NCBI GenBank assembly: GCA_903825435.1
Contig: CAIKAP010000097.1
Location: 10,547 to 74,546 of the forward strand
DNA from: an uncultured Verrucomicrobiota bacterium
GTDB lineage: Bacteria; Verrucomicrobiota; Verrucomicrobiia; Palsa-1439
Direction of reading: 5' to 3'
DNA length: 64,000 bases
The position numbers and the translations under genes are program-made. Position 1 is the stretch's first letter, and every line of letters starts with the position of its first letter. Of this stretch, positions 1-64,000 are shown one piece after another. The notes beneath the pieces are model-generated. The model was not told the origin of the DNA. It did no database searches and saw only the letters and a list, made by a program, of their open reading frames with translations.

Positions 1-985
1 CAACGTCGTCATGCTCGGCATCGCCTACCAGCGCGGCCTCCTGCCCGTCTCGCTCGAAAACATCGAGTGGGCGCTCCGCGAAACCATGGGCCGCTCCGCC
101 GACGATAACATCAAAGCCTTTCACCTCGGCCGCAAACTCGTCCTCGACCCGCCGCTCGCGCACCGCCACGAATTCCACGAGACCTACGAACAATTCATCG
201 TCGAGCGCATCGAAGTGATGAAACGCAACCACCGCGCCCGCGACCGCTGGGTCACCGAGTTCGAAGAACTCATCCACCGCAGCGAACAAAGCATCCACCT
301 CGGCGAACAAACCGAGCGCGACCTCGTCTGGCGTTTGTACAACCTCCTCGAATACGGCGGCACCAACGCCTACGCCCGCCAATACCTCGACCTCGTCGAG
401 CGCGTCTATCGTCTCGACAACATTGACCGCGAACACGCCGCGAACAAAGCCATCATCTGGAATCTCTACAAAGCGATGGCCATCAAAGACGAGATTTACG
501 TCGCGCACCTGATGACCAGCGAAGAAAAATTCCGCCGCGACAATCACCGCTACCACATTGACGCCGCTCGCGGCGATAAAATCCTCTACCATCACCTCAA
601 CCGACCCGAATTTATATTTCTCGGCAAAACCATCCGTTTCAAAATCAGCCCGAAGCGCTGGCAATTGAACACGCTGAAACACATGCGCTGGCTCCGCGCC
701 GCGCTCCCCGGCTGGCACCGGCGCGAACGCGAATTCCGCGACTGGTACATCCGGCTCGCCGAAGATTTCTGTCACGTCCTCCCGACGCTCGGCGCCGACC
801 GCGCCGCCTACGACCGCTGGGTCGAAGCGCTACGCTGCGTCGAAACGGTTCGCGGCTACCGCGAAGTTCGCTACCCGAAACTCGACGCCGCCCGCCAACA
901 CGCCGAGTCCCTCGTCCGCAACACCGGACGCGCCTCCGCGCGATACGCGCAAGACCGCAAACGCGCCGACCGCCCAAACAAATAA
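1..985 (+). CDS. C-terminal part (5' end lies outside the window) of an indolepyruvate/2-oxoacid:ferredoxin oxidoreductase family protein
   Basis: The translation NVVMLGIAYQRGLLPVSLENIEWALRE...NIKAFHLGRKL matches the conserved C-terminal motif of large IOR-family proteins (LGxAxQxGxLPxSxExIExAI...NxxAFxxGR). The ORF is open to the window edge and there is no RBS at the in-frame Met at position 11. Confidence 0.5.
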   Translation, partial: NVVMLGIAYQRGLLPVSLENIEWALRETMGRSADDNIKAFHLGRKLVLDPPLAHRHEFHETYEQFIVERIEVMKRNHRARDRWVTEFEELIHRSEQSIHLGEQTERDLVWRLYNLLEYGGTNAYARQYLDLVERVYRLDNIDREHAANKAIIWNLYKAMAIKDEIYVAHLMTSEEKFRRDNHRYHIDAARGDKILYHHLNRPEFIFLGKTIRFKISPKRWQLNTLKHMRWLRAALPGWHRREREFRDWYIRLAEDFCHVLPTLGADRAAYDRWVEALRCVETVRGYREVRYPKLDAARQHAESLVRNTGRASARYAQDRKRADRPNK

Positions 986-1048
986 AAAAGCGGCTGTAGC
1001 GAAAAAAGATCGGACTTTCCCCGCGTAATTTCACCGAAATTTTCGTTG

Positions 1049-1117
1049 CCGGAACATTTCCGGAACATGGCCGAAACAAAAAGTTCATGTTCCGGCCATG
1101 TTCCGGTTTTGTTCCGG
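1049..1117. repeat. Cluster of five CCGGAACA/TGTTCCGG octamers (2 forward, 3 reverse), containing an inverted repeat CCGGAACATGGCCG...CGGCCATGTTCCGG. Candidate operator array upstream of the 1242 gene.
   Basis: Direct reading. The IR arms are at 1060-1073 and 1093-1106. The same GGAACA core recurs at 14716, 51998 and as the 55684 tandem array. Confidence 0.5.
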
Positions 1118-1141
1118 CAAGAAAAAATCCGACAAGCAACC

Positions 1142-1169
1142 GTAGGGGCGACGCATGCGTCGCCCCTAC
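1142..1169. repeat. Perfect palindrome GTAGGGGCGACGC-ATG-CGTCGCCCCTAC (REP-like). A related copy lies at 59591-59634.
   Basis: Direct reading. It lies in an intergenic position. Confidence 0.6.
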
Positions 1170-1199
1170 ACCGGTTTCCGCGCAACAAAATAATTTTCT

Positions 1200-1226
1200 T
1201 TCGTGTCTTTCGTGTCTTTCGTGGTT
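1200..1226. repeat. Three copies of a 9-bp tandem repeat (TCGTGTCTT), immediately 5' of the 1242 start
   Basis: Direct reading: tcgtgtctttcgtgtctttcgtgg. Confidence 0.6.
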
Positions 1227-1241
1227 AAATCCTCCGACTTT

Positions 1242-3671
1242 ATGTTTCGGTTTTGTTCCGTCATTTTATTTTTCGTATTCGCCGCCGCCGCATCTGCCGA
1301 GGAAGCGCTCGACGCCACCGACCTCGCCTACATCCGCGAAGCGCTCGCCAAAATCCGGATGACGCCGCACGATCTCGGTTTCAAAAAAGATGTCGCCGAT
1401 TCCGTGTTCGTATTACCGGAAGCGCGACGGTTTCTCCGCGACCCGCTCGCGTTGCCGGTCTTCGGTCGCGACACGATGACCAATCTCCAATCCGCCGCCT
1501 CGCTCGAATCGCTCGCCAATTTTTGTGCCGCGAAATTACACGCGTCGCAACCGTCGCACATACCGGCACCGCACCAAAATCTTCCCGCGCTCGCGCAAAA
1601 AATTTACGACGCGGCGCTCGCGGCGCAGCCGTCATTGCCAAAACCGGACCGCGAGGCATTTGAAGCGTGGGCGCTCGAATTCATCAGCGATAAAAAAGAC
1701 AAGCAGCGTTATGCTCCGGATTTGTTCCGGCGGGACGACGCGCTGGAATTGCAGGACGACGAAGTCGCTAACGCCATTCTCGACGCGGGCGAACGCTTCG
1801 ATTGCGCGGCGATGATGTCGGTGTTCGCGGCGTTGTCGCGCGCGGTGGACGAAACACTCGCCGCGCTCGGCACGAACAGCGTCGCGGAATTTTCCGCGGA
1901 CACACCGCTCGGAAAAATTATCTGCACCGGAGCGTCGCGTCGGACTTTTACCGACGAAGCGTTTCTGATTATCGCCACCGGCAACGACAATTTATTTTTG
2001 AATTCTGCCGGTGGCGCGAACGGTCTCGACGGTCGGCCGGTTTGCGTCGTCATCGCGACGGGACACGGCAACCGGTACGCCAGCACGAATATTGTCGCGC
2101 AAGGCGCGGGGCTTTTCGGTATCGGAATTCTCGCGGATTTAGGCTCAAACTCGACGTTTACGGCGCGACACATCGCGCAAGGCGCGGGCTTGTTCGGCTG
2201 CGGCGCGCTCGTCACCGGTGTAGGCCGACAAAATTTCGAGGCCGACTCGTTTTGTCAGGGCGCGGGATTTTTCGGCGCGGGAATTTTGTGGCAACGCGGC
2301 GGCGACACGGTTTATCGTGCCGCGGAAAAGGCTCAAGGCTTCGGTGGCGTCGCCGGCTTCGGGCTGCTTAGTGATGAGGGTGGCGACGACTCATATTTCG
2401 CTGGTGGCAAATATCCGTGCGCGTGGACGCCGGGACAGTATTTCTCGCTGGCGCAAGGATTCGGATTCGGGATGCGTCCGTTTGCTGGAGGTGGCATCGG
2501 CGTTCTCTGTGACCTCGCGGGCAACGACCGCTACGAAGCGGGTGTGTACGGTCAGGGCGCGAGCTATTGGTACTCGGTCGGGCTGTTGCTCGACCGCGAA
2601 GGCAACGACACCTACAAGGCATTCCAGTATTGCCAGGGCGCGGGCATTCACCTGAGCTGCGGGGCGCTGATTGACTGGAGCGGCAACGACACGTACACCG
2701 CGCACGCCATCTGTCAGGGCGCAGCGCACGATTACAGCGTCGGGATGTTGATTGACCGTGCCGGTAATGACATTTACACCGGTGACAGCACGGCGCAGGG
2801 AGCGGCCATCAATAACTCGTTCGCGATGCTGCTCGACCGTTGCGGTGACGACGTGTACGTCGGCACCGACCCGAAACAATCGCAGGCGTCGGGCCACGAC
2901 GGCGGCAAACGCGAGTACGGCTCGATTGCGCTGTTGCTCGACCTCGGTGGCAACGATTTCTACTCGCAAGGTTGGAAGAACAACTCGACGTGGACGAAAC
3001 CGTTTTACGGCGTAGGAATGGATTGCGAGGCGCGGCCGTTTTACTGGGCGAAGCCGGTGGCGGAGGTTTATCAGACAGAGCAAGTAAAACCGGTTCGGGT
3101 GCGATGCGTGCCGGTGGATGTGCATCATCCGGTGGAGCGGCTGGTGCGTCGGGCGATCAGCGACGAGGGCGCGGAAGCGGCGAACAAGGAGCTGAAAACG
3201 AGGGCGGTGGAAGTGTTGCCGTACTTGTTGACGCGTGTGGACAGTCCGAACGTAATGTTGCGGGTGAAGGCGGAAGAGTTGGTGGATCTCGTCGGCACGA
3301 ACGCGGTACCAATGCTGGTGGAGGCGATCTGCTCGGCGAAAAACGATGAGGCGGTGCGCGTCTGCTGCTATTTTCTGGCGCGATTCGAGACGGCAACGAA
3401 TACGATTCCGTTGGTGCTGCCATTGCTTGGGCGTGAGAAGACGCGAACAACGGCGTTGTACACGCTCGGTCATTTGCGCGCACGCGAAGCGTTTGATGGG
3501 GCTCTGGCTGCCTTCGGTGACAAGAACGAATTGGTGCGGCTGCGCGCGGCGCAGGCGCTAGGACGGATTGGCGACCGGCGGGCGATTCCGTCGTTGGAGA
3601 AGGCGCGGCGGGACGAGTGGTGGGAGGTGCGATTTGCGGTGGAAGAGGCGCTTGCGCGGTTAGGTGAGTAA
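1242..3671 (+). CDS. Secreted repeat protein. It has an N-terminal signal peptide, about a dozen roughly 19-20 aa Gly-rich repeats (AQGAGxFGxG...GNDxY, beta-solenoid-like) and C-terminal PBS-lyase/HEAT-like repeats.
   Basis: Signal peptide MFRFCSVILFFVFAAAASA. Periodic QGAG(L/F)FG...L(L/I)D..GND.Y units. The C-terminus has repeated VRxxAAxALGRIGDxRAIP HEAT motifs. The ATG is at 1242; the six-frame ORF begins at a GTG at 1203. Confidence 0.6.
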   Translation: MFRFCSVILFFVFAAAASAEEALDATDLAYIREALAKIRMTPHDLGFKKDVADSVFVLPEARRFLRDPLALPVFGRDTMTNLQSAASLESLANFCAAKLHASQPSHIPAPHQNLPALAQKIYDAALAAQPSLPKPDREAFEAWALEFISDKKDKQRYAPDLFRRDDALELQDDEVANAILDAGERFDCAAMMSVFAALSRAVDETLAALGTNSVAEFSADTPLGKIICTGASRRTFTDEAFLIIATGNDNLFLNSAGGANGLDGRPVCVVIATGHGNRYASTNIVAQGAGLFGIGILADLGSNSTFTARHIAQGAGLFGCGALVTGVGRQNFEADSFCQGAGFFGAGILWQRGGDTVYRAAEKAQGFGGVAGFGLLSDEGGDDSYFAGGKYPCAWTPGQYFSLAQGFGFGMRPFAGGGIGVLCDLAGNDRYEAGVYGQGASYWYSVGLLLDREGNDTYKAFQYCQGAGIHLSCGALIDWSGNDTYTAHAICQGAAHDYSVGMLIDRAGNDIYTGDSTAQGAAINNSFAMLLDRCGDDVYVGTDPKQSQASGHDGGKREYGSIALLLDLGGNDFYSQGWKNNSTWTKPFYGVGMDCEARPFYWAKPVAEVYQTEQVKPVRVRCVPVDVHHPVERLVRRAISDEGAEAANKELKTRAVEVLPYLLTRVDSPNVMLRVKAEELVDLVGTNAVPMLVEAICSAKNDEAVRVCCYFLARFETATNTIPLVLPLLGREKTRTTALYTLGHLRAREAFDGALAAFGDKNELVRLRAAQALGRIGDRRAIPSLEKARRDEWWEVRFAVEEALARLGE

Positions 3672-3734
3672 TAGGGTTGCCGTCGCCGCGTGTCTCGTGT
3701 ATACGAAAAGCCAAATTACGGGGAGAGCGCCACC

Positions 3735-5021
3735 ATGCCTGAGCGGAAACCGTCTGTCGGAAATTATCGTTGGGTCGTCTGCGCGTTGTTGTTTTTTGCA
3801 ACGACCGTCAACTATATTGACCGCCAGATTCTTTCCTTGTTGAAGGAAATTCTCGATCAGAAAATTGGCTGGACCAACGAACAGTTCGGCTGGGTCAACT
3901 CCGCCTTCCAGTTTTCTTATGGTATCGGCCTGCTCGGCTTTGGCTGGTTTGTGGACCGCTTTGGCACGAAGGTCGGATACGCTGTTTCCATCGCCGCGTG
4001 GAGCGTCTCAGCGATGGCGCACGCGCTCGTTGGCAACGTGAGCGGCTTCATCAGCGCCCGCGTCGCACTCGGCCTCGGCGAATCGGGCAACTTTCCCTCC
4101 GCCGTCAAAGCCACCGCGCTCTGGTTCCCGAAACGCGAACGCGCGTTCGCCACGAGCATCTTCAACGCCGGCACCAATGCCGGCGCGCTGATTGCCCCGG
4201 CGATCATCCCGTGGATGGCGTTCAAGTGGGGCTGGCAATCCACGTTCATCGCCGCTGGCATTTTCGGCTTCCTGTGGCTGTTCCTCTGGATTCCGTTCTA
4301 CGACGTGCCGGATAAGTGCAAACGCGTCTCGCGCGAGGAATACGAGGTCATCCACAGCGACGGCGAGGATAAAAACGCCAACGGCAAGGTTTCCTGGCTC
4401 AGCCTGTTGCGCCACCGTCAAACATGGTCGTTCATCATCGGTAAGTTCCTGACGGACCCGGTCTGGTGGTTCTTCCTGATCTGGCTGCCGGATTTATTCA
4501 AGAAAACCTACCACCTCGACATCAAGAAGAGTTGGGTCCATCTCGTCACCATTTACGCCATTGTTACGGTGCTCAGTATTTTCGGCGGCTGGATCACCGG
4601 CTACCTCGCCCAACGCGGCTGGAGCGTCACCCGCGCCCGCAAGACCGGCATGATTGCCTTCGCGCTCTGCGTGGTCCCGGTGTTCTTCGCGACGAGTTTC
4701 AGCGTCTGGCCTGCCGTTCTGTTGATCGCGCTGGCCGGTTCGGCGCACCAAGCTTGGTCGGCGAATCTCTACACCACCGTCTCCGACATGTTTCCGAAAC
4801 GGGCCGTCGCCTCCGTCATCGGCATCGGCGGTATGGCCGGCTCCGCAGGCGGATTCCTATTCCCCATCTACTGCGGTAAGATCCTCGATAAATTTAAGGC
4901 CGCTGACAACGAGATTGGTGCCTACACCCACCTCTTGCACGTCTTGGCATTCGTTTACATCCTGGCCTTTGTGCTGCACCATTTCTGCGCGCCGAGATTT
5001 GAACAGGTTGAGATGAATTGA
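3735..5021 (+). CDS. MFS transporter, ACS/hexuronate (ExuT-like) family
   Basis: 12-TM MFS pattern. The motifs NYIDRQILSLL and GWVNSAFQFSYGIG are typical of ExuT-type sugar-acid transporters. The ATG at 3735 has a GGGGAG RBS; the ORF itself opens at a GTG at 3690. Confidence 0.8.
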   Translation: MPERKPSVGNYRWVVCALLFFATTVNYIDRQILSLLKEILDQKIGWTNEQFGWVNSAFQFSYGIGLLGFGWFVDRFGTKVGYAVSIAAWSVSAMAHALVGNVSGFISARVALGLGESGNFPSAVKATALWFPKRERAFATSIFNAGTNAGALIAPAIIPWMAFKWGWQSTFIAAGIFGFLWLFLWIPFYDVPDKCKRVSREEYEVIHSDGEDKNANGKVSWLSLLRHRQTWSFIIGKFLTDPVWWFFLIWLPDLFKKTYHLDIKKSWVHLVTIYAIVTVLSIFGGWITGYLAQRGWSVTRARKTGMIAFALCVVPVFFATSFSVWPAVLLIALAGSAHQAWSANLYTTVSDMFPKRAVASVIGIGGMAGSAGGFLFPIYCGKILDKFKAADNEIGAYTHLLHVLAFVYILAFVLHHFCAPRFEQVEMN

Positions 5022-5239
5022 CTCGTATGTAAACTCGCTTCACCATTGACACGGTCTGCTACGTTGGATGATGTTCAAGTGAAGGGTGTGTGTAATGCTT
5101 CATCGCAGTTCCTTCCCTCATAGTGCGGAGATGCTGATTAACGTTGAGAGCGGAGAGCCTCTTCTCTATACTTTCTGCCATGACTAGCCCTATTTACTGT
5201 GGAAACTAAACCCTCAATGAGTATCAAGAAAGTTAAGAA

Positions 5240-6124
5240 ATGAAACCACTCGCAACGCTGATCGTGTTTCTCGGAATCGCTCGCTCACTCTCCGCGGCGG
5301 AGCCGAACAATGACCGGTTCGCGGCACTGTCGAATCAGTATCAGTATCCCGTAGCTATTGCAGTCGGAATAAAGTTGGAACAAAGTCAGATCCTGCCGAC
5401 GGGCTACAAGCTGGTTTGGCAGGATGAATTCGACTGCGACAAACTCGATACGAACAAGTGGTCGGTGCGGGTCGGGCCTCGACGAGAGAACCACATCGTC
5501 GCCGAGGCCGTAAGCGTCAAGGAAGGTGTGTTGACGATTACAACGTTCACAGAGAACGGGAAGCATAATACTGGATATCTGTGGACAAAAAGCAAGTACG
5601 AGGCGTGCTACGGTTACTACGAGGCACGAATCCGGTTTAATAGCACGTCGGGAGAGTGGGGCGCATTTTGGTTGAACTCACCGACGATGGGTAAGATGAT
5701 CGGCGATCCAGCAAAGGCGGGCGTGGAGATTGACATCGTCGAGCATCGCGTCCGCGACGGCAAGGGAGTCGACATCGCGAATAGCTACCCGATGACAGTG
5801 CATTGGGACGGCTATGCAAAGGGCGTACACAAGCAAATCAGCAGTATGAGTCACACGGCGCCGTTGCAAGGCGAATGGCATACGTACGGGCTGTTGTGGA
5901 CGCCGGATCGCTATCGATTCTATCTCGACGGCGTGGAGCAGTGGACGACCACCAAGGCCGTCTCGCAGCGCAGCGAGTACATTCTGTTGTGCTGCGAGAT
6001 TGTTACCCACGAGATTGAGAATATTGCGTGGGCAGGTAAGATTCCTGAAGGTGGGTACGGCTCTCGCGACGCCAGCAAGACAAAAATGGAAGTGGATTAC
6101 GTCCGCGTCTATCAACAGCCGTGA
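5240..6124 (+). CDS. Secreted glycoside hydrolase family 16 (beta-glucanase/laminarinase-like)
   Basis: Signal peptide. The GH16 catalytic motif EIDIVE is present, as is the beta-jelly-roll pattern (WQDEFD..., GEWGAFWL, WTPDRYRFYLDG). Confidence 0.75.
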   Translation: MKPLATLIVFLGIARSLSAAEPNNDRFAALSNQYQYPVAIAVGIKLEQSQILPTGYKLVWQDEFDCDKLDTNKWSVRVGPRRENHIVAEAVSVKEGVLTITTFTENGKHNTGYLWTKSKYEACYGYYEARIRFNSTSGEWGAFWLNSPTMGKMIGDPAKAGVEIDIVEHRVRDGKGVDIANSYPMTVHWDGYAKGVHKQISSMSHTAPLQGEWHTYGLLWTPDRYRFYLDGVEQWTTTKAVSQRSEYILLCCEIVTHEIENIAWAGKIPEGGYGSRDASKTKMEVDYVRVYQQP

Positions 6125-6414
6125 ATACGATACGTTTCACCGAGTCGCCAGAAGGCGTGATGTTTCCCGTGCGAGTCCAGCCGCGCGCACGGCGCAATGC
6201 GGTTGCCGTCCTGAAGGGGGACGCATTGAAAGTGTACGTGACCGCGCCGCCGGAGGACGGGCGGGCGAACGAGGCGGTCATTGAGTTGCTCGCCGAGACG
6301 CTTGGCGTGAAACGGCGTCAGGTGGAAATCATTACCGGCGCGACCAGCCGCGACAAGGTGGTGCGGGTGAGCGGACTGGCGAGTCGGGAGTTGGCAGCGA
6401 AGCTGTCGGCGTGA
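6121..6414 (+). CDS. DUF167 (YggU-like) family protein
   Basis: 97 aa. The PVRVQPRARRNAV...LKVYVTAPPEDGRANEAVIELLAETLGVKRRQVEIITG pattern is characteristic of DUF167. The GTG start overlaps the upstream stop (GTGA). Confidence 0.7.
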   Translation: MNTIRFTESPEGVMFPVRVQPRARRNAVAVLKGDALKVYVTAPPEDGRANEAVIELLAETLGVKRRQVEIITGATSRDKVVRVSGLASRELAAKLSA

Positions 6415-6426
6415 TATGGTGGCGCC

Positions 6427-7569
6427 ATGAAACGGATTCTTTGGCTTGCATTGGCTCTTGTCCTGGCGACGGCGACGGCCCAGGCTGCGACGAAGAAGAA
6501 ACAAAGCACTGCCTCGCCGCCACCTGGCCTCGAAGCTGCAAAGGCAGTCAGCACCGTCACCGGCGTCGGCGCGTGGGAGTACTTCCACACGCCCGCCGAC
6601 AAGCGCGATTCACTCAACTGGTACGCCCACCCTTCATTCTGGGTGCCAGCGATGCTGCTGGTAGCCGCTGTCGCCTTCAAAGATTCTGTTGGCACAGCTG
6701 TGCCGCCCGGCTTGAAGAAACCGCTCGACGTCGCCGAGACCGTCGAGAACAAAGTCAGCGGCCTTGTCGCCGCCGGCGCCGTTGTGCCGAGCATCGCCGC
6801 CGTCTTTTCATTCGACACCGGTACCGCACACGCCGCCGCCGCGCACATTCAAATGGCCGGCTTCAACCCAGCGGGGCTACTCGACATCCTCACCGTGCCG
6901 CTGGCCATCGTCGCGTTCGGGCTGGTCTGGCTTGCCGCGCACGCCATCAACGTCCTCATCCTCCTCAGTCCGTGGGGCGTCGTGGACGCCGCGCTGAAAT
7001 CCTTCCGCACGTTCCTGCTCGGCCTCGTGACCGTCACCCACTTCGTCAACCCGTGGGCCGGCATGATCCTGTCGCTCATCATCATTCTCATCGCATGGTT
7101 GATCGCCGGCTGGTCGTTCCGCCTGATGATCTTCGGCTCTGTTTACGTCTGGGATTTCGTCACGATTCGCAAACACCGGTTCCAACCCGAACCCAACGCC
7201 AATTGGATGTTCACCGCCCGCAAGATCGAGAAGACGCCCGTTCGCACCTATGGGCGCCTCGTGCGCGACGACGCCGGCAAACTGACCTTCGACTACCGTC
7301 CGTGGCTGTTCGGCAAAAAACGCACCGTCGAGTTACCGAAAGGCACCTACGCCGTCGGCAGCGGTATGTTCTACTCCGAAGTGTTGCTTGTCGAAGGCGA
7401 GAAGGAACGGATGATGTTGCTCCTGCCGCCGCGCTACCGCACGCACGAGGAAGAGATCGTCAAGGCGTACGGCTTCCTCGAAGTTCGCGCCACCGGTTTG
7501 CGACGCGCATGGCAATCCATCAAGAACCTTTTCGGTTTCGGCGCCAAGGCCTCGCCCGCCGTCGCATGA
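6427..7569 (+). CDS. Hypothetical multi-pass membrane protein with an N-terminal signal peptide
   Basis: Signal MKRILWLALALVLATATAQA and several hydrophobic helices. I recognised no family. Its stop overlaps the start of the next gene (ATGA). Confidence 0.5.
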   Translation: MKRILWLALALVLATATAQAATKKKQSTASPPPGLEAAKAVSTVTGVGAWEYFHTPADKRDSLNWYAHPSFWVPAMLLVAAVAFKDSVGTAVPPGLKKPLDVAETVENKVSGLVAAGAVVPSIAAVFSFDTGTAHAAAAHIQMAGFNPAGLLDILTVPLAIVAFGLVWLAAHAINVLILLSPWGVVDAALKSFRTFLLGLVTVTHFVNPWAGMILSLIIILIAWLIAGWSFRLMIFGSVYVWDFVTIRKHRFQPEPNANWMFTARKIEKTPVRTYGRLVRDDAGKLTFDYRPWLFGKKRTVELPKGTYAVGSGMFYSEVLLVEGEKERMMLLLPPRYRTHEEEIVKAYGFLEVRATGLRRAWQSIKNLFGFGAKASPAVA

Positions 7570-8606
7570 ATCGCATCACCGACGCCGAAGCGCTGCGCCT
7601 GTTCCAGTCGCACGACCTCAATGCCATCGGCACGCAGGCCAACACCGTCCGCGAAGCCAAGAACGGCAACGCCGCCTTCTACATTCTGAACCGGCACATC
7701 AACTACTCCAACCTCTGCGTCCTCGACTGCGACTTCTGCGCCTTCTACCGCCGCCCCGGTGAGGAAGGCGCCTACGAACTCGGTCTTGCCGAGATAGTCG
7801 AGAAAGCCAAAGCCGCTCTCGCACTCGGTATTACCGAGATCCACCTCGTCGGCGGACTTCACCCGACGTGGAAACTCGCGCAGTACATTGAGTTGCTCCG
7901 CGCGTTGCAGGCGCTCGACCCGCGCCTGCACCTGAAAGCGTTCACCGCCACCGAGATTCGCCACTTCGCCCGCCGTGCCAAGCGCCGCATCGGCGACATC
8001 CTCGCCACGCTTCGCGACGCCGGTCTCGGCTCGCTCACCGGTGGCGGCGCGGAGATTTTCGCGCCCGAAATCCGGAAACAAATCTGCGCGCCAAAAGAAA
8101 CCGCCGACCAGTGGCTCGACGTCCACCGTACCTGGCACAAGATGGGCGGACGCTCGACTTGCACGATGCTCATCGGCCACATCGAGAAGTTCGAGCACCG
8201 CGTGGACCATCTTCGCCGGCTCCGCGAGTTGCAGGACGAAACCGGCGGATTCACCGCGCTTGTTACGCTTCCGTTCCAACCCGCCAACACTAAGCTCTCG
8301 CACTTGCCCGGCCCCAGCGGCTACGACCTCCTCAAGACGCTCGCCATCGCTCGCATCTACCTCGACAACTTCGACCACATCAAAGCGTACTGGATCTCGA
8401 TGGGAATGAAACTCGCGCAAGTCGCACTCAGCTTCGGCGTGGACGACATAGACGGCACCGTCATGGAAGAAAGAATTTACCACATGGCCGGTGTGCAGAC
8501 GCCGCAACAAATGGCCTGCGCCGAACTCGAAGCCGCCATCCGCGAAGCCGGCCGTGACCCCGTCCAACGCGATTCGCTTTACCGTCCTGTAAGCGACTTC
8601 TCGTAA
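7566..8606 (+). CDS. Radical SAM enzyme of the futalosine menaquinone pathway (MqnC/MqnE family)
   Basis: CVLDCDFCAF matches the CxxxCxxC radical-SAM cluster motif. The overall sequence, about 346 aa, resembles cyclic dehypoxanthinyl futalosine synthase or aminofutalosine synthase. Confidence 0.75.
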   Translation: MNRITDAEALRLFQSHDLNAIGTQANTVREAKNGNAAFYILNRHINYSNLCVLDCDFCAFYRRPGEEGAYELGLAEIVEKAKAALALGITEIHLVGGLHPTWKLAQYIELLRALQALDPRLHLKAFTATEIRHFARRAKRRIGDILATLRDAGLGSLTGGGAEIFAPEIRKQICAPKETADQWLDVHRTWHKMGGRSTCTMLIGHIEKFEHRVDHLRRLRELQDETGGFTALVTLPFQPANTKLSHLPGPSGYDLLKTLAIARIYLDNFDHIKAYWISMGMKLAQVALSFGVDDIDGTVMEERIYHMAGVQTPQQMACAELEAAIREAGRDPVQRDSLYRPVSDFS

Positions 8607-9004
8607 TCGGCCACGAAGAACTGCTGGCCCTTGCGGACGATCTTTTGTCCTTCCGCCTTGAGCAACCGGCATTGCGCCTTTACGCCGCCGGGGTATTTCG
8701 GGTTGATCTGGCCGCCCGACTTCAACGTACGCCAGTATGGCGTCGTGACGCTCTCGCCTTCCGCCGCCGCCTCCGCCGCGGCGTGCGCGGCGATCCACGC
8801 AAAGATGCCGGTCGTCAATGGACAGGCGATGTCGGTGCCATGCTTGCGTGCGAGGCACCGGCGAATCTCATCAATCGTGGTGAGCTTGCCGTGCGGCACC
8901 TGCGCCATGACTTCGTCCACTTCGCGCGGTGCGGGGATTACCAACGTCTTCGGGAGGTCCTTGTTAGTTTCCAGTTTCTCCCGCCAGGATTTGCGCGTTT
9001 TCAT
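8579..9004 (-). CDS. MGMT-family (alkyltransferase-like) DNA-binding protein lacking the catalytic Cys
   Basis: Fold pattern of the MGMT C-terminal domain. PYWR replaces the PCHR active-site motif. The conserved GG...LL.AEG tail is present. Start at MKTRKSW. Confidence 0.45.
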   Translation of the reverse strand: MKTRKSWREKLETNKDLPKTLVIPAPREVDEVMAQVPHGKLTTIDEIRRCLARKHGTDIACPLTTGIFAWIAAHAAAEAAAEGESVTTPYWRTLKSGGQINPKYPGGVKAQCRLLKAEGQKIVRKGQQFFVADYEKSLTGR

Positions 9005-9036
9005 GTCGCGCTCTTTACCGCGCCGCGCCAGGAGAG

Positions 9037-9618
9037 TCAACGTCGCAGTCGGTAACAGCCTGTGACCCGGTACTGAAAGAGGATGTCCTCTTCCTGAACT
9101 CCTTGTCCGATGTTGTGAATGATCAATGGGACATTCTTGGAGTTTGCACGGTTGGAAACGATGCCGATGTGTGTGATGCCACGACCGAGGTCCCAAGCCA
9201 CGATGTCGCCGGGTTGGTAATCGGCTGGCTTGTCGGAGACCGGCAGGTTGTAACCTTTGCGGGTGAAGTAGGTCGTCAGGTTGGGAACACGGCGGTGGTC
9301 AATGTTCGGGTCGGGTTGCTTCAGCCCCCATTTCTTGGGGTACTGGGCAAAGTTCTGGCGCATGTCCTCGTGCAGTTCTTTTTGCAGGTCAACGCCCTGA
9401 TCGCGCAGCGCGCGCACGATAACGTCTGAGCAGACACCGGTCTCAAGCGGAACGTCGCCGTTGGGGTAGGGCAAGGTTTGGTAAGCCGGATTGTAGCTGC
9501 GCGTCACGCCAATCTGCCGGCGTGCTGACTCCACCAGTTTGAGCGGGTCGAAAGCCAGGCTGACGGAGGCGATCAGAGTCAACGCCACGACTACGCCTGT
9601 GATGCGACGACTCATCAA
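9037..9618 (-). CDS. Secreted DUF1287-family protein
   Basis: Signal peptide. Sequence pattern (CSDVIVRAL...GDIVAWDLGRGITHIGIV) is typical of DUF1287. Confidence 0.55.
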   Translation of the reverse strand: MMSRRITGVVVALTLIASVSLAFDPLKLVESARRQIGVTRSYNPAYQTLPYPNGDVPLETGVCSDVIVRALRDQGVDLQKELHEDMRQNFAQYPKKWGLKQPDPNIDHRRVPNLTTYFTRKGYNLPVSDKPADYQPGDIVAWDLGRGITHIGIVSNRANSKNVPLIIHNIGQGVQEEDILFQYRVTGCYRLRR

Positions 9619-9623
9619 AGATG

Positions 9624-10964
9624 CTACGATCGCAGTTTCTGGCTGATCAGGGACACGAGGTCGGCGATTTTGACGCGGTCTTGTTTCATCGTGTCGCGGT
9701 CGCGGAGCGTGACGGTGTCGAGCAGTTCGGGGCCTTTTTCACCGAGGGTGTCGAAGTCAACGGTGACGCACCACGGCGTGCCTTGCTCGTCTTGGTAGCG
9801 GTAGCGTTTGCCGATGTTGCCGCGGTCGTCCCACTCGGTGGTGAAATGCGGCTGGAGCAGGTCGAAGACTTGACGGGCTTTCTCGACGAGCGGCGGTTTG
9901 TTGCGCAGGAGTGGGAAGACGGCCACTTTCACGGGCGCGATGCGCGGGGCGAACTTCATGACGATGCGGGTATCGCCGGGGGCGATTTCTTCCTCGGTGT
10001 AGGCGGCGCAGATCAACGCGAGGCAGATGCGGTCCACGCCGGCACTGGGTTCGACGACGTGGGGGATATATTTTTCCTTCGTCTCGTCGTCGAAGTACAT
10101 CATGGACTTACCGGAGAATTTTTCGTGCTGGCTGAGGTCGAAGTTGCCGCGGGCGGCAATGCCTTCGAGTTCCTGGACGCCAAACGGGAAGGCGAACATA
10201 ACGTCCACGCAGGCGCTGGCGTAGTGGGCGAGTTCTTCCTTCTTGTATTCGTAGATGCTGAGCTTTTCTTTCGGGAGGCCGATGGTCTCGTACCATTTGA
10301 GGCGTTCGGCGACCCATTTCTGGTGCCAGTCGGCGTCGGTACCGGGTTTGATGAAAAACTCGAGTTCCATCTGCTCGAACTCGCGGCTGCGGAAGGTGAA
10401 GTTGCGCGGGTTGATCTCGTTGCGGAACGCTTTGCCGATCTGGGCGATGCCGAACGGGATTTTCTGGCGGGAGACGCTGAGGACGTTCTGGAACTGAACG
10501 AAGATCACCTGGGCGGTCTCCGGGCGGAGGTAGACTTTGTTGGAGTCATCCTTGACGGGACCGGCGTGGGACTCGAACATCAGATTGAACTGGCGGGCCT
10601 CGGTGTAGTCGTGCGGGCCGCCTTCGGGGCATTTGGTTTCGGGCAACTGGTCGGCGCGCCAGCGGCCTTTGCATTTCTTGCAGTCCACCATCGGGTCGCT
10701 GAAGCTGGTGACGTGGCCGGAGGCTTCCCACACCTTGGGGTGGGTGATGATGGTGCCGTCAATGCCGACGACGTCGGTGCGCCGGCGGACGGTGTCGTTC
10801 CACCAGGCGTCGCGGACGTTGCGTTTGAGTTCAGCGCCCATGGGGCCGTAGTCCCAAAAGCCGTTGATGCCGCCGTAGATTTCGCTGGATTGGAAGACGA
10901 AACCGCGCCGTTTGCAGAGGGCGACGATCTTGTCCATGAGATTGACTGGTTTGGTGTCCGCCAT
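9624..10964 (-). CDS. glyQS: Glycine--tRNA ligase (dimeric class II GlyRS)
   Basis: Strong similarity throughout to alpha2-type GlyRS (FQSSEIYGGINGFWDYGPMG..., class II motifs). Confidence 0.9.
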   Translation of the reverse strand: MADTKPVNLMDKIVALCKRRGFVFQSSEIYGGINGFWDYGPMGAELKRNVRDAWWNDTVRRRTDVVGIDGTIITHPKVWEASGHVTSFSDPMVDCKKCKGRWRADQLPETKCPEGGPHDYTEARQFNLMFESHAGPVKDDSNKVYLRPETAQVIFVQFQNVLSVSRQKIPFGIAQIGKAFRNEINPRNFTFRSREFEQMELEFFIKPGTDADWHQKWVAERLKWYETIGLPKEKLSIYEYKKEELAHYASACVDVMFAFPFGVQELEGIAARGNFDLSQHEKFSGKSMMYFDDETKEKYIPHVVEPSAGVDRICLALICAAYTEEEIAPGDTRIVMKFAPRIAPVKVAVFPLLRNKPPLVEKARQVFDLLQPHFTTEWDDRGNIGKRYRYQDEQGTPWCVTVDFDTLGEKGPELLDTVTLRDRDTMKQDRVKIADLVSLISQKLRS

Positions 10965-11055
10965 AGTGGGGCGGACTATGGCGAAAGCGTTCCGTCAAGT
11001 CAAGGCGTCGCGGCGGTTGCAAAAAGGATGTTGTCGCGGTATAAAGTGAGTAGTC

Positions 11056-14000
11056 ATGGCTTATGCTTCCTTTCCTAGCTTACGCGGGCGCCTTGGCACC
11101 GTGGTTCTGCTGGCGTTGCTGCCAGTGCTGGCGTTGACGGTTTACACGGGGCGGCGGCAATATCAGTTGGATGGCGAGGCAGCCGAGGAGCATGCAGTGC
11201 GGCTGGCGCGGCATGTGAGCTTTGCGCAGCGTGAATTGCTGGAGAAGACTCACCAGTTGCTGCTGGAGATGGCGAAGTCGTCCGCCGTGCGCGACCTCGA
11301 TGCAGAACGATGCCGCGCTTTCATGAGTGGGACATCTTGCGTGAACCTGGGTGTGACGGACGCGCAGGGCCTCGTTATCAGTAGTGCGCTAACGGGGCTG
11401 GTTTCCGTTGCCAATGAACCTTGGTTCCGTCGCACGCTACAGACTCGCGATTTTTTCGCAGGCGGCTACGAGATGAACACAGCAACGAGGTCTACGACGT
11501 TAATGGTAGGGTACCCGTTGTTGAGCGCGCAGGGTGCGGTGCGCGCGGTGGTGTTTGCGGTGATAGACTTGCAGTGGGTGGCGCGGCTGGCAGAGATGAT
11601 GGAGTTACCCGAAGGCGCGAGTATGAAGGTGTTGGATCGCGGCGGAAAAACGCTTATGTCACTTCCGTCAGACGTGGACGAGGCGTTCGTCGAGGAGACG
11701 TTGCAACGCGCGGTGGCGAACCGCGTGATGGCAGGCGCGGTACGCGGTGCTGGGCGGTTGTACGGTGTGTCCCCCTTGTACGCCGGGCAAAAACGACCGT
11801 CCATATTTGTGGCGGTGGCCATTCCGTCGGCGTTGGCCTTCGAGCGGGCGCGTCAGAACCTGATTCACGACATCGTGTTGTGGGTGCTCGCGGTGCTGTT
11901 GATGTTGCTGGCGCTGCATCTGGCGGGGCACGTGTTGTTTGTACGTCCGATCCAGTTGGTGATCGCCGCGACGAAGCGCCTCGCCTGCGGCGACCTGAAC
12001 ACGCGCGTTGGCTCAACGGGCGGCGGACGCGAACTGGAGCAGTTGGGGCATTCGTTTGATGAGATGGCGGAGGCGTTGGCGCGTCAGTCCACCCAACTAC
12101 AGCAGTCCGAGGAACAATTCCGCCAAGTTGTCGAGACCTCGCCGTTGGGAATGCATTTCTGGCAGTTGCAGCCCGACGGGCAACTCGTGTTTACGGGTGC
12201 CAACCGTGTTGCGGATGAGATACTGAATATCGAGCACGCCTCGCTGGTCGGCAAGCCGATTCTCGAAGCGTTCCCGTGGCTGGCGGGCACGGAGGTGATA
12301 GATCGTTACCGCGAAGTGTGCGTGCTTGGTGTGCCATGGCACAGCGAAGAAACCCGTTATGTGGGCGATCAGGTCTCGGGTGTCTATGAAGTGTTCGCTT
12401 TCCGCACATTGACCGGCAGCATGGCGGCGATGTTCTCCGACATCACCGAACGGCGCAAGGCCATCGAAGCATTGCGCGAGAGCGAACAACGATTTCGTCA
12501 GCTCTTCGAAAACTCTCCCGACGCGATCTTTGTCGAAAACCTCGAAGGCATAGTGCTCGACGTCAACCCTGCCGCCTGCCATCTGCACGGCATACCGCGC
12601 GAGAAACTCATCGGTCTCCACGTCACCGACCTGGTTCCGGCTGAACAGCGCGAACAGGTCGCCCGCGATTTCCAAAAAGTGGTGAGCGGCGAATGGACCT
12701 ACTTTGAAAGCCAGAGCTACACTGCATCTCAACGCGCTATGTCTGTTGAGATCAGCGTCGCCCACATCGAATACGACGGCAAGATCGCCATCCTGCTTCA
12801 CGTCCGCGACATCAGTAACCGCAAACGCGCCGAACTGGCCGTTTTGGAGAGCGAGACCCGTTTTCGCCATCTTTCCGAGGCCACCTTTGAAGCCATCGTC
12901 CTCACCGACGCCGGCCACATCATCGACGCCAACAGCCGCCTTGTTGAAATGCTTGGCTACCAGCTCACCGAGTTGATCAATAAATCGCTTTCCGACCTAA
13001 TCGCACCCGAATCACTCGACTTCGTGAACGAGTACATGCGCTCCGGTTCCGACAAGTCGTTGGAGTTCCTCGCTCGCCGCAAAGACGGCTCTACCGTCGC
13101 CATCGAAGCCCACGGTCGTACTCTTCCATTCAAAGGCCATTTTGTTCGCGTTATCGCAATGCGCGACATGACCGACGAGAAACGCTCCCAAGAGACAATG
13201 CTGCGACTCGTCACCGCTGTCGAACAAACTGTCGAGGCCATTGTCATTACCGATCCTAAAGGTGTGATCATCTACGCCAACCCCTCCTTTGAGGTCATCA
13301 CCGGTTACACTGTGGACGAAGCCATCGGCCAGAACATCCGCATCCTCAAGAGCGGCAAACACGACACCGCCTTCTACCGCGACCTCTGGGAAACCATTAG
13401 CCGTGGCGACGTCTGGCGTGGTTTCTTTTTCAACCGCAAAAAAGACGGCACACTCTACCAGGAAGAAGACACCATCAGTCCCATCAAAGACACTCAGGGT
13501 CGCATCACTAGCTACGTTTCCGTCAAGCGCGATGTCACCCACGAAATGGCTCTCGAACTCCAGCTCCTCCAGTCCCAAAAAATGGAAGCCGTCGGCCGCC
13601 TTGCCGGCGGCGTCGCCCACGACTTCAATAATATGCTCACCGCCATCACCGGCTACGGCGAACTCAGTATTACCCGCCTCCCCAAGGGAGACCCACTTCG
13701 CCACAACCTCGATGAAATCCTCAAGGCTGCCGACCGCGCCACCACGCTCACCCGCCAACTCCTCGCCTTCAGCCGAAAACAAGTCCTCGATACCCGTATA
13801 TTCGACCTCAACGAACTCATCACCAACATCCAGAACATGCTTCGCCGTCTCATCGGTGAAGACGTCGAACTGGTCATCCTCCTCGAACAAGCTTCCATCT
13901 GGCCCATCAAAGCCGACCCCGGCCAGATCGAACAAGTCCTCCTCAACCTCGTCATCAACGCCCGCGACGCCATGCCGCTCGGCGGCAAACTCACCATCCT

Positions 14001-14715
14001 CACCGCCAACGTCACCGTGGACGAGTCCTTCGCCCGCCAACACATCGGCATGGTCGCCGGCGACTACGTCCTCATGTCCGTCGCCGACACCGGCATCGGC
14101 ATGAGCGACGAAATCAAGCCCCACCTCTTCGAGCCGTTCTTCACCACCAAGGAAGGCGGCAAAGGCACCGGCCTCGGCCTCGCCACCTCCTACGGCATCA
14201 TCAAACAGAGCGGTGGCCAGATCGCTGTCACCACCAAAATAGGCGCTGGCAGCACCTTTGATATCTACCTACCGGGGATGGGGGGGAAAACGCTGTCCAA
14301 CGGCCGGGCCGCTCGCGTCATGGAAGAAACGCCCCGCAGCCGCGGCAACGAGACCATTCTGCTCGCCGAAGACGAAGAAGCTGTTCGTGAGTTGACCCAG
14401 ATGATTCTACGCGAGCTCGGCTACAACGTCCTCAGCGCCGAGAACGGCGTGCGCGCCCTCCAACTCGTCCACGACCACAGCGACCAACGCATCGATGTGT
14501 TGCTGACCGACATTGTCATGCCTCAGATCGGCGGGCGCGAACTCGCCGAGCGGATGCGCAAGACACAGCCTGACCTCAAAGTACTCTTCATCACCGGCTA
14601 CAGCATCGAGGCCGAACGGATCAGCGGCATGCTTTCCTACACCACGTCCTATCTGCCCAAGCCGTTTACCCCTTCCGCACTCGGTCGGAAAATCCGCGAA
14701 GTCCTCGACGTTTGA
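11056..14715 (+). CDS. Hybrid sensor histidine kinase/response regulator with multiple PAS domains
   Basis: N-terminal TM/periplasmic sensor. Several PAS folds ([30 protein letters not shown] etc.). HisKA H-box [10 protein letters not shown], HATPase G-boxes, and a C-terminal REC domain ([11 protein letters not shown]...DIVMP). Confidence 0.9.
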
Positions 14716-14756
14716 TGGCCGGAACAAAACCGGCTTACCCGCCGCAGGCGGGAACA

Positions 14757-15764
14757 TCAGTGCTGGTTGCGGGTGAAACTCTGCATCAGCTCCTGAGGCG
14801 AACAGGTCGCGGTGCCGACTTTGCCGACCACGATGCCGGAGGCGTGGTTAGCGATCTCGGCGGCCTCGACCGGGCTGGCTTTGGAGGCCAACGCCAGTGT
14901 CAGCGATGCAATCGCCGTGTCGCCGGCACCGGATACGTCGAAGACTTCCTGCGCGACGGTCGGGATGTGGTGCGGTTTCTTCCCGGCGCGGAACAGGCAC
15001 ATGCCGTGTTCTCCGAGCGTGATGAGGAGGTTGTTGGGCTGCCATTTCTTGAGGAGCGTTTCGCCAACGCTCATCAGCGGCGTGTCGCGGAGGACGTCGT
15101 CGGACGGCTCGGCCGGCGCGGCACCGGCGGCGGCGAAGGCTTCCATTCGGTTCGGCGTGATCGCCGTGAGGCGCGAGTAGCGGAGGAGGTGGCGGGCGTT
15201 GGGATCGGCGGTGGTGATTTTGCCGCGACGGTGGGCAAGGCGTTGCAGTTGGTCGAGAAGGCTCTGGGAGAGCACACCCTTGGCGTAGTCCTCGAAGATG
15301 ACGGCGGACGCGTCGTCGAGCGATTGTTCGTAGTGGCGCAGAAACACCTCTTCCAACAGCGGGGTCAACAGTGCCACTCGTTCGCGGTCGAACCGGACGA
15401 TTTGCTGGTGTTGGGCGACGACGCGGGTTTTCAGCGTTGTCGGGCGTTGGTCGTCGGTGAGAAGTCCGTCGGTATCAATGCCGCCTTCGCTGAGCAGGTC
15501 GCGGAGGACTTCGCCGGCATGGTCGTCGCCGACAATGCCGAGGATGCTGACGACGGCGCCGAGGGCGCGGAGGTTGCGGGCGACGTTGGCGGCACCGCCG
15601 GGAAAGTAGGATTCGCGCGTGACTTCGACGACAGGGACGGGCGCCTCGGGGGAGATGCGATTGACTTTGCCCCATAGAAACTGGTCTAGCATGACGTCGC
15701 CGACGACGAGGATGCGTTGTTTGGGGAAGCGGCGGAGGATGGCTTGGAGATGTTGCGCGTTCAT
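14757..15764 (-). CDS. D-glycero-beta-D-manno-heptose-7-phosphate kinase (RfaE domain I, PfkB family)
   Basis: Q(R/K)ILVVGDVMLDQFLWGKVNRISPEAPVPVV is the signature N-terminus of the HldE/RfaE kinase domain. The PfkB GAGD motif is present. Confidence 0.8.
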   Translation of the reverse strand: MNAQHLQAILRRFPKQRILVVGDVMLDQFLWGKVNRISPEAPVPVVEVTRESYFPGGAANVARNLRALGAVVSILGIVGDDHAGEVLRDLLSEGGIDTDGLLTDDQRPTTLKTRVVAQHQQIVRFDRERVALLTPLLEEVFLRHYEQSLDDASAVIFEDYAKGVLSQSLLDQLQRLAHRRGKITTADPNARHLLRYSRLTAITPNRMEAFAAAGAAPAEPSDDVLRDTPLMSVGETLLKKWQPNNLLITLGEHGMCLFRAGKKPHHIPTVAQEVFDVSGAGDTAIASLTLALASKASPVEAAEIANHASGIVVGKVGTATCSPQELMQSFTRNQH

Positions 15765-16702
15765 TTCAATTCTTCCAGGACAGCGGCGGCCCAGAGTGGG
15801 ACGAGCAGTTCGTGGTGCCCGATGATGTAGTAGCCTTGCCCGCCCTTGGCGGTGGGCCGTCGGACGATGTTTTCCAAGGGGCGGTAGTGGCGGTTCATGT
15901 CGAAGGTGGCGGTGGTGAAATGGTCAACGGTGTGGCCGAGGTTGCGCGCGATGGTCAACGCCTTGAGGAAAACTTCCGGCATGATGACGGCGCTGCCGAT
16001 GTTGAGGACGACGCCGCCTTCGAGTTGCGCGATGACGGCGGCGAGTGTCTGGAAGTCGAGGTGGCTGGCTTCGCCGAGCACGGCGCCGTCGGTGGTCGGA
16101 TGCTGGTGGATGATATCGGTGCCGATGGCGATGTGAACGGTGACGGGGATGTTGCTGGTGACGCCGGCGTGGAGGAGGCTGAGTTGTTTGCAGGGGAAGA
16201 TGCCTTTGACGATGGCTTCGCCGAGCGCGCGTCCGGCGCCGATGCCTTGGGCGACGCCGTCGGCGAGCGCAGCGTTCATGAGGCGGCCGGTTTCATCAAT
16301 CATTCCAAAGCTGCCGTCGTTGAGGCCATGCTGGACGTCTTCGCTGGTGGCGCCGATGAGTGCGAGTTCGAAATCGTGGATGGCGCCGGCACCGTTGAAG
16401 GCTAGGGAGTTGATGACGCCGCGGCGGATGAGGTCGAGGAGGATGGGATTGAGGCCGCATTTGATGGGGTGGGCGCCCATCATGACGAGGACGGGGCGGT
16501 GGTTACGGACGGCGTCGGCGGTGGCGGTGACGAGGGCGCGGAAATCGTTGCCGATGAGGATGCGTGGAAGCGATTCGAGGAAGGCGGCGAAGGTGGCACC
16601 GGGTTGCCAGGGGCTGGCGAGTTCGTCGCGGTGGACTTTGTTGTCGCGCTCACGGAGCGGGTAGGTGCGGATGCGACCGAAGTCGAGTGGGGGAAAGTTC
16701 AT
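15761..16702 (-). CDS. Hypothetical protein, possibly a deoxyhypusine-synthase-like (DHS-fold) family member
   Basis: Weak pattern resemblance to DHS family proteins (VLVMMGAHPIK.GL...I...N....GAGA; NIGSAVIMPE). Not confirmed. Confidence 0.3.
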   Translation of the reverse strand: MNFPPLDFGRIRTYPLRERDNKVHRDELASPWQPGATFAAFLESLPRILIGNDFRALVTATADAVRNHRPVLVMMGAHPIKCGLNPILLDLIRRGVINSLAFNGAGAIHDFELALIGATSEDVQHGLNDGSFGMIDETGRLMNAALADGVAQGIGAGRALGEAIVKGIFPCKQLSLLHAGVTSNIPVTVHIAIGTDIIHQHPTTDGAVLGEASHLDFQTLAAVIAQLEGGVVLNIGSAVIMPEVFLKALTIARNLGHTVDHFTTATFDMNRHYRPLENIVRRPTAKGGQGYYIIGHHELLVPLWAAAVLEELK

Positions 16703-16703
16703 G

Positions 16704-17498
16704 TCAGTCCTTGGAGACGAGACGCAGGCGCTGTGCGAGAGCGGGGTTGGCCGTCTGAACTTCGGTGAGTTGAAGGCGAACGCTGCCGAGTGTCATGTTG
16801 GAGATCAGAACCAGCGGCAACTTCTGTGCATCGTCGCTGACCCAAACCCACATGTGTCCTTTGTTGGCGGCGACGATGGTGATGGTGGGATTCGGTTCAA
16901 TGCGGACGGCGGGCACGTCGCCGAGCGGGTTGGTCCAGATGGTTTTGCGTTGATTGGGAGTGATGCGGACAAGGCGGTTGGTGTCGCCGGCATTGACGAG
17001 GAAGTTTTGTGGCTGGTTGAGTTGGAGCGGACGGGTGCGAACATAATATAGAGCGGAGACGATGTCCAAAAGTGGTTTGTCCATCGGCAGGGTGGTGACG
17101 GCGCCGTTCAGGTGGTTGGTGATGGTGAAGTTGTTGTTGACGTAGTCGTAGTGGGTTTCGCTGAGCTTGGTGTGTTTGCCTTCGATGCGGTGCTGGCGAT
17201 AACGGCGTGCGTAAAGCTCTTTCGCGTCGAGCCAGCTCTCCATTGTGTTATCCACGTGAAACAGCATGCCCACCAAGCCGCTGGTCTGTGCCTTGGCGAT
17301 AAGGTGATAACAATCATGGCCGTCCACCGCCTCGATGTCCGACACCTCCAAGGAGGCGCTTCCGGCGACGAATGGTCCCCAATAAATCGTATAGTTGAGT
17401 TTTTCGCCGACATGAAATGGGAAGTTGGCGCCGTTGTCGGCAAGGCCAGCGGCTGTTGTCACCAACAGGACTGCGAGGATGGTGGCGAGTGTTCTCAT
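16704..17498 (-). CDS. Secreted DUF3108-like protein
   Basis: Signal peptide MRTLATILAVLLVTTAAGLA. The composition and the YTIYWGPFVAGSASLEV motif resemble DUF3108. Tentative. Confidence 0.4.
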   Translation of the reverse strand: MRTLATILAVLLVTTAAGLADNGANFPFHVGEKLNYTIYWGPFVAGSASLEVSDIEAVDGHDCYHLIAKAQTSGLVGMLFHVDNTMESWLDAKELYARRYRQHRIEGKHTKLSETHYDYVNNNFTITNHLNGAVTTLPMDKPLLDIVSALYYVRTRPLQLNQPQNFLVNAGDTNRLVRITPNQRKTIWTNPLGDVPAVRIEPNPTITIVAANKGHMWVWVSDDAQKLPLVLISNMTLGSVRLQLTEVQTANPALAQRLRLVSKD

Positions 17499-17545
17499 GA
17501 CGATGGCGAAGTATAGTCGGCTTGCGATAAAAGACAGCAAAAAAC

Positions 17546-17575
17546 GTTGACGCCAGCGTTGAGGTAGTGCTATAC
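17546..17575 (+). promoter_or_regulatory. Candidate sigma70-type promoter (TTGACG -18 nt- TATACG) for the LysM lipoprotein gene
   Basis: Direct reading. It is followed by AAGGAGG, an RBS, 8 nt before the ATG at 17606. Confidence 0.25.
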
Positions 17576-17605
17576 GCCTTACCAAGCAAGGAGGATGTAA
17601 CGCTT

Positions 17606-18187
17606 ATGAATAGCCGTCATCGTATTTCTTTATTGGTGTGTGCCGCAATTGTGTTGATCGTCGGTGGATGTGCCACTGGCCCGAAGAAACTGGAGCCGGT
17701 CACCACGCCGCCACCGCAGAGCCAGCTCCTCAAGGGGCTTGATGTTGTGCAACAGCCCGAGCTCGAAGCCGACTGGGCAGATTTCGTGAAACAGAAGTAT
17801 CCCCTCTGGCGCCAACACTACTGGGTGGATCGCGGCCAGTGGGGCAACCGCGGCTACCTTGTCGGCGGTCCTGCGCCCGCGACCGCGCCTGCCGAAGCGC
17901 AGATCACGCCGTTGCCCGTCGCACCCGTGCAGCCCGTCGTCACCGCGCCGCCGGTGGTGGAGCCGGTTGCTCCGCCCGTCATCGTGGAAACCCCGGCGCC
18001 AAAAATCGAGAAGACCGAGAAGCCGACCACCTACACAGTCAGAAAGGGTGATTGCCTCTGGCGCATCGCCGGGCGCGTGTACGGCAACCCGTTCAAGTGG
18101 CCGCGCATCTACAAATCCAACAAAGACAAGATCAAGAGTGCCAACAAGGTTTACCCCGGCCAAGTCCTGACGATTCCGCAGGACTAA
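17606..18187 (+). CDS. LysM-domain lipoprotein (peptidoglycan-binding)
   Basis: Lipobox LIVGGC. C-terminal LysM (YTVRKGDCLWRIAGRVYGNPFKWPRIYKSNKDKIKSANKVYPGQVLTIP). Strong RBS. Confidence 0.8.
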   Translation: MNSRHRISLLVCAAIVLIVGGCATGPKKLEPVTTPPPQSQLLKGLDVVQQPELEADWADFVKQKYPLWRQHYWVDRGQWGNRGYLVGGPAPATAPAEAQITPLPVAPVQPVVTAPPVVEPVAPPVIVETPAPKIEKTEKPTTYTVRKGDCLWRIAGRVYGNPFKWPRIYKSNKDKIKSANKVYPGQVLTIPQD

Positions 18188-18195
18188 GCTTGGCC

Positions 18196-19191
18196 ATGGC
18201 CAACGAGACATTGCACTTCGACAACGCCCGCCTCGCGCAGGCGCTCTACGCTAACGAACCTAAGAACCTCCGTCTCCTCGAAGACCTCCTGAGCCTCCGC
18301 GTCGCTGCGCGCGAAGACTGGATCGGCATCGAGGGCGAACAGCCAAACGTCGACAAGGCCAAGGAACTCTTTAGCATCCTCCAGAAAGCCGTCAGCCGCG
18401 GCGCCACTATCCGCCGGCAGGAATTTACCCAAGCTGTCAACGCCGTCACCCGCAACGAAGTCCCGCCGCTGCCGGAGTTGAGCGAAGAACGCATTGAGGT
18501 TTCCAATCGCCGTCGCGCCGTCGCGCCGAAAACGCCGGGACAAAAACGCTACGTCGAGGCGATTCGTAAAAACGACATCGTCATCGGCATCGGCCCCGCC
18601 GGCACCGGCAAGACCTACCTCGCGATGGCGATGGCCGTCAACGCGCTCCGGCGCGAACGTGTCGGCCGCATCATCCTCTGCCGCCCCGCCGTCGAAGCCG
18701 GCGAGACACTCGGCTTCCTGCCGGGATCGCTGGAGGAAAAAGTTTCGCCGTACTTGCGCCCGTTGCTCGACGCGCTGTACGACATGATGGACCCCGACGA
18801 AATCCAGCGCAACATGGAGCGCGGTGTCATCGAGATCGCCCCGCTTGCGTTCATGCGCGGGCGCACGCTGAACAACGCCTTCGTCATCCTCGACGAAGCC
18901 CAGAACACCACCAGCGAACAGATGATGATGTTCCTCACCCGAATGGGCTTCGACTCCAAGGTCGTCGTCACCGGCGACATCACGCAAGTGGATCTCCCCG
19001 GCCACAAAGTCTCCGGCCTCGTGGAGATTCAGGGTGTCCTCCAACAGATCCCCGGCCTCTCCTTCGTGTATTTCGACGGCAAAGACGTTGTCCGCCACGA
19101 ACTCGTCCAGAAGATCGTCGCGGCCTACACGTTGTTCAAGGAAGAGCGGGAACGCCAACGCCAATCCGCCGCCGACAAACCCCGCCCCTGA
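18196..19191 (+). CDS. phoH: PhoH-family ATPase
   Basis: Walker A GPAGTGKTYLAM, and a PhoH signature throughout. Confidence 0.9.
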   Translation: MANETLHFDNARLAQALYANEPKNLRLLEDLLSLRVAAREDWIGIEGEQPNVDKAKELFSILQKAVSRGATIRRQEFTQAVNAVTRNEVPPLPELSEERIEVSNRRRAVAPKTPGQKRYVEAIRKNDIVIGIGPAGTGKTYLAMAMAVNALRRERVGRIILCRPAVEAGETLGFLPGSLEEKVSPYLRPLLDALYDMMDPDEIQRNMERGVIEIAPLAFMRGRTLNNAFVILDEAQNTTSEQMMMFLTRMGFDSKVVVTGDITQVDLPGHKVSGLVEIQGVLQQIPGLSFVYFDGKDVVRHELVQKIVAAYTLFKEERERQRQSAADKPRP

Positions 19192-19643
19192 TGCCCGTCG
19201 CCATCCGCAACCAACAGCGGTTGCACAAAGTCGCCACCGCCCGACTGAAGAAGCTGGCGCAACGCGCCCTCGACCTGCTCGACGCTTCCGACGACAACCT
19301 CAGCCTCGTCATCGTCAACGACACCAGCATCCGCGAACTCAACCGCGAGTTCCACGCCACCGACACCCCGACCGACGTGCTCTCCTTCGACTACGGCGAT
19401 GGCGAACTTGAAGTCATCGTAAACATCAAGCGAGCGTTTGCCGTGGCGGAACAATACCGGAACACGGCGTCGCAAGAGTTGGCGTTGTACGTCATCCACG
19501 GCATCCTCCACCTTCACGGCTTCGACGACCTCACACCCGCCAAACGCCGGAAGATGCGCGCTGCCGAGCGACGACTGCTCAAGAGTTTGGCGGCGGAGTG
19601 TCTGTCTTTGCAAATTAACCGCAAGGCAAGCCGGCCATCATGA
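19191..19643 (+). CDS. ybeY: Endoribonuclease YbeY (rRNA maturation factor)
   Basis: HGILHLHGFDD metal-binding motif. About 150 aa. Sits in the conserved phoH-ybeY arrangement. Confidence 0.9.
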   Translation: MPVAIRNQQRLHKVATARLKKLAQRALDLLDASDDNLSLVIVNDTSIRELNREFHATDTPTDVLSFDYGDGELEVIVNIKRAFAVAEQYRNTASQELALYVIHGILHLHGFDDLTPAKRRKMRAAERRLLKSLAAECLSLQINRKASRPS

Positions 19644-20425
19644 CAGAGCCAACACCCCAAGGTAAACAGTGTCCGGACTGTGGCAAGACAGTGAATACCG
19701 ACGCATCGTTGTGCCGGCACTGCGGATACATTTTCCTGCAACCCACGACTGTCATCCCACGCCCCACGGTTGCCAACCCACTGGCCCCGGCTGTCATCCC
19801 GCAACTTACCGCAGACACAGCTCTTGCTTGGAAACCTCCGTCGCAGAGCAACCGATTATGTTCAGCGATAATCGACGGCTTGGTTTGGTTTATGGTCTAC
19901 GGGGTAGTGTTTTGTCTGTTGGATTACCTCGCCCACAACGTCTTTGGCATACCGGCTCCGACTCCGAACCGACTAGCCAAGGAGGATATTGTAAGGGTTC
20001 TTTCGGGTGGGCCTGCGACACTCTGCGCCAACCTGTATCTGGCAATCGCCAATAGGAAGGGGAAGTCAATCGGGAAGGCACTCACGAGACTAAGACTCGT
20101 TGTTTTCGTGGGGCAATATCCAGCACGGCCTGGATTCGCCCGAGGACTGGTGCGGTCTGCCGTCCAATCTTTCCCGTTCTGCGGCTGCTGGGGCGTTCTA
20201 ATCTTCACCGGAGTACACGACGGCATCGCTGGGACAAAAGTAATCCAGCCTGTGAATCCCGCCGCATGGGATCGTTGGTGGGCCTGTTCTGCGTCCTCGT
20301 TGAATCCAGACGCTGTATTTCCGGACGTGCCACGCCCTCCTCGAATCGCCATCTGGAAGATCGCCTTGGCAATCTTGTTCCATCTGTTCTCTGCCATGGC
20401 CTCCATTATAGGCGGCGCAATGTGA
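19640..20425 (+). CDS. Zinc-ribbon / RDD-family membrane protein
   Basis: N-terminal CPDCG...CRHCG zinc ribbon, followed by an RDD-like membrane domain (RLCSAIIDGLVWFMVYGVVF). Confidence 0.45.
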   Translation: MTEPTPQGKQCPDCGKTVNTDASLCRHCGYIFLQPTTVIPRPTVANPLAPAVIPQLTADTALAWKPPSQSNRLCSAIIDGLVWFMVYGVVFCLLDYLAHNVFGIPAPTPNRLAKEDIVRVLSGGPATLCANLYLAIANRKGKSIGKALTRLRLVVFVGQYPARPGFARGLVRSAVQSFPFCGCWGVLIFTGVHDGIAGTKVIQPVNPAAWDRWWACSASSLNPDAVFPDVPRPPRIAIWKIALAILFHLFSAMASIIGGAM

Positions 20426-20527
20426 TTGATCGACGAAAGTAGAACGTGAGGGGATCTGCCTTTGACAAACGGAATGACTCGTTAGACTTGTCGCTGATTG
20501 TTGCGTTTGTTCCTATTCCGGTAGCGG

Positions 20528-22420
20528 CTACGGATTATTCTTTGTGTTGGCTGGATCGGTGATGGGCGGGAACCAATGTTTCTTGTCGGCGGCTTTGCCT
20601 AGCTCCGTCGTGCCGCAACGTTTGACGAGTGCTTTGTAGAAACGGTCGGCGGATTTTGGATCGCGATTCTTCAGCCACGTGCCGGCTTCGCACAAGACGC
20701 GCGCGGTATCGTCGTTGTTGTCGGGCATCAACGCGGCGGCTTCCCACGCGAGGTTGGCGGCGAGGTAGCGGTAGTGGAACCGCGCGGCTATCGTGGTCGG
20801 CGGTTCCTCGGCGCGCTGGCGTTCGGTACAGGTGACGAGGTCTTCGTACTTGAGCCGGTTGGAGGTCATCTGGACGCGGTTGGAGAGTGTCGAGCCGAGT
20901 TCGTACTGGCCTTCAACGCAATGGAAATCCGGATCGCCTTCGGTGCTGAGCAGCGTCATTCCCCACCAACGCGTCTGTCGCGCGGCCTCGAACAACGCGG
21001 CGGCGCGTTCGGCGGTGGGCTTGGCGTTGTCGCGGCCGGTGCGGAAGGCGGCGACGTATTTGTCGAACTCGGGTTGGAGCCGCTCGGCGTAGTACGGGCG
21101 CGCTTCGTCGAGCCGTCCAAGCCGGGCGAGGCGTCGGGCGAGGAGCCAGCGGATATCGACGCTGGGGTTGAATTCGTATTGATGCCGTCCGTACCAGTCG
21201 GAGTGCGGCCAGCGCTGGTCAACGTAGTGTTTGAGTTCGTCGGCGGTGAGGACGCGCTCGGCGACGTAGGCGGCGTCCCACCAGTAGTTGTTGCGAAGGA
21301 GCAGGTCGAGGGAGTCGGTGAATTGTCCGCGCGACATCTGGAGGACGGCGAGTTCGCTGGCGACTTGTTGCGGTGTGGTGTGTTCTTCGCGGGGATCAAT
21401 GTTGCCTTCAGGCAGAGTCCGATACGCGCTAGACCAATCGTCGTTGCGCGGGAACTGGCGGACGATGTTGGCGAGGAGGGCGGCGGCTTCGTTGAGCTTG
21501 CCGTCGCGGAGCAGCAGTTTGACGCGGAGCCATTGCGCGATGGGCGAATCGGCAGGGGCGCATTTCAACCAGCGCGCGGCGAGCGCGGTGTTACCGACTT
21601 GGTAAGCGGCCCATGCGAGCCGGTCGGCGCCGGTGAGTTGGAAGTTCCCGGTGGCTTCGACGGCGACGAGCCAAGCGAGCGTCTGTTCGCGCTCGCCTCG
21701 GCCGGAGACAAGGTAGGCGGTGACGACGCGGCGGAGGTTCTTGTCACGGGCGTAGCGGAGGAGGTCGGACTTGAGAACGCGCTCGGAGACGATGCGGAGC
21801 GATTGGACGGCGGTGGCGTCGCCGGTGGAGAGTTGTTGGAGGTAGAGCGCGGTGGCGCGTTCGAGGTGGTCTTGTCGGAGTTCGGCCTGCGCTTCCCAAC
21901 CGAGACTCGACGCGGCGAGGCCGAGCGTGTCGTGGAAACCGTCGGCGGCAAGCTCACGTGTGCGTCGGAACCACGGGATGGATTTTGCCGGGTCGGCGGC
22001 GAGAAGAGATTTGCCGATCATAAACGCGGCCCACGTGCTGCGGTAGCGGCGCTCGGCGGCGGGACGTTTCAGCAACACGGTCCACGCGGTGCGGGCTTCG
22101 TTGGTGTTGCCGGTGCGCCAGAGGTCGGCGCCGCGTTGGTAGTCGGCGAACTCGGCGAGCGGTTGGGAGTTGAGTTCGGCAGCGCGGCGGTCATCTTGCG
22201 CGGCGACGGCGGTGTCGTTGGATGCGGCGCGAAAATTTGTCGGAAGCCGGGGCGGTTCGAGTTCGCGGGCGAAAGTGGCGACGGGCGTGGCTTGAAGTGT
22301 CTCGGCCGGTTGGTCGAGAACGGTGTTCGGAAAAAATGGGCCGCACGCAAACGACGGCACGACGAAAAATAATGCAGCGGCACACCCGAAAAGGGCGCAG
22401 CTACTCAATCTGAGTTTCAC
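20528..22420 (-). CDS. Helical-repeat (TPR-like) lipoprotein, function unknown
   Basis: GTG start at 22420 preceded by an AAGGAG RBS. Lipoprotein-like signal LSSCALFGCAAALFF. Alpha-helical repeat composition. Confidence 0.45.
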   Translation of the reverse strand: MKLRLSSCALFGCAAALFFVVPSFACGPFFPNTVLDQPAETLQATPVATFARELEPPRLPTNFRAASNDTAVAAQDDRRAAELNSQPLAEFADYQRGADLWRTGNTNEARTAWTVLLKRPAAERRYRSTWAAFMIGKSLLAADPAKSIPWFRRTRELAADGFHDTLGLAASSLGWEAQAELRQDHLERATALYLQQLSTGDATAVQSLRIVSERVLKSDLLRYARDKNLRRVVTAYLVSGRGEREQTLAWLVAVEATGNFQLTGADRLAWAAYQVGNTALAARWLKCAPADSPIAQWLRVKLLLRDGKLNEAAALLANIVRQFPRNDDWSSAYRTLPEGNIDPREEHTTPQQVASELAVLQMSRGQFTDSLDLLLRNNYWWDAAYVAERVLTADELKHYVDQRWPHSDWYGRHQYEFNPSVDIRWLLARRLARLGRLDEARPYYAERLQPEFDKYVAAFRTGRDNAKPTAERAAALFEAARQTRWWGMTLLSTEGDPDFHCVEGQYELGSTLSNRVQMTSNRLKYEDLVTCTERQRAEEPPTTIAARFHYRYLAANLAWEAAALMPDNNDDTARVLCEAGTWLKNRDPKSADRFYKALVKRCGTTELGKAADKKHWFPPITDPANTKNNP

Positions 22421-23483
22421 AAACGATCTCCTTGTTGTCGCGGAAACGGAGCCAGCCGATGTTGCGGCGCTGGCCAGGTGCGAGTCGCGGGTTCCCCAAG
22501 AACCGCGTCGCGTTCGTTTCGTTGACGGAGACGTTTGTATCAAAACCGGCGAGCGCATCGCAAGCCAAAAGCGCAGCGTCGCGCGCGCGCCAGCGGACGA
22601 CGACGGTGGTTTTAGTAAAAGCGTCGGCGTCGCCGCGGTTGAGGAGATCAATTTCGACCAAGCTGGGCTGCGTCTGGCGCGTTTCGGCGGCGAGCGAAGG
22701 TTGCGGCGTGCGGCCCGCGATGACGGCGGCGAGGGTCGGCCAACGCCAATTTAATTTGTCGTTGTCGGTCGGGAGCCGGTACCAGATGAAGCCGGTAAGG
22801 TTCGTCGGCGGGGCGGTGGTGAGATCGCGGACGAGCGCAGCGAGTGCGATGGGATCGGCGTGCAGGCCGATGGGATGGCCGTAGGTCGGAAGTGCGACGC
22901 GGAACGGTTTGCCGAAGCGTGAGGCTTGCGCGATGGCGCGGCGGGCGGCGTCGGTGTCGCAGAGTGTGCGGGTGTTGGCGTCGATGGAGTGGACTTGGAG
23001 GACGAAGCCGTCGGTGGCGGCGACGAGCCGTCGGAATTCGGTTTCGTGCCGGAGCCAGCACGGGAGCACGGTGATGGTAAACGGCGTCGGTGCGATGGCA
23101 TCACGAAGCGGGGCGAGCCACTTGCGGTAGGTGTCGAGCTTGGATTCAGGCGAGTCGAAGTCGATTTGAAGCTCGGCGGGTGTGAGGCCGTGGGCACGAG
23201 CGGCGGCGAGGATGTTGGTGGCGAGTGTGACAGTGATGGTGGCGGAGGCGTTTGCTCGGAGCGCGAGTCCGATGGATTTTCCGGTAGCGCGGAGTGCGGC
23301 GTAGTCGGGTGTGATGGTGACAGTGCGTTCGCCGGAGACTTCGGCGTTGAGGAAGACGAAGCGGTCGAGCGTGGGCGCGGTGTTGGTGACGGCGCGGGTG
23401 ACAGCGTCGTCCCAATTGTGCTGCCAGATGTAAGCTTGGTGTGGCAAAGCGGTGGCGAAGAGAACGGCTACGAGCAGATGCAT
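22401..23483 (-). CDS. Secreted DUF3142-family protein
   Basis: Signal peptide. DUF3142 pattern (FDSPESKL...WLR.ETEF). Confidence 0.45.
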   Translation of the reverse strand: MHLLVAVLFATALPHQAYIWQHNWDDAVTRAVTNTAPTLDRFVFLNAEVSGERTVTITPDYAALRATGKSIGLALRANASATITVTLATNILAAARAHGLTPAELQIDFDSPESKLDTYRKWLAPLRDAIAPTPFTITVLPCWLRHETEFRRLVAATDGFVLQVHSIDANTRTLCDTDAARRAIAQASRFGKPFRVALPTYGHPIGLHADPIALAALVRDLTTAPPTNLTGFIWYRLPTDNDKLNWRWPTLAAVIAGRTPQPSLAAETRQTQPSLVEIDLLNRGDADAFTKTTVVVRWRARDAALLACDALAGFDTNVSVNETNATRFLGNPRLAPGQRRNIGWLRFRDNKEIVCETQIE

Positions 23484-23547
23484 GAGGAGTTTTTATCACG
23501 AAGCTGGTTGGTTGCAAAGGATGGGGCAGGCGAGTACGATACGCAAT

Positions 23548-24180
23548 ATGAAAGATTTGATGACAAAATTGAGGAAGTCGTTTTTTGCCGGACTGCTGGT
23601 AGTACTGCCGGTAGCGGCGTCGGTGCTGATTTTGATCGGGCTGTTTACTTGGGTGACGGACTTCATGTTGCCGCCGGTATTGCAGGACAAGATGTTGACG
23701 CCGGTGTATCGGGTGGCGGCGTTCGTGTTGTTTGTGGGGTTCACGATTTTGGTGGGGTGGGTGACACGGTTGGTGATTGGGAAACGGATGGTGAGTTTGA
23801 GCGAGGAGATCATCGGTCGAGTGCCAGTGTTGAATCGAACATACGGGTTCATCAAGGAGATTAGCCAGACGTTTTTGGGTGGACGGAAGACGATGTTTCA
23901 GCGGGTGGTGCTGGTGGAGTTTCCAAAGGAAGGGATGTACGCGATTGGGTTTGTGACGAGCGAGACGGGTGGTGAGGCGCAGGCGAAGACGAAGGAGCAA
24001 GTGGTGAATGTGTTCGTGCCGACAACGCCGAATCCGACGAGCGGATTTCTGTTGTTGGTGCCGCAGGAGAAAGTGATTGCGTTGGAGATGAGCGTGGGGG
24101 ATGGGATGAAGATGGTGATTTCTGGCGGAAGTGTGGTGCCGCTGTGGCCAGTGGTGGGTGAGGCAGGTAATGGACGTTGA
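23548..24180 (+). CDS. DUF502-family membrane protein
   Basis: LRKSFFAGLLVVLPVAASVLIL...PTTPNPTSGFLLLVP matches the DUF502 pattern. Confidence 0.6.
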   Translation: MKDLMTKLRKSFFAGLLVVLPVAASVLILIGLFTWVTDFMLPPVLQDKMLTPVYRVAAFVLFVGFTILVGWVTRLVIGKRMVSLSEEIIGRVPVLNRTYGFIKEISQTFLGGRKTMFQRVVLVEFPKEGMYAIGFVTSETGGEAQAKTKEQVVNVFVPTTPNPTSGFLLLVPQEKVIALEMSVGDGMKMVISGGSVVPLWPVVGEAGNGR

Positions 24181-24811
24181 GCGGGCGGAAGGGATCGTGT
24201 TGCGGTGCCAGCCAGTTATGGAGTCGAGCTTGATTGTGACGTGGTTCACGCGGGAGTTTGGGAAGTTGAAGACGCTGGCGAAGGGGGCGCGTCGGGCGAA
24301 GAGTCCGATGCGGGGGAAGCTGGATTTGTTTTACCGGGACGAATTTTTGTTTCTACGGTCGAAGCGGAGTGATCTGCATTTGTTGCACGAGTGTTTTTTG
24401 GAGGAGCCGCACGTGGCGATGCGGGAGTCGCTGGGGCGCGTGGCGTCGGCGTCGTTTGTGTGCGAGTTGGTGGAGTTGGCGATGGCGGTGGAGGATGCGA
24501 ATCTGAAGGTGTTCGATTTACTGGAGCAGGGGTTAGAAGGGGTCGGGAGGGATGTGGGGGCAGCGGCGGTGATTTGGTTCGAGTTGCAGTTATTGGCGGC
24601 ATGTGGCTGGGCGCCGCAGTGGCGAGATACGGGCGGGACGAATCGGATGTTGCAGTCGCTGGCGGCGGCGAACTGGGCGACGGTGCAACGGGTACAGTTA
24701 AGTGCGCCGCAGGTGGGGGAGACGCAGGAGAGGTTGGGGCATTTTTGGGAGGAAGAGGTGGGACGGCTTCCGCGCTCGGGGCGGTGGTTGATGGCGAAAA
24801 ACAGCGGTTGA
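24170..24811 (+). CDS. recO: DNA repair protein RecO
   Basis: N-terminal OB fold GIVLR...ESSLIVTWFTREFGKL; RecO-like overall. Confidence 0.8.
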   Translation: MDVERAEGIVLRCQPVMESSLIVTWFTREFGKLKTLAKGARRAKSPMRGKLDLFYRDEFLFLRSKRSDLHLLHECFLEEPHVAMRESLGRVASASFVCELVELAMAVEDANLKVFDLLEQGLEGVGRDVGAAAVIWFELQLLAACGWAPQWRDTGGTNRMLQSLAAANWATVQRVQLSAPQVGETQERLGHFWEEEVGRLPRSGRWLMAKNSG

Positions 24812-24998
24812 CCGCAGAGGTGGTGGCAACTATTATGGGATGTAGGTAACGAGAGGTCGTCTCGCGGTGAGAGGCGGCGAGTAGGTGAGCCGCAGGGTGT
24901 CGAGACGAATGATGACATAGGTTATAGAGAAGCAGAGAAGTGTGCCTGCAAGGCTGACCTGTAGAGATCAACCAATAAGATGAGGAGCAAGAAGAGTC

Positions 24999-26891
24999 AT
25001 GGCTATAAAACAAATTGAGTTTCCTACCCACGAACGTCCGCATACGGAGACTCCGGTGCTACCGATGTTCATAATCGCAATTGCGTTTACCGTCGGCTGG
25101 TTCCTTCTGTTATTTTTCACACCTGTCACCGACGGCAATTTCCTGCGTGACCTGTTCCTTGGTGCAGAACGCAAAGGGGGACAGGTGGTGAAGAGCTTCA
25201 TGACCGAACGTCTGATCTTCCAAGGGATGATTACCTTCGTGTGGGCATTGTCCACGGCGACGATCGTTCTGAAGATGCTGCGTACCAAGCGGGAGCGTGC
25301 GTCGTTGGATCCGGATACTATTCCTGAGAATTTGGATTATCGTAATAAAGAGCAGTGCATTGAAGTGTATGAGCAGATCAAAAGCCGTCCGGATATGGTG
25401 GACAGTTTAGGGCTGACGCGAGTGGTGCGAGTGTTGGGAATGTGGATTAACTCGGAGGATTTTGAGCGGACAGCTCAGTACGCGCGGGAACAGGCTGACT
25501 TGGATGCGCAGGCTTCTGACGCCTCATATCGGCGTAATCGTCTGTTCATTTGGGCGATGCCCCTGTTGGGATTCGTCGGCACGGTGTTCGGCGTGGCGGC
25601 GGGCATTTCGGGTTTCTCGGCGTTCTTGAGCGGAGCCAACGTCACCCCTGAACAGATCAAGGAGCAAGTTGGTAAGATTACCACAGGTCTGGCGGTGGCG
25701 TTCTATTGTACCCTGCTGGGCCTGGTCGCCGCCGGTTTGGCGGCGTTCCCTAGTTTGATGGCGGAACGACGGGAGGAAGACTCCCTCAGCGAAATCGAGG
25801 AATATGTCCAGGACCGGATGATTTGCAAGATGCCGTCGGGCGAAAAAGAGGAACGGAAACTGGCCGAAGATATCGCCGCTGCTGTATGCCAGGGGATGGA
25901 AGGGGCGACCATGAAACAGCAGTTCCCCATCGAAGAACTTGCACAAGCGATTGACGCGGGGTTCCGTCGATTGCCAAATCCCGACCGGTACGAAGAAGTG
26001 TTCTCGCGGGCCATCAGCAAGGCCGGTGACCTGATTAACCAAAAGTACGACGAGTTTGCGCAGAACTATGAGCGGCGCGTTAGCGAGCTGGGATCGCAGC
26101 TTGGCGGTAAGCTGGAAGGTGTAGCTAACTCGTTCAACAGCGGTTCCCAACAACTCGCCGCGCAGATTGGTAGCAAGTTGGAAGGTGTTGGCAATGCCTT
26201 CAATATGGGCACCCAGCGCCTGGCCCAGCAACTCACTGAGCAGACGCAGAAGCTTGGCCAGACATTGACGGAAGTGGAGGGCCGTCAGACCGAACGCATG
26301 GACGGCATCGTGGACGAGATGAAACGGCTGGCCACACAGATGCCCGACGAATTCCGCAAGGCGCAGGAACGGTACCTGGAACTACAGGCGAAGACCGAGC
26401 AGAAGACGATCGACCGGTTCGAGGAGTTGACGGAGCAGATCACCACCGCGGGCAAGGAACAATCGGAACAATTCGCTGAGGCCCACGAGAAGTATCTGGA
26501 CGCTATCAACGACCTCGACAAGAAGGAAATCGCCCGGTGGGAGAAGATGGTGGGAGATTTCAACAAGCTGGCAGGGCAACTGGGAGACGCGTTCAAGCAG
26601 TCCGTCGCTTCGATGGATTCCGCATCGGGCCGCTACAGCGAGCGGATCCAAGCCTCCGTGGAATCGCTTAACGAACAGCTCGAATCGATCCAGAAAGTGG
26701 GCACCGAAATCGACAAGGTGTTGCGCACGACCCAGTCAGTGGAAGCCACATTGCGGCAGGTGGGCAGTTCCGACGAGTTCCGCCAGACGCTGGCGAACCT
26801 GCGGACGCACTTGACGACCAGCGACGAGCTGCTGAAGCAGTTGTCGCGACCGCGCAAGGTGGTGTTCCAGGAATCGCGCGCGGAAGAATAG
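24999..26891 (+). CDS. MotA/TolQ/ExbB-family proton-channel protein with a roughly 370-aa C-terminal coiled-coil tail (ZorA-like architecture)
   Basis: Four predicted TM helices. The conserved TM3-TM4 hairpin MPLLGFVGTVFGVAAGISGF / ITTGLAVAFYCTLLGLVAAGLAAFP matches ExbB/TolQ/MotA (PLLGLLGTVxG...ALxxTxxGLxxAIP). Residues about 260-630 are heptad-rich and Gln/Glu/Lys-rich (coiled coil with internal repeats LGxKLEGVxNxFNxGxQxLAxQ). Confidence 0.8.
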   Translation: MAIKQIEFPTHERPHTETPVLPMFIIAIAFTVGWFLLLFFTPVTDGNFLRDLFLGAERKGGQVVKSFMTERLIFQGMITFVWALSTATIVLKMLRTKRERASLDPDTIPENLDYRNKEQCIEVYEQIKSRPDMVDSLGLTRVVRVLGMWINSEDFERTAQYAREQADLDAQASDASYRRNRLFIWAMPLLGFVGTVFGVAAGISGFSAFLSGANVTPEQIKEQVGKITTGLAVAFYCTLLGLVAAGLAAFPSLMAERREEDSLSEIEEYVQDRMICKMPSGEKEERKLAEDIAAAVCQGMEGATMKQQFPIEELAQAIDAGFRRLPNPDRYEEVFSRAISKAGDLINQKYDEFAQNYERRVSELGSQLGGKLEGVANSFNSGSQQLAAQIGSKLEGVGNAFNMGTQRLAQQLTEQTQKLGQTLTEVEGRQTERMDGIVDEMKRLATQMPDEFRKAQERYLELQAKTEQKTIDRFEELTEQITTAGKEQSEQFAEAHEKYLDAINDLDKKEIARWEKMVGDFNKLAGQLGDAFKQSVASMDSASGRYSERIQASVESLNEQLESIQKVGTEIDKVLRTTQSVEATLRQVGSSDEFRQTLANLRTHLTTSDELLKQLSRPRKVVFQESRAEE

Positions 26892-26917
26892 ACCGGAAAA
26901 GATATTAAGGCGGTTGT

Positions 26918-27412
26918 ATGGCCAGACGCAAAGCCTACGAGAAGATTAGCATCGACGTTGAGCCGTTCCTGTCCATCATGGCGATCGTGTTGAAGCTGAT
27001 TTCCCTGATTCTCGTGGTTATCGTTATGCGTATTGCCATGAATCCCAAGGCCAAGCGGATCATTTCGCTGAACCTTTGGTCGGGCAAGGGCAACGTGGCA
27101 ACTATGAAAACGCCCACCTATTTTGATTGCCATACGGACTACGTGACGATCTATCCCGGTAACACCAGGGTGACTTGGGATGACCTACAGCGGCCTGCCA
27201 ATCTCATCGAGAAGAGTCTCGACAAAGTGCAAGATAACCGAGCCGAGGAGTATGTTGTGGTAATGGCTCGCCCAAAATCCATCAAGCTGTATCGGACCAT
27301 TCGCAGGCTGATCGGCAAACGGCCGATTGACGTCGGCTACGATGCAGTGGACGCCGACTTCGAGGTCAACTGGGACGAGGCCCGCAAGGCCTTGGCCGTC
27401 AAGGAGGATTAA
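26918..27412 (+). CDS. ExbD/TolR-like single-TM protein
   Basis: N-terminal ISIDVEPFLSIMAIVLKLISLILVV resembles the ExbD/TolR TM (INVTPFIDVMLVLLIIF). The periplasmic domain has the ExbD-like pattern (EEYVVVMARPKSIKLYRTIRRLIG). Confidence 0.6.
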   Translation: MARRKAYEKISIDVEPFLSIMAIVLKLISLILVVIVMRIAMNPKAKRIISLNLWSGKGNVATMKTPTYFDCHTDYVTIYPGNTRVTWDDLQRPANLIEKSLDKVQDNRAEEYVVVMARPKSIKLYRTIRRLIGKRPIDVGYDAVDADFEVNWDEARKALAVKED

Positions 27413-27418
27413 CCTTGC

Positions 27419-28054
27419 ATGGCTAAGCGTATCAAAAAAGGTGAACCTGAAATGCTGATAGTGTCGTTTTGCGACATTGTCACCATCACTACCGCTGCCA
27501 TGTTCTTTGCCATGTTGATCACTGTGCAAGAGGCGGTGAAGATTCCTGTGTTTCGCCCGACACCCCGCTCGATTCCGACCGACAAACAGGCCGTGTTCTT
27601 CGAGTGCCGCAACAACGAGTTGTTTATCGTTGACAAGGCGCGCTTGGACGACCAGGTGGCCGACCTGCTCAACTCCGTCAGCCCCGGCGTCAGAGGTGGC
27701 GATCTTACTGGCTTCCTCAAGGCGCTTCAGGGACGGCCGATAACCAACCAGTACTACCGCCTCAATCCTAGCTATCTCCTGACAGCCATCGTGGCGTTAG
27801 AACCCGCGCCCTACGTACCGGGAGAGAGTATGGAAGGGGTGGATCGTCCCAACGGTAAGTATCAGTACATCCTCACGCAGTTAGACCTCAAGAAACAGTA
27901 TGTTGCATTTCTAGTGCGCGATGATAGTTTCCAGATGTTCCGCAAAGCGCGTCAAGTGGCCGACAAGTACGGGTTCGACACCGGCTGGGAATTGCTAGGG
28001 ATTGATGAGCCGATCAAGTTTGGCACCGGCGGACAAAGTGTGACTGTGCAGTAG
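27419..28054 (+). CDS. ExbD/TolR-like single-TM protein, second paralog with the conserved TM Asp
   Basis: The TM LIVSFCDIVTITTAAMFFAMLI has the Asp at the ExbD D25-equivalent position. The periplasmic QYVAFLVRDDSFQMFRKARQVADKYGF is ExbD-like. Confidence 0.6.
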   Translation: MAKRIKKGEPEMLIVSFCDIVTITTAAMFFAMLITVQEAVKIPVFRPTPRSIPTDKQAVFFECRNNELFIVDKARLDDQVADLLNSVSPGVRGGDLTGFLKALQGRPITNQYYRLNPSYLLTAIVALEPAPYVPGESMEGVDRPNGKYQYILTQLDLKKQYVAFLVRDDSFQMFRKARQVADKYGFDTGWELLGIDEPIKFGTGGQSVTVQ

Positions 28055-28063
28055 GAAGTTGTC

Positions 28064-29092
28064 ATGGCAGCACGCAGTAGAAAGTCCGGTGGACATAAAA
28101 GTGCCCGCATTAGCATCTGGGTGTGGGCACTATTGGTGATTCTGTTAATTACCGGCGGTGGCCTTGCGCTCAACGTCTCGCAGCGCTATCGCCGTGTGGC
28201 GCAGGAAACCAACCAACTGCGCAATGTCGTCCAAGACGCTGCTAGTCGCCAAGAGATAATCTTTAAGACTCCCGCCCGCAAGGAGTTCTCCGCGGCGTTT
28301 CTTCAAATGGCCTTTGGCGACAACCCCCCATTGCTTGAACAAATTAAGGAAGCTCTCGGCCACGCCGTCGGCACCGAACAGACTCTGACTTCCGGTGACG
28401 TCGCGATGATGTTGGTCACCTATCGGTCCGAGGGAGAGTTGCGGGATGTGGCTATCCAGGTATTCGGCAACCTAACCCCTTCCTATCTGCCGCGCTTCAG
28501 CACAGACGGCTTCTGGCGCGGCCAACTGAACGACCAATTCTTCAGCATGGGACAGATGGGATTGTCATTGCTGGGCCGAGAGGTGTTGATCCTCGCTAAC
28601 AAGGAGGTGGAGAAACGGCAGCGTGAATTGTTCGAAGCAGGCTTCGGCGGTGAGTATCCCGTCATACGGGACTATTTTCACGACCCGGTCTCATTCATTG
28701 CTGTGCTGCCAGACCCGGGTAAGTTATTCACCGAAGAGTTCCGTCCTTACATCGCTGTCGCTCTGATCAAGGGCAAGGCATCGATGGAGAGTTTTCGTTT
28801 TGAATTGGTCGCCCTGAGTTATGATCCCCAGAAGGCGCGAGAACTGGCACAGATGTTTTCGGACATGCGGATGATGGCCTTGGGGTTGGGCCGGCTGCGA
28901 AGCGGCGGGTATCACAGCTCCACAGCGGGACTGGATGCGTTAAGCAAGGTACAGATCCGAGTGGATGGCCCCACAGTGGTGGCGAACATGATGTTGCCTA
29001 GGGAGTTCCTTGAACAAGCTTTGCCGCGGTTTGCTAGCACCCTTTCAAGGGGTGTCGGACGCATCAAACGCGGACCGGGATATCCGCAGTGA
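28064..29092 (+). CDS. Membrane-anchored hypothetical protein, in the same operon
   Basis: N-terminal basic segment plus one TM (ISIWVWALLVILLITGGGLAL). 5-bp gap to the upstream gene; 4-bp overlap with the downstream gene. Confidence 0.5.
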   Translation: MAARSRKSGGHKSARISIWVWALLVILLITGGGLALNVSQRYRRVAQETNQLRNVVQDAASRQEIIFKTPARKEFSAAFLQMAFGDNPPLLEQIKEALGHAVGTEQTLTSGDVAMMLVTYRSEGELRDVAIQVFGNLTPSYLPRFSTDGFWRGQLNDQFFSMGQMGLSLLGREVLILANKEVEKRQRELFEAGFGGEYPVIRDYFHDPVSFIAVLPDPGKLFTEEFRPYIAVALIKGKASMESFRFELVALSYDPQKARELAQMFSDMRMMALGLGRLRSGGYHSSTAGLDALSKVQIRVDGPTVVANMMLPREFLEQALPRFASTLSRGVGRIKRGPGYPQ

Positions 29093-31077
29093 GCCAGAGC
29101 TTGCTACCTCAGAATTTAGCTCGACGGGCCACCGTGCTTGCCATGGGACTGGCGGTGTTCGTTTGCTGCACGAGCCGTGCGGACGAAGCTCCTGCAGCGG
29201 ACCACCGGCTTGCGGCTGCCTATCGGAGTTGCCATTTCAGTCAGCAGTATCCGCCCGAAGCTGTCAAGGAGATTCAGGACAAACTCCAGAATGTACCCCG
29301 TGCCGTGGATGTGCTGGCACAACTGGCAAAAGACTCCCGACATGAGATTCGTTTGTTGACGATCTTGTTGCTGGCTGAGTTGGGTGATCCGTACGGCGCC
29401 AAGCTCTTGTGGCTCCTGTTGCAGGACGATGTCGATTCGGTGCGAATGGCAGCTTCCGGTGGGCTTGTTCAACTGCGAAAGCGCATTGTCGTGCCGGGGG
29501 ATTTGACGGCAATTAAAGACCATCGCCCAGAAGTTCGACGTCTGACTGTTGCAACACTCGGGAAGTTCGGCGACAAGAACCAAGAATCAACTTTGATTGC
29601 CTGTCTGGAAGATGAAAACGAGATGGTTCGGGCAGAGGCAGTCAGGGTACTCGTAGACTTCAGCAGCAAAGCCGTCGAGCAAGCATTACTTCGCAGGTTA
29701 CAGGATCAGAGTGCGGATGTGCGCTGGATTACCGCAAAGGCATTGGGTGGCTATGTGGGTACGGAATATAATCAACAGGCAATTAGTGGTTTGGAATCCG
29801 TTCTCAAGGATCCTGACTGGCATGTGCGCGCAGCGGCAATCTTATCGCTTGGAGGACACACCAGTCCGGTTGTTAATCAAGAGAAATTTGTTATTGCTAT
29901 CATTACTGTATTGGAATCTGAAGATTTTGCTTTAGTACGCGACCGTGCTGCCGATGCGCTCGCATTCACCAAGGCTAGTCAGATGACGGATGCCTTGGTT
30001 CGGGCACTTGTTTCGGACGACCATAGCGTCCGTTTTCATGCGGCTAGGGCCATGATCACAGGCCACTGCGTGGCAGTTCTGCCGCAGTTGATGAAATACA
30101 GCACAAACTCCAATGCCGAAGTCCGCGAACGGATCATGGGAGTCTTTGGTGCCATAGGCGGCTCCGACCAACTACCGTTGGTCGGAGAAGCCACCAATGA
30201 TGAGAACTCTCTCGTGCGTCTGGCTGCCGTGGACGCCTTACAGAAGATTGGCGCGCGCACCGGTGGGGCAACCTTGTTGCAGAAACTCAGTGACACCGAC
30301 CCACATGTTCGCGCTGCTGTGGCACGCGCTCTCGGTCACTCTGGCGACAAGACTGTCGTGCCTAAGTTGCTTCCCTTGCTGCATGATTCTAAGGGCTACG
30401 TCCGCAGCGCTGCAGCGGAAGCCCTCGGCAAACTGGGTGACCGCTCCGCCGTGCCCGCCCTGATCGCGCTGTTGGCGGGTATCGAAACTGCCCCTGGAGA
30501 TGATTCTGGCCTCGTCGTGAAAACTCAAAACGACCTCCTCGCCGACAAACTCAAATTTACCGAGGTCGAACAGAAAACTGCTGTCGCCATTGCTTTGGGT
30601 GAACTGCGCGCCAACGATGGCGTGGATTCGCTGATCAAGCACGGCTTGAAATCCGACGACCTCAGCCTCCAGGCTGCAGCCGCCTACTCCCTTGGCCATA
30701 TCGGCGACCGCCGCGCTGTCAATCCCTTGCAGGACACTGTGCGGACCTACTACGACGTGCTTGCCCGAATGGACCCATCCGGTTTTGTCATCGACGATGG
30801 CAAAACTCGCGCCACCGATACCAAACGGCGCGACCGCGAGAAAGAGGCTCGCGTCCGCGCTGCCGTCGTTTGGGCGTTGGGGCAGATCGGCGATCCCGCT
30901 GCCCAGCAGATGCTTAAACGGGCCCGAGATGACGACAACAGCCTCGTGCGCGACAACGCCGAGGAAGCCATCTCCAAGTGCCAAGAACGACAAGAACGCG
31001 AACAACAGCAGGTTAATGAGGTGAGCGTGCCGTCCCAGGACAAATCCCGTTCGGCGACTGCCGCACAAACTCCATAA
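29089..31077 (+). CDS. Secreted HEAT-repeat (PBS-lyase-like) protein, last gene of the cluster
   Basis: Signal peptide. At least 12 HEAT-like units (xxVRxxAxxALGxIGD...), e.g. PHVRAAVARALGHSGDKTVVP and GYVRSAAAEALGKLGDRSAVP. Confidence 0.7.
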   Translation: MSQSLLPQNLARRATVLAMGLAVFVCCTSRADEAPAADHRLAAAYRSCHFSQQYPPEAVKEIQDKLQNVPRAVDVLAQLAKDSRHEIRLLTILLLAELGDPYGAKLLWLLLQDDVDSVRMAASGGLVQLRKRIVVPGDLTAIKDHRPEVRRLTVATLGKFGDKNQESTLIACLEDENEMVRAEAVRVLVDFSSKAVEQALLRRLQDQSADVRWITAKALGGYVGTEYNQQAISGLESVLKDPDWHVRAAAILSLGGHTSPVVNQEKFVIAIITVLESEDFALVRDRAADALAFTKASQMTDALVRALVSDDHSVRFHAARAMITGHCVAVLPQLMKYSTNSNAEVRERIMGVFGAIGGSDQLPLVGEATNDENSLVRLAAVDALQKIGARTGGATLLQKLSDTDPHVRAAVARALGHSGDKTVVPKLLPLLHDSKGYVRSAAAEALGKLGDRSAVPALIALLAGIETAPGDDSGLVVKTQNDLLADKLKFTEVEQKTAVAIALGELRANDGVDSLIKHGLKSDDLSLQAAAAYSLGHIGDRRAVNPLQDTVRTYYDVLARMDPSGFVIDDGKTRATDTKRRDREKEARVRAAVVWALGQIGDPAAQQMLKRARDDDNSLVRDNAEEAISKCQERQEREQQQVNEVSVPSQDKSRSATAAQTP

Positions 31078-31807
31078 ACTCCTTCGCTTCGGATGTCGTG
31101 AACGTCCCCTCCCGCGATGCCTCCGTCAGTGCCTGTGTCCCATTCATCCCTGAGTGGTAAAACAGGCGGAATAGTTTCTTGAGTTCCGCAATAGCCGACG
31201 GTCCGATGCCAGCGCGTTTCAAGCCGACCACATTCAGTGCGTGTATCTCATTGCGTTCCGCCGCTAGCGTGAACGGTGGCACGTCCATCGAGACCCTCGC
31301 ACCGCCGGAAAACATCGCCAGTCGGCCGATGTGCGTGAACTGGTGAAGTAGCACGCAGCCCGATAGAAACGCACGGTCACCTACGTGGACGTAGCCCGCG
31401 ACTAGGGCCCCGTTGCAGATGATGACTTGGTTGCCGATGACGCTGTTGTGTCCGACATGCGCTGACGCCATCAGGAAACAATCATTCCCGATGATCGTTG
31501 CGCTCTCGGGGTCCGTCGCACGGTGCACCGTGCAGTACTCGCGGAAAATGTTGCGGTCGCCGACACGCAGAAAACTGCGCGTGGCTGGATTGAACTTCAG
31601 GTCCTGCGGCTCGTGGCCCAGCACGGCGCCCACGTGGATCTGGTTGTTCCGCCCGATCTCCGTGTGGCCGGTGATGAATGCGTGCGCCATCACGCGAGTA
31701 CCAGCGCCGATGCGCACGTTGTCCTCGATGACCGCGTACGGTCCCACCTCCACGGTCGGATCAAGGTCCGCTTGCGGACTCACAATCGCTGTCGGATGAA
31801 TAGCCAT
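31013..31807 (-). CDS. lpxA: Acyl-ACP--UDP-N-acetylglucosamine O-acyltransferase
   Basis: MIHPTAIVSP...left-handed beta-helix hexapeptide repeats; LpxA-like throughout. Confidence 0.85.
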   Translation of the reverse strand: MAIHPTAIVSPQADLDPTVEVGPYAVIEDNVRIGAGTRVMAHAFITGHTEIGRNNQIHVGAVLGHEPQDLKFNPATRSFLRVGDRNIFREYCTVHRATDPESATIIGNDCFLMASAHVGHNSVIGNQVIICNGALVAGYVHVGDRAFLSGCVLLHQFTHIGRLAMFSGGARVSMDVPPFTLAAERNEIHALNVVGLKRAGIGPSAIAELKKLFRLFYHSGMNGTQALTEASREGTFTTSEAKEFMEFVRQSPNGICPGTARSPH

Positions 31808-31846
31808 ATCCTATTTATACCCGGCCCATTGCCGGTTTGCACGTCT

Positions 31847-32968
31847 TCAATGGCCGAACCGTTTCTCCCACGCATCCATGCCGCCGGCAAGGTTCTTCAG
31901 GCGTGTGTAGCCCTGTTCGCGCAGAAACTTTAACGCCCGCGCGCTACGCCCGCCGGCTTTGCAGTGCAGCACCACCAGCTTGTCCTTCGGTAACTCTCCG
32001 AACCGCTGAGGCAGCTCCGTCAGCGGCAACTTCACGCTGCCGGTAATCTCGTTGATGGCAAACTCGTCGGGATCGCGCACATCCACGAGGACGAAGTCCT
32101 CCTTTCGCTCGCGCATTGTCTTTAATTGTTCAACGCTGATATCGTCGGGGGAACAACTCATAATGATCTCCTTCAGTTCTGTAATCGTCGGGTTTCGTCC
32201 GCACAGCGGGCAGTTCGGGTCGTGCGGAATACGGTGTTCGCGGAAGCTCATCGCCAGCGCGTTGAACCGCAACAGCCGATCCAATAGCGGTTTACCTTGG
32301 CCGAGGATGAGTTTGATCGCCTCCGTCGCCTGGATGCTACCGATGACCCCGCAAAGCACTCCGAGCACCCCCGCCTCCGCGCAACCCGGCACCGCCCCCG
32401 GTGGCGGCGGCTCCGGATACCAACAGCGGTAACACGGTCCGCCAAGATGCGGCGCGAACACGCTCGCCATCCCCTCAAACCGGTAAATCGAGCCGTACAC
32501 ATTCGGCCTCCGCAACAGCGCACAGGCGTCGTTTACCAGGTAACGCGTTGGAAAATTGTCCGTCCCGTCCACCACCACGTCGTAACCGCCGAGAATCTCC
32601 AGCGCATTCGACGCGCCTAGGCGGACAGGGTGGGGGACGAAACGCACGCCCGGATTGATTGCCGCCAGTTTCTCTCCGGCGCTCTGGAGTTTCGGCTTGC
32701 CGACATCGGACGTGAAATGCAGAAGCTGCCGCTGGAGATTGCTGAAATCCACCACATCGAAATCCACCATCCCGATTGTCCCCACACCGGCAGCTGTCAG
32801 GTACAACGCCACCGGCGACCCCAACCCGCCCGCGCCGACCAGCAACACCTTCGCCGCCTTCAACCGCTCCTGGCCTTCCCGTCCGACCTCCGACAACAAT
32901 AGATGCCGGGCGTACCGGCGAAGTTCCTCGTCAGTCAATGGCAGACGGTTGGGCACAACAGGTTGCAT
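31847..32968 (-). CDS. moeZ: Molybdopterin-synthase adenylyltransferase/sulfurtransferase (MoeB/MoeZ with C-terminal rhodanese)
   Basis: ThiF/MoeB fold (VLLVGAGGLGSPVALYLTAAGVGTIGMVDFDVVDFSNLQRQ) plus a CxxC pair. C-terminal rhodanese (LVLHCKAGGRSARA). The start is set at MQPVVPN because the longer ORF would overlap the tRNA. Confidence 0.85.
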   Translation of the reverse strand: MQPVVPNRLPLTDEELRRYARHLLLSEVGREGQERLKAAKVLLVGAGGLGSPVALYLTAAGVGTIGMVDFDVVDFSNLQRQLLHFTSDVGKPKLQSAGEKLAAINPGVRFVPHPVRLGASNALEILGGYDVVVDGTDNFPTRYLVNDACALLRRPNVYGSIYRFEGMASVFAPHLGGPCYRCWYPEPPPPGAVPGCAEAGVLGVLCGVIGSIQATEAIKLILGQGKPLLDRLLRFNALAMSFREHRIPHDPNCPLCGRNPTITELKEIIMSCSPDDISVEQLKTMRERKEDFVLVDVRDPDEFAINEITGSVKLPLTELPQRFGELPKDKLVVLHCKAGGRSARALKFLREQGYTRLKNLAGGMDAWEKRFGH

Positions 32969-32979
32969 GGCATTTGGGC

Positions 32980-33055
32980 TGGTGGAGGTGAGGGGACTCG
33001 AACCCCTTACCTCCTCGTTGCGAACGAGGCGCTCTACCAAATGAGCTACACCCCC
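32980..33055 (-). tRNA. tRNA-Ala (anticodon CGC), CCA encoded
   Basis: Cloverleaf read directly: GGGGGUGUAGCUCAUUUGGUAGAGCGCCUCGUUCGCAACGAGGAGGUAAGGGGUUCGAGUCCCCUCACCUCCACCA. G3:U70 Ala identity pair. Anticodon loop UUCGCAA. T-loop GGTTCGAGTCC. Confidence 0.85.
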
Positions 33056-33127
33056 AGCAAAACAACGCATTTTACTGTCTTGACCTTTTCCCGTCAACGC
33101 TTCACTTTGTCAGCCGTTTCAACTGCC

Positions 33128-34606
33128 ATGACTACCCCGACACCCGACAACCAATCTTTGCCACTGGACGAACTCAACATCGTACCGGAGTGGCTCAAGT
33201 CCCTACCGAAATCCTACGAGCACCACGCCGGCGAGGCACCTGACCGCCGCGATCGAGGCGACCGCGACCGCCGTCCGCCGCGACCGCAAGGTGATCGTCC
33301 CCCACGTCGTGAAGGTGGCGGCCTGCCGCGCCGCGAAGGGCCTCGCCCAATGGAACGCCGAGCGGCTCCGCCCATCGAGCGCCGTCCGCCTCCGCCAGCG
33401 CCCATCGAGATCAGTTTCCTGCCCGAAGAAAAGGGCCTCGCCGCGATGATCGAGACGATGAAACATTCGCCCCGCGCCTACGCGCTCTTCGACGTCGCCA
33501 AGCTCATCCTTAACAAACCCGAACGCCACCTCGTCAAGCTCGCCCTCAAGCCCGGCACCGACGGCACGCGTGCCCCGCTGTTCCTCGCCGTCGCTGACGA
33601 GACAGTCTTCCAGAGCCAGAACGAAGCATTGCGCCACGTTTTCCGCCAGCACGCCGACAAGCTTTGCCGGCAGGAAAAGAAGCCGTGCGACCCGCCAAAA
33701 GGCAACTTCACTTGCGTCAATCGCTGCGGCATCACCGGCGAAATCTTCGGTCCACCAAACTACCACGAGTACCAGACCACCATTGTCCGTTTCCACCAGC
33801 GTCGGCTCCGCCACATGCAGTTCGACGAGTTCAAGTCCCGCATCCAGACCAGCCAGAACCCCGACGCCGTCAAACAGTGGCTCGAGTCTAGAAGCAGCGT
33901 CACCGAGTTCACCTGCCTCCAGTGCACCGAGCCGAAACCGCTCGCTACGCGCGAGGAACTCGAAAAACATATTACCGAGACGCACCTTGCCCAGCTTGTC
34001 ACCAGCGCGCCCGAACTTCAGATCCACGGCGTTGCCAGCCGCCAACAACCGTGGGCCGGGCTGAGCGAAGCGGTGCGCATCGCCTGGGTCAGTGAGTGGC
34101 GGTTCCCGTTGCGCACCGCGCAAACACTCAGCGACCGGCTCCGCCCCGAAGGCTTCCACTTCTTCAAGCACCGCAAAGGCGCTACCTACGTCAGCCACAT
34201 CCGGCCCAAACGCGTTGAGAGCCTCGACGGCCTCAGCGACCAGATCCAGAAAATCATCACCTTCCTCCGCTCGCATCCCGACAGCGTCCGCAAACAACTC
34301 GCCGAGAACCTACAGATTACCGATCCCGACCGGCTACTCGCCGACCTCCACTGGCTCATCACCGAAGGCAGCGTTGTCGAATTCTCCGATGGCCGACTCT
34401 GGGCGCTGGAGAACAAACCGCCCGTCGAAGCCAAACCAGAACCCGCGCCCAAGCGATCGAAGTCAACCCAAGCGACGCCCGCCGAAACCGAGCCAGCGCC
34501 GTGTTCCGTAAATGTTCCGGAGACGCCAACGGACGTACCGGCTGCGCCTGTCGAGCCGACGCCACCGGAAGCCGTTGTTCCTCCGCCCAATGAACCCGGC
34601 GTTTGA
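33128..34606 (+). CDS. Hypothetical protein with an N-terminal Arg/Pro/Asp-rich low-complexity segment
   Basis: Start at MTTPTPDNQ. The RDRGDRDRRPPRPQGDRPPRREGGG... segment is followed by a conserved-looking globular region containing several CxxC pairs (FTCVNRCG, FTCLQCTE). No family recognised. Confidence 0.45.
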   Translation: MTTPTPDNQSLPLDELNIVPEWLKSLPKSYEHHAGEAPDRRDRGDRDRRPPRPQGDRPPRREGGGLPRREGPRPMERRAAPPIERRPPPPAPIEISFLPEEKGLAAMIETMKHSPRAYALFDVAKLILNKPERHLVKLALKPGTDGTRAPLFLAVADETVFQSQNEALRHVFRQHADKLCRQEKKPCDPPKGNFTCVNRCGITGEIFGPPNYHEYQTTIVRFHQRRLRHMQFDEFKSRIQTSQNPDAVKQWLESRSSVTEFTCLQCTEPKPLATREELEKHITETHLAQLVTSAPELQIHGVASRQQPWAGLSEAVRIAWVSEWRFPLRTAQTLSDRLRPEGFHFFKHRKGATYVSHIRPKRVESLDGLSDQIQKIITFLRSHPDSVRKQLAENLQITDPDRLLADLHWLITEGSVVEFSDGRLWALENKPPVEAKPEPAPKRSKSTQATPAETEPAPCSVNVPETPTDVPAAPVEPTPPEAVVPPPNEPGV

Positions 34607-35294
34607 GATTCTGTTCGAGGATGCCGACCTGCTCGCCGTGGACAAACCGGCAGGCTTGTTGTCCGTATCGGACCGCTGGGACAAGGAGAAGGAGAATCTT
34701 GTCGCGATGTTACAGGCGGAGCGGCCCGGCCAGTATCTCACCAACGTTCACCGGCTCGACCGCAACACGACGGGAGTTTTCCTACTGGCGAAGAACGAGG
34801 AGGCGTTTCGTCGCGTGACGCTCCAGTTTCGTGAGCTCTACCTCGCGCTCGTTCTCGGCGATGTTACGGAACAGGAGCGCGTGATTGATCTGCCGATTGG
34901 GCCGCATCCGAGGCTGCGCGGTTTCTCGCGCATCGACGAGAAGAACGGTAAACCCGCGCGCAGCATCGTGCGCGTGAAGGAACGGTTTCGCGGCTATGCA
35001 CTCGTCGAGGTTGAGATCGAGAGCGGACGACAACACCAAGTCCGTGTGCATTGCCAGCACATCGGTCATCCGCTCGTCGGCGACGCCGATTACGGCGGCA
35101 GGCCGCTGTTGTTGTCGCAGATCAAGCGCAAGTACCGGTTGAAGGAAGGCCGTGAGGAACGCCCGTTGATGGGGCGACCCGCGCTTCACGCCGCGAGCCT
35201 CACGCTGCCGACGCCGCCCGTGACAATCACGTCGCCGTTGCCGAAAGATTTTACCGTCTCGCTAAAATACCTGCGGATGTTCGCGGGGATGTGA
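34590..35294 (+). CDS. RluA-family pseudouridine synthase
   Basis: Catalytic HRLDRNTTGVFLLAK motif, and RluA fold. Confidence 0.85.
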   Translation: MNPAFEILFEDADLLAVDKPAGLLSVSDRWDKEKENLVAMLQAERPGQYLTNVHRLDRNTTGVFLLAKNEEAFRRVTLQFRELYLALVLGDVTEQERVIDLPIGPHPRLRGFSRIDEKNGKPARSIVRVKERFRGYALVEVEIESGRQHQVRVHCQHIGHPLVGDADYGGRPLLLSQIKRKYRLKEGREERPLMGRPALHAASLTLPTPPVTITSPLPKDFTVSLKYLRMFAGM

Positions 35295-35296
35295 CA

Positions 35297-36721
35297 TCAC
35301 GGTTCGAGTCGTTTCAGGCGGACTGCAATGGAATCTTGAAATTCGGGCAGGACGATTTGGAGTTGTTGATCGCGGACGGTTAGTCGGTTCTTGCTGATGG
35401 TTTTGCCGGTGACTGGATTGATGAACTCGATTTGCCAGAAATCACCGGGAACATTTTTCATATTCACGATTTGTCCTGACACCGGTTTCACTGGCCAATC
35501 GGGCGGAACGCAGCGGACATCGCGAAACCATCCTACGCGGGTTTTGTCGTTGCCGAGCATGGCGCGTTTCAATCCGTCGGAGAGCACGCACGGAACCGGC
35601 TCGAAGCCGGTGTAATCAATCTCGCGCACGAACGCGGCGGCGGGAGTGGCGATCTCGTGGTAGTGACGACACAAGTCGGCTTTCTCGAATTGATCGTAGC
35701 CGTCCTGCCACCAGAGCGCGCGACCATTCATCGCGCCGCTTACCAACGCGGCCCAGATGGCGTGTCGGATGCCGACTTCGGCGCGCGGTGCGGCGTCGAG
35801 CGTGTCGTGCGGCGGCGCGGAACTCAGACCGCATTCGCCGATGAGGACCGGCTTGCGGTATTTCTTGAGTCGCTCGCGGATGGTTGAAATAATCAAGTCA
35901 TCGAGTCGGCCTGCGAAAGCTCCATCGGTGTAAGGATGAATCTCGATGAAATCAAGCGCGTCGCTTTTTGAGAGCTTCGGCCATTCGTTGATACCGGCTT
36001 GCGAAGCTGTGACCGGTCGTTTCAACGGGTCCGCTGCTCGTATCACGGCGGCGGCGCGTTCGGTAAACTCGACCGCGTGCTCTTCGGTCACGCCGGTGAC
36101 GAGGTCGAGTTCGGAGAAAATTTCCCAGCCAACAATGGCGCGACGGTGCGACCAGTGTTGGATGAATGTCTCGAGCCGTTTCAGCCAGAGCTTGCGGCAG
36201 GGAGTATCGTTGAAGAGTTCATCGGGACGTTTCGCCGGGCCGCCGCGCGCGGCGTTGAAAGGATTCTTATCCCAGCGATGCCATGTTTCCTTTTTACTGC
36301 CGTCGTTCCAGTTGGCCCAAACGCCGAGGACAGGCAACACAGCGAGTCCGTGTTTCTCAGCGGCATCCAAAACTTCATCCCACGACTTCAGCATCGCGGC
36401 ATCAATCTCACCGGCTTTCTCGGTTGCCGGGCTAAACGTGAAATGAATCCGCACAAATCGTTCGTCCGCCGCCGCGATGTGACGGAAATGTTCGTCGAAC
36501 GCTTTCGGATTCATCCCCACCGGATTACGACCGAGCACAAATGTCGGGCGACCATCCACGCGGAAATAATTCTCGCCGTGACGCAATTCAAACCGTGGTT
36601 CCTTGACGGATTGATTCGCGGACAACGTTGACGAGCTGGCGCAGACGAGCGCCAATCCCGTCAACACGGCAAACCAAGTCAGGCACGCTGCAAAGGGGCG
36701 TCTGCACAAGCTTTTTCGCAC
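35297..36721 (-). CDS. Secreted glycoside hydrolase, TIM-barrel GH5-like (cellulase/mannanase superfamily)
   Basis: Signal peptide. The GWEIFSE motif resembles the GH5 NEP acid/base region, and a later GECG region is nucleophile-like. Tentative family call. Confidence 0.45.
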   Translation of the reverse strand: MRKSLCRRPFAACLTWFAVLTGLALVCASSSTLSANQSVKEPRFELRHGENYFRVDGRPTFVLGRNPVGMNPKAFDEHFRHIAAADERFVRIHFTFSPATEKAGEIDAAMLKSWDEVLDAAEKHGLAVLPVLGVWANWNDGSKKETWHRWDKNPFNAARGGPAKRPDELFNDTPCRKLWLKRLETFIQHWSHRRAIVGWEIFSELDLVTGVTEEHAVEFTERAAAVIRAADPLKRPVTASQAGINEWPKLSKSDALDFIEIHPYTDGAFAGRLDDLIISTIRERLKKYRKPVLIGECGLSSAPPHDTLDAAPRAEVGIRHAIWAALVSGAMNGRALWWQDGYDQFEKADLCRHYHEIATPAAAFVREIDYTGFEPVPCVLSDGLKRAMLGNDKTRVGWFRDVRCVPPDWPVKPVSGQIVNMKNVPGDFWQIEFINPVTGKTISKNRLTVRDQQLQIVLPEFQDSIAVRLKRLEP

Positions 36722-36734
36722 TTCTCGTAGAGGT

Positions 36735-37064
36735 TCATCGCTTTTGCATCTTCTTGATCAGGGTATCATACTCAGCGTGAGAACCGATCCAGAACCATAT
36801 AGCATTATTGTTTTCAAGAACACATACCGCACGCCAGTGAATCCCAATCCTGACAGAATAGATTGGCTCATGGGAATGGATGCGCTTGAATTGAAGGGAA
36901 GGATGATGCGGATCGGATTGCCACCGGTAGTAAATCCGACGAGCCGACGTGCGCACCGTCTCAGGCAATGCGCGTAACCGCTTTCGGAATTCTTCCGTCG
37001 TCTCAGAAGTCACGGGAAAGATCCATCGCTCTTGTCTTGCCCTTGCGATGTTCGGCAAGCGCAT
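36735..37064 (-). CDS. RelE/ParE-family type II toxin
   Basis: The C-terminal YSVRIGIHWRAVCVLENNNAIWFWIGSHAEY matches the RelE/ParE core (YRIRVGDYRIIYxIDDxxxxIxILRIGHRKDVY). The start codon is uncertain (ATG at 37064 or TTG at 37058). It overlaps the antitoxin's 3' end. Confidence 0.55.
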   Translation of the reverse strand: MRLPNIARARQERWIFPVTSETTEEFRKRLRALPETVRTSARRIYYRWQSDPHHPSLQFKRIHSHEPIYSVRIGIHWRAVCVLENNNAIWFWIGSHAEYDTLIKKMQKR

Positions 37065-37224
37065 TCCCGGCCAACTCGGCCAGTTCATGTTGCGAGGACT
37101 TGAAGGATTTGTCCCACTGGGCGTCAGCGTCAATCTCGGCCAAGAGTAGGCGCGCGAGCACATTCTGTCTCTTGGCGGGTAACACAGAAACCCTGTTAAT
37201 CGCTTTCTCAAGTAGCGTTGTCAT
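37003..37224 (-). CDS. Putative cognate antitoxin (73 aa)
   Basis: Small acidic helical protein immediately upstream of the RelE-like toxin and overlapping it. No family assigned. Confidence 0.4.
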   Translation of the reverse strand: MTTLLEKAINRVSVLPAKRQNVLARLLLAEIDADAQWDKSFKSSQHELAELAGNALAEHRKGKTRAMDLSRDF

Positions 37225-37450
37225 GCGAGCATTTAACTCCTAAATATCTTGTTGTCCAATCGTTTTCTATTGGCTCTAAACAGGACATGATGGTCACACG
37301 ATTGTGCGAAGGCAATCCTGACCTCGCACGCCGCCTGACTGAAGGTCTTCCGTCAGTTACCGGATATGGAGACCTTGCGGTCAAATAACGCGGCGCGGTC
37401 GAGAGACCTGCATCGAACATCGGATTTTACCGTCGCGCTACAATGCCTGT

Positions 37451-37521
37451 GGGAGCGGCATTCTTGCCGCGACCGGTTGCTAATGAATGGCGGAATCGCG
37501 GCAGGAATGCCGCTCCCACAA
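37451..37521. repeat. Long near-perfect inverted repeat (24-bp arms, 23-nt loop): GTGGGAGCGGCATTCTTGCCGCGA...TCGCGGCAGGAATGCCGCTCCCAC
   Basis: Direct reading. One mismatch. Located just 3' of the 37545 gene. Confidence 0.55.
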
Positions 37522-37544
37522 TAGCAGTGCCGAAATGCGCCCGA

Positions 37545-38000
37545 TTACTTGCCGGGCTGGCTTGTCTTCTTGCTGGAACCGCGCGGGGCGCGAGAACTGG
37601 TGCGAGTGCCGCCAGCTTGCTCGTACTCGGCGGAATCGGCTCCGAAGACGCCTTTGGCCACGGCACGGAACGCGACGTTGATCCGGTTGGCGATCTTGGC
37701 GTCATCGTCGCGGTTGTCGCGCAGACCGGTCAACTCCTGCTCCTTCTCGGCGACGTCTTCGTTCGCGGCCTGCAAGTCCGCCAGCAATTGGGTGGCTTGG
37801 CGATACCGTGTCTTGTAGATTTTACGGATGTCTTCCTGCATCTGGGCGGAATCGTTGTGTCCTTGGTAGCCTGAAATACCGGGTTGCAACTTGAACCCCA
37901 TTCGTTTCGCAGCTTCGGCCAAAACATGATTGACAAGCTTGGATTTGGGTTGAACACGAGTGACAAGAAAATAGAAAAGCGGCTTAGAGTTGTGATACAT
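37545..38000 (-). CDS. Hypothetical protein within the defence island
   Basis: ORF with reasonable codon usage, starting at MYHNSKPLFYF. No family recognised. Confidence 0.3.
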   Translation of the reverse strand: MYHNSKPLFYFLVTRVQPKSKLVNHVLAEAAKRMGFKLQPGISGYQGHNDSAQMQEDIRKIYKTRYRQATQLLADLQAANEDVAEKEQELTGLRDNRDDDAKIANRINVAFRAVAKGVFGADSAEYEQAGGTRTSSRAPRGSSKKTSQPGK

Positions 38001-38155
38001 CGGCACATCATCCTTGCCGGCAAGAGTCACGTTGAGTACGTCGGAATTGGATGACTGCCCGGCAACAAATGAAGAGGGTCGCGTTTGTACGCGACCCTCC
38101 AATATTATTATCTTCTAATTTACAGCGTCGGTTTGTCGGCTTCGTTGCGTCGGCA

Positions 38156-38461
38156 TTATTCGGCGGATGGAACTCGATGTGACCAATAATGAGGATGGCG
38201 TTTACAGTGGGCAACGGCGATAACCCAGATGTGGTCGTTCACGAAGAGATAGACGACGATGTAGGGGAAATGCTGAACCAGATAGCGGCGAGTGGCGTCG
38301 CTTCGCAGAGGCCAGCGTTCGGGGAAGTGACGAATGGATTCGACTGAGGCTTCGACTTCGCTGGCAAAATCAAACCCGAGTCCGGGACGTTTGTCTTCGT
38401 AATACGCCACTGCCTCACGGAGTTCGGCTTCGGCCTCGCGAAGGATGGTAACGGAAGTCAT
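38156..38461 (-). CDS. ParE/RelE-family type II toxin
   Basis: EAEAELREAVAYYE...HFPYIVVYLFVNDHIWVIAVAHCKRHPHYW is the typical ParE/RelE plasmid-stabilisation toxin pattern. Confidence 0.7.
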   Translation of the reverse strand: MTSVTILREAEAELREAVAYYEDKRPGLGFDFASEVEASVESIRHFPERWPLRSDATRRYLVQHFPYIVVYLFVNDHIWVIAVAHCKRHPHYWSHRVPSAE

Positions 38462-38688
38462 CGCCGTTGGGATTTAATCTTAGCAAAGACTTCTTCGGCG
38501 GGACTGCCCGTGGCTTGTCCCTCGCGCACCATCTGGACTCGGCGTTGAATCTCCGTTTCTTGTTGCGGACTCAACGTGTAATTGGCTGGATTGTCCAAGC
38601 TGAGGATCAAGTCATGGGCCAGACTTGCCCGTTCGCTGGTGGATAAAGCCAAAGCCTCGTCACGGACTTTCTCCATGGTCGTACTCAT
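38458..38688 (-). CDS. Addiction-module antitoxin (TIGR02574-like component)
   Basis: 76 aa. ALALSTSERASLAHDLILSLD...EIQRRVQMVREG pattern. 4-bp overlap with the toxin start. Confidence 0.6.
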   Translation of the reverse strand: MSTTMEKVRDEALALSTSERASLAHDLILSLDNPANYTLSPQQETEIQRRVQMVREGQATGSPAEEVFAKIKSQRR

Positions 38689-39001
38689 ATTAGTATTTTA
38701 CTGGCAACCTATATTGCGGTCAATCGGTAGATTGGTATCTCTAAATGTGACGGTTTTCCTTCGTAACCGGAGATTCTAGTGATGATGGCTGAGACCGTAG
38801 GAGTGCAATCCCTCGGCCTCGCGGAGCAGGGGAACGGCGAGGGGCAATGCTCCTACGATGACCAGGCTAAAGGGAAGAACGTTCCTTTACGTCGCGACGT
38901 TGAGGGAAGGCTTCCCCTCGATGAGGGAACGCGCTCCCTCGACGAGGGAGAGGTCTCCCTGAATGAGGAAATGCGTTCCCTTGGTCTGGTGGAACATCGC
39001 A

Positions 39002-40603
39002 TCACTGACGTTTGATAGGGCAAAACTCAGTAGAGATTCTCGGTCGGTGTCGACGTCGAGGATCAACCTCGGCATGAAGCGAAGTGGTTACATCCTCTGG
39101 TTCGCCGTCCGATTTCCTCTTCAAGTAGATGTGTTCGAATGTCGCATTGAGTTCTTTGATGTCGTTTTCTCTGCAACCTCCGCTCTTCCTGACGTCAGCA
39201 AGGATTCGGTTCACCATCCCGTCAACATGGGTCAGTTGTCGACTACTCGGAGCGACAAACGGCAACTTCTTGACATAGTTCGCGGAATTATTGGCAGACG
39301 GGTTGATAACGCGCAGGAGTGAAGTGCAGACGGTTGTGTTGCAGAAGCCAAGCAGATAGTAGAGATATTTCTCTTCGTGAGGGAAAACCCCAACGATTGA
39401 CTGGTCAAAAAGTCGCTTCTCCATCAGCGAAGCGGTGACGTTCGTTGACGAGACCATTGGTATCGCGATGCCTTTTCGGAAGTAGAAAGTGGGATTCTGG
39501 AATCTTGCCTTCTTATCGGTCATGTAGTGCCGCACCGCATCGACGCTCCAGTCTAGGAACCAAAGATCGGGTTTGATGAAGCGTACGCCGCCCCCTTTTA
39601 CGATGGGGATGAAGCACTCCCTTCCGGGAAGCCCCTTGAGAGATGGCATGTCGCCGCAGTAGACCGTGTCCGGGGTGATTGCCTGATACTTCGACCCGTT
39701 ACGGATCTCGTTCGACAAGACACGAAGAAACACCTTGTCGTTTCCTGAGTATATTCCGGTCACGCAATCGGCAATGTCTCCAACGCGCACGTCCGCGCTC
39801 GACACGAGTGATGTTAAGTCTCTGTTCTCACTCAGAAACAGAGCATGGTCTATCGCATCAAGCAAGTCGCCCTGTATCACGACCATCCGGTTGACACATC
39901 CGGCACCTGATACGAGTTCCTCAACCTTCTCGTACCCCCAGGAAACCTCAATTTGATTTTCCCTAATGCCGTCGGCTGGTGTAATCCTGCGAAGTGTAAC
40001 GATTGAGAGGTTTGAGTATCCGAAGTTCACGCCTGGGAAGAAGGATGAGGGAAATAGGGCGATGCTTTCAATGCATGAGTCGGTGAGGAGACTATGTCTC
40101 AATGCCGTGTGCATGTGAAGATTCAGGTATGTGTCAGGGATGATGAAGACAAGGCGACCACCTGGCCGTAGCAGGTGAAGGGACTGATATAGAAAGAGCG
40201 CGTAGGTCTCTCGAACATAAAGTCCGGGGTATAGCGACTTCAATCCCTTTCTCTTCTCATACTCCTGCCATGCGCCGTAGGGTGGGTTTGCGATGGCAAA
40301 ATCGTAGTACCCTCCCATGTTCATCTTCAGGAGGAGATTCGGATCGAGGAGCGTGTCCGACTGCGTGACGTGAACACGACTTGTGTTCCCGTATTTACTC
40401 AACAGTCCCTGCGCAGCGGCAGGATTGAATTCGTATGCGTCAACGTCAATATCTCCCTGCGCGGACAGAACGGCATCTACCAAAACCCCGTCGCCTGCGC
40501 ATGGTTCCAACATGCGGCAATGTGGCTTTGGTCGCAACCGAGACACCATGTAGTCTAAGATTGGTTGCGACTTGGTGTAATATGCTTGAAAGGTTGACTT
40601 CAT
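39002..40603 (-). CDS. N6-adenine DNA methyltransferase, gamma class (Eco57I/TaqI-like), with a C-terminal target-recognition domain
   Basis: Motif I LEPCAGDG followed by motif IV IANPPYG. 533 aa. Lower GC than the flanking DNA. Confidence 0.8.
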   Translation of the reverse strand: MKSTFQAYYTKSQPILDYMVSRLRPKPHCRMLEPCAGDGVLVDAVLSAQGDIDVDAYEFNPAAAQGLLSKYGNTSRVHVTQSDTLLDPNLLLKMNMGGYYDFAIANPPYGAWQEYEKRKGLKSLYPGLYVRETYALFLYQSLHLLRPGGRLVFIIPDTYLNLHMHTALRHSLLTDSCIESIALFPSSFFPGVNFGYSNLSIVTLRRITPADGIRENQIEVSWGYEKVEELVSGAGCVNRMVVIQGDLLDAIDHALFLSENRDLTSLVSSADVRVGDIADCVTGIYSGNDKVFLRVLSNEIRNGSKYQAITPDTVYCGDMPSLKGLPGRECFIPIVKGGGVRFIKPDLWFLDWSVDAVRHYMTDKKARFQNPTFYFRKGIAIPMVSSTNVTASLMEKRLFDQSIVGVFPHEEKYLYYLLGFCNTTVCTSLLRVINPSANNSANYVKKLPFVAPSSRQLTHVDGMVNRILADVRKSGGCRENDIKELNATFEHIYLKRKSDGEPEDVTTSLHAEVDPRRRHRPRISTEFCPIKRQ

Positions 40604-40610
40604 TACTTTT

Positions 40611-41537
40611 CTACCACACTAGGTATTTCAGAAGGTCGTTCTTCCTTAGATGACTGACGGTTGCTTTACTTAGGTCTGCCTTCCAGTCCACGTTTGCCGC
40701 AATCCATGCCTTCAAGTCAAAGCCAGTAAACTGCTGTATCTGCACGTATGTCTCGTCACCACAATACGCCGACCAAATGCCGGAATTCTTCAGCGTCTGA
40801 AAGTAGTTATTATTCTGATCCTCCGGTGAACGCACAAGCAGCAAGCACCGGTAGTTCTGCTCAAGATTCGCGTAGATTGTCGCGACTAACAGAAGGCGGT
40901 TCGTGTTGCCCTTCTCGTTGGAACCGAAACCGCTCTTGAAGTCAACATTGTAGCGCACCTTCTGTCGCGCAAAGTGCAGATCGAGTTCCAGTTTGATTTC
41001 TCCCGAAGTGACCAGTGTCCACACCTTGCCGTAATACTTCTTCAATTCGGCCTTCTGCGACGGGGTGATATTCAGTCCATCAATGAAGGCTTCGATTTCA
41101 TCCGTCATCATCTTCTTGACCTCTGAAAACAGAGGCGGTACGAAAAGCGTCAGGTCCTTGATCGGATACTCAAAGCAGAGTTTGCAGAAAGGTTCCCACA
41201 ACTCACCAACCCGTCGCGAGAAGGCCATGTATTCGTATTCCCATACGGCATTTCGGAGATCAATCATGGAGACGTAGCTCGCATAGGTTGTGAGCAAAAT
41301 GCACTTCAACGTTTCCTCAGTGCGCCACTTCTCCTGTCGCGCCCGTTGAAGAATGTTTGCGATAAGGGTGTCACGTGTGGCCGTTACTGCTTTGTTAACC
41401 GATCCTGCGCGAGACTGGGTTTCGCTGACGGCATACTGCCGAGTGATCTCTTCCATGGACTCCTCCCCACGATTTCGGAAGTAGTCTAGGAGTGTCGCTT
41501 TGCTTCGAGACAGGGCTGGTGTAATCGTGATGCTCAT
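40611..41537 (-). CDS. Putative Type II restriction endonuclease, partner of the methyltransferase
   Basis: 308-aa protein, GC-poor, 7 bp upstream of the methyltransferase on the same strand. No recognisable family. Assignment is by context only. Confidence 0.4.
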   Translation of the reverse strand: MSITITPALSRSKATLLDYFRNRGEESMEEITRQYAVSETQSRAGSVNKAVTATRDTLIANILQRARQEKWRTEETLKCILLTTYASYVSMIDLRNAVWEYEYMAFSRRVGELWEPFCKLCFEYPIKDLTLFVPPLFSEVKKMMTDEIEAFIDGLNITPSQKAELKKYYGKVWTLVTSGEIKLELDLHFARQKVRYNVDFKSGFGSNEKGNTNRLLLVATIYANLEQNYRCLLLVRSPEDQNNNYFQTLKNSGIWSAYCGDETYVQIQQFTGFDLKAWIAANVDWKADLSKATVSHLRKNDLLKYLVW

Positions 41538-41603
41538 ATGATCTCCTTTTTCATCTCTCGGCGAACAGTATGCTTTACTGCATTCCGCATATAATAATGT
41601 GCC

Positions 41604-43148
41604 CTACAGCGTCGGCTTTTCCGTTTCGTTTCGGCGGCGTTGTTCGTCGAGGTGGCGGTTTAGGGCGTTGAGGTAGGCGAGGGCGCTGGCTTCGATGATG
41701 TCGGTGCTGTTGCCTTTGCCGGTGACGATGCGTTCGCCGAACTGGACGCGGACGCTGACTTCGCCGATGGCGTCTTCGCCGCTGGTGACGCTGGCGACGT
41801 TGAAGTCGTTCAAGCTGCCTTTGATGCCGGTGATGCGGTCAATGGTCTTGAGGGTGGCGTCAATCGGGCCGTCGCCGGTGCTGGCGTCGGCGGTCGGTTC
41901 TTTCTTGTCGGCTTGGATGAGGCGGACGCTGGCGGTGGGGATGGTGCCGGTCATGACGCTGAGGTAGTCGAGCTTCCAGATTTGGGGGACTTCGGTGAAC
42001 GCGCCTTCGACGAGGGCGCGGACGTCGTCGTCGTAAACGTGTTTCTTTTTGTCGGCGAGTGTCTTGACCTGTTCGGTGACGCGGCGGATTTCGTCGTCAT
42101 TGAGTTTGTAGCCCATTTCTTCGAGTTTCTTGCGGACGGCGTGGTGGCCCATGTGTTTGCCCCACGTGAGTTCGCTGGTGCGGCCAACGTCCTCGGCGCT
42201 CATGATCTCGTAGGTCGCGCGGTTCTGGATCATGCCGTGCTGGTGGATGCCGGATTCGTGCGCAAAGGCGTTGTCGCCGACGATGGCTTTGTTGCGCTGG
42301 ACGACCATGCCGGTGAGATGCGAAACGAGGCGGCTCGCGGGATAAATCTGGCGCGTGTCAATGCCGGTGGTGAACCCGCCGAATGCGTCGGCGCGTGTCT
42401 TGAGCGCCATGACGGTTTCTTCGAGGGAGGTGTTGCCCGCGCGTTCGCCGAGGCCGTTGATGGTGCACTCGACCTGGCGCGCGCCGTTGAGGACGGCGGC
42501 GAGGGAGTTGGCGACGGCGAGGCCGAGGTCGTTGTGGCAATGCACGCTGATGACGGCGTCCTTGATGTTCGAGACGTGCTCGTAAAGATATTTAATGAGC
42601 GCGCCAAACTGATGCGGCGCCGCGTAGCCGACGGTGTCGGGAATGTTCACCGTCCGCGCGCCCGCCGCGATGACGGCCTCGGTGACTTGCGCGAGAAACT
42701 CCGGCTCGGTGCGCGAAGCGTCCTCGGGCGAGAACTCGATGTCGGTGCAACGGGCGCGCGCGCGTTTCACGCCTTCGACGGCGCGACGGATGATTTCGTC
42801 CTGCGCCATCTTGAGTTTGAACTCGCGGTGAATCGCGCTGGTCGCGAGGAAAACGTGGATGCGACCGCGTTCGCCCGCCGGTTTCACGGCGTCGGCGGCG
42901 CGATCAATGTCCTTGTCAACGCAACGCGCGAGACCGGCGATGCTCGGCCCTTTGATTTCAGTGGCGATGGCCTGAACGGCCTCGAAGTCGCCATCGCTGG
43001 CGATGGGGAAGCCCGCCTCGATGACGTCAACCTTGAGCCGCGCGAGCTGGCGCGCGACCTCGAGTTTCTCGCGGGTGTTCATCGAAGCTCCGGGGCATTG
43101 CTCGCCGTCGCGGAGAGTGGTATCGAATATGATTACTTTTTCGCTCAT
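41604..43148 (-). CDS. leuA: 2-isopropylmalate synthase (long form)
   Basis: [17 protein letters not shown], HxH metal site ([17 protein letters not shown]), and a C-terminal regulatory domain. Confidence 0.9.
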
Positions 43149-43177
43149 GTGTTCCTTTGTAACGCAAACGTCGGTCT

Positions 43178-43219
43178 GGGAAAATAAAAAACCCACCCCG
43201 ACCTTCGCGTCGGGGTGGG
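43178..43219 (-). terminator. Intrinsic terminator acting as the leuA attenuator (GC-rich hairpin followed by UUUUUUAUUUU on the minus strand)
   Basis: Stem CCCACCCCGAC / GTCGGGGTGGG at 43192-43219 with loop CTTCGC. The U-run is the reverse complement of 43181-43191. It lies about 33 nt upstream of the leuA ATG. Confidence 0.6.
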
Positions 43220-43242
43220 TTTGGATATTGTTTCGATAGACC

Positions 43243-43311
43243 TCAGCCCACTGGATCCGACGCGAATCGAAGCAGTCGCAAACCCAGCAATAGGTTGAGG
43301 TTGTTATTCAT
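43243..43311 (-). promoter_or_regulatory. Leucine-rich leader peptide ORF (MNNNLNLLLGLRLLRFASDPVG) of a transcription-attenuation leader
   Basis: Translated directly. 7 Leu in 22 codons, using mixed Leu codons. Located 24 nt upstream of the terminator hairpin. Confidence 0.55.
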
Positions 43312-43428
43312 TTCATCGCTAGCGTACCAGTGTCGTCGCGTTTGTCAAGCCCGCCGGACGGTCGTATCTGTGTTCGGTGCAAATTCTGTCTTGAGGAACT
43401 TCGCTGGTTGAATGAAGATGACGCGACA

Positions 43429-44907
43429 ATGGATCGCCTCATTGCTTCTGTGCTGATGTTGGTTGCCTCGATTGCAGCGGCTGGTGACTCGCCGGAGTTC
43501 TGCGGGTCGCACTCAAAAAATATGGTTGCCGACGAATGGAACCTGCCGGAGACGTTTTCATTTGGCGAAAAAAATACAGCCAAAGGCTGCGTAGATGTCT
43601 CCACCGCCAGCAACGTTGCTTGGGGGGTGCGACTCAATTCTGTCATGTACCCGTCACCGAGCGTGGCCGCAGGGAAAGTGTTTGTCGGCGGGGGTGACCT
43701 GAGCAAGGGGACGTTGAATTGCCTTGATGCCCGCAGCGGTGAAGTGCTCTGGCAATATCGCGATCCGTACCGGCAGTTCCCAAAAGAGATTGAAAAAGGC
43801 AGGAAGTTCATGATCGGCCACATCACGCGCAACCTCGGCATTGTTTCCACCGCCGCCGTGGAGGACGACTGTGTGTATTTCGTCAACCACCGTTGCGAAG
43901 TGCTTTGCCTCGATGCCGCTAGCGGCAAACGCGTCTGGAGCTTCGACCTGTGGGACTACGGTATCCGTCCCGCCGATGCCTGCAACGGCTCGCCACTGAT
44001 TGATGGTGACCTGCTCTACGTCTGCACCTCCAACGGCACCGACCGCGACGCCCAGGTCGCCTACTACGACGCCCGCCCGACGCCCGCGCCAAATGCGCCG
44101 AGCCTTATCTCGCTCGACAAACGTACCGGCCACCTCGTTGCCGCGGACGATGCGCGACAGATCGGACCGAACATCATGCACGGCCAGTGGTCCACGCCTT
44201 CGCTCGGCATTGCGCGCGGACGTAAACTCGTTTTCTTCGGCGGGGGCGACGGCTATTGTTACGCCTTCGACGCGGCCACGCTGAAGACTGTCTGGCGTTT
44301 CGACTGCGTTCCTGCCGAGTACAAACCGACCGGCGACCTGAAATGGGCAGCGTGCTATTCGCTCGGCGACAAGCGCCTCAAACAATCGTTGAACAAGAAG
44401 GACAAAAGTAGCTACGTTGGCACCAGTGAGATCCTCGCCAGCCCCGTCTTTTACAAGGAGCGTATCTACGTCCCCATCGGACGCGACCCAGAACACGGTC
44501 GCGGACGCGGTGCGCTCTGGTGCCTCGACGCCGCCACCGGTAGCAAAGTCTGGGGGTACAAGGGCCTCGACCGTACGCTCTCCACAGTCTCCATCGCCGA
44601 CGGATTGCTCTACGTCGCCGACATCGCCGGTAGAGTCCATTGCCTCGACGCCGAGACTGGCAAGGTGTACTGGGTGCACGAAACCGGCGAAGTTCTCTGG
44701 TCCTCGACGCTGGTGGCCGACGGCAAGGTTTACCTACCGACGACGAAACACTTCTGGGTGCTCGCTGCCGGCAAGGAGTTGAAGGTGCTCAATTCCATCC
44801 GCGTTGGTGCGCCAGTCTATTCCTCCGTCGTGGCGGCCAACGGCGCACTATATTTCTCCGCCTTCAACGGCTGGCTCTATGCCCTCCGTAAAAATCCTAA
44901 GCATTAA
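43429..44907 (+). CDS. PQQ-like beta-propeller repeat protein (BamB-like fold), secreted
   Basis: Signal peptide. Repeated GxVxWxxxxG/LYVxxxxGxxxxLDAxTGKxxW motifs typical of PQQ/WD-like propellers. Confidence 0.65.
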   Translation: MDRLIASVLMLVASIAAAGDSPEFCGSHSKNMVADEWNLPETFSFGEKNTAKGCVDVSTASNVAWGVRLNSVMYPSPSVAAGKVFVGGGDLSKGTLNCLDARSGEVLWQYRDPYRQFPKEIEKGRKFMIGHITRNLGIVSTAAVEDDCVYFVNHRCEVLCLDAASGKRVWSFDLWDYGIRPADACNGSPLIDGDLLYVCTSNGTDRDAQVAYYDARPTPAPNAPSLISLDKRTGHLVAADDARQIGPNIMHGQWSTPSLGIARGRKLVFFGGGDGYCYAFDAATLKTVWRFDCVPAEYKPTGDLKWAACYSLGDKRLKQSLNKKDKSSYVGTSEILASPVFYKERIYVPIGRDPEHGRGRGALWCLDAATGSKVWGYKGLDRTLSTVSIADGLLYVADIAGRVHCLDAETGKVYWVHETGEVLWSSTLVADGKVYLPTTKHFWVLAAGKELKVLNSIRVGAPVYSSVVAANGALYFSAFNGWLYALRKNPKH

Positions 44908-45144
44908 TTTCTAAACAAATCATAATGACCAAAGTGGCAATGACTCAAACGCGACACACAACCGACAAACTGATTTCTGTCATTGGAGTTTTTCACCTTC
45001 GTACCTGTTTAGAGCTTGGAATTGCCGCTGCCATTATGGATGAAATGCGCGGGGCGGAGCGGTACAGATCAGAGGGGCAGACCTTTACAAGTCACCGAAA
45101 GACTGACTTGCCATTCGTGGCGGAATCGGAACATTTTGCGGGCG

Positions 45145-45603
45145 TTAGGATTTGGCGCGACGGGCGTCGGCTAGGGCGCGGTCGGTCTCGCGGTTGGCTT
45201 CCTTGCGCTTGAGGGTCTCGCGTTTGTCGTACTGGCTTTTGCCTTTGCCGAGGGCGAGGAGAACTTTGGCGTAGCTCTTGGTGAAATAGATCCGGAGCGG
45301 TAACAGGGCCATGCCTTTGACTTGGAGTTTGCCGGTGAGGTGGTCGATTTCTTTTTGGTGGAGGAGGAGTCGGCGCGGTCGGAGCGGGTCAACGTTCCAG
45401 CGGTTGCCCTGCGCGTAGGCGGCGATGTGGCAGTTGTAGAGCCAGCACTCGCCGCGTTCGATTTTGCCGAACGCGTCGTCAATCGAGGCGCGGGAGGCGC
45501 GGAGGCTCTTGACCTCGGGGCCTTTCAACTCGATACCGGCTTCGAGCGTCTCACCGATGACGTAGTCGCGGCCCGCTTTGTGGTTGTGAATGGTCGGCGG
45601 CAT
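45145..45603 (-). CDS. smpB: SsrA-binding protein
   Basis: VIGETLEAGIELKGPEVKSLRA...LLLHQKEI matches SmpB. Confidence 0.9.
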   Translation of the reverse strand: MPPTIHNHKAGRDYVIGETLEAGIELKGPEVKSLRASRASIDDAFGKIERGECWLYNCHIAAYAQGNRWNVDPLRPRRLLLHQKEIDHLTGKLQVKGMALLPLRIYFTKSYAKVLLALGKGKSQYDKRETLKRKEANRETDRALADARRAKS

Positions 45604-45687
45604 GTCGTCGGCAGTATAACGGGTGCAGTCGTAAATCCCAAGTTCTCTCTTGCGTGGCAGCGGGGTGGCTCCTAGATTCGCGGTCGG

Positions 45688-47274
45688 ATGCAACCGTTTG
45701 CCTACAATCTGACGCTGGCCGTGCTGTTCGCGGGTGCAGCGGCAGTCGGGATCTGGTTCCTGAAATGGAAGAAGGATTGGCCGTTGCTGGACCGTGTAGT
45801 GGCGGCGCCGTTGGCGGTTGGGTTCGTGGCGCTGCTGGGGATGTGCGCGAGCAGTGTATTGCAGGTGCCGTTCTTCGGGTGGAACGCGGCGCGGCTGGCA
45901 CCGACGTTCGCACTGGTCAATGGCTACCGGCTCTATTATCCCGCCGACACTGGGCCGGTGTTGAATTCGATTTATGGGCCGGTGACGGCGTTGGTGTATT
46001 TACCGGCGACACTGGCGAAAGCGCCGACCAGTGCATTGGTCGGTGGTGGCATTGTGAGTGTATTGCTGTTTTTCGGGCCGGTGGTGTGGTTGTTGGTGAA
46101 GATGGGGAAGGCGTCTCATTGGATGGTGGAGGCGGCGGCTTTCCTGTGTTTCGGCTTCATCACCTGCTATTCCTATCCTCTGAGATATTCCGCGTTTTGC
46201 ATTCACGCCGACGCGCCGGCGCTTGGTCTAGGAGGGTTGGCGTGCGCGGTAATCTGTTTGAGGGAACGGGAGGAGGAGTGGAAACTGTTGGTTGCCTCCG
46301 CTGTTCTGGCGGTGTTGAGCGTGTGGGCGAAGCAGACGATGGCGCTGATGCCAGTGGCGCTGGCCGTGTGGGTGTTGGTGCGATTTGGGGTTGCTTCCTT
46401 TAGACGGTATTTGCTGGCGCTATGCGGTGCGGGTCTGATGGTTTCGGTGGTGTTCGTGCTGGCGTTTGGCCCGTCGGCAATGTTCTTCAATCTATTTCAG
46501 TTGCCGAGCCATCACCCGTGGCAGGGCGAGAAAGTGAAATGGTTGGTGCAAGCTTCCTATGAACTGCTGGACGAGTCGTTACTTGTGTTGGCCGTGATCG
46601 TGGTTGGATTTGTCCTGCGGTACAGCAAGAATTCGTCAGGGCTCCGGTCTTGGCGTGATGATGTCAGGGCTAGCAACTGGCCATTATTCGTGCTAGTGGG
46701 GGTGTTCAACACTCCTGCCGCCGTGCTGAATCGCGTTAAAATAGGCGGCGACATGAACGCATTGAGCGTATCACTGTATTTCTGGATGATTGGAGCCATG
46801 CTGCTGGTGGTGGAGATGGCCGAGACGGAGGAGAAGATCGGTGCACAGACGGCGAAGGCGGCGCTGGCGATGCTGGTGATTGGGTTTATGGCGAATGCGA
46901 CGGGACGGCTAAAGAATTTATATTCAGTGGCGGAAGTGTTCCGTAACAACCAGCAAGAAGTCGCCTGTCGGATTTTGCGAGACAATCCTGGTGCGGTGTA
47001 TTTTCCAAACAATCCGCTGGCGCACCTGATGACCGAGGGGAAGCTTTACCATTTTTCGTACGGGTTGATTGACCGCAGGCTAGGTGGACACACGGTGACG
47101 ACAGAACATTTCCGTGCGTATGTCCCGCCAAAGGCGCACGCGGTGTTTTTCGGCAGTGTGTGGCCGGGCAATGAGACGATGACGCGCGAGGAAACGATGC
47201 AATATTTACCCGGCTTCATCCTGAAGGGAAAGGACTCGTATGGCTGGACGGTGTACCTGCGGGCGGAGCGCTAG
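45688..47274 (+). CDS. Polytopic membrane protein (possibly a glycosyltransferase-like/DUF2029-type), function unknown
   Basis: At least 10 hydrophobic helices. No soluble catalytic domain recognised. Confidence 0.45.
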   Translation: MQPFAYNLTLAVLFAGAAAVGIWFLKWKKDWPLLDRVVAAPLAVGFVALLGMCASSVLQVPFFGWNAARLAPTFALVNGYRLYYPADTGPVLNSIYGPVTALVYLPATLAKAPTSALVGGGIVSVLLFFGPVVWLLVKMGKASHWMVEAAAFLCFGFITCYSYPLRYSAFCIHADAPALGLGGLACAVICLREREEEWKLLVASAVLAVLSVWAKQTMALMPVALAVWVLVRFGVASFRRYLLALCGAGLMVSVVFVLAFGPSAMFFNLFQLPSHHPWQGEKVKWLVQASYELLDESLLVLAVIVVGFVLRYSKNSSGLRSWRDDVRASNWPLFVLVGVFNTPAAVLNRVKIGGDMNALSVSLYFWMIGAMLLVVEMAETEEKIGAQTAKAALAMLVIGFMANATGRLKNLYSVAEVFRNNQQEVACRILRDNPGAVYFPNNPLAHLMTEGKLYHFSYGLIDRRLGGHTVTTEHFRAYVPPKAHAVFFGSVWPGNETMTREETMQYLPGFILKGKDSYGWTVYLRAER

Positions 47275-47504
47275 ACCTTGGGTTCGGTCTCGTTCTCAGG
47301 CTTGACCTGTGGCTCGATCTCGTAGCTGAACTTGCCTTCGCTGACTTCCTTCAGGGCGATGTCGGCAAAATCCATGCGCGGATCGGTGATCGTCAGCGGG
47401 CGATGACCTTGGATAAGCTGGCGGACGCGCCGGGAGATTATGTTGATGAGCAGTTCCGGGTTGGGAACTTGTTGCTGCGCGGTGATTAAATATTTGCTGT
47501 TCAT
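47271..47504 (-). CDS. rpoZ: DNA-directed RNA polymerase subunit omega
   Basis: MNSKYLITAQQQVPNPELLINIISRRVRQL matches the RpoZ N-terminus. Confidence 0.75.
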   Translation of the reverse strand: MNSKYLITAQQQVPNPELLINIISRRVRQLIQGHRPLTITDPRMDFADIALKEVSEGKFSYEIEPQVKPENETEPKV

Positions 47505-47609
47505 CCTAGTGTGAGGCGCGATTGTCCATGATTCGTGTCGAAACGCAAGCGTGAAAGTGGGGGCGGACCGTTTACGATCCGCCCCCACGCAGTTTTAGTC
47601 GAATACGAC

Positions 47610-49250
<1,641 letters not shown>

Positions 49251-49263
49251 TTACTCCTTTTGG

Positions 49264-49551
49264 TTATTCGATGATGCCGAGTATCTGATTCTCTTCCATG
49301 ATCAGACACTCCTTGCCGTCAATCTTGATCTCAGTGCCGCCGTATTTGCTAAACAGCACGCGATCACCCTTATTTACGTCCATTGGAATCAGCTTGCCGT
49401 TGTCGTCGCGCTTGCCGGCGCCGACGGCGACAATCTTGCCTTCCTGGGGTTTTTCCTTGGCGGTATCGGGAATGATGATGCCGCCCTTCTTTACTTCCTC
49501 TGCTTCGATCGGCTGCACGAGCACCCGATCTCCCAACGGTTTTACGTTCAT
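49264..49551 (-). CDS. groS: Co-chaperonin GroES
   Basis: [19 protein letters not shown]...[15 protein letters not shown]. Confidence 0.9.
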
Positions 49552-49585
49552 GCTTCTCTCTGCTCCTTTTGGTTTTGGTTTCCGG

Positions 49586-51532
49586 TTATGCTTTCTTGTC
49601 GTTGTCGTCAACGACTTCGAAATCGGCGTCCACGACCTTGCCGTCCTTCGGGGCTTCGGCCCCCTTCGGCGGTTCGTCGGACTTGGTCTCGTCCTTAGGC
49701 GCTTCATCTTCCTTCGGGCGGACCTTGGCGTAAATGTCGGCGGACACGGCGTGCCACGCCTTCGTCAACTCTTCCTCGGCGCTCTTCAACGTGTCGGCGT
49801 CGTCGCCCTTAAGGGCTTCGCGCGCCTTCGCGATGGCGGCTTCGAGTGAGGACTTGTGGTCGGCGGTAAGTTTGTCGGCCAATTCCTTGATCTGCTTCTC
49901 GGTGTTGTACACCAGCGTATCGCAATGGTTTCGTAGTTCGATCTTCTCGCGCGCCTTCTTGTCTTCCTCGGCGTGCGCCTCGGCGTCGCTCTGCATCTTC
50001 TGGACTTCTTCTTTCGAGAGACCGCTTGATGCCGTAATCGTGATCTTCTGCGACTTGCCGGTGCCGAGGTCCTTGGCACTGACGTGGAGGATGCCGTTCG
50101 CGTCAATGTCGAACGTCACCTCGATCTGCGGCAGTCCGCGCGGTGCGGGCGGAATCTCGGTGAGATGGAAACGACCGAGCGACTTGCAGTCGCGCGCCAT
50201 CTCGCGTTCGCCTTGCAGTACGTGGATCTCCACGCTGGTCTGGCTGTCGGCGGCGGTGGAAAAGATTTCGCTCTTGCGAGTCGGGATCGTGGTGTTACGC
50301 GGGATCAACGGTGTGCGGACGCCGCCGAGGGTCTCGACGCCGAGCGTGAGCGGCGTGACGTCGAGCAACACGATGTCTTGCTTGACCTGGCCGGTGAGGA
50401 CGCCGCCTTGAATCGCGGCGCCGACGGCAACGACTTCGTCGGGATTGACGCCTTGATGCGGCGCTTTGCCAATGAGTTTGCGGGCGGCTTCGATCACCTT
50501 CGGCATGCGGGTCATGCCGCCGACGAGGACGAGTTCATCAATTTTATCCATCGTGATCTTGCCATCGCGCAGGCAGTTCTCGACGGGCTTGATGGTGCGC
50601 TCGACGAGCGTGTCGCAAAGCTGTTCGAGCTTGGCGCGCGTGAGTTTCTTGACGATGTGCTTCGGCCCGGTGGCGTCGGCGGTGACGAACGGGAGGTTGA
50701 TCTCGTATTCCATCGCGCTGGAAAGCGCGATCTTCGCCTTCTCGGATTCTTCTTTGATGCGTTGGAGGGCGTCGGCCTGTTTCTTCAGGTCAATGCCATT
50801 CTCCTTCTTGAAGTCGTCGATGATCCAGTTCATCACCGCTTCGTCGAAGTCGTCGCCGCCGAGGTGGGTGTCGCCATTGGTGGCGAGCACTTCGAAGACG
50901 CCTTCGCCGATGGAGAGTACCGAGATATCGAACGTTCCGCCACCGAGGTCGTACACGGCAATGTGCTCGTCCTTCTTCTTGTCGAGGCCATAGGCCAGCG
51001 AGGAAGCGGTCGGTTCATTGATGATGCGGAGCACTTCAAGGCCTGCGATCTTGCCAGCGTCCTTCGTAGCCTGGCGTTGGGCGTCGTTGAAATAGGCGGG
51101 TACGGTGATGACGGCCTTTTCGATTTTCTCGCCGAGGTAGGCTTCGGCGTCAGACTTCATCTTCGCAAGGATCATCGCGGAGATTTCGGGCGGAGAAAAT
51201 GTCTTCGTCTCGCCGCCGACCTGGACGCGCACGTGTGCGTCGCCGTTGGCGGCGCGCACGACGTCGTAGGGGACGCGTTTGCGTTCCTGTTCGACTTCTT
51301 CGTACTTGCGGCCCATGAACCGCTTGATGGAGTAGACGGTGTTCTTCGGGTTGACGACCGACTGTCGTTTCGCCGCCTGGCCGACAACGCGCTCGCCGGA
51401 CTTCGTGAAGCCGACGACTGATGGCGTCGTCCGGCCACCTTCCGCATTGGCGATGACGACGGGTTCGCCGCCTTCCACCACCGCCATGCAGGAGTTGGTC
51501 GTACCGAGATCAATACCTAAAACTTTTGACAT
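49586..51532 (-). CDS. dnaK: Chaperone DnaK (Hsp70)
   Basis: [19 protein letters not shown] and the other Hsp70 signatures. Confidence 0.95.
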
Positions 51533-51727
51533 AATCTTGTTGGTTCCTCTCTATGCACAGATTGCCTGTCATTTGTTTAAGCTATGCCTGTGCCAGCGGA
51601 ATCTAATTTTTGTAACAAACACCGGCAGAAGACTTTGGTGTAAACTGCCGGTTGTGCCGTGCCCACTTACTTGTCACAGTTTCCCCCGCAAACTGTGCCA
51701 GACGCGCCACAGTGACACACCAAGGTG

Positions 51728-52813
51728 CTACGTCAACTTAAACCCAAGCGCCGCGCACTTCGCCCGCAAACCGTTGCATGCTGTGCGCAACACCAGCGTT
51801 GTGTTGAAAAACTCCCGACGCACCGGATACTCGGCCCGCAGCTTGTCGAAATGTTTCGGGTTTGCCCGCAACGCCGCGTCATCGCTGTTGATCGCGTACA
51901 CTTGACGGATCACACGCCGCAACACATCCTCGTCGTCCTCGCCGGAGGCGACTGTCACTTCGATGTGCGGCATCGGCGGCGACGGAAGCTGAGGCTGCCA
52001 GGCCGGAACAAAACCGGAACATTTGCAGGCGGCCTCGTAAATCATTCGCGTGCCGTTGACCTTGCCGTCGAAGCTGTAGCCGGCGATGTGCGGAGTGCCG
52101 ATGTCTACCTTCTCCAACAGTTCAGGCAACAAATTCGGTTCGCCCTCCCACACGTCGAGCACCAGACCGTCGAGCTTCGCGGTGAGCAGTGCCGTGTTGT
52201 CAAGCACGGCGCCGCGCGAGGAATTGATGAGAATCCCGCGACGCGGTTCCAGTAGGTGAAACGTCGCATCCGTCCCGGATTTCGTCAGCGGCACGTGTAA
52301 CGTGATGATGTCGGCCTCCGCGACGACACGGTCAAGCGACACGAATGGTCCGCCCTCGGCGCGCTGGCGTGGTGGATCGTTTTGTAGCACCCGCATTCCC
52401 AGCGCCTCGGCGTAGCGGACGACCTTGCTGCCGACGTTGCCGACGCCGACGACGCCGAGCGTTCGCTCGCGGAGCCGGAACCCGGGCCGTTCGGCCAGCT
52501 CCAGCATCGCGGCGACGATGTATTCGGCCACTGAGTTCGCGTTGCTACCGGCGGCGTTGGAGAAACTGATTCCGTGGGCGGTGAGGTAGGGGAGGTCAAT
52601 GTGGTCAAACCCGATCGTCGCCGTGGCGACAAACTTCACGCGGCTGCCGTCGAGCAGCGCGGCGTTGACGGGCGTGACGGAGCGCACCAGCAACAGGTCG
52701 GCGTCACGTATGGCGGCGGCGGTCATCTGGCGGCCGGGGACGAGTGAGACTTCGCCCAGCGGGTCGAACGCCTCGCGGACATACGGGATGTTGGGGTCGG
52801 CAACGATCTTCAT
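51728..52813 (-). CDS. pdxB: Erythronate-4-phosphate dehydrogenase-like D-2-hydroxyacid dehydrogenase
   Basis: MKIV...NIPY N-terminus. NAD-binding GVVGVGNVGSKV. PdxB-like length and C-terminal domain. Confidence 0.75.
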   Translation of the reverse strand: MKIVADPNIPYVREAFDPLGEVSLVPGRQMTAAAIRDADLLLVRSVTPVNAALLDGSRVKFVATATIGFDHIDLPYLTAHGISFSNAAGSNANSVAEYIVAAMLELAERPGFRLRERTLGVVGVGNVGSKVVRYAEALGMRVLQNDPPRQRAEGGPFVSLDRVVAEADIITLHVPLTKSGTDATFHLLEPRRGILINSSRGAVLDNTALLTAKLDGLVLDVWEGEPNLLPELLEKVDIGTPHIAGYSFDGKVNGTRMIYEAACKCSGFVPAWQPQLPSPPMPHIEVTVASGEDDEDVLRRVIRQVYAINSDDAALRANPKHFDKLRAEYPVRREFFNTTLVLRTACNGLRAKCAALGFKLT

Positions 52814-52900
52814 AGCGGGAAATGTAGCAGCGATTTTGGCATTTGACGATGTTCAAGGTGGCGGGTAAGCTGCGCCCCACTTTTTGCGAAGGGAAAAATT

Positions 52901-54646
52901 ATGTTCATAGCTCACGGAGAAAAAGTTCGGAAACATTCACGGTGGATTCTGGGCGGGATCTTGGTCCTGCTCATTCCCGGCTTCATCATGCTCTTCACGC
53001 AGACCAGCAGCCGCGAACGGCGCGAGGAAGACATGCCGACGTTGCGCGGTAAACCAATTCCCGCCGCCGAGTACGAGAACGTTCGCCAAGACCTGCGCGA
53101 CCAGTACTACATCAGCACCGGACGCGACCTGCCCCAGACGTCGCAGCTGCAGGATGAATTGAAACGCCAAGTCGTGATTCGCCTCCTCCAATTGCGCAAG
53201 GCCCGCGAGCTTGGCATCCGCGCGCCCGACGACGTGTTCGAACAATGGATCCGCAGCCATCCGATCTTCCGTAACGAACGCGGCCAGTTCGACGGCGACC
53301 GTTACCGCCGGTTCATGATCATGCTCAACAACCATCGCATCTCCGAGGGCCGTTTCCTTGAAATCATGCGCGAGGACTTCATCCTTGGCCAGTTACGCGA
53401 CTGGATCGTCGCCGGTGCGAAGGCCACGCCGCAGGAAGTCCAGCTCAACTACGGCCCGATGCATGAGAAGCTCACCATTGACCTCGTCCAGTTCGACATG
53501 GCCGATAACAAAACCACCATCACCGTTTCCGATGCCGACGCCGAGGCTTACTATAAGACGCGAAAAGACACCTTCCGAAAACCCGCCCTCGTAAAAGTTC
53601 GCTACGCCTTCTTCTCGCTCAACGAACTCAAGAAGACTGTCAAAGTTCCCGCCGCCGACGTGGACGCCTTCTACGACGAAAATCGTCCCCGATACCCCCA
53701 AGTCGTCCTCCTCGCCACCAACATCACCGCTGGCGTCACCAACATCGTCACCAGCGTCAATAGTAACGCGCTGGCCACCGTCAAAGCCGACATTCGCGAC
53801 ACCCTCGCCGCCCTTGCCGCCCGCCGCCAAGCCGGCGAACTCGCCCAGCAACTTGCCGTCAAACTCGTTCCCGAAACCGGTGGTCCTCGTCTTGACTTCA
53901 CCAAGACCGCCACCGCCATGAACGCCGTCGTCAAAGAGACCGGCTACTTCTCCCAAGGCGACACCGTCCCCGGCGTCAACGGAAGCGCCTTCTTCGAAAC
54001 CGCCTTCTGGCTCGCCCGCCGTCCCGAGCCGCCGTTCAGCGACGCCATCGAATGTTCCGACGGCTGCTATGTCCTCGAATACCTCGACGGCAAACCGGCC
54101 CGCATCCCAGACTTCGCCGAAGTCAAACAACAGGTCGTTGACCGGCTCAAGACTGAGCGCCGCTACGAAGCCACCCTCCAGCAAGGCCGCGCAGCGCTCG
54201 ACAAACTCCGCCCGTTGCTCGTCACCGGCAAGACCTTCTCCAACACCTGTGCCGAACTCAAACTAAAGATTGACACCTACGGTCCATTCACTGCCTCCGA
54301 TCAGGACTTTGCCGCGCCCGCCGCCGCCCGCATCCAACAAGCGGCCATCGGCATGGCTGTCGGCACCGTCAGCGAATTCATAGCCACTTCCGTTGGTGGC
54401 GAGTTCTTCTTCCTGCGCGAACGCCGTCCTCCCGAAGCGGCCGCCTTCGAGGCCGACCGTGCCAGCATCACCGAGCAAGTTCTCACCCGTAACCGTCGTG
54501 CCCTCTACGATAGCTGGCTCCAGACATTGTTGCAGGAAGAACAAGTCAACTTCGGCAAACCGCGAGCCGTGGCGCCCGCGCCCGCCGCCGAACCGGAAGA
54601 AGAGCCTAGCGAATCGCAGCCCGCGCCGACAAAACCAACGCGCTGA
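52901..54646 (+). CDS. Periplasmic folding chaperone, PpiD/SurA-like (parvulin-type PPIase family)
   Basis: N-terminal TM anchor, then SurA-N-like and PPIC-like regions. Confidence 0.5.
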   Translation: MFIAHGEKVRKHSRWILGGILVLLIPGFIMLFTQTSSRERREEDMPTLRGKPIPAAEYENVRQDLRDQYYISTGRDLPQTSQLQDELKRQVVIRLLQLRKARELGIRAPDDVFEQWIRSHPIFRNERGQFDGDRYRRFMIMLNNHRISEGRFLEIMREDFILGQLRDWIVAGAKATPQEVQLNYGPMHEKLTIDLVQFDMADNKTTITVSDADAEAYYKTRKDTFRKPALVKVRYAFFSLNELKKTVKVPAADVDAFYDENRPRYPQVVLLATNITAGVTNIVTSVNSNALATVKADIRDTLAALAARRQAGELAQQLAVKLVPETGGPRLDFTKTATAMNAVVKETGYFSQGDTVPGVNGSAFFETAFWLARRPEPPFSDAIECSDGCYVLEYLDGKPARIPDFAEVKQQVVDRLKTERRYEATLQQGRAALDKLRPLLVTGKTFSNTCAELKLKIDTYGPFTASDQDFAAPAAARIQQAAIGMAVGTVSEFIATSVGGEFFFLRERRPPEAAAFEADRASITEQVLTRNRRALYDSWLQTLLQEEQVNFGKPRAVAPAPAAEPEEEPSESQPAPTKPTR

Positions 54647-55280
54647 ACAACTGCTCGCACTGCGTCATCCTCTCCGGGTGGAACTGCACCCCGACGAAGA
54701 ACCGCGCCCCCGGTATCATCGCCGCTTCGATGACGCCGTCGTCGGCCCGTGCCACCACTTCCAGCGGCGCCGCGACCTGTCCCACCGCTTGGTGATGCGT
54801 TGAGTTTACCATCCGGCATCCGCACAACCGGCGCGTCCACCTGATGCCGTGTGTCGTCGCAAGTCGGTGATTGGAAATGTCCGGCAACAATGTCCCACCG
54901 AGCGCCACGTTCATTACCTGAAGTCCCCGACAGATCCCCAACAGCGCGATGTCCCGCTCGACAATTTTCCGCACTAGGAACATCTCCATTTCATCGCGCA
55001 CCGCGTCCACCCCCGACAATGTTCGCCGCTCCGTCGCCGTAAGCTTGCGCCCGTACGCGCCCGACACTTCAGTGAAATCGCCACCACCGGTCAATAAAAA
55101 GCCGTGACAGAGTTGAAAGAACGGCTCCAGTGCCGACCGCTCTTTCGTCAACGGCAGCACCACGGCCACGCCGCCCGCGCGTTCCACTGCCTGCGAGTAC
55201 GACACGCCGCAGAACCCGCCGCGTCCATGCGTGCGTTCGAGTGTGACCGCTTCCGGTGTAATGCCGATGATCGGTTTCAT
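54606..55280 (-). CDS. Class I glutamine amidotransferase-like hydrolase (peptidase C26 / gamma-glutamyl-GABA hydrolase family)
   Basis: MKPIIGIT..., catalytic LLGICRGLQ, and HH...QFHPE. Confidence 0.75.
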   Translation of the reverse strand: MKPIIGITPEAVTLERTHGRGGFCGVSYSQAVERAGGVAVVLPLTKERSALEPFFQLCHGFLLTGGGDFTEVSGAYGRKLTATERRTLSGVDAVRDEMEMFLVRKIVERDIALLGICRGLQVMNVALGGTLLPDISNHRLATTHGIRWTRRLCGCRMVNSTHHQAVGQVAAPLEVVARADDGVIEAAMIPGARFFVGVQFHPERMTQCEQLFSALVLSARAAIR

Positions 55281-55349
55281 GGCGTCAGAATACCACGTCA
55301 TGCCAAGAATACTCAATTTCCTGAATGGTTTGTTTCGGCTGCCGTTGCG

Positions 55350-55530
55350 ATAAGAAATGAGGCGCGATTTCAATATCTTGATTGCGAGTTCCCGGTTCTG
55401 GTGCTGGCTGCGCTCGGATTGGCATTGGACGATGATACCGGTCGGGGCGTGCGTCATGCGGTTCCATCTTCGATTTGATTTCGGCGACGCCGTCAACGGA
55501 GGCGACCGAAGTGTGCCGTCGCATCGAGCA
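55350..55530 (-). pseudogene. Remnant of a class-I peptide-chain release factor (RF1/RF2/PrfH-like) domain-3 region. It is frameshifted and lacks the GGQ motif.
   Basis: Frame A reads RRHTSVASVDGVAEI (RF signature RRHTSFASV). About 15 codons later, frame B reads MTHAPTGIIVQCQSERSQHQNRELAIKILKSRL (RF signature [22 protein letters not shown]). The roughly 35 codons that should carry GGQ are missing. Confidence 0.45.
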
Positions 55531-55683
55531 CGGATCGGTAAGGATTCGGGTTTGCGGAGGGATCGTGAATCGTACTCGGTACCGACATTAGTTCGGACAT
55601 TGACAATACGCTGGCTTTCGTTAAGGATGCTGCCATGCAAGCGGGATTGGGAGAACTTTCTGTAACCTGCGGCTCGCCGCGAG

Positions 55684-55787
55684 CTGTTCCGCTGTTCCGC
55701 TGTTCCGCTGTTCCGCTGTTCCGCTGTTCCGCTGTTCCGCTGTTCCGCTGTTCCGCTGTTCCGCTGTTCCGCTGTTCCGCTGTTCCG
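55684..55787. repeat. Perfect tandem array of 13 copies of the octamer CTGTTCCG
   Basis: Direct reading. It is intergenic, between the minus-strand GATase/RF remnant and the plus-strand heptad-repeat gene. Confidence 0.95.
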
Positions 55788-55875
55788 CAATGATTGTGCC
55801 ACGGTAGAATCTCTCCCGGTTTTGCAAGCCGATTCTTTTCCGACCGGCACCCGTGCCACCGACAAGGTTTTATCC

Positions 55876-56496
55876 ATGACGGATAAGACCTTCTCCGTCG
55901 CACCGGTAACCTTCGGCGGCTTGGACAAGCCTTTCTCCACGACGGACAAGACCTTCTCGATGACGGACAAGCCTTTGTCCGGGGCAGAGAAGACTTTCTC
56001 CGTCATAGACAAGCCTTTGTCGGTCGCAAATAAGCCTTTCTCCGTCACGGAGAAGACCTTCTTTGCCACGGACAAGAACAACAAGCGCGACGCGCTCATC
56101 GGATTGCTGCGTCAGCTTGCCGGTTACGTCCAGCAGAACTGCAAGAACGACTTGGCCACATTGTTGTCCAGCGGGTTCGAGGCGGTCAGCACAAGCCACG
56201 CGCAAACCGCGTTGGCCGTGCCGAGCATCGTCAGCGTGGACAACGGCAACAGCGGTCAATTACTGGTGAAGGTCAAACCGGTTGCCAACGCCAAGTGCTA
56301 CGAAGTGCGGTATGCAGCAGTACCGGCAGGCCAAGCACCGGGCGCGTGGCAGAGCGGCAGCCTGTTCACCAACTCTCGCTCCATGCCGCTCAACGGCCTC
56401 ACCCCCGGCACGAATTACACCATCGAAGCGCGCGCCGTCGGCGGCTCGACCAGCTACAGCGACTGGAGTGCCCCCACCAGCCACATGAGTTTGTAA
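55876..56496 (+). CDS. Repeat protein: about 9 imperfect heptads (T/A)(D/E)K(T/P)(F/L)S(V/M) encoded by 21-bp DNA repeats, followed by a fibronectin type III-like domain
   Basis: Translation MTDKTFSVAPVTFGGLDKPFSTTDKTFSMTDKPLSGAEKTFSVIDKPLSVANKPFSVTEKTFFATDK... The C-terminus KCYEVRYAAVPAGQAPGAWQSGSLFTNSRSMPLNGLTPGTNYTIEARAVGGSTSYSDW is FN3-like. The ATG at 55822 is an alternative start. Confidence 0.5.
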   Translation: MTDKTFSVAPVTFGGLDKPFSTTDKTFSMTDKPLSGAEKTFSVIDKPLSVANKPFSVTEKTFFATDKNNKRDALIGLLRQLAGYVQQNCKNDLATLLSSGFEAVSTSHAQTALAVPSIVSVDNGNSGQLLVKVKPVANAKCYEVRYAAVPAGQAPGAWQSGSLFTNSRSMPLNGLTPGTNYTIEARAVGGSTSYSDWSAPTSHMSL

Positions 56497-56529
56497 AAAC
56501 CGAAAAAGAAAACCGAAAGGACCAAATCC

Positions 56530-57282
56530 ATGAAAGCATATCAACAAGTAGTTCCAATCCTCATGATCGCATCGGGAATGCTGACCGGTTGCCAGACAGT
56601 AAGTTACGCGCCGCCCCCTCAAACAACTCAAATACAATGTGCGGTTCCGAAAATAGAACGGTTGGCGGAAACTCCGGAAGCTCAGTCGAAAGGCGATTTG
56701 GAAATAGCGATGGTGCCATCGCTTTATAAAGCTGTTCGTGTTGAAAAAATCAATATCAAGCAAACACAGGCATCGATGGGTGAGCAGGTGGCGCTCGGCC
56801 TTACTGGAGGAGCACAGGGACAAGTGTTTGTTGAAAAGATAACATCCACGCAACTCAAGGCACAACCAGCTCGGCTTGAATTCACTGTCCGGATTAACAA
56901 CAAATTGGATCGCGTGTTCCGTGGGCAAGGATCGGTTGTTCAATTCAATGTTGCCGGGAAGCTGGTTCCGTTTGGAAACACCGACTACAAGGAGTTCATT
57001 GGTGGTATAGTGCCTCCGCGTAATGAAACAGAATTCAAGATTTACGGCCCAACCTTGGACATGATTCCCGGAAAATGCACCATTGGCATTTTTCTTTACG
57101 ACGTTGTGACCGCAACGGATGTGGCAGGGAACACAACCGAAAAACAGAACTATGAATGGTATTTCACCTACACCACCGACCACGTTACTGACACAGCTGA
57201 AATTAGGGTGGAGCGCGGTCTTATGCCGATTGAGCAATATCAGCAGTATTTGCGGCAACGGCGTGTTTCGCAGAACCAATAG
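56530..57282 (+). CDS. Hypothetical lipoprotein
   Basis: Lipobox MLTGC. No family recognised. Confidence 0.5.
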   Translation: MKAYQQVVPILMIASGMLTGCQTVSYAPPPQTTQIQCAVPKIERLAETPEAQSKGDLEIAMVPSLYKAVRVEKINIKQTQASMGEQVALGLTGGAQGQVFVEKITSTQLKAQPARLEFTVRINNKLDRVFRGQGSVVQFNVAGKLVPFGNTDYKEFIGGIVPPRNETEFKIYGPTLDMIPGKCTIGIFLYDVVTATDVAGNTTEKQNYEWYFTYTTDHVTDTAEIRVERGLMPIEQYQQYLRQRRVSQNQ

Positions 57283-57291
57283 GGCAATTCT

Positions 57292-59151
57292 ATGAGCAAA
57301 TTACACCGTAGCGCATGGTGGACACCTACGTCCGCCATGCGCGCGGTTGTAATTGCGTCCGCATTGAGTCAATCCGCTGGACCGGGTTTACCGGACGCAA
57401 TGGCAATCAATCCACCGACAACCACGATACCGGGAAATGGCAGTTCGCCGGGAACGCTGGTGAGTTCGTTGACGCCGACCTTTAGCTGGAACCAAGTCAG
57501 TGGGGCGACCGGTTATGGCCTTTACATTCGCGACATGACAGCAGTAGGTGCGTCGCTCATTTATCCGAATGCCAGAGGGACAACGACCACGCCGTTAACA
57601 GGCAGTTCGTTTACAATGCCTGCTGGGATTCTGGCTGCCGGACACGTGTACCGTTGGAATATGACCAGCTTTATTGGTTCGACTGAAAGCACTGGTGTGT
57701 CTGTTGTTCTCTATTTTCAGACGCCTGTGGGCACAACGATTGCGACAACGGTTACACCAAGCACCGGGAATGCACCGGGAACCGTAGCGGTCAATCCACC
57801 GGCGATCACTATGCCGGGAAATGGCCGTTCGCCGGGAACGCCGCTCAATTCGTTGGTGCCGATCTTTAGCTGGCATCCGGTCAGTGGGGCGAGTGGGTAC
57901 GGTCTTTACATCCGCGACATGACAGCACCGGGTATACCGCTCATTTATCCGAATGCCAGCGGGACAACGGCCAGACCGTTAACCGGCAATTCGTTCACAA
58001 TACCTGCCGGGATTTTGACTGTCGGACACGTGTACCGTTGGAACATGACCAGCTTTAACGGTTCAACGGAGAGCACTACAGTTTCTGATGCCCTCTATTT
58101 CCATACACCTGCGGCTACAGCGCCACCTCCAATAGCTACTTCATCTGGCAATAGTAACCCAACGAAAACAGTTACAGCGAGTCCATCGCCCTCGATTCCA
58201 TCCAATAATTCAACGAGTTCAGGAAAAATGCCTTTTGACACAGTCGTTGGCTCCTTCAATGGGGTGACCGCTTATTCAAATGGCTCGGTTACTACTGACA
58301 GCACTGACCGTATTTCTACCGGCCTTAAGTGGCAATGTGTGGAATTCGTCAGGAGGTACTATTCTACTGTTTATGGAATGAACATTGGGGCAGGCGAGAA
58401 TGCCAGCGGATTTTATTCAAGTGCGGCATCTTGGAAACTGGCTAGCTTCCCGAATGGCGGAACTGTTTCTCCCCAAGTTGGCGATATTTTATGTTTTGCA
58501 GGGGGATCAAGTGGCAATGGTCACGTCGCAATTATTACCGGCGTAAGTTCTACCCAAATAACAGTTATTCAGCAGAATGTTACCGAAAGTTCAAGGGATG
58601 CAGCTTTCCCATATCCGATGAGTGTTACCGTTGGAAAATATACAGTGAGCGGATCAACTCTTGGCACTACCTATCATTGCCAAGGATGGTTGAGAAGACC
58701 TGTAGTTAGTGCATCTGCCGAATCGAAGCCATCTCCTACAAGTGCGATTACACAAAAACAAGCCGTTAGTACCCAATCGGCTCCTTCTGGCGTGAATAAA
58801 ACGAGTTCGTCGCCAAGCAGCATCGGAACGGTAAGCAGCACCGTGAAGCCACCAGCCAAGCCGACAGTTACTCCAACTCCACAGGTAGTCCACAAACTTG
58901 TATTGACGGTGCAAGCAAATCCGGAAAATGCGGGCGTTGTGAAAGGAAGTGGAGCGTATGTCGCCGGTAGTTCGCTAACCGTGAGTGCTACGGCGAACAA
59001 TGGTTACGTTTTCGTTTGCTGGATGGAGAAGTGGCAGCGGGTAAGTCAATCGGCTCAATATCAATTCGAACTTAATGGGAACCGCACCTTGGTGGCACAC
59101 TTCCGTCGAATTCGTGACCAGAACAACGAGGGCAGAGTCGAGAAGCGATAG
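57292..59151 (+). CDS. Secreted CHAP-domain amidase/peptidase. It has two N-terminal tandem repeats of roughly 120 aa (FN3/Ig-like) and a C-terminal InlB-B-repeat-like domain.
   Basis: CHAP Cys (QCVEFVRRY) and His (GNGHVAIIT). The repeats at aa ~38-150 and ~165-277 are about 75% identical. The C-terminus is LVLTVQANPENAGVVKGSGAY...GYVFVCWMEKWQ. Confidence 0.7.
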   Translation: MSKLHRSAWWTPTSAMRAVVIASALSQSAGPGLPDAMAINPPTTTIPGNGSSPGTLVSSLTPTFSWNQVSGATGYGLYIRDMTAVGASLIYPNARGTTTTPLTGSSFTMPAGILAAGHVYRWNMTSFIGSTESTGVSVVLYFQTPVGTTIATTVTPSTGNAPGTVAVNPPAITMPGNGRSPGTPLNSLVPIFSWHPVSGASGYGLYIRDMTAPGIPLIYPNASGTTARPLTGNSFTIPAGILTVGHVYRWNMTSFNGSTESTTVSDALYFHTPAATAPPPIATSSGNSNPTKTVTASPSPSIPSNNSTSSGKMPFDTVVGSFNGVTAYSNGSVTTDSTDRISTGLKWQCVEFVRRYYSTVYGMNIGAGENASGFYSSAASWKLASFPNGGTVSPQVGDILCFAGGSSGNGHVAIITGVSSTQITVIQQNVTESSRDAAFPYPMSVTVGKYTVSGSTLGTTYHCQGWLRRPVVSASAESKPSPTSAITQKQAVSTQSAPSGVNKTSSSPSSIGTVSSTVKPPAKPTVTPTPQVVHKLVLTVQANPENAGVVKGSGAYVAGSSLTVSATANNGYVFVCWMEKWQRVSQSAQYQFELNGNRTLVAHFRRIRDQNNEGRVEKR

Positions 59152-59194
59152 TGACATTAAACGTGAGAAAAGGAACAAACGAAAGGAAAGTAAT

Positions 59195-59578
59195 ATGGCA
59201 GACAAAGTAATGAACAGTAGAACCTCGCTGGGTAGCGATGAGGTTATCAGTCAGGCAGTGCAAGCTTTCACTGCCGGTAAATTCAGGACATCCAGTCAGT
59301 CGGGACGAATCGCAACATTTGACGGGATGCCGCCGATTCCATGGTTCATGCTGTTGCTGACGATCCTTGGATTCCTGTTTTGCGTGATACCGGGGATAAT
59401 CATGTATTTCCTGGTTATTCGGAAGATGCGCCGGTTTCACAGCCTGGTGGTGACTGTCAGCCCTGTGCCCGGTGGTACTGATGTATCTGTGAAATATCCG
59501 GATTGGGCTGGGAATACTGTGCAGCGTTTCATGAATTCTCTCCCGAAAGCGCAAGCAGATTTACCACCGCGCTTATGA
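59195..59578 (+). CDS. Small membrane protein (one TM), hypothetical
   Basis: RBS GGAAAG. TM helix PWFMLLLTILGFLFCVIPGIIMYFLVI. Confidence 0.4.
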   Translation: MADKVMNSRTSLGSDEVISQAVQAFTAGKFRTSSQSGRIATFDGMPPIPWFMLLLTILGFLFCVIPGIIMYFLVIRKMRRFHSLVVTVSPVPGGTDVSVKYPDWAGNTVQRFMNSLPKAQADLPPRL

Positions 59579-59590
59579 TTGGGATTCCTA

Positions 59591-59634
59591 CCTCGGCCAA
59601 TAGGGCGACGCATTAGCGTCGCCCTTGGCCGAGG
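59591..59634. repeat. Extended hairpin CCTCGGCCAATAGGGCGACGC-ATTA-GCGTCGCCCTTGGCCGAGG. It has no U-tract and is a relative of the 1142 palindrome.
   Basis: Direct reading. Intergenic. Confidence 0.6.
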
Positions 59635-59674
59635 GGACTTCGTAGGAAAGTACGTACAAGAAGGAAATTGAACT

Positions 59675-60172
59675 ATGGACTTTAAGAAATTCGCAACATT
59701 CATCGCAATCCTTGGTTTGGCAACCCTAGGTTGGGGTGCTTATCGGTGGGCGACCAACCAGCCGAAAACATTCAAACCGGGTGCAGAAAAACAAGGGATG
59801 TTCGGTTTGCCAGACTTTGCCGCTTCTATGGACAACCTTGTTGCCGCTGACAATGTGCGAATAGAGAATGTGCATCGTGAAGAGATACGCGACAGCGCGA
59901 TCAAGATTATGGTTGCCGGAGGTATTGTGCTCTTTATCGGCCTAGCTGTTTCGGCTTCGGCAAAGACTTCAAGCAATGTTCTCCCATCGGCAACCCCAAA
60001 ACAGCCCATCGCAGCACAGGGCATTGCCTTCCGTAGTCAGCAAATCAATCGGGTGGCAGCGGTAATCGTGCTTGGTGTGATTGCTCTCATCGTTGTCGTT
60101 TGGTTCGTGATGAGTTCATTACCCTCCGATCCCCTTCCATCGCCGAATATGGACAAATCATTCCTGCGGTAG
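59675..60172 (+). CDS. Hypothetical membrane protein (3 TM)
   Basis: Hydrophobic helices. No family recognised. Confidence 0.4.
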   Translation: MDFKKFATFIAILGLATLGWGAYRWATNQPKTFKPGAEKQGMFGLPDFAASMDNLVAADNVRIENVHREEIRDSAIKIMVAGGIVLFIGLAVSASAKTSSNVLPSATPKQPIAAQGIAFRSQQINRVAAVIVLGVIALIVVVWFVMSSLPSDPLPSPNMDKSFLR

Positions 60173-60360
60173 TTGGGAAGGGGGGAGGGATTGAGCAACA
60201 CCCCGCATACTCGCGGTCGCCATCGCCTCTTTCAGCGGGATCGTCACGGTAATCTTCGCCCGGTTCTATCGCGTCCGCCTCGCGCCATGACGACAGCGCG
60301 GATTGCTCATTGCGCACCATTGGAGTCGCGGTAACCCCGTCCAAGATGCCGTAACGCCGG

Positions 60361-61212
60361 TTACGGTTTGCTACAACCCGCAAAGAACTCGGCCAGTGCT
60401 TGCCGGTAGAGGGAGGCACTGACGAGAAAAGCGTCGTTGTGGCTGCCGCGCAGTTCGACGAGGCGTTTTGGTTCGGGTGCGTCGGCGAGGAGACGTTTGG
60501 CGTAGCTCATCGGGAACAGTTCATCCTCGTGGCTGTGAAGAATCAGTAACGGCACGCGGAGCTTCGGCATCTTGCTGAGCGAATCGTACTTGGTCTTGGC
60601 GATGAGACGGACGGGGAGGAATGGGAACATCTTCTGGCCGACATCGGCAATGGAAGTAAACGGTTCCTCGATGACGAGGCCAGCAACGGGTGTTTTGACG
60701 GCCAGGTCAACAGCAACAGCCGATCCGAGCGATTCTCCGTAAAGGATAATCTTGCTGTGTTGCTTGGCCAGCCAGTCGTAGGCGGCTTGGGCGTCGCGGT
60801 AAGTGCCTTGTTCGCTGGGTTGGTGGGCGTCACTCCGTCCGTAGCCCCGGTAATCAATGATGAGCGTGGCAGCGCCGAGGTTGTGGAAGATGGCCAGCTT
60901 GTCGAGCCGGTGCGAGATATTGCCAGCGTTGCCGTGGAGGAAGAGGATGGCGGATGCATTTGTGGCGGTGGACGGCAGATACCAGCCGTGAATCCGGACG
61001 CCGTCGCTTGTGGTCAGCCAGACGTCTTCAAACTTCAGTCCCGCTTGATCTGGCGAGGCGGCCATTTCGCGACTGGGATAGTAGATCATGGACGGTTCGC
61101 GCCAGTGTAGCAGGAGCGCGAACAGCACCAGCCCGAACACCAGCACAAGAAGGAAGTGAAGCATGCGTTTCAACCTGCGGCCATTGTACACGGTAAGATT
61201 TTGGCTGTCCAT
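60361..61212 (-). CDS. Alpha/beta hydrolase (ABHD12/13-like), membrane-anchored
   Basis: N-terminal TM. HG oxyanion pair LFLHGNAGN, nucleophile elbow GESLGS, and a late Asp/His. Confidence 0.75.
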   Translation of the reverse strand: MDSQNLTVYNGRRLKRMLHFLLVLVFGLVLFALLLHWREPSMIYYPSREMAASPDQAGLKFEDVWLTTSDGVRIHGWYLPSTATNASAILFLHGNAGNISHRLDKLAIFHNLGAATLIIDYRGYGRSDAHQPSEQGTYRDAQAAYDWLAKQHSKIILYGESLGSAVAVDLAVKTPVAGLVIEEPFTSIADVGQKMFPFLPVRLIAKTKYDSLSKMPKLRVPLLILHSHEDELFPMSYAKRLLADAPEPKRLVELRGSHNDAFLVSASLYRQALAEFFAGCSKP

Positions 61213-61242
61213 TCAACCTGCTTGCTGGCAAAATGCCGCACC

Positions 61243-63897
61243 ATGAACGCCAAAATTCTACCACAACGCCTCCTTCGTACGGTCACAACCGGAGCGTGGA
61301 TCTTTTTCCTTTGTGTTCGGTGGGTTCCCTGCGCCGTTGCCGCGATCAACGGTGGTCAAGACACTTCGCTATATGATGCGCATGGCGAGTACGGCAACAC
61401 GTCGGTTGTCAAACCGGTGAAAGTCGAGGACGTTTGGGTTGTTTTCAAAACACATTTCGACATCGGCTACACCGCGTCGATCGCCGAGGTGCTGGCACGG
61501 TATCGTGGGCCGATGATTGATAATGCGCTTGCCGTCATCGAAGCCAATCAGGCGCTGCCGCGGGAGCAACGGTTCACCTGGACCGTCCCCGGCTGGCCGT
61601 TGTACTACATTCTCGGGCCGGACCAGACGCCCGAACGCCGCGCCCGGATCGTGCAGGCGCTCAAAGCCGGCGCGTTAGCCGTCCATGCCGCGCCGTTCAC
61701 GCTGCACACCGAATCGTTTGACCTCGAGGACCTCGTCCGAGGTCTTCATTACTCCGCGCAGATTGCCCGCGACAATGGTTTGCCATTGCCACGCAGTGCC
61801 AAGATGACCGACGTCCCAGGGCACGCCTGGATCATGCCAACGCTCCTCAAAAATGCCGGTGTTGATTTTCTCCAGATCGGCTGCAACAGCGCCAGCGACT
61901 TCCCGAGATTCCCTATGTTGTTCTTGTGGGAAGGACCGGATGGCTCGCGGTTGCTCACGGACTACACCCAATACTATGGCAGCGGCATCGTCCCGCCCAA
62001 AGGCTGGCCCGCCAAGAACTATCTCGCTATGATCATGACCGGCGACAACCACGGCCCTCCGACCGCCACCGAGGTGGAATCCGTCCGGCAAGTCGCCGCG
62101 AAGAATCTGCCCGGCGTTCGCATCCACTTCGGGACGCTTGACGATTTCCTTAAAGCTATCGAAGCCGAGAAACCCCATCTGCCGGTCGTTCGTGGCGACA
62201 CACCGGACACTTGGATTCATGGCTTGCTCTCGATGCCGGTCGAATCCAAGATTGCCCGAAACATCCGTCCACTAGAGCCGGCGCTTGATGCACTCGATAC
62301 GCACCTGAAACTTTATGGTCTCACGACCCCGCCACTCGCGCCGGTGCTGGCGAAAGCGTATGAGCAGAGCCTGCTTTTTGGTGAACACACTTGGGGTATG
62401 GACGTCTCTATGGTTGGCGGGTTCTGGTACGGCGACAAGTGGAAGAAAGCGCTGGCCGAGGGCAAGTATAAGCAGTTTCTCCAAGCCTTCGACGATAAAC
62501 GCGCTTACATCCACACGACTGACGAGATCGTCAACCGTGAACTCCGCCAGCGTCTTGATCTGCTCGCTCAATCCGTGAAAGCCGAAGGTCGTCGTATTGT
62601 TGTCTGGAACGCGTTGCCGTGGCCGCGCTCCGGCAACGTCGAGGTGGACGGCAAGTGGCTCTACGCGGTAGACGTGCCGGCCAATGGCTACAAAACATTC
62701 TCGGCAGACTTAGCTACCACGGCGATGCCGGTCCTGAACGATCCGCCCACCGCACTCAACACGCCGTTCTACAAAGTGACATTTGATCTGAAACGCGGTG
62801 GCCTCGCTTCGTTGGTTGAAAAAAGAACCGGTCGTGAACTTGTGAACCAAGTTAGCCCGTATGCACTGGGGCAGTATCTCCATGCACGATTCAGCCTGAA
62901 CGAAGTCACGAACTGGATACATGCATACAGCCGCAGTCAGGAGAAATGGGCGCTGAAAGATTTCGGTAAACCCGGCATGCCCGGCCCCGATAAATCATGC
63001 TACGCGACCTTCACCCCCAGCGACTGGAAAATCATCGTGACTCACAGCTCCGTCGCCGATGTCGCCACGCTCACTGCGGGCGACACCAAGGGACTCGGCC
63101 AAGGTATCACACTCACTTTTACGTTTGACCGGCACAGTTCCGCCATTGATTGCGAATGGCGAATCACCAAAAAAACGCCCAATCCGATCCCCGAAGGAGG
63201 CTGGCTTTGTTTCCCGTTTGCTGCGAAAGAGCCGCGGTTCACGCTCGGCCGCACCGGCGCCCCGATTGATCCTGCCGCCGACATCGTCCCCGGCGCCGGG
63301 CGTTACCGCTATGCCGTCACTACCGGTGTCACGATTACCCGTGCGGACAAATCTGGTATCAGCCTTTGTCCGATTGACTCGCCACTCGTCAGTCTCGACC
63401 AGCCCGGCCTCTGGAAGCACTCACTCGACTTCGTTCCCAAGGTGCCGACGGTCTTCGTTAACCTCTACAACAACATGTGGAACACGAACTTCCCACTCTG
63501 GCAGGACGGTTCCTGGTCCAGCCGTGTCCGTTTCTGGCCGACCACTGACCTCGTTGCACCTGCTTGGGAAGCCCGTGTCCCACTGCTGGCCGCCATCGCT
63601 GATGGTTCTGGCGGCAAGTTGCCTGCGATGCAAGACGGCTTGCGAGTCTCGCGTCCCGGCGTACTGGTGACGGCGTTTGGGCGAAACCCGGACGGTACGG
63701 GAACGCTACTCCGTATCTGGGAACAAACGGGAATCACTGGCCAACTGACCATCACGCTGCCAGTGGGAATGAAACTTTCGAAGGCGCAACCGTGCGATTT
63801 GCGCGGCCAACTGGTTGGCACAGCCATTCCCATACACGACCGCGAAATCAATCTGGAATTGAGAGCGTTTGCGCCATACACTCTCATACTGAAATAA
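61243..63897 (+). CDS. Secreted glycoside hydrolase, GH38-like (alpha-mannosidase-type N-terminal domain). Tentative.
   Basis: Signal peptide. VFKTHFDIGYT resembles the GH38 HSHxDxGW metal-site motif. Roughly 880 aa, compatible with a multi-domain GH38. Confidence 0.4.
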   Translation: MNAKILPQRLLRTVTTGAWIFFLCVRWVPCAVAAINGGQDTSLYDAHGEYGNTSVVKPVKVEDVWVVFKTHFDIGYTASIAEVLARYRGPMIDNALAVIEANQALPREQRFTWTVPGWPLYYILGPDQTPERRARIVQALKAGALAVHAAPFTLHTESFDLEDLVRGLHYSAQIARDNGLPLPRSAKMTDVPGHAWIMPTLLKNAGVDFLQIGCNSASDFPRFPMLFLWEGPDGSRLLTDYTQYYGSGIVPPKGWPAKNYLAMIMTGDNHGPPTATEVESVRQVAAKNLPGVRIHFGTLDDFLKAIEAEKPHLPVVRGDTPDTWIHGLLSMPVESKIARNIRPLEPALDALDTHLKLYGLTTPPLAPVLAKAYEQSLLFGEHTWGMDVSMVGGFWYGDKWKKALAEGKYKQFLQAFDDKRAYIHTTDEIVNRELRQRLDLLAQSVKAEGRRIVVWNALPWPRSGNVEVDGKWLYAVDVPANGYKTFSADLATTAMPVLNDPPTALNTPFYKVTFDLKRGGLASLVEKRTGRELVNQVSPYALGQYLHARFSLNEVTNWIHAYSRSQEKWALKDFGKPGMPGPDKSCYATFTPSDWKIIVTHSSVADVATLTAGDTKGLGQGITLTFTFDRHSSAIDCEWRITKKTPNPIPEGGWLCFPFAAKEPRFTLGRTGAPIDPAADIVPGAGRYRYAVTTGVTITRADKSGISLCPIDSPLVSLDQPGLWKHSLDFVPKVPTVFVNLYNNMWNTNFPLWQDGSWSSRVRFWPTTDLVAPAWEARVPLLAAIADGSGGKLPAMQDGLRVSRPGVLVTAFGRNPDGTGTLLRIWEQTGITGQLTITLPVGMKLSKAQPCDLRGQLVGTAIPIHDREINLELRAFAPYTLILK

Positions 63898-63909
63898 GGA
63901 GGCACTTCA

Positions 63910-64000
63910 TGACCCGCAAAGAACGATTACTGACCGCACTTCGAGTCCAGCAACCTGACCGGGTGCCGTTGTTCGATTTCCTTTTCCAGAAACCCATGTA
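63910..64000 (+). CDS. 5' end of a gene (runs off the window). Possibly a uroporphyrinogen-decarboxylase-family (URO-D/MtaA-like) protein.
   Basis: MTRKERLLTALRVQQPDRVPLFDF resembles the N-terminus of the URO-D family. Only 30 codons are visible. Confidence 0.3.

What the first reader, a model, noticed from the sequence alone, without database searches (positions are those of the whole stretch)
55684..55787. 13 perfect tandem copies of the octamer CTGTTCCG in a divergent promoter region: candidate slipped-strand phase-variation switch
A perfect 104-bp octanucleotide array lies between the minus-strand GATase/RF-remnant region and the plus-strand heptad-repeat/FN3 surface protein gene (start at 55876 or 55822). 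Changes in copy number would alter promoter spacing, or the reading frame if the 55822 start is used. The same GGAACA core is the building block of the inverted-repeat array at 1049-1117 and of the dispersed 21-mer at 1095/51999. It may therefore also be a reiterated binding site for one DNA-binding protein.
Basis: seen in the sequence. Interest (0 to 1): 0.6.

Follow-up and report, generated by a model that had tools for sequence, protein, structure and literature searches.

The report
Hypervariable octamer repeat before fn3 cassette
A perfect 13-copy, 8-base repeat in a lake Verrucomicrobium changes its copy number between natural samples and lies inside a short leader reading frame ahead of a widespread gene cassette. 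It therefore most likely acts as a heritable on/off switch of the kind known mainly from pathogens.

Summary
In detail: window 55684-55787 holds 13 perfect CTGTTCCG units. The tract varies in nature. Other metagenome assemblies with identical flanks carry 13, 7, 4 and (inferred) 6 copies, and several contigs break inside it.

It is not an isolated oddity. It is one case of a conserved upstream architecture in a Verrucomicrobiota/Acidobacteriota gene family: a perfect 7- or 8-bp repeat (the unit differs by lineage), then a 21-bp-period array of mostly palindromic units, then an fn3-domain gene, then variable cargo. A second organism shows a ±1-unit change at the same position.

In all 8 repeat-bearing loci, an upstream start codon reads through the repeat. 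One frame stops 0-19 nt after it. Another stays open for 140-300 codons up to the fn3 gene.

Best reading: copy number sets the frame of a leader ORF (ATG 55635) and so switches the cassette on or off. All assembled alleles here are in a short-stop frame.

The "heptad repeat" is a DNA-level 21-bp array. The window's fn3 gene is a deletion derivative fused to that array. The idea of a reiterated GGAACA binding site is not supported. The mechanism is inferred, not shown.

Verdict: new variant of a known kind; interest 0.6.

The parts
55600..55628 (+). Possible promoter: TTGACA (55600-55605), 17-nt spacer, AAGGAT (55623-55628). The AAGGA could instead be a Shine-Dalgarno site 7 nt before ATG 55635.
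   Evidence: Read from the sequence. The consensus scan did not flag it, because the second hexamer matches only 3 of 6. Inference only.
55635..55793 (+). Leader ORF that contains the repeat. With 13 copies it encodes 52 aa and ends at TGA 55791-55793.
   Evidence: ORF list; frame simulation.
55684..55787 (+). (CTGTTCCG)13 perfect simple sequence repeat, the hypermutable element.
   Evidence: Alleles of 13, 7, 4 and (inferred) 6 copies are seen in other assemblies.
55791..55807 (+). Two stop codons just after the repeat. TGA 55791-55793 is read when n = 1 mod 3. TAG 55805-55807 is read when n = 0 mod 3. The third frame (n = 2 mod 3) is open into the fn3 ORF.
   Evidence: A stop within 19 nt of the repeat's end is seen in 8 of 8 loci, against 0.40 at control positions.
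55817..55831 (+). Weak terminator-like hairpin (6-pair stem, T-rich tail), downstream of both short-frame stops.
   Evidence: Strong equivalents (GGCTGCC..GGCAGCC plus a T-run) lie 56-70 nt after the repeat in L028 and L057.
55876..56085 (+). 21-bp-period array of about 10 near-palindromic units (consensus ACGGAsAAGryCTTsTCCGTs).
   Evidence: The RNA fold z-score is -4.7. The same kind of array lies upstream of intact fn3 genes in 44 of 66 related loci.
55876..56496 (+). fn3-family ORF (206 aa from ATG 55876). It is a deletion derivative: the family's N-terminal ~68 aa are missing and the 21-bp array is fused in frame at codon ~66.
   Evidence: Pfam fn3; alignment with 19 homologues; junction at the microhomology CGGAyAAGA.
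56530..60172 (+). Low-GC cargo behind the fn3 gene: a lipoprotein-like 250-aa ORF, a 619-aa CHAP/InlB-repeat protein, and two small membrane proteins.
   Evidence: The cargo differs between family loci.
54606..55457 (-). Divergent neighbour: release-factor C-terminal remnant fused to a Peptidase_C26/GATase. Not part of the conserved module.

Best explanation
The octamer tract is a hypermutable simple sequence repeat, that is, a contingency locus. It sits near the 5' end of a short leader ORF (ATG 55635) that heads a conserved module: repeat, then 21-bp palindromic array, then fn3 gene, then variable cargo.

Slipped-strand gain or loss of 8-bp units changes the leader's reading frame.
- With n = 1 mod 3 (13, 7, 4 copies), translation ends at TGA 55791.
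- With n = 0 mod 3 (6 copies), it ends at TAG 55805.
- With n = 2 mod 3, ribosomes run on through the hairpin at 55817-55831 and the 21-bp array. In this genome they continue straight into the fused fn3 ORF, giving 281-289 aa.

I infer that the short frames leave a long structured leader untranslated, so the cassette is off or low through termination or polarity. The long frame would turn it on through ribosome transit or translational coupling.

Shown: the tract, its copy-number polymorphism, the recurrence of such repeats at this position, and the frame geometry. Inferred: transcription start, translation of the leader, and any effect on expression.
For: 1. Copy number differs between assemblies that are otherwise identical: 13, 7, 4 and 6 (the last from gene spacing). 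Contigs end or are gapped inside the tract.

2. A second organism shows (AGCGCAGG) at 3.9 versus 4.9 copies at the homologous position. About 600 bp upstream of its repeat and 1.7 kb downstream of the fn3 start are 100% identical.

3. Perfect 7/8-bp repeats are 15-fold enriched in the zone -900 to -350 upstream of family genes. There are 7 in 38.5 kb against 8 in 659 kb elsewhere (Poisson P = 6e-7), and their units are unrelated, so they arose independently.

4. All unit lengths are 7 or 8. L018 has (GACA)4 inside a GGAG-led uORF. None is a multiple of 3.

5. In 8 of 8 repeat-bearing loci a start codon 18-126 nt upstream reads through the repeat (an ATG at -18 to -54 in at least 5 of them). 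One frame stops 0-19 nt after it, and another runs 140-300 codons to the fn3 region. A stop within 19 nt occurs in 8 of 8 against 0.40 at control positions (P = 7e-4). A stop within 4 nt occurs in 5 of 8 against 0.16 (P = 0.004).

6. Frames across the 21-bp arrays are open more often on the plus strand than on the minus strand (86/144 against 60/144, P = 0.003). The long frame often ends at or beside an fn3 ATG, for example the ATGA overlap in L018.

7. Both states occur in nature at the L028 locus: the long frame at 3.9 copies and the short frame at 4.9 copies.

8. Terminator-like hairpins lie downstream of the short-frame stops in the window, L028 and L057.
Against: - No expression data exist. 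The transcription start is unknown, and the promoter-like site fails the scan's threshold.
- All four assembled alleles of this locus (13, 7, 4, 6) are in short-stop frames, so no 'on' allele is seen here. By chance this has probability about 0.2.
- The fn3 ORF has its own ATG at 55876 and could be made regardless of the repeat.
- The long leader frame carries no codon-position signature of a conserved protein. Differences between L035 and L057 are 65/58/47 by codon position, against 35/11/17 in the fn3 gene itself. Its openness could partly be a by-product of stop-free repeats in GC-rich DNA.
- Strong terminators follow the repeat in only 2 of 8 loci.
- Only about 10% of family loci carry such a repeat.
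- The window gene is a deletion derivative and may be decaying.
Confidence: 0.5

Rival explanations
1. The repeat acts as a length-dependent 'rheostat' in the promoter or 5'-UTR, as in the H. influenzae hmw1A heptamer. Copy number would tune transcription or mRNA processing gradually, independently of reading frame.
For: The tract is upstream of the annotated gene start and has 7/8-nt units with about 4-13 copies, like hmw1A (PMC12721329). The observed changes are large (13 to 7, 6 or 4) rather than ±1. The divergent arrangement in the window allows promoter effects.
Against: The tract region shows no more RNA structure than shuffled sequence (z = -0.07), so there is no hmw-like long hairpin. 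This model does not explain the stop codons that abut the repeat, the absence of unit lengths divisible by 3, or the plus-strand open frames.
Confidence: 0.2
2. The tract is a neutral, unstable microsatellite in a decaying locus. The copy-number variation is real but has no regulatory consequence.
For: The window's fn3 gene is truncated and fused. All observed alleles are in 'off' frames. Most family loci have no such repeat.
Against: Long perfect 7/8-bp repeats recur independently at the same relative position (15-fold enrichment, P = 6e-7). They have consistent frame geometry. The truncated gene is kept 100% identical across at least 9 contigs from several studies.
Confidence: 0.15
3. The tract is a reiterated binding site for the protein that recognises the dispersed CGGAACA motif.
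For: CGGAACA-N4-CGGAACA occurs 9 times against 0.06 expected in the window. The tract contains the same heptamer 13 times. Sharing a given heptamer by chance is unlikely (about 1e-3, my estimate).
Against: The dispersed sites are phased at 11 bp and the tract at 8 bp. Homologous loci carry unrelated units at the same place. The 11-bp motif is absent from the related fn3 loci.
Confidence: 0.06
4. The copy-number differences are short-read assembly artefacts.
For: All alleles come from short-read metagenome assemblies. Some contigs break in the tract.
Against: The 104-bp tract is shorter than the final k of 141. The same allele recurs in independent samples: 7 copies in two BUCK21 samples and 13 in at least three ERZ273130xx samples. 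A 32-bp allele cannot be produced by collapse at k = 141 without supporting reads; this last point is reasoning, not a test.
Confidence: 0.03

Closest known systems
Neisseria opa genes: CTCTT pentamer repeats in the 5' coding (signal-peptide) region of a multi-copy family (established knowledge, not tested here)
   Same: The repeat unit is not divisible by 3 and lies close to the start of an ORF. Copy number sets the frame, giving on or off. There are several paralogous loci per genome, each with its own copy number; L035 and L057 carry the same unit at 6.2 and 8.2 copies.
   Different: Here the ORF through the repeat is a non-conserved leader, not the mature protein. The units are 7-8 nt. The host is a free-living lake or groundwater Verrucomicrobium. 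Only about 10% of family loci carry a repeat.
Haemophilus influenzae hmw1A/hmw2A (ATCTTTC)n repeat in the transcribed 5'-UTR (PMC12721329; PMC8262952)
   Same: A 7/8-nt unit with about ten or more copies, lying upstream of the annotated start of an operon for large secreted or adhesin-like cargo. Natural copy-number polymorphism is seen.
   Different: The hmw repeat works through a long repeat/G-rich hairpin cut by RNase III and gives graded expression. Here the tract has no significant fold, and stop codons and frames appear to matter.
Leader-peptide transcription attenuators (trp/his type; established knowledge)
   Same: A short ORF is followed by a terminator-like hairpin, and the position of the ribosome decides read-through (window; L028 and L057).
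   Different: The decision would be set genetically by repeat-driven frame changes, not by tRNA charging. No antiterminator alternative was identified. Strong terminators occur in only 2 of 8 loci.
Iteron or operator arrays, such as the palindromic lambda ori iterons inside gene O and plasmid iterons of 17-22 bp (established knowledge)
   Same: The 21-bp (two helical turns) phased, mostly palindromic units downstream of the tract resemble tandem binding sites for a dimeric DNA-binding protein.
   Different: No cognate binding protein or replication function was found. The arrays are chromosomal, multi-copy, and always upstream of an fn3 gene.

Membership tests
SSR-mediated phase-variable (contingency) locus | A perfect tandem tract long enough for slipped-strand mispairing | tested here: met
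   13 perfect 8-bp units, 100% matches.
SSR-mediated phase-variable (contingency) locus | Copy-number polymorphism among otherwise identical genomes or populations | tested here: met
   13, 7 and 4 copies read directly and 6 inferred, with identical flanks. Contigs break in the tract. A second organism differs by ±1 unit.
SSR-mediated phase-variable (contingency) locus | The tract is placed so that a length change alters expression (inside an ORF or a promoter) | tested here: inconclusive
   It lies inside the ORF from ATG 55635, and the frames give stops at +3 or +17 nt or a 281-289-aa product. Whether that ORF is translated or transcribed is unknown.
SSR-mediated phase-variable (contingency) locus | High-frequency, reversible switching with a phenotypic consequence | not testable with these tools
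   Needs cultures, or single-sample deep sequencing plus expression assays.
hmw-type 5'-UTR repeat rheostat | The repeat arm pairs with a complementary region to form a long RNase III-sensitive hairpin | tested here: not met
   The fold of 55600-55900 is no better than shuffles (z = -0.07). No inverted repeats were found in 55400-56200.
Leader-peptide attenuator | A short leader ORF followed by an intrinsic terminator | tested here: inconclusive
   The leader ORF is present. The window has only a weak hairpin at 55817-55831. Strong terminators occur in L028 and L057. A strict terminator search, which crashed after about 40 of the family loci, found none in the other SSR loci it reached.
Leader-peptide attenuator | A mutually exclusive antiterminator structure | not tested
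   No alternative-structure analysis was done.
Direct-repeat (11-bp phased) response-regulator binding site, CGGAACA-N4-CGGAACA | Heptamers phased at 11 bp | tested here: not met
   The tract's phase is 8 bp, and no 11-bp-phased match falls inside it.
fn3-headed cassette family of Verrucomicrobiota/Acidobacteriota (defined here) | A helical N-domain plus a C-terminal fn3 domain (~209 aa), preceded by a 21-bp-period array | tested here: met
   The C-terminal 140 aa align at 47-83% identity with 172 loci. The array is present. The window copy lacks the first ~68 aa of the N-domain.

The most novel reading that the evidence does not exclude
A previously undescribed regulatory module heads a multi-copy, cargo-swapping gene cassette family in free-living Verrucomicrobiota and Acidobacteriota. 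The module has three parts: a hypermutable 7/8-bp repeat in a leader ORF, a terminator or hairpin-rich leader, and a 21-bp-phased palindromic array. The repeat sets the frame of the leader ORF. That frame decides whether ribosomes traverse the structured leader, and so whether the cassette is expressed. This would be a genetically programmed attenuator, and an example of contingency loci evolving repeatedly outside host-adapted pathogens.
Probability: 0.3. Interest if true: 0.75.

Novelty: new variant of a known kind. Interest (0 to 1): 0.6.

Why it matters
Simple-sequence contingency loci are textbook devices of host-adapted pathogens such as Neisseria, Haemophilus, Campylobacter and Helicobacter. 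They are rarely documented in free-living environmental bacteria.

Here a tract can be seen changing copy number across lake and groundwater metagenomes. Unrelated 7/8-bp tracts have arisen repeatedly at the same spot ahead of one gene family. That pattern points to selection for mutability.

The family itself is uncharacterised. It combines an fn3 head gene, a 21-bp palindromic array and swappable cargo: secreted, tail-fibre-like or lysin-like proteins.

If the frame-controlled leader model holds, it joins two known principles, slipped-strand switching and leader-peptide attenuation, in a way not described before.

It also gives a practical marker for strain-level population dynamics in uncultured Verrucomicrobia.

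Tried and rejected
1. I scanned JGI metagenome contigs for (CTGTTCCG)3. It returned 74 loci, but none has the window's flanks and none has an fn3 relative. This was useless for allele counting. It shows only that similar octamer tracts exist in many unrelated organisms.

2. I tested whether the repeat lies in the fn3 gene's own coding region across the family. This is rejected: most loci have an in-frame stop 6-300 nt upstream of the canonical start.

3. I tested whether the 'heptad repeat' is a conserved protein. This is rejected:
   - It lies upstream of intact genes.
   - The units are near-palindromic, and their sequence differs by lineage.
   - There is no codon-position bias between paralogues.
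   - Some arrays have internal frame breaks.
   Pairing covariation inside the units is only modest: 85 Watson-Crick pairs against 64.5 expected.

4. I looked for a phage origin of the family. There are no relatives in IMG/VR. PHROG hits are limited to collagen repeats, CHAP and generic fn3.

5. I looked for a defence system. There are no meaningful PADLOC hits.

6. I sought the function of the fn3 protein from its fold. The model is confident (pLDDT 85), but it matches only generic fn3 domains in the PDB and BFVD.

7. Rfam finds nothing in the region.

8. I looked for a third organism with allele data. The only usable protein (P0096) is on a single contig.

9. Literature searches for Verrucomicrobial phase variation or 21-bp arrays found nothing specific.

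Full report
**The observation**

The tract is exactly as described. Tandem Repeats Finder reports 55683-55788, period 8, 13.2 copies, 100% matches. An exact search finds 13 head-to-tail CTGTTCCG at 55684-55787 and only two other copies in the 64 kb, against about 3 copies in total expected by chance.

It lies in a 418-bp gap between two ORFs.
- On the minus strand is a 283-aa ORF (54606-55457). Its first ~45 aa are the C-terminal part of a class-I release factor, and the rest is a complete Peptidase_C26/GATase.
- On the plus strand is an ORF with a C-terminal fn3 domain (ATG 55876, or TTG 55822, to 56496).

The start that does read through the tract is ATG 55635.

**Is it variable?**

Yes. I looked up contigs that encode exactly the same flanking proteins: the 250-aa lipoprotein-like ORF, the 206-aa fn3 ORF and the 283-aa GATase ORF. 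These returned independent metagenome assemblies of the same organism. The flanks are identical to the base, but the tract is not.
- 13 copies in ERZ27313066, ERZ27313089 and ERZ27313059.
- 7 copies in ERZ18626762 and ERZ18624653.
- 4 copies in ERZ27313068.
- 6 copies inferred in one contig without DNA (ERZ1426631), whose intergenic distance is 56 bp shorter.
- 13 copies inferred in two more contigs without DNA, which have the 13-copy spacing.

One scaffold has an N-gap inside the tract (L003). Two contigs from other studies end inside it (L004, L005).

The tract (104 bp) is shorter than the final k of 141 in these assemblies, and the same alleles recur in independent samples. I therefore consider assembly artefact unlikely.

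**What the tract belongs to**

The fn3 protein has 638 database relatives, mostly from Verrucomicrobiota. They are typically 209 aa, or about 247 aa with an N-terminal extension. They align with the window protein only from 'DKNNKRDALIGLLRQLAGYVQ' onward. The conserved N-terminal ~68 aa ('MSQLRVLLGFTNAPDH...') are missing in the window and are replaced by the 'heptad' region.

Two over-extended gene calls (P0036, P0105) show the same heptads upstream of the true start.

I fetched 80 family loci from species-representative genomes and ran TRF on them. Among loci with enough upstream sequence, 44 of 66 have a 21-bp-period array 150-780 bp upstream of the gene.

The unit differs by lineage but is usually a palindrome. 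Examples are ACGGAsAAGryCTTsTCCGT here, TTTTCCTTCCAAGGAAAA in L092 and CGGATATTGCAATGTCCG in L037. The array region folds far better than shuffled sequence (z = -4.7).

Most loci have an in-frame stop between the array and the fn3 start. Between the paralogues L035 and L057, the upstream region shows no codon-position bias (65/58/47 differences), whereas the fn3 gene does (35/11/17). The 'heptad repeat' is therefore a DNA- or RNA-level array, not a conserved protein.

In the window, the array is joined to codon ~66 of the gene at the microhomology CGGAyAAGA, which is shared by the repeat unit and the gene. This is a deletion derivative. It is kept 100% identical in at least nine contigs.

**Recurrence of the short repeat**

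Seven other family loci carry a perfect 7- or 8-bp repeat a few hundred bp upstream of the gene; where a 21-bp array was detected (five of the seven), the repeat lies upstream of it.

| Locus | Unit | Copies |
|---|---|---|
| L024 | GTTCGCG | 10.6 |
| L028 | AGCGCAGG | 3.9 |
| L031 | AGCGTCGG | 5.8 |
| L035 | AACCGCGC | 6.2 |
| L057 | AACCGCGC | 8.2 |
| L038 | GCGGTCA | 10.1 |
| L052 | CTCACCG | 13.1 |

Such repeats are 15-fold enriched in the zone -900 to -350 compared with the rest of the loci (7 in 38.5 kb against 8 in 659 kb, Poisson P = 6e-7). They are also longer there.

The closest relative with an intact gene (L018, Kiruna2_bin-0915) has (GACA)4 inside a GGAG-led 31-codon uORF at the same place.

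For the L028-type organism, six contigs from different samples are 100% identical from about 600 bp upstream of the repeat to 1.7 kb past the fn3 start. The only difference is that the repeat has 3.9 copies in two contigs and 4.9 in four.

The units are unrelated in sequence, so these tracts arose independently at one position. That is the signature of selection for mutability.

**Frame geometry**

In all eight repeat-bearing loci, a start codon 18-126 nt upstream opens a frame through the repeat. It is an ATG at -18 to -54 in at least five of them. L028 has AAGGAG 6 nt before its ATG, and the window has AAGGA 7 nt before ATG 55635.

One frame ends 0-19 nt after the repeat. Another stays open for 140-300 codons, through the 21-bp array, to the fn3 start region.
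- A stop within 19 nt of the repeat's end occurs in 8 of 8 loci, against 0.40 at control positions (P = 7e-4).
- A stop within 4 nt occurs in 5 of 8, against 0.16 (P = 0.004, or 0.014 if the two paralogues are counted once).

No unit length is divisible by three. The plus strand of every unit is stop-free, read directly from the units listed.

Frames across the arrays are open more often on the plus strand than on the minus strand (86/144 against 60/144, P = 0.003). The long frame often ends at or next to an fn3 ATG, for example the ATGA overlap in L018.

Strong intrinsic-terminator hairpins (GGCTGCC-N6-GGCAGCC plus a T-run) lie 56-70 nt after the repeat in L028 and L057. A weak one lies at window 55817-55831. 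In each case it is downstream of the short-frame stops and inside the long frame.

**Model for the window**

- With n = 1 mod 3 (13, 7, 4 copies), the leader ORF ends at TGA 55791.
- With n = 0 mod 3 (6 copies), it ends at TAG 55805.
- With n = 2 mod 3, it runs 281-289 codons into the fused fn3 ORF.

I infer that the short frames leave the structured leader untranslated, so the cassette is off or low through termination or polarity. The long frame would switch it on. At the L028 locus both states are seen in nature.

There are caveats.
- All four assembled alleles here are in short-stop frames.
- The fn3 ORF has its own ATG.
- Strong terminators are not general.
- Nothing is known about transcription.

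I give the frame-controlled leader model 0.5. I give the broader claim, a hypermutable switch acting on this cassette, about 0.75.

**Rival explanations**

- An hmw1A-like length rheostat in the 5'-UTR (PMC12721329) fits the unit size and position. However, the tract has no significant fold (z = -0.07), and that model does not explain the frame features.
- A neutral microsatellite is possible for this decayed copy, but it does not explain the recurrence of such tracts.
- The CGGAACA binding-site idea has one fact in its favour. The dispersed motif CGGAACA-N4-CGGAACA is real (9 sites against 0.06 expected) and shares its heptamer with the tract. However, its phase is 11 bp rather than 8, homologous loci use other units, and the motif is absent from the related fn3 loci.

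**What the cassette is**

This remains unknown. The head protein models confidently (pLDDT 85) as a three-helix N-domain plus fn3, but it matches only generic fn3 folds. It has no signal peptide.

The downstream cargo differs from locus to locus. It includes collagen-like proteins resembling tail fibres, PA14/TSP3 giants, signal-peptide proteins and a CHAP lysin-like protein. In the window the cargo is a low-GC island (47-53% at 56500-60100).

There are no relatives in IMG/VR and no defence-system hits. I found no literature on this architecture.

**Verdict**

It is a new variant of a known kind. Interest is 0.6.

Noticed in passing
window 55876-56085; loci L019-L095 at about -150 to -780 from the fn3 start: A 21-bp-period array of 3-20 mostly palindromic units lies upstream of a multi-copy fn3 gene family in Verrucomicrobiota and Acidobacteriota. 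It is detectable in 44 of 66 loci. The unit sequence differs by lineage but the period is always 21. Many MAG contigs break just upstream of the gene.
   Followed up: partly
window 38870-38985: A second, unrelated array of five 21-bp palindromic units (GAGGGAA-N4-TTCCCTC). It lies about 180 bp upstream of a minus-strand antitoxin/toxin-like pair (38156-38688) and just past the 3' end of a methylase-like ORF (39002-40603). It also translates into pseudo-heptads.
   Followed up: partly
window 1050-1116, 1243-1260, 1712-1729, 19447-19464, 34502-34519, 52004-52021: Dispersed direct repeat CGGAACA-N4-CGGAACA (11-bp phase): 9 sites at up to 1 mismatch against 0.06 expected. It includes a ~70-bp inverted cluster at 1049-1117 upstream of the HEAT-repeat ORF 1203-3671. 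This looks like a binding site of the winged-helix response-regulator type. Some sites lie inside coding regions.
   Followed up: partly
window 54606-55457 (-): A 283-aa ORF whose first ~45 aa match positions 253-296 of release factor 2. The GGQ part is absent. It is fused to a complete Peptidase_C26/GATase. The fusion is identical in all related contigs and is probably a relic of a rearrangement at the edge of the inserted cassette.
   Followed up: partly
window 56500-60100: A low-GC island (47-53% against 58-63% around it). It encodes a lipoprotein-like 250-aa ORF, a 619-aa protein with tandem fn3-like repeats, a CHAP domain and an InlB B-repeat, and two small membrane proteins. It is the variable cargo of the cassette.
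   Followed up: partly
window 54606-56099 (-): With 13, 7 or 4 copies (all n = 1 mod 3), a 497-aa minus-strand ORF stays open from 56099, through the antisense array and the repeat, into the RF-remnant/GATase ORF. The inferred 6-copy allele breaks the pattern. Probably chance (about 1 in 9), but unexplained.
   Followed up: no
L028 5164-5187 and L057 5147-5168: Nearly identical intrinsic-terminator hairpins (GGCTGCC-N6-GGCAGCC plus TTTTTGTTTCC) lie 56-70 nt downstream of the short repeat in two different genomes. In L035, the paralogue of L057, a 97-bp segment containing the hairpin is absent.
   Followed up: partly
P0002 (JGI, 1294-bp contig) versus window 55876-56496: A variant protein has the first ~140 aa identical to the window protein, including the array-encoded part, but a diverged fn3 domain. 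This suggests recombination between family copies.
   Followed up: no
window 1197-1223: Three perfect copies of TCTTTCGTG lie immediately before and overlapping the GTG start of ORF 1203-3671.
   Followed up: no
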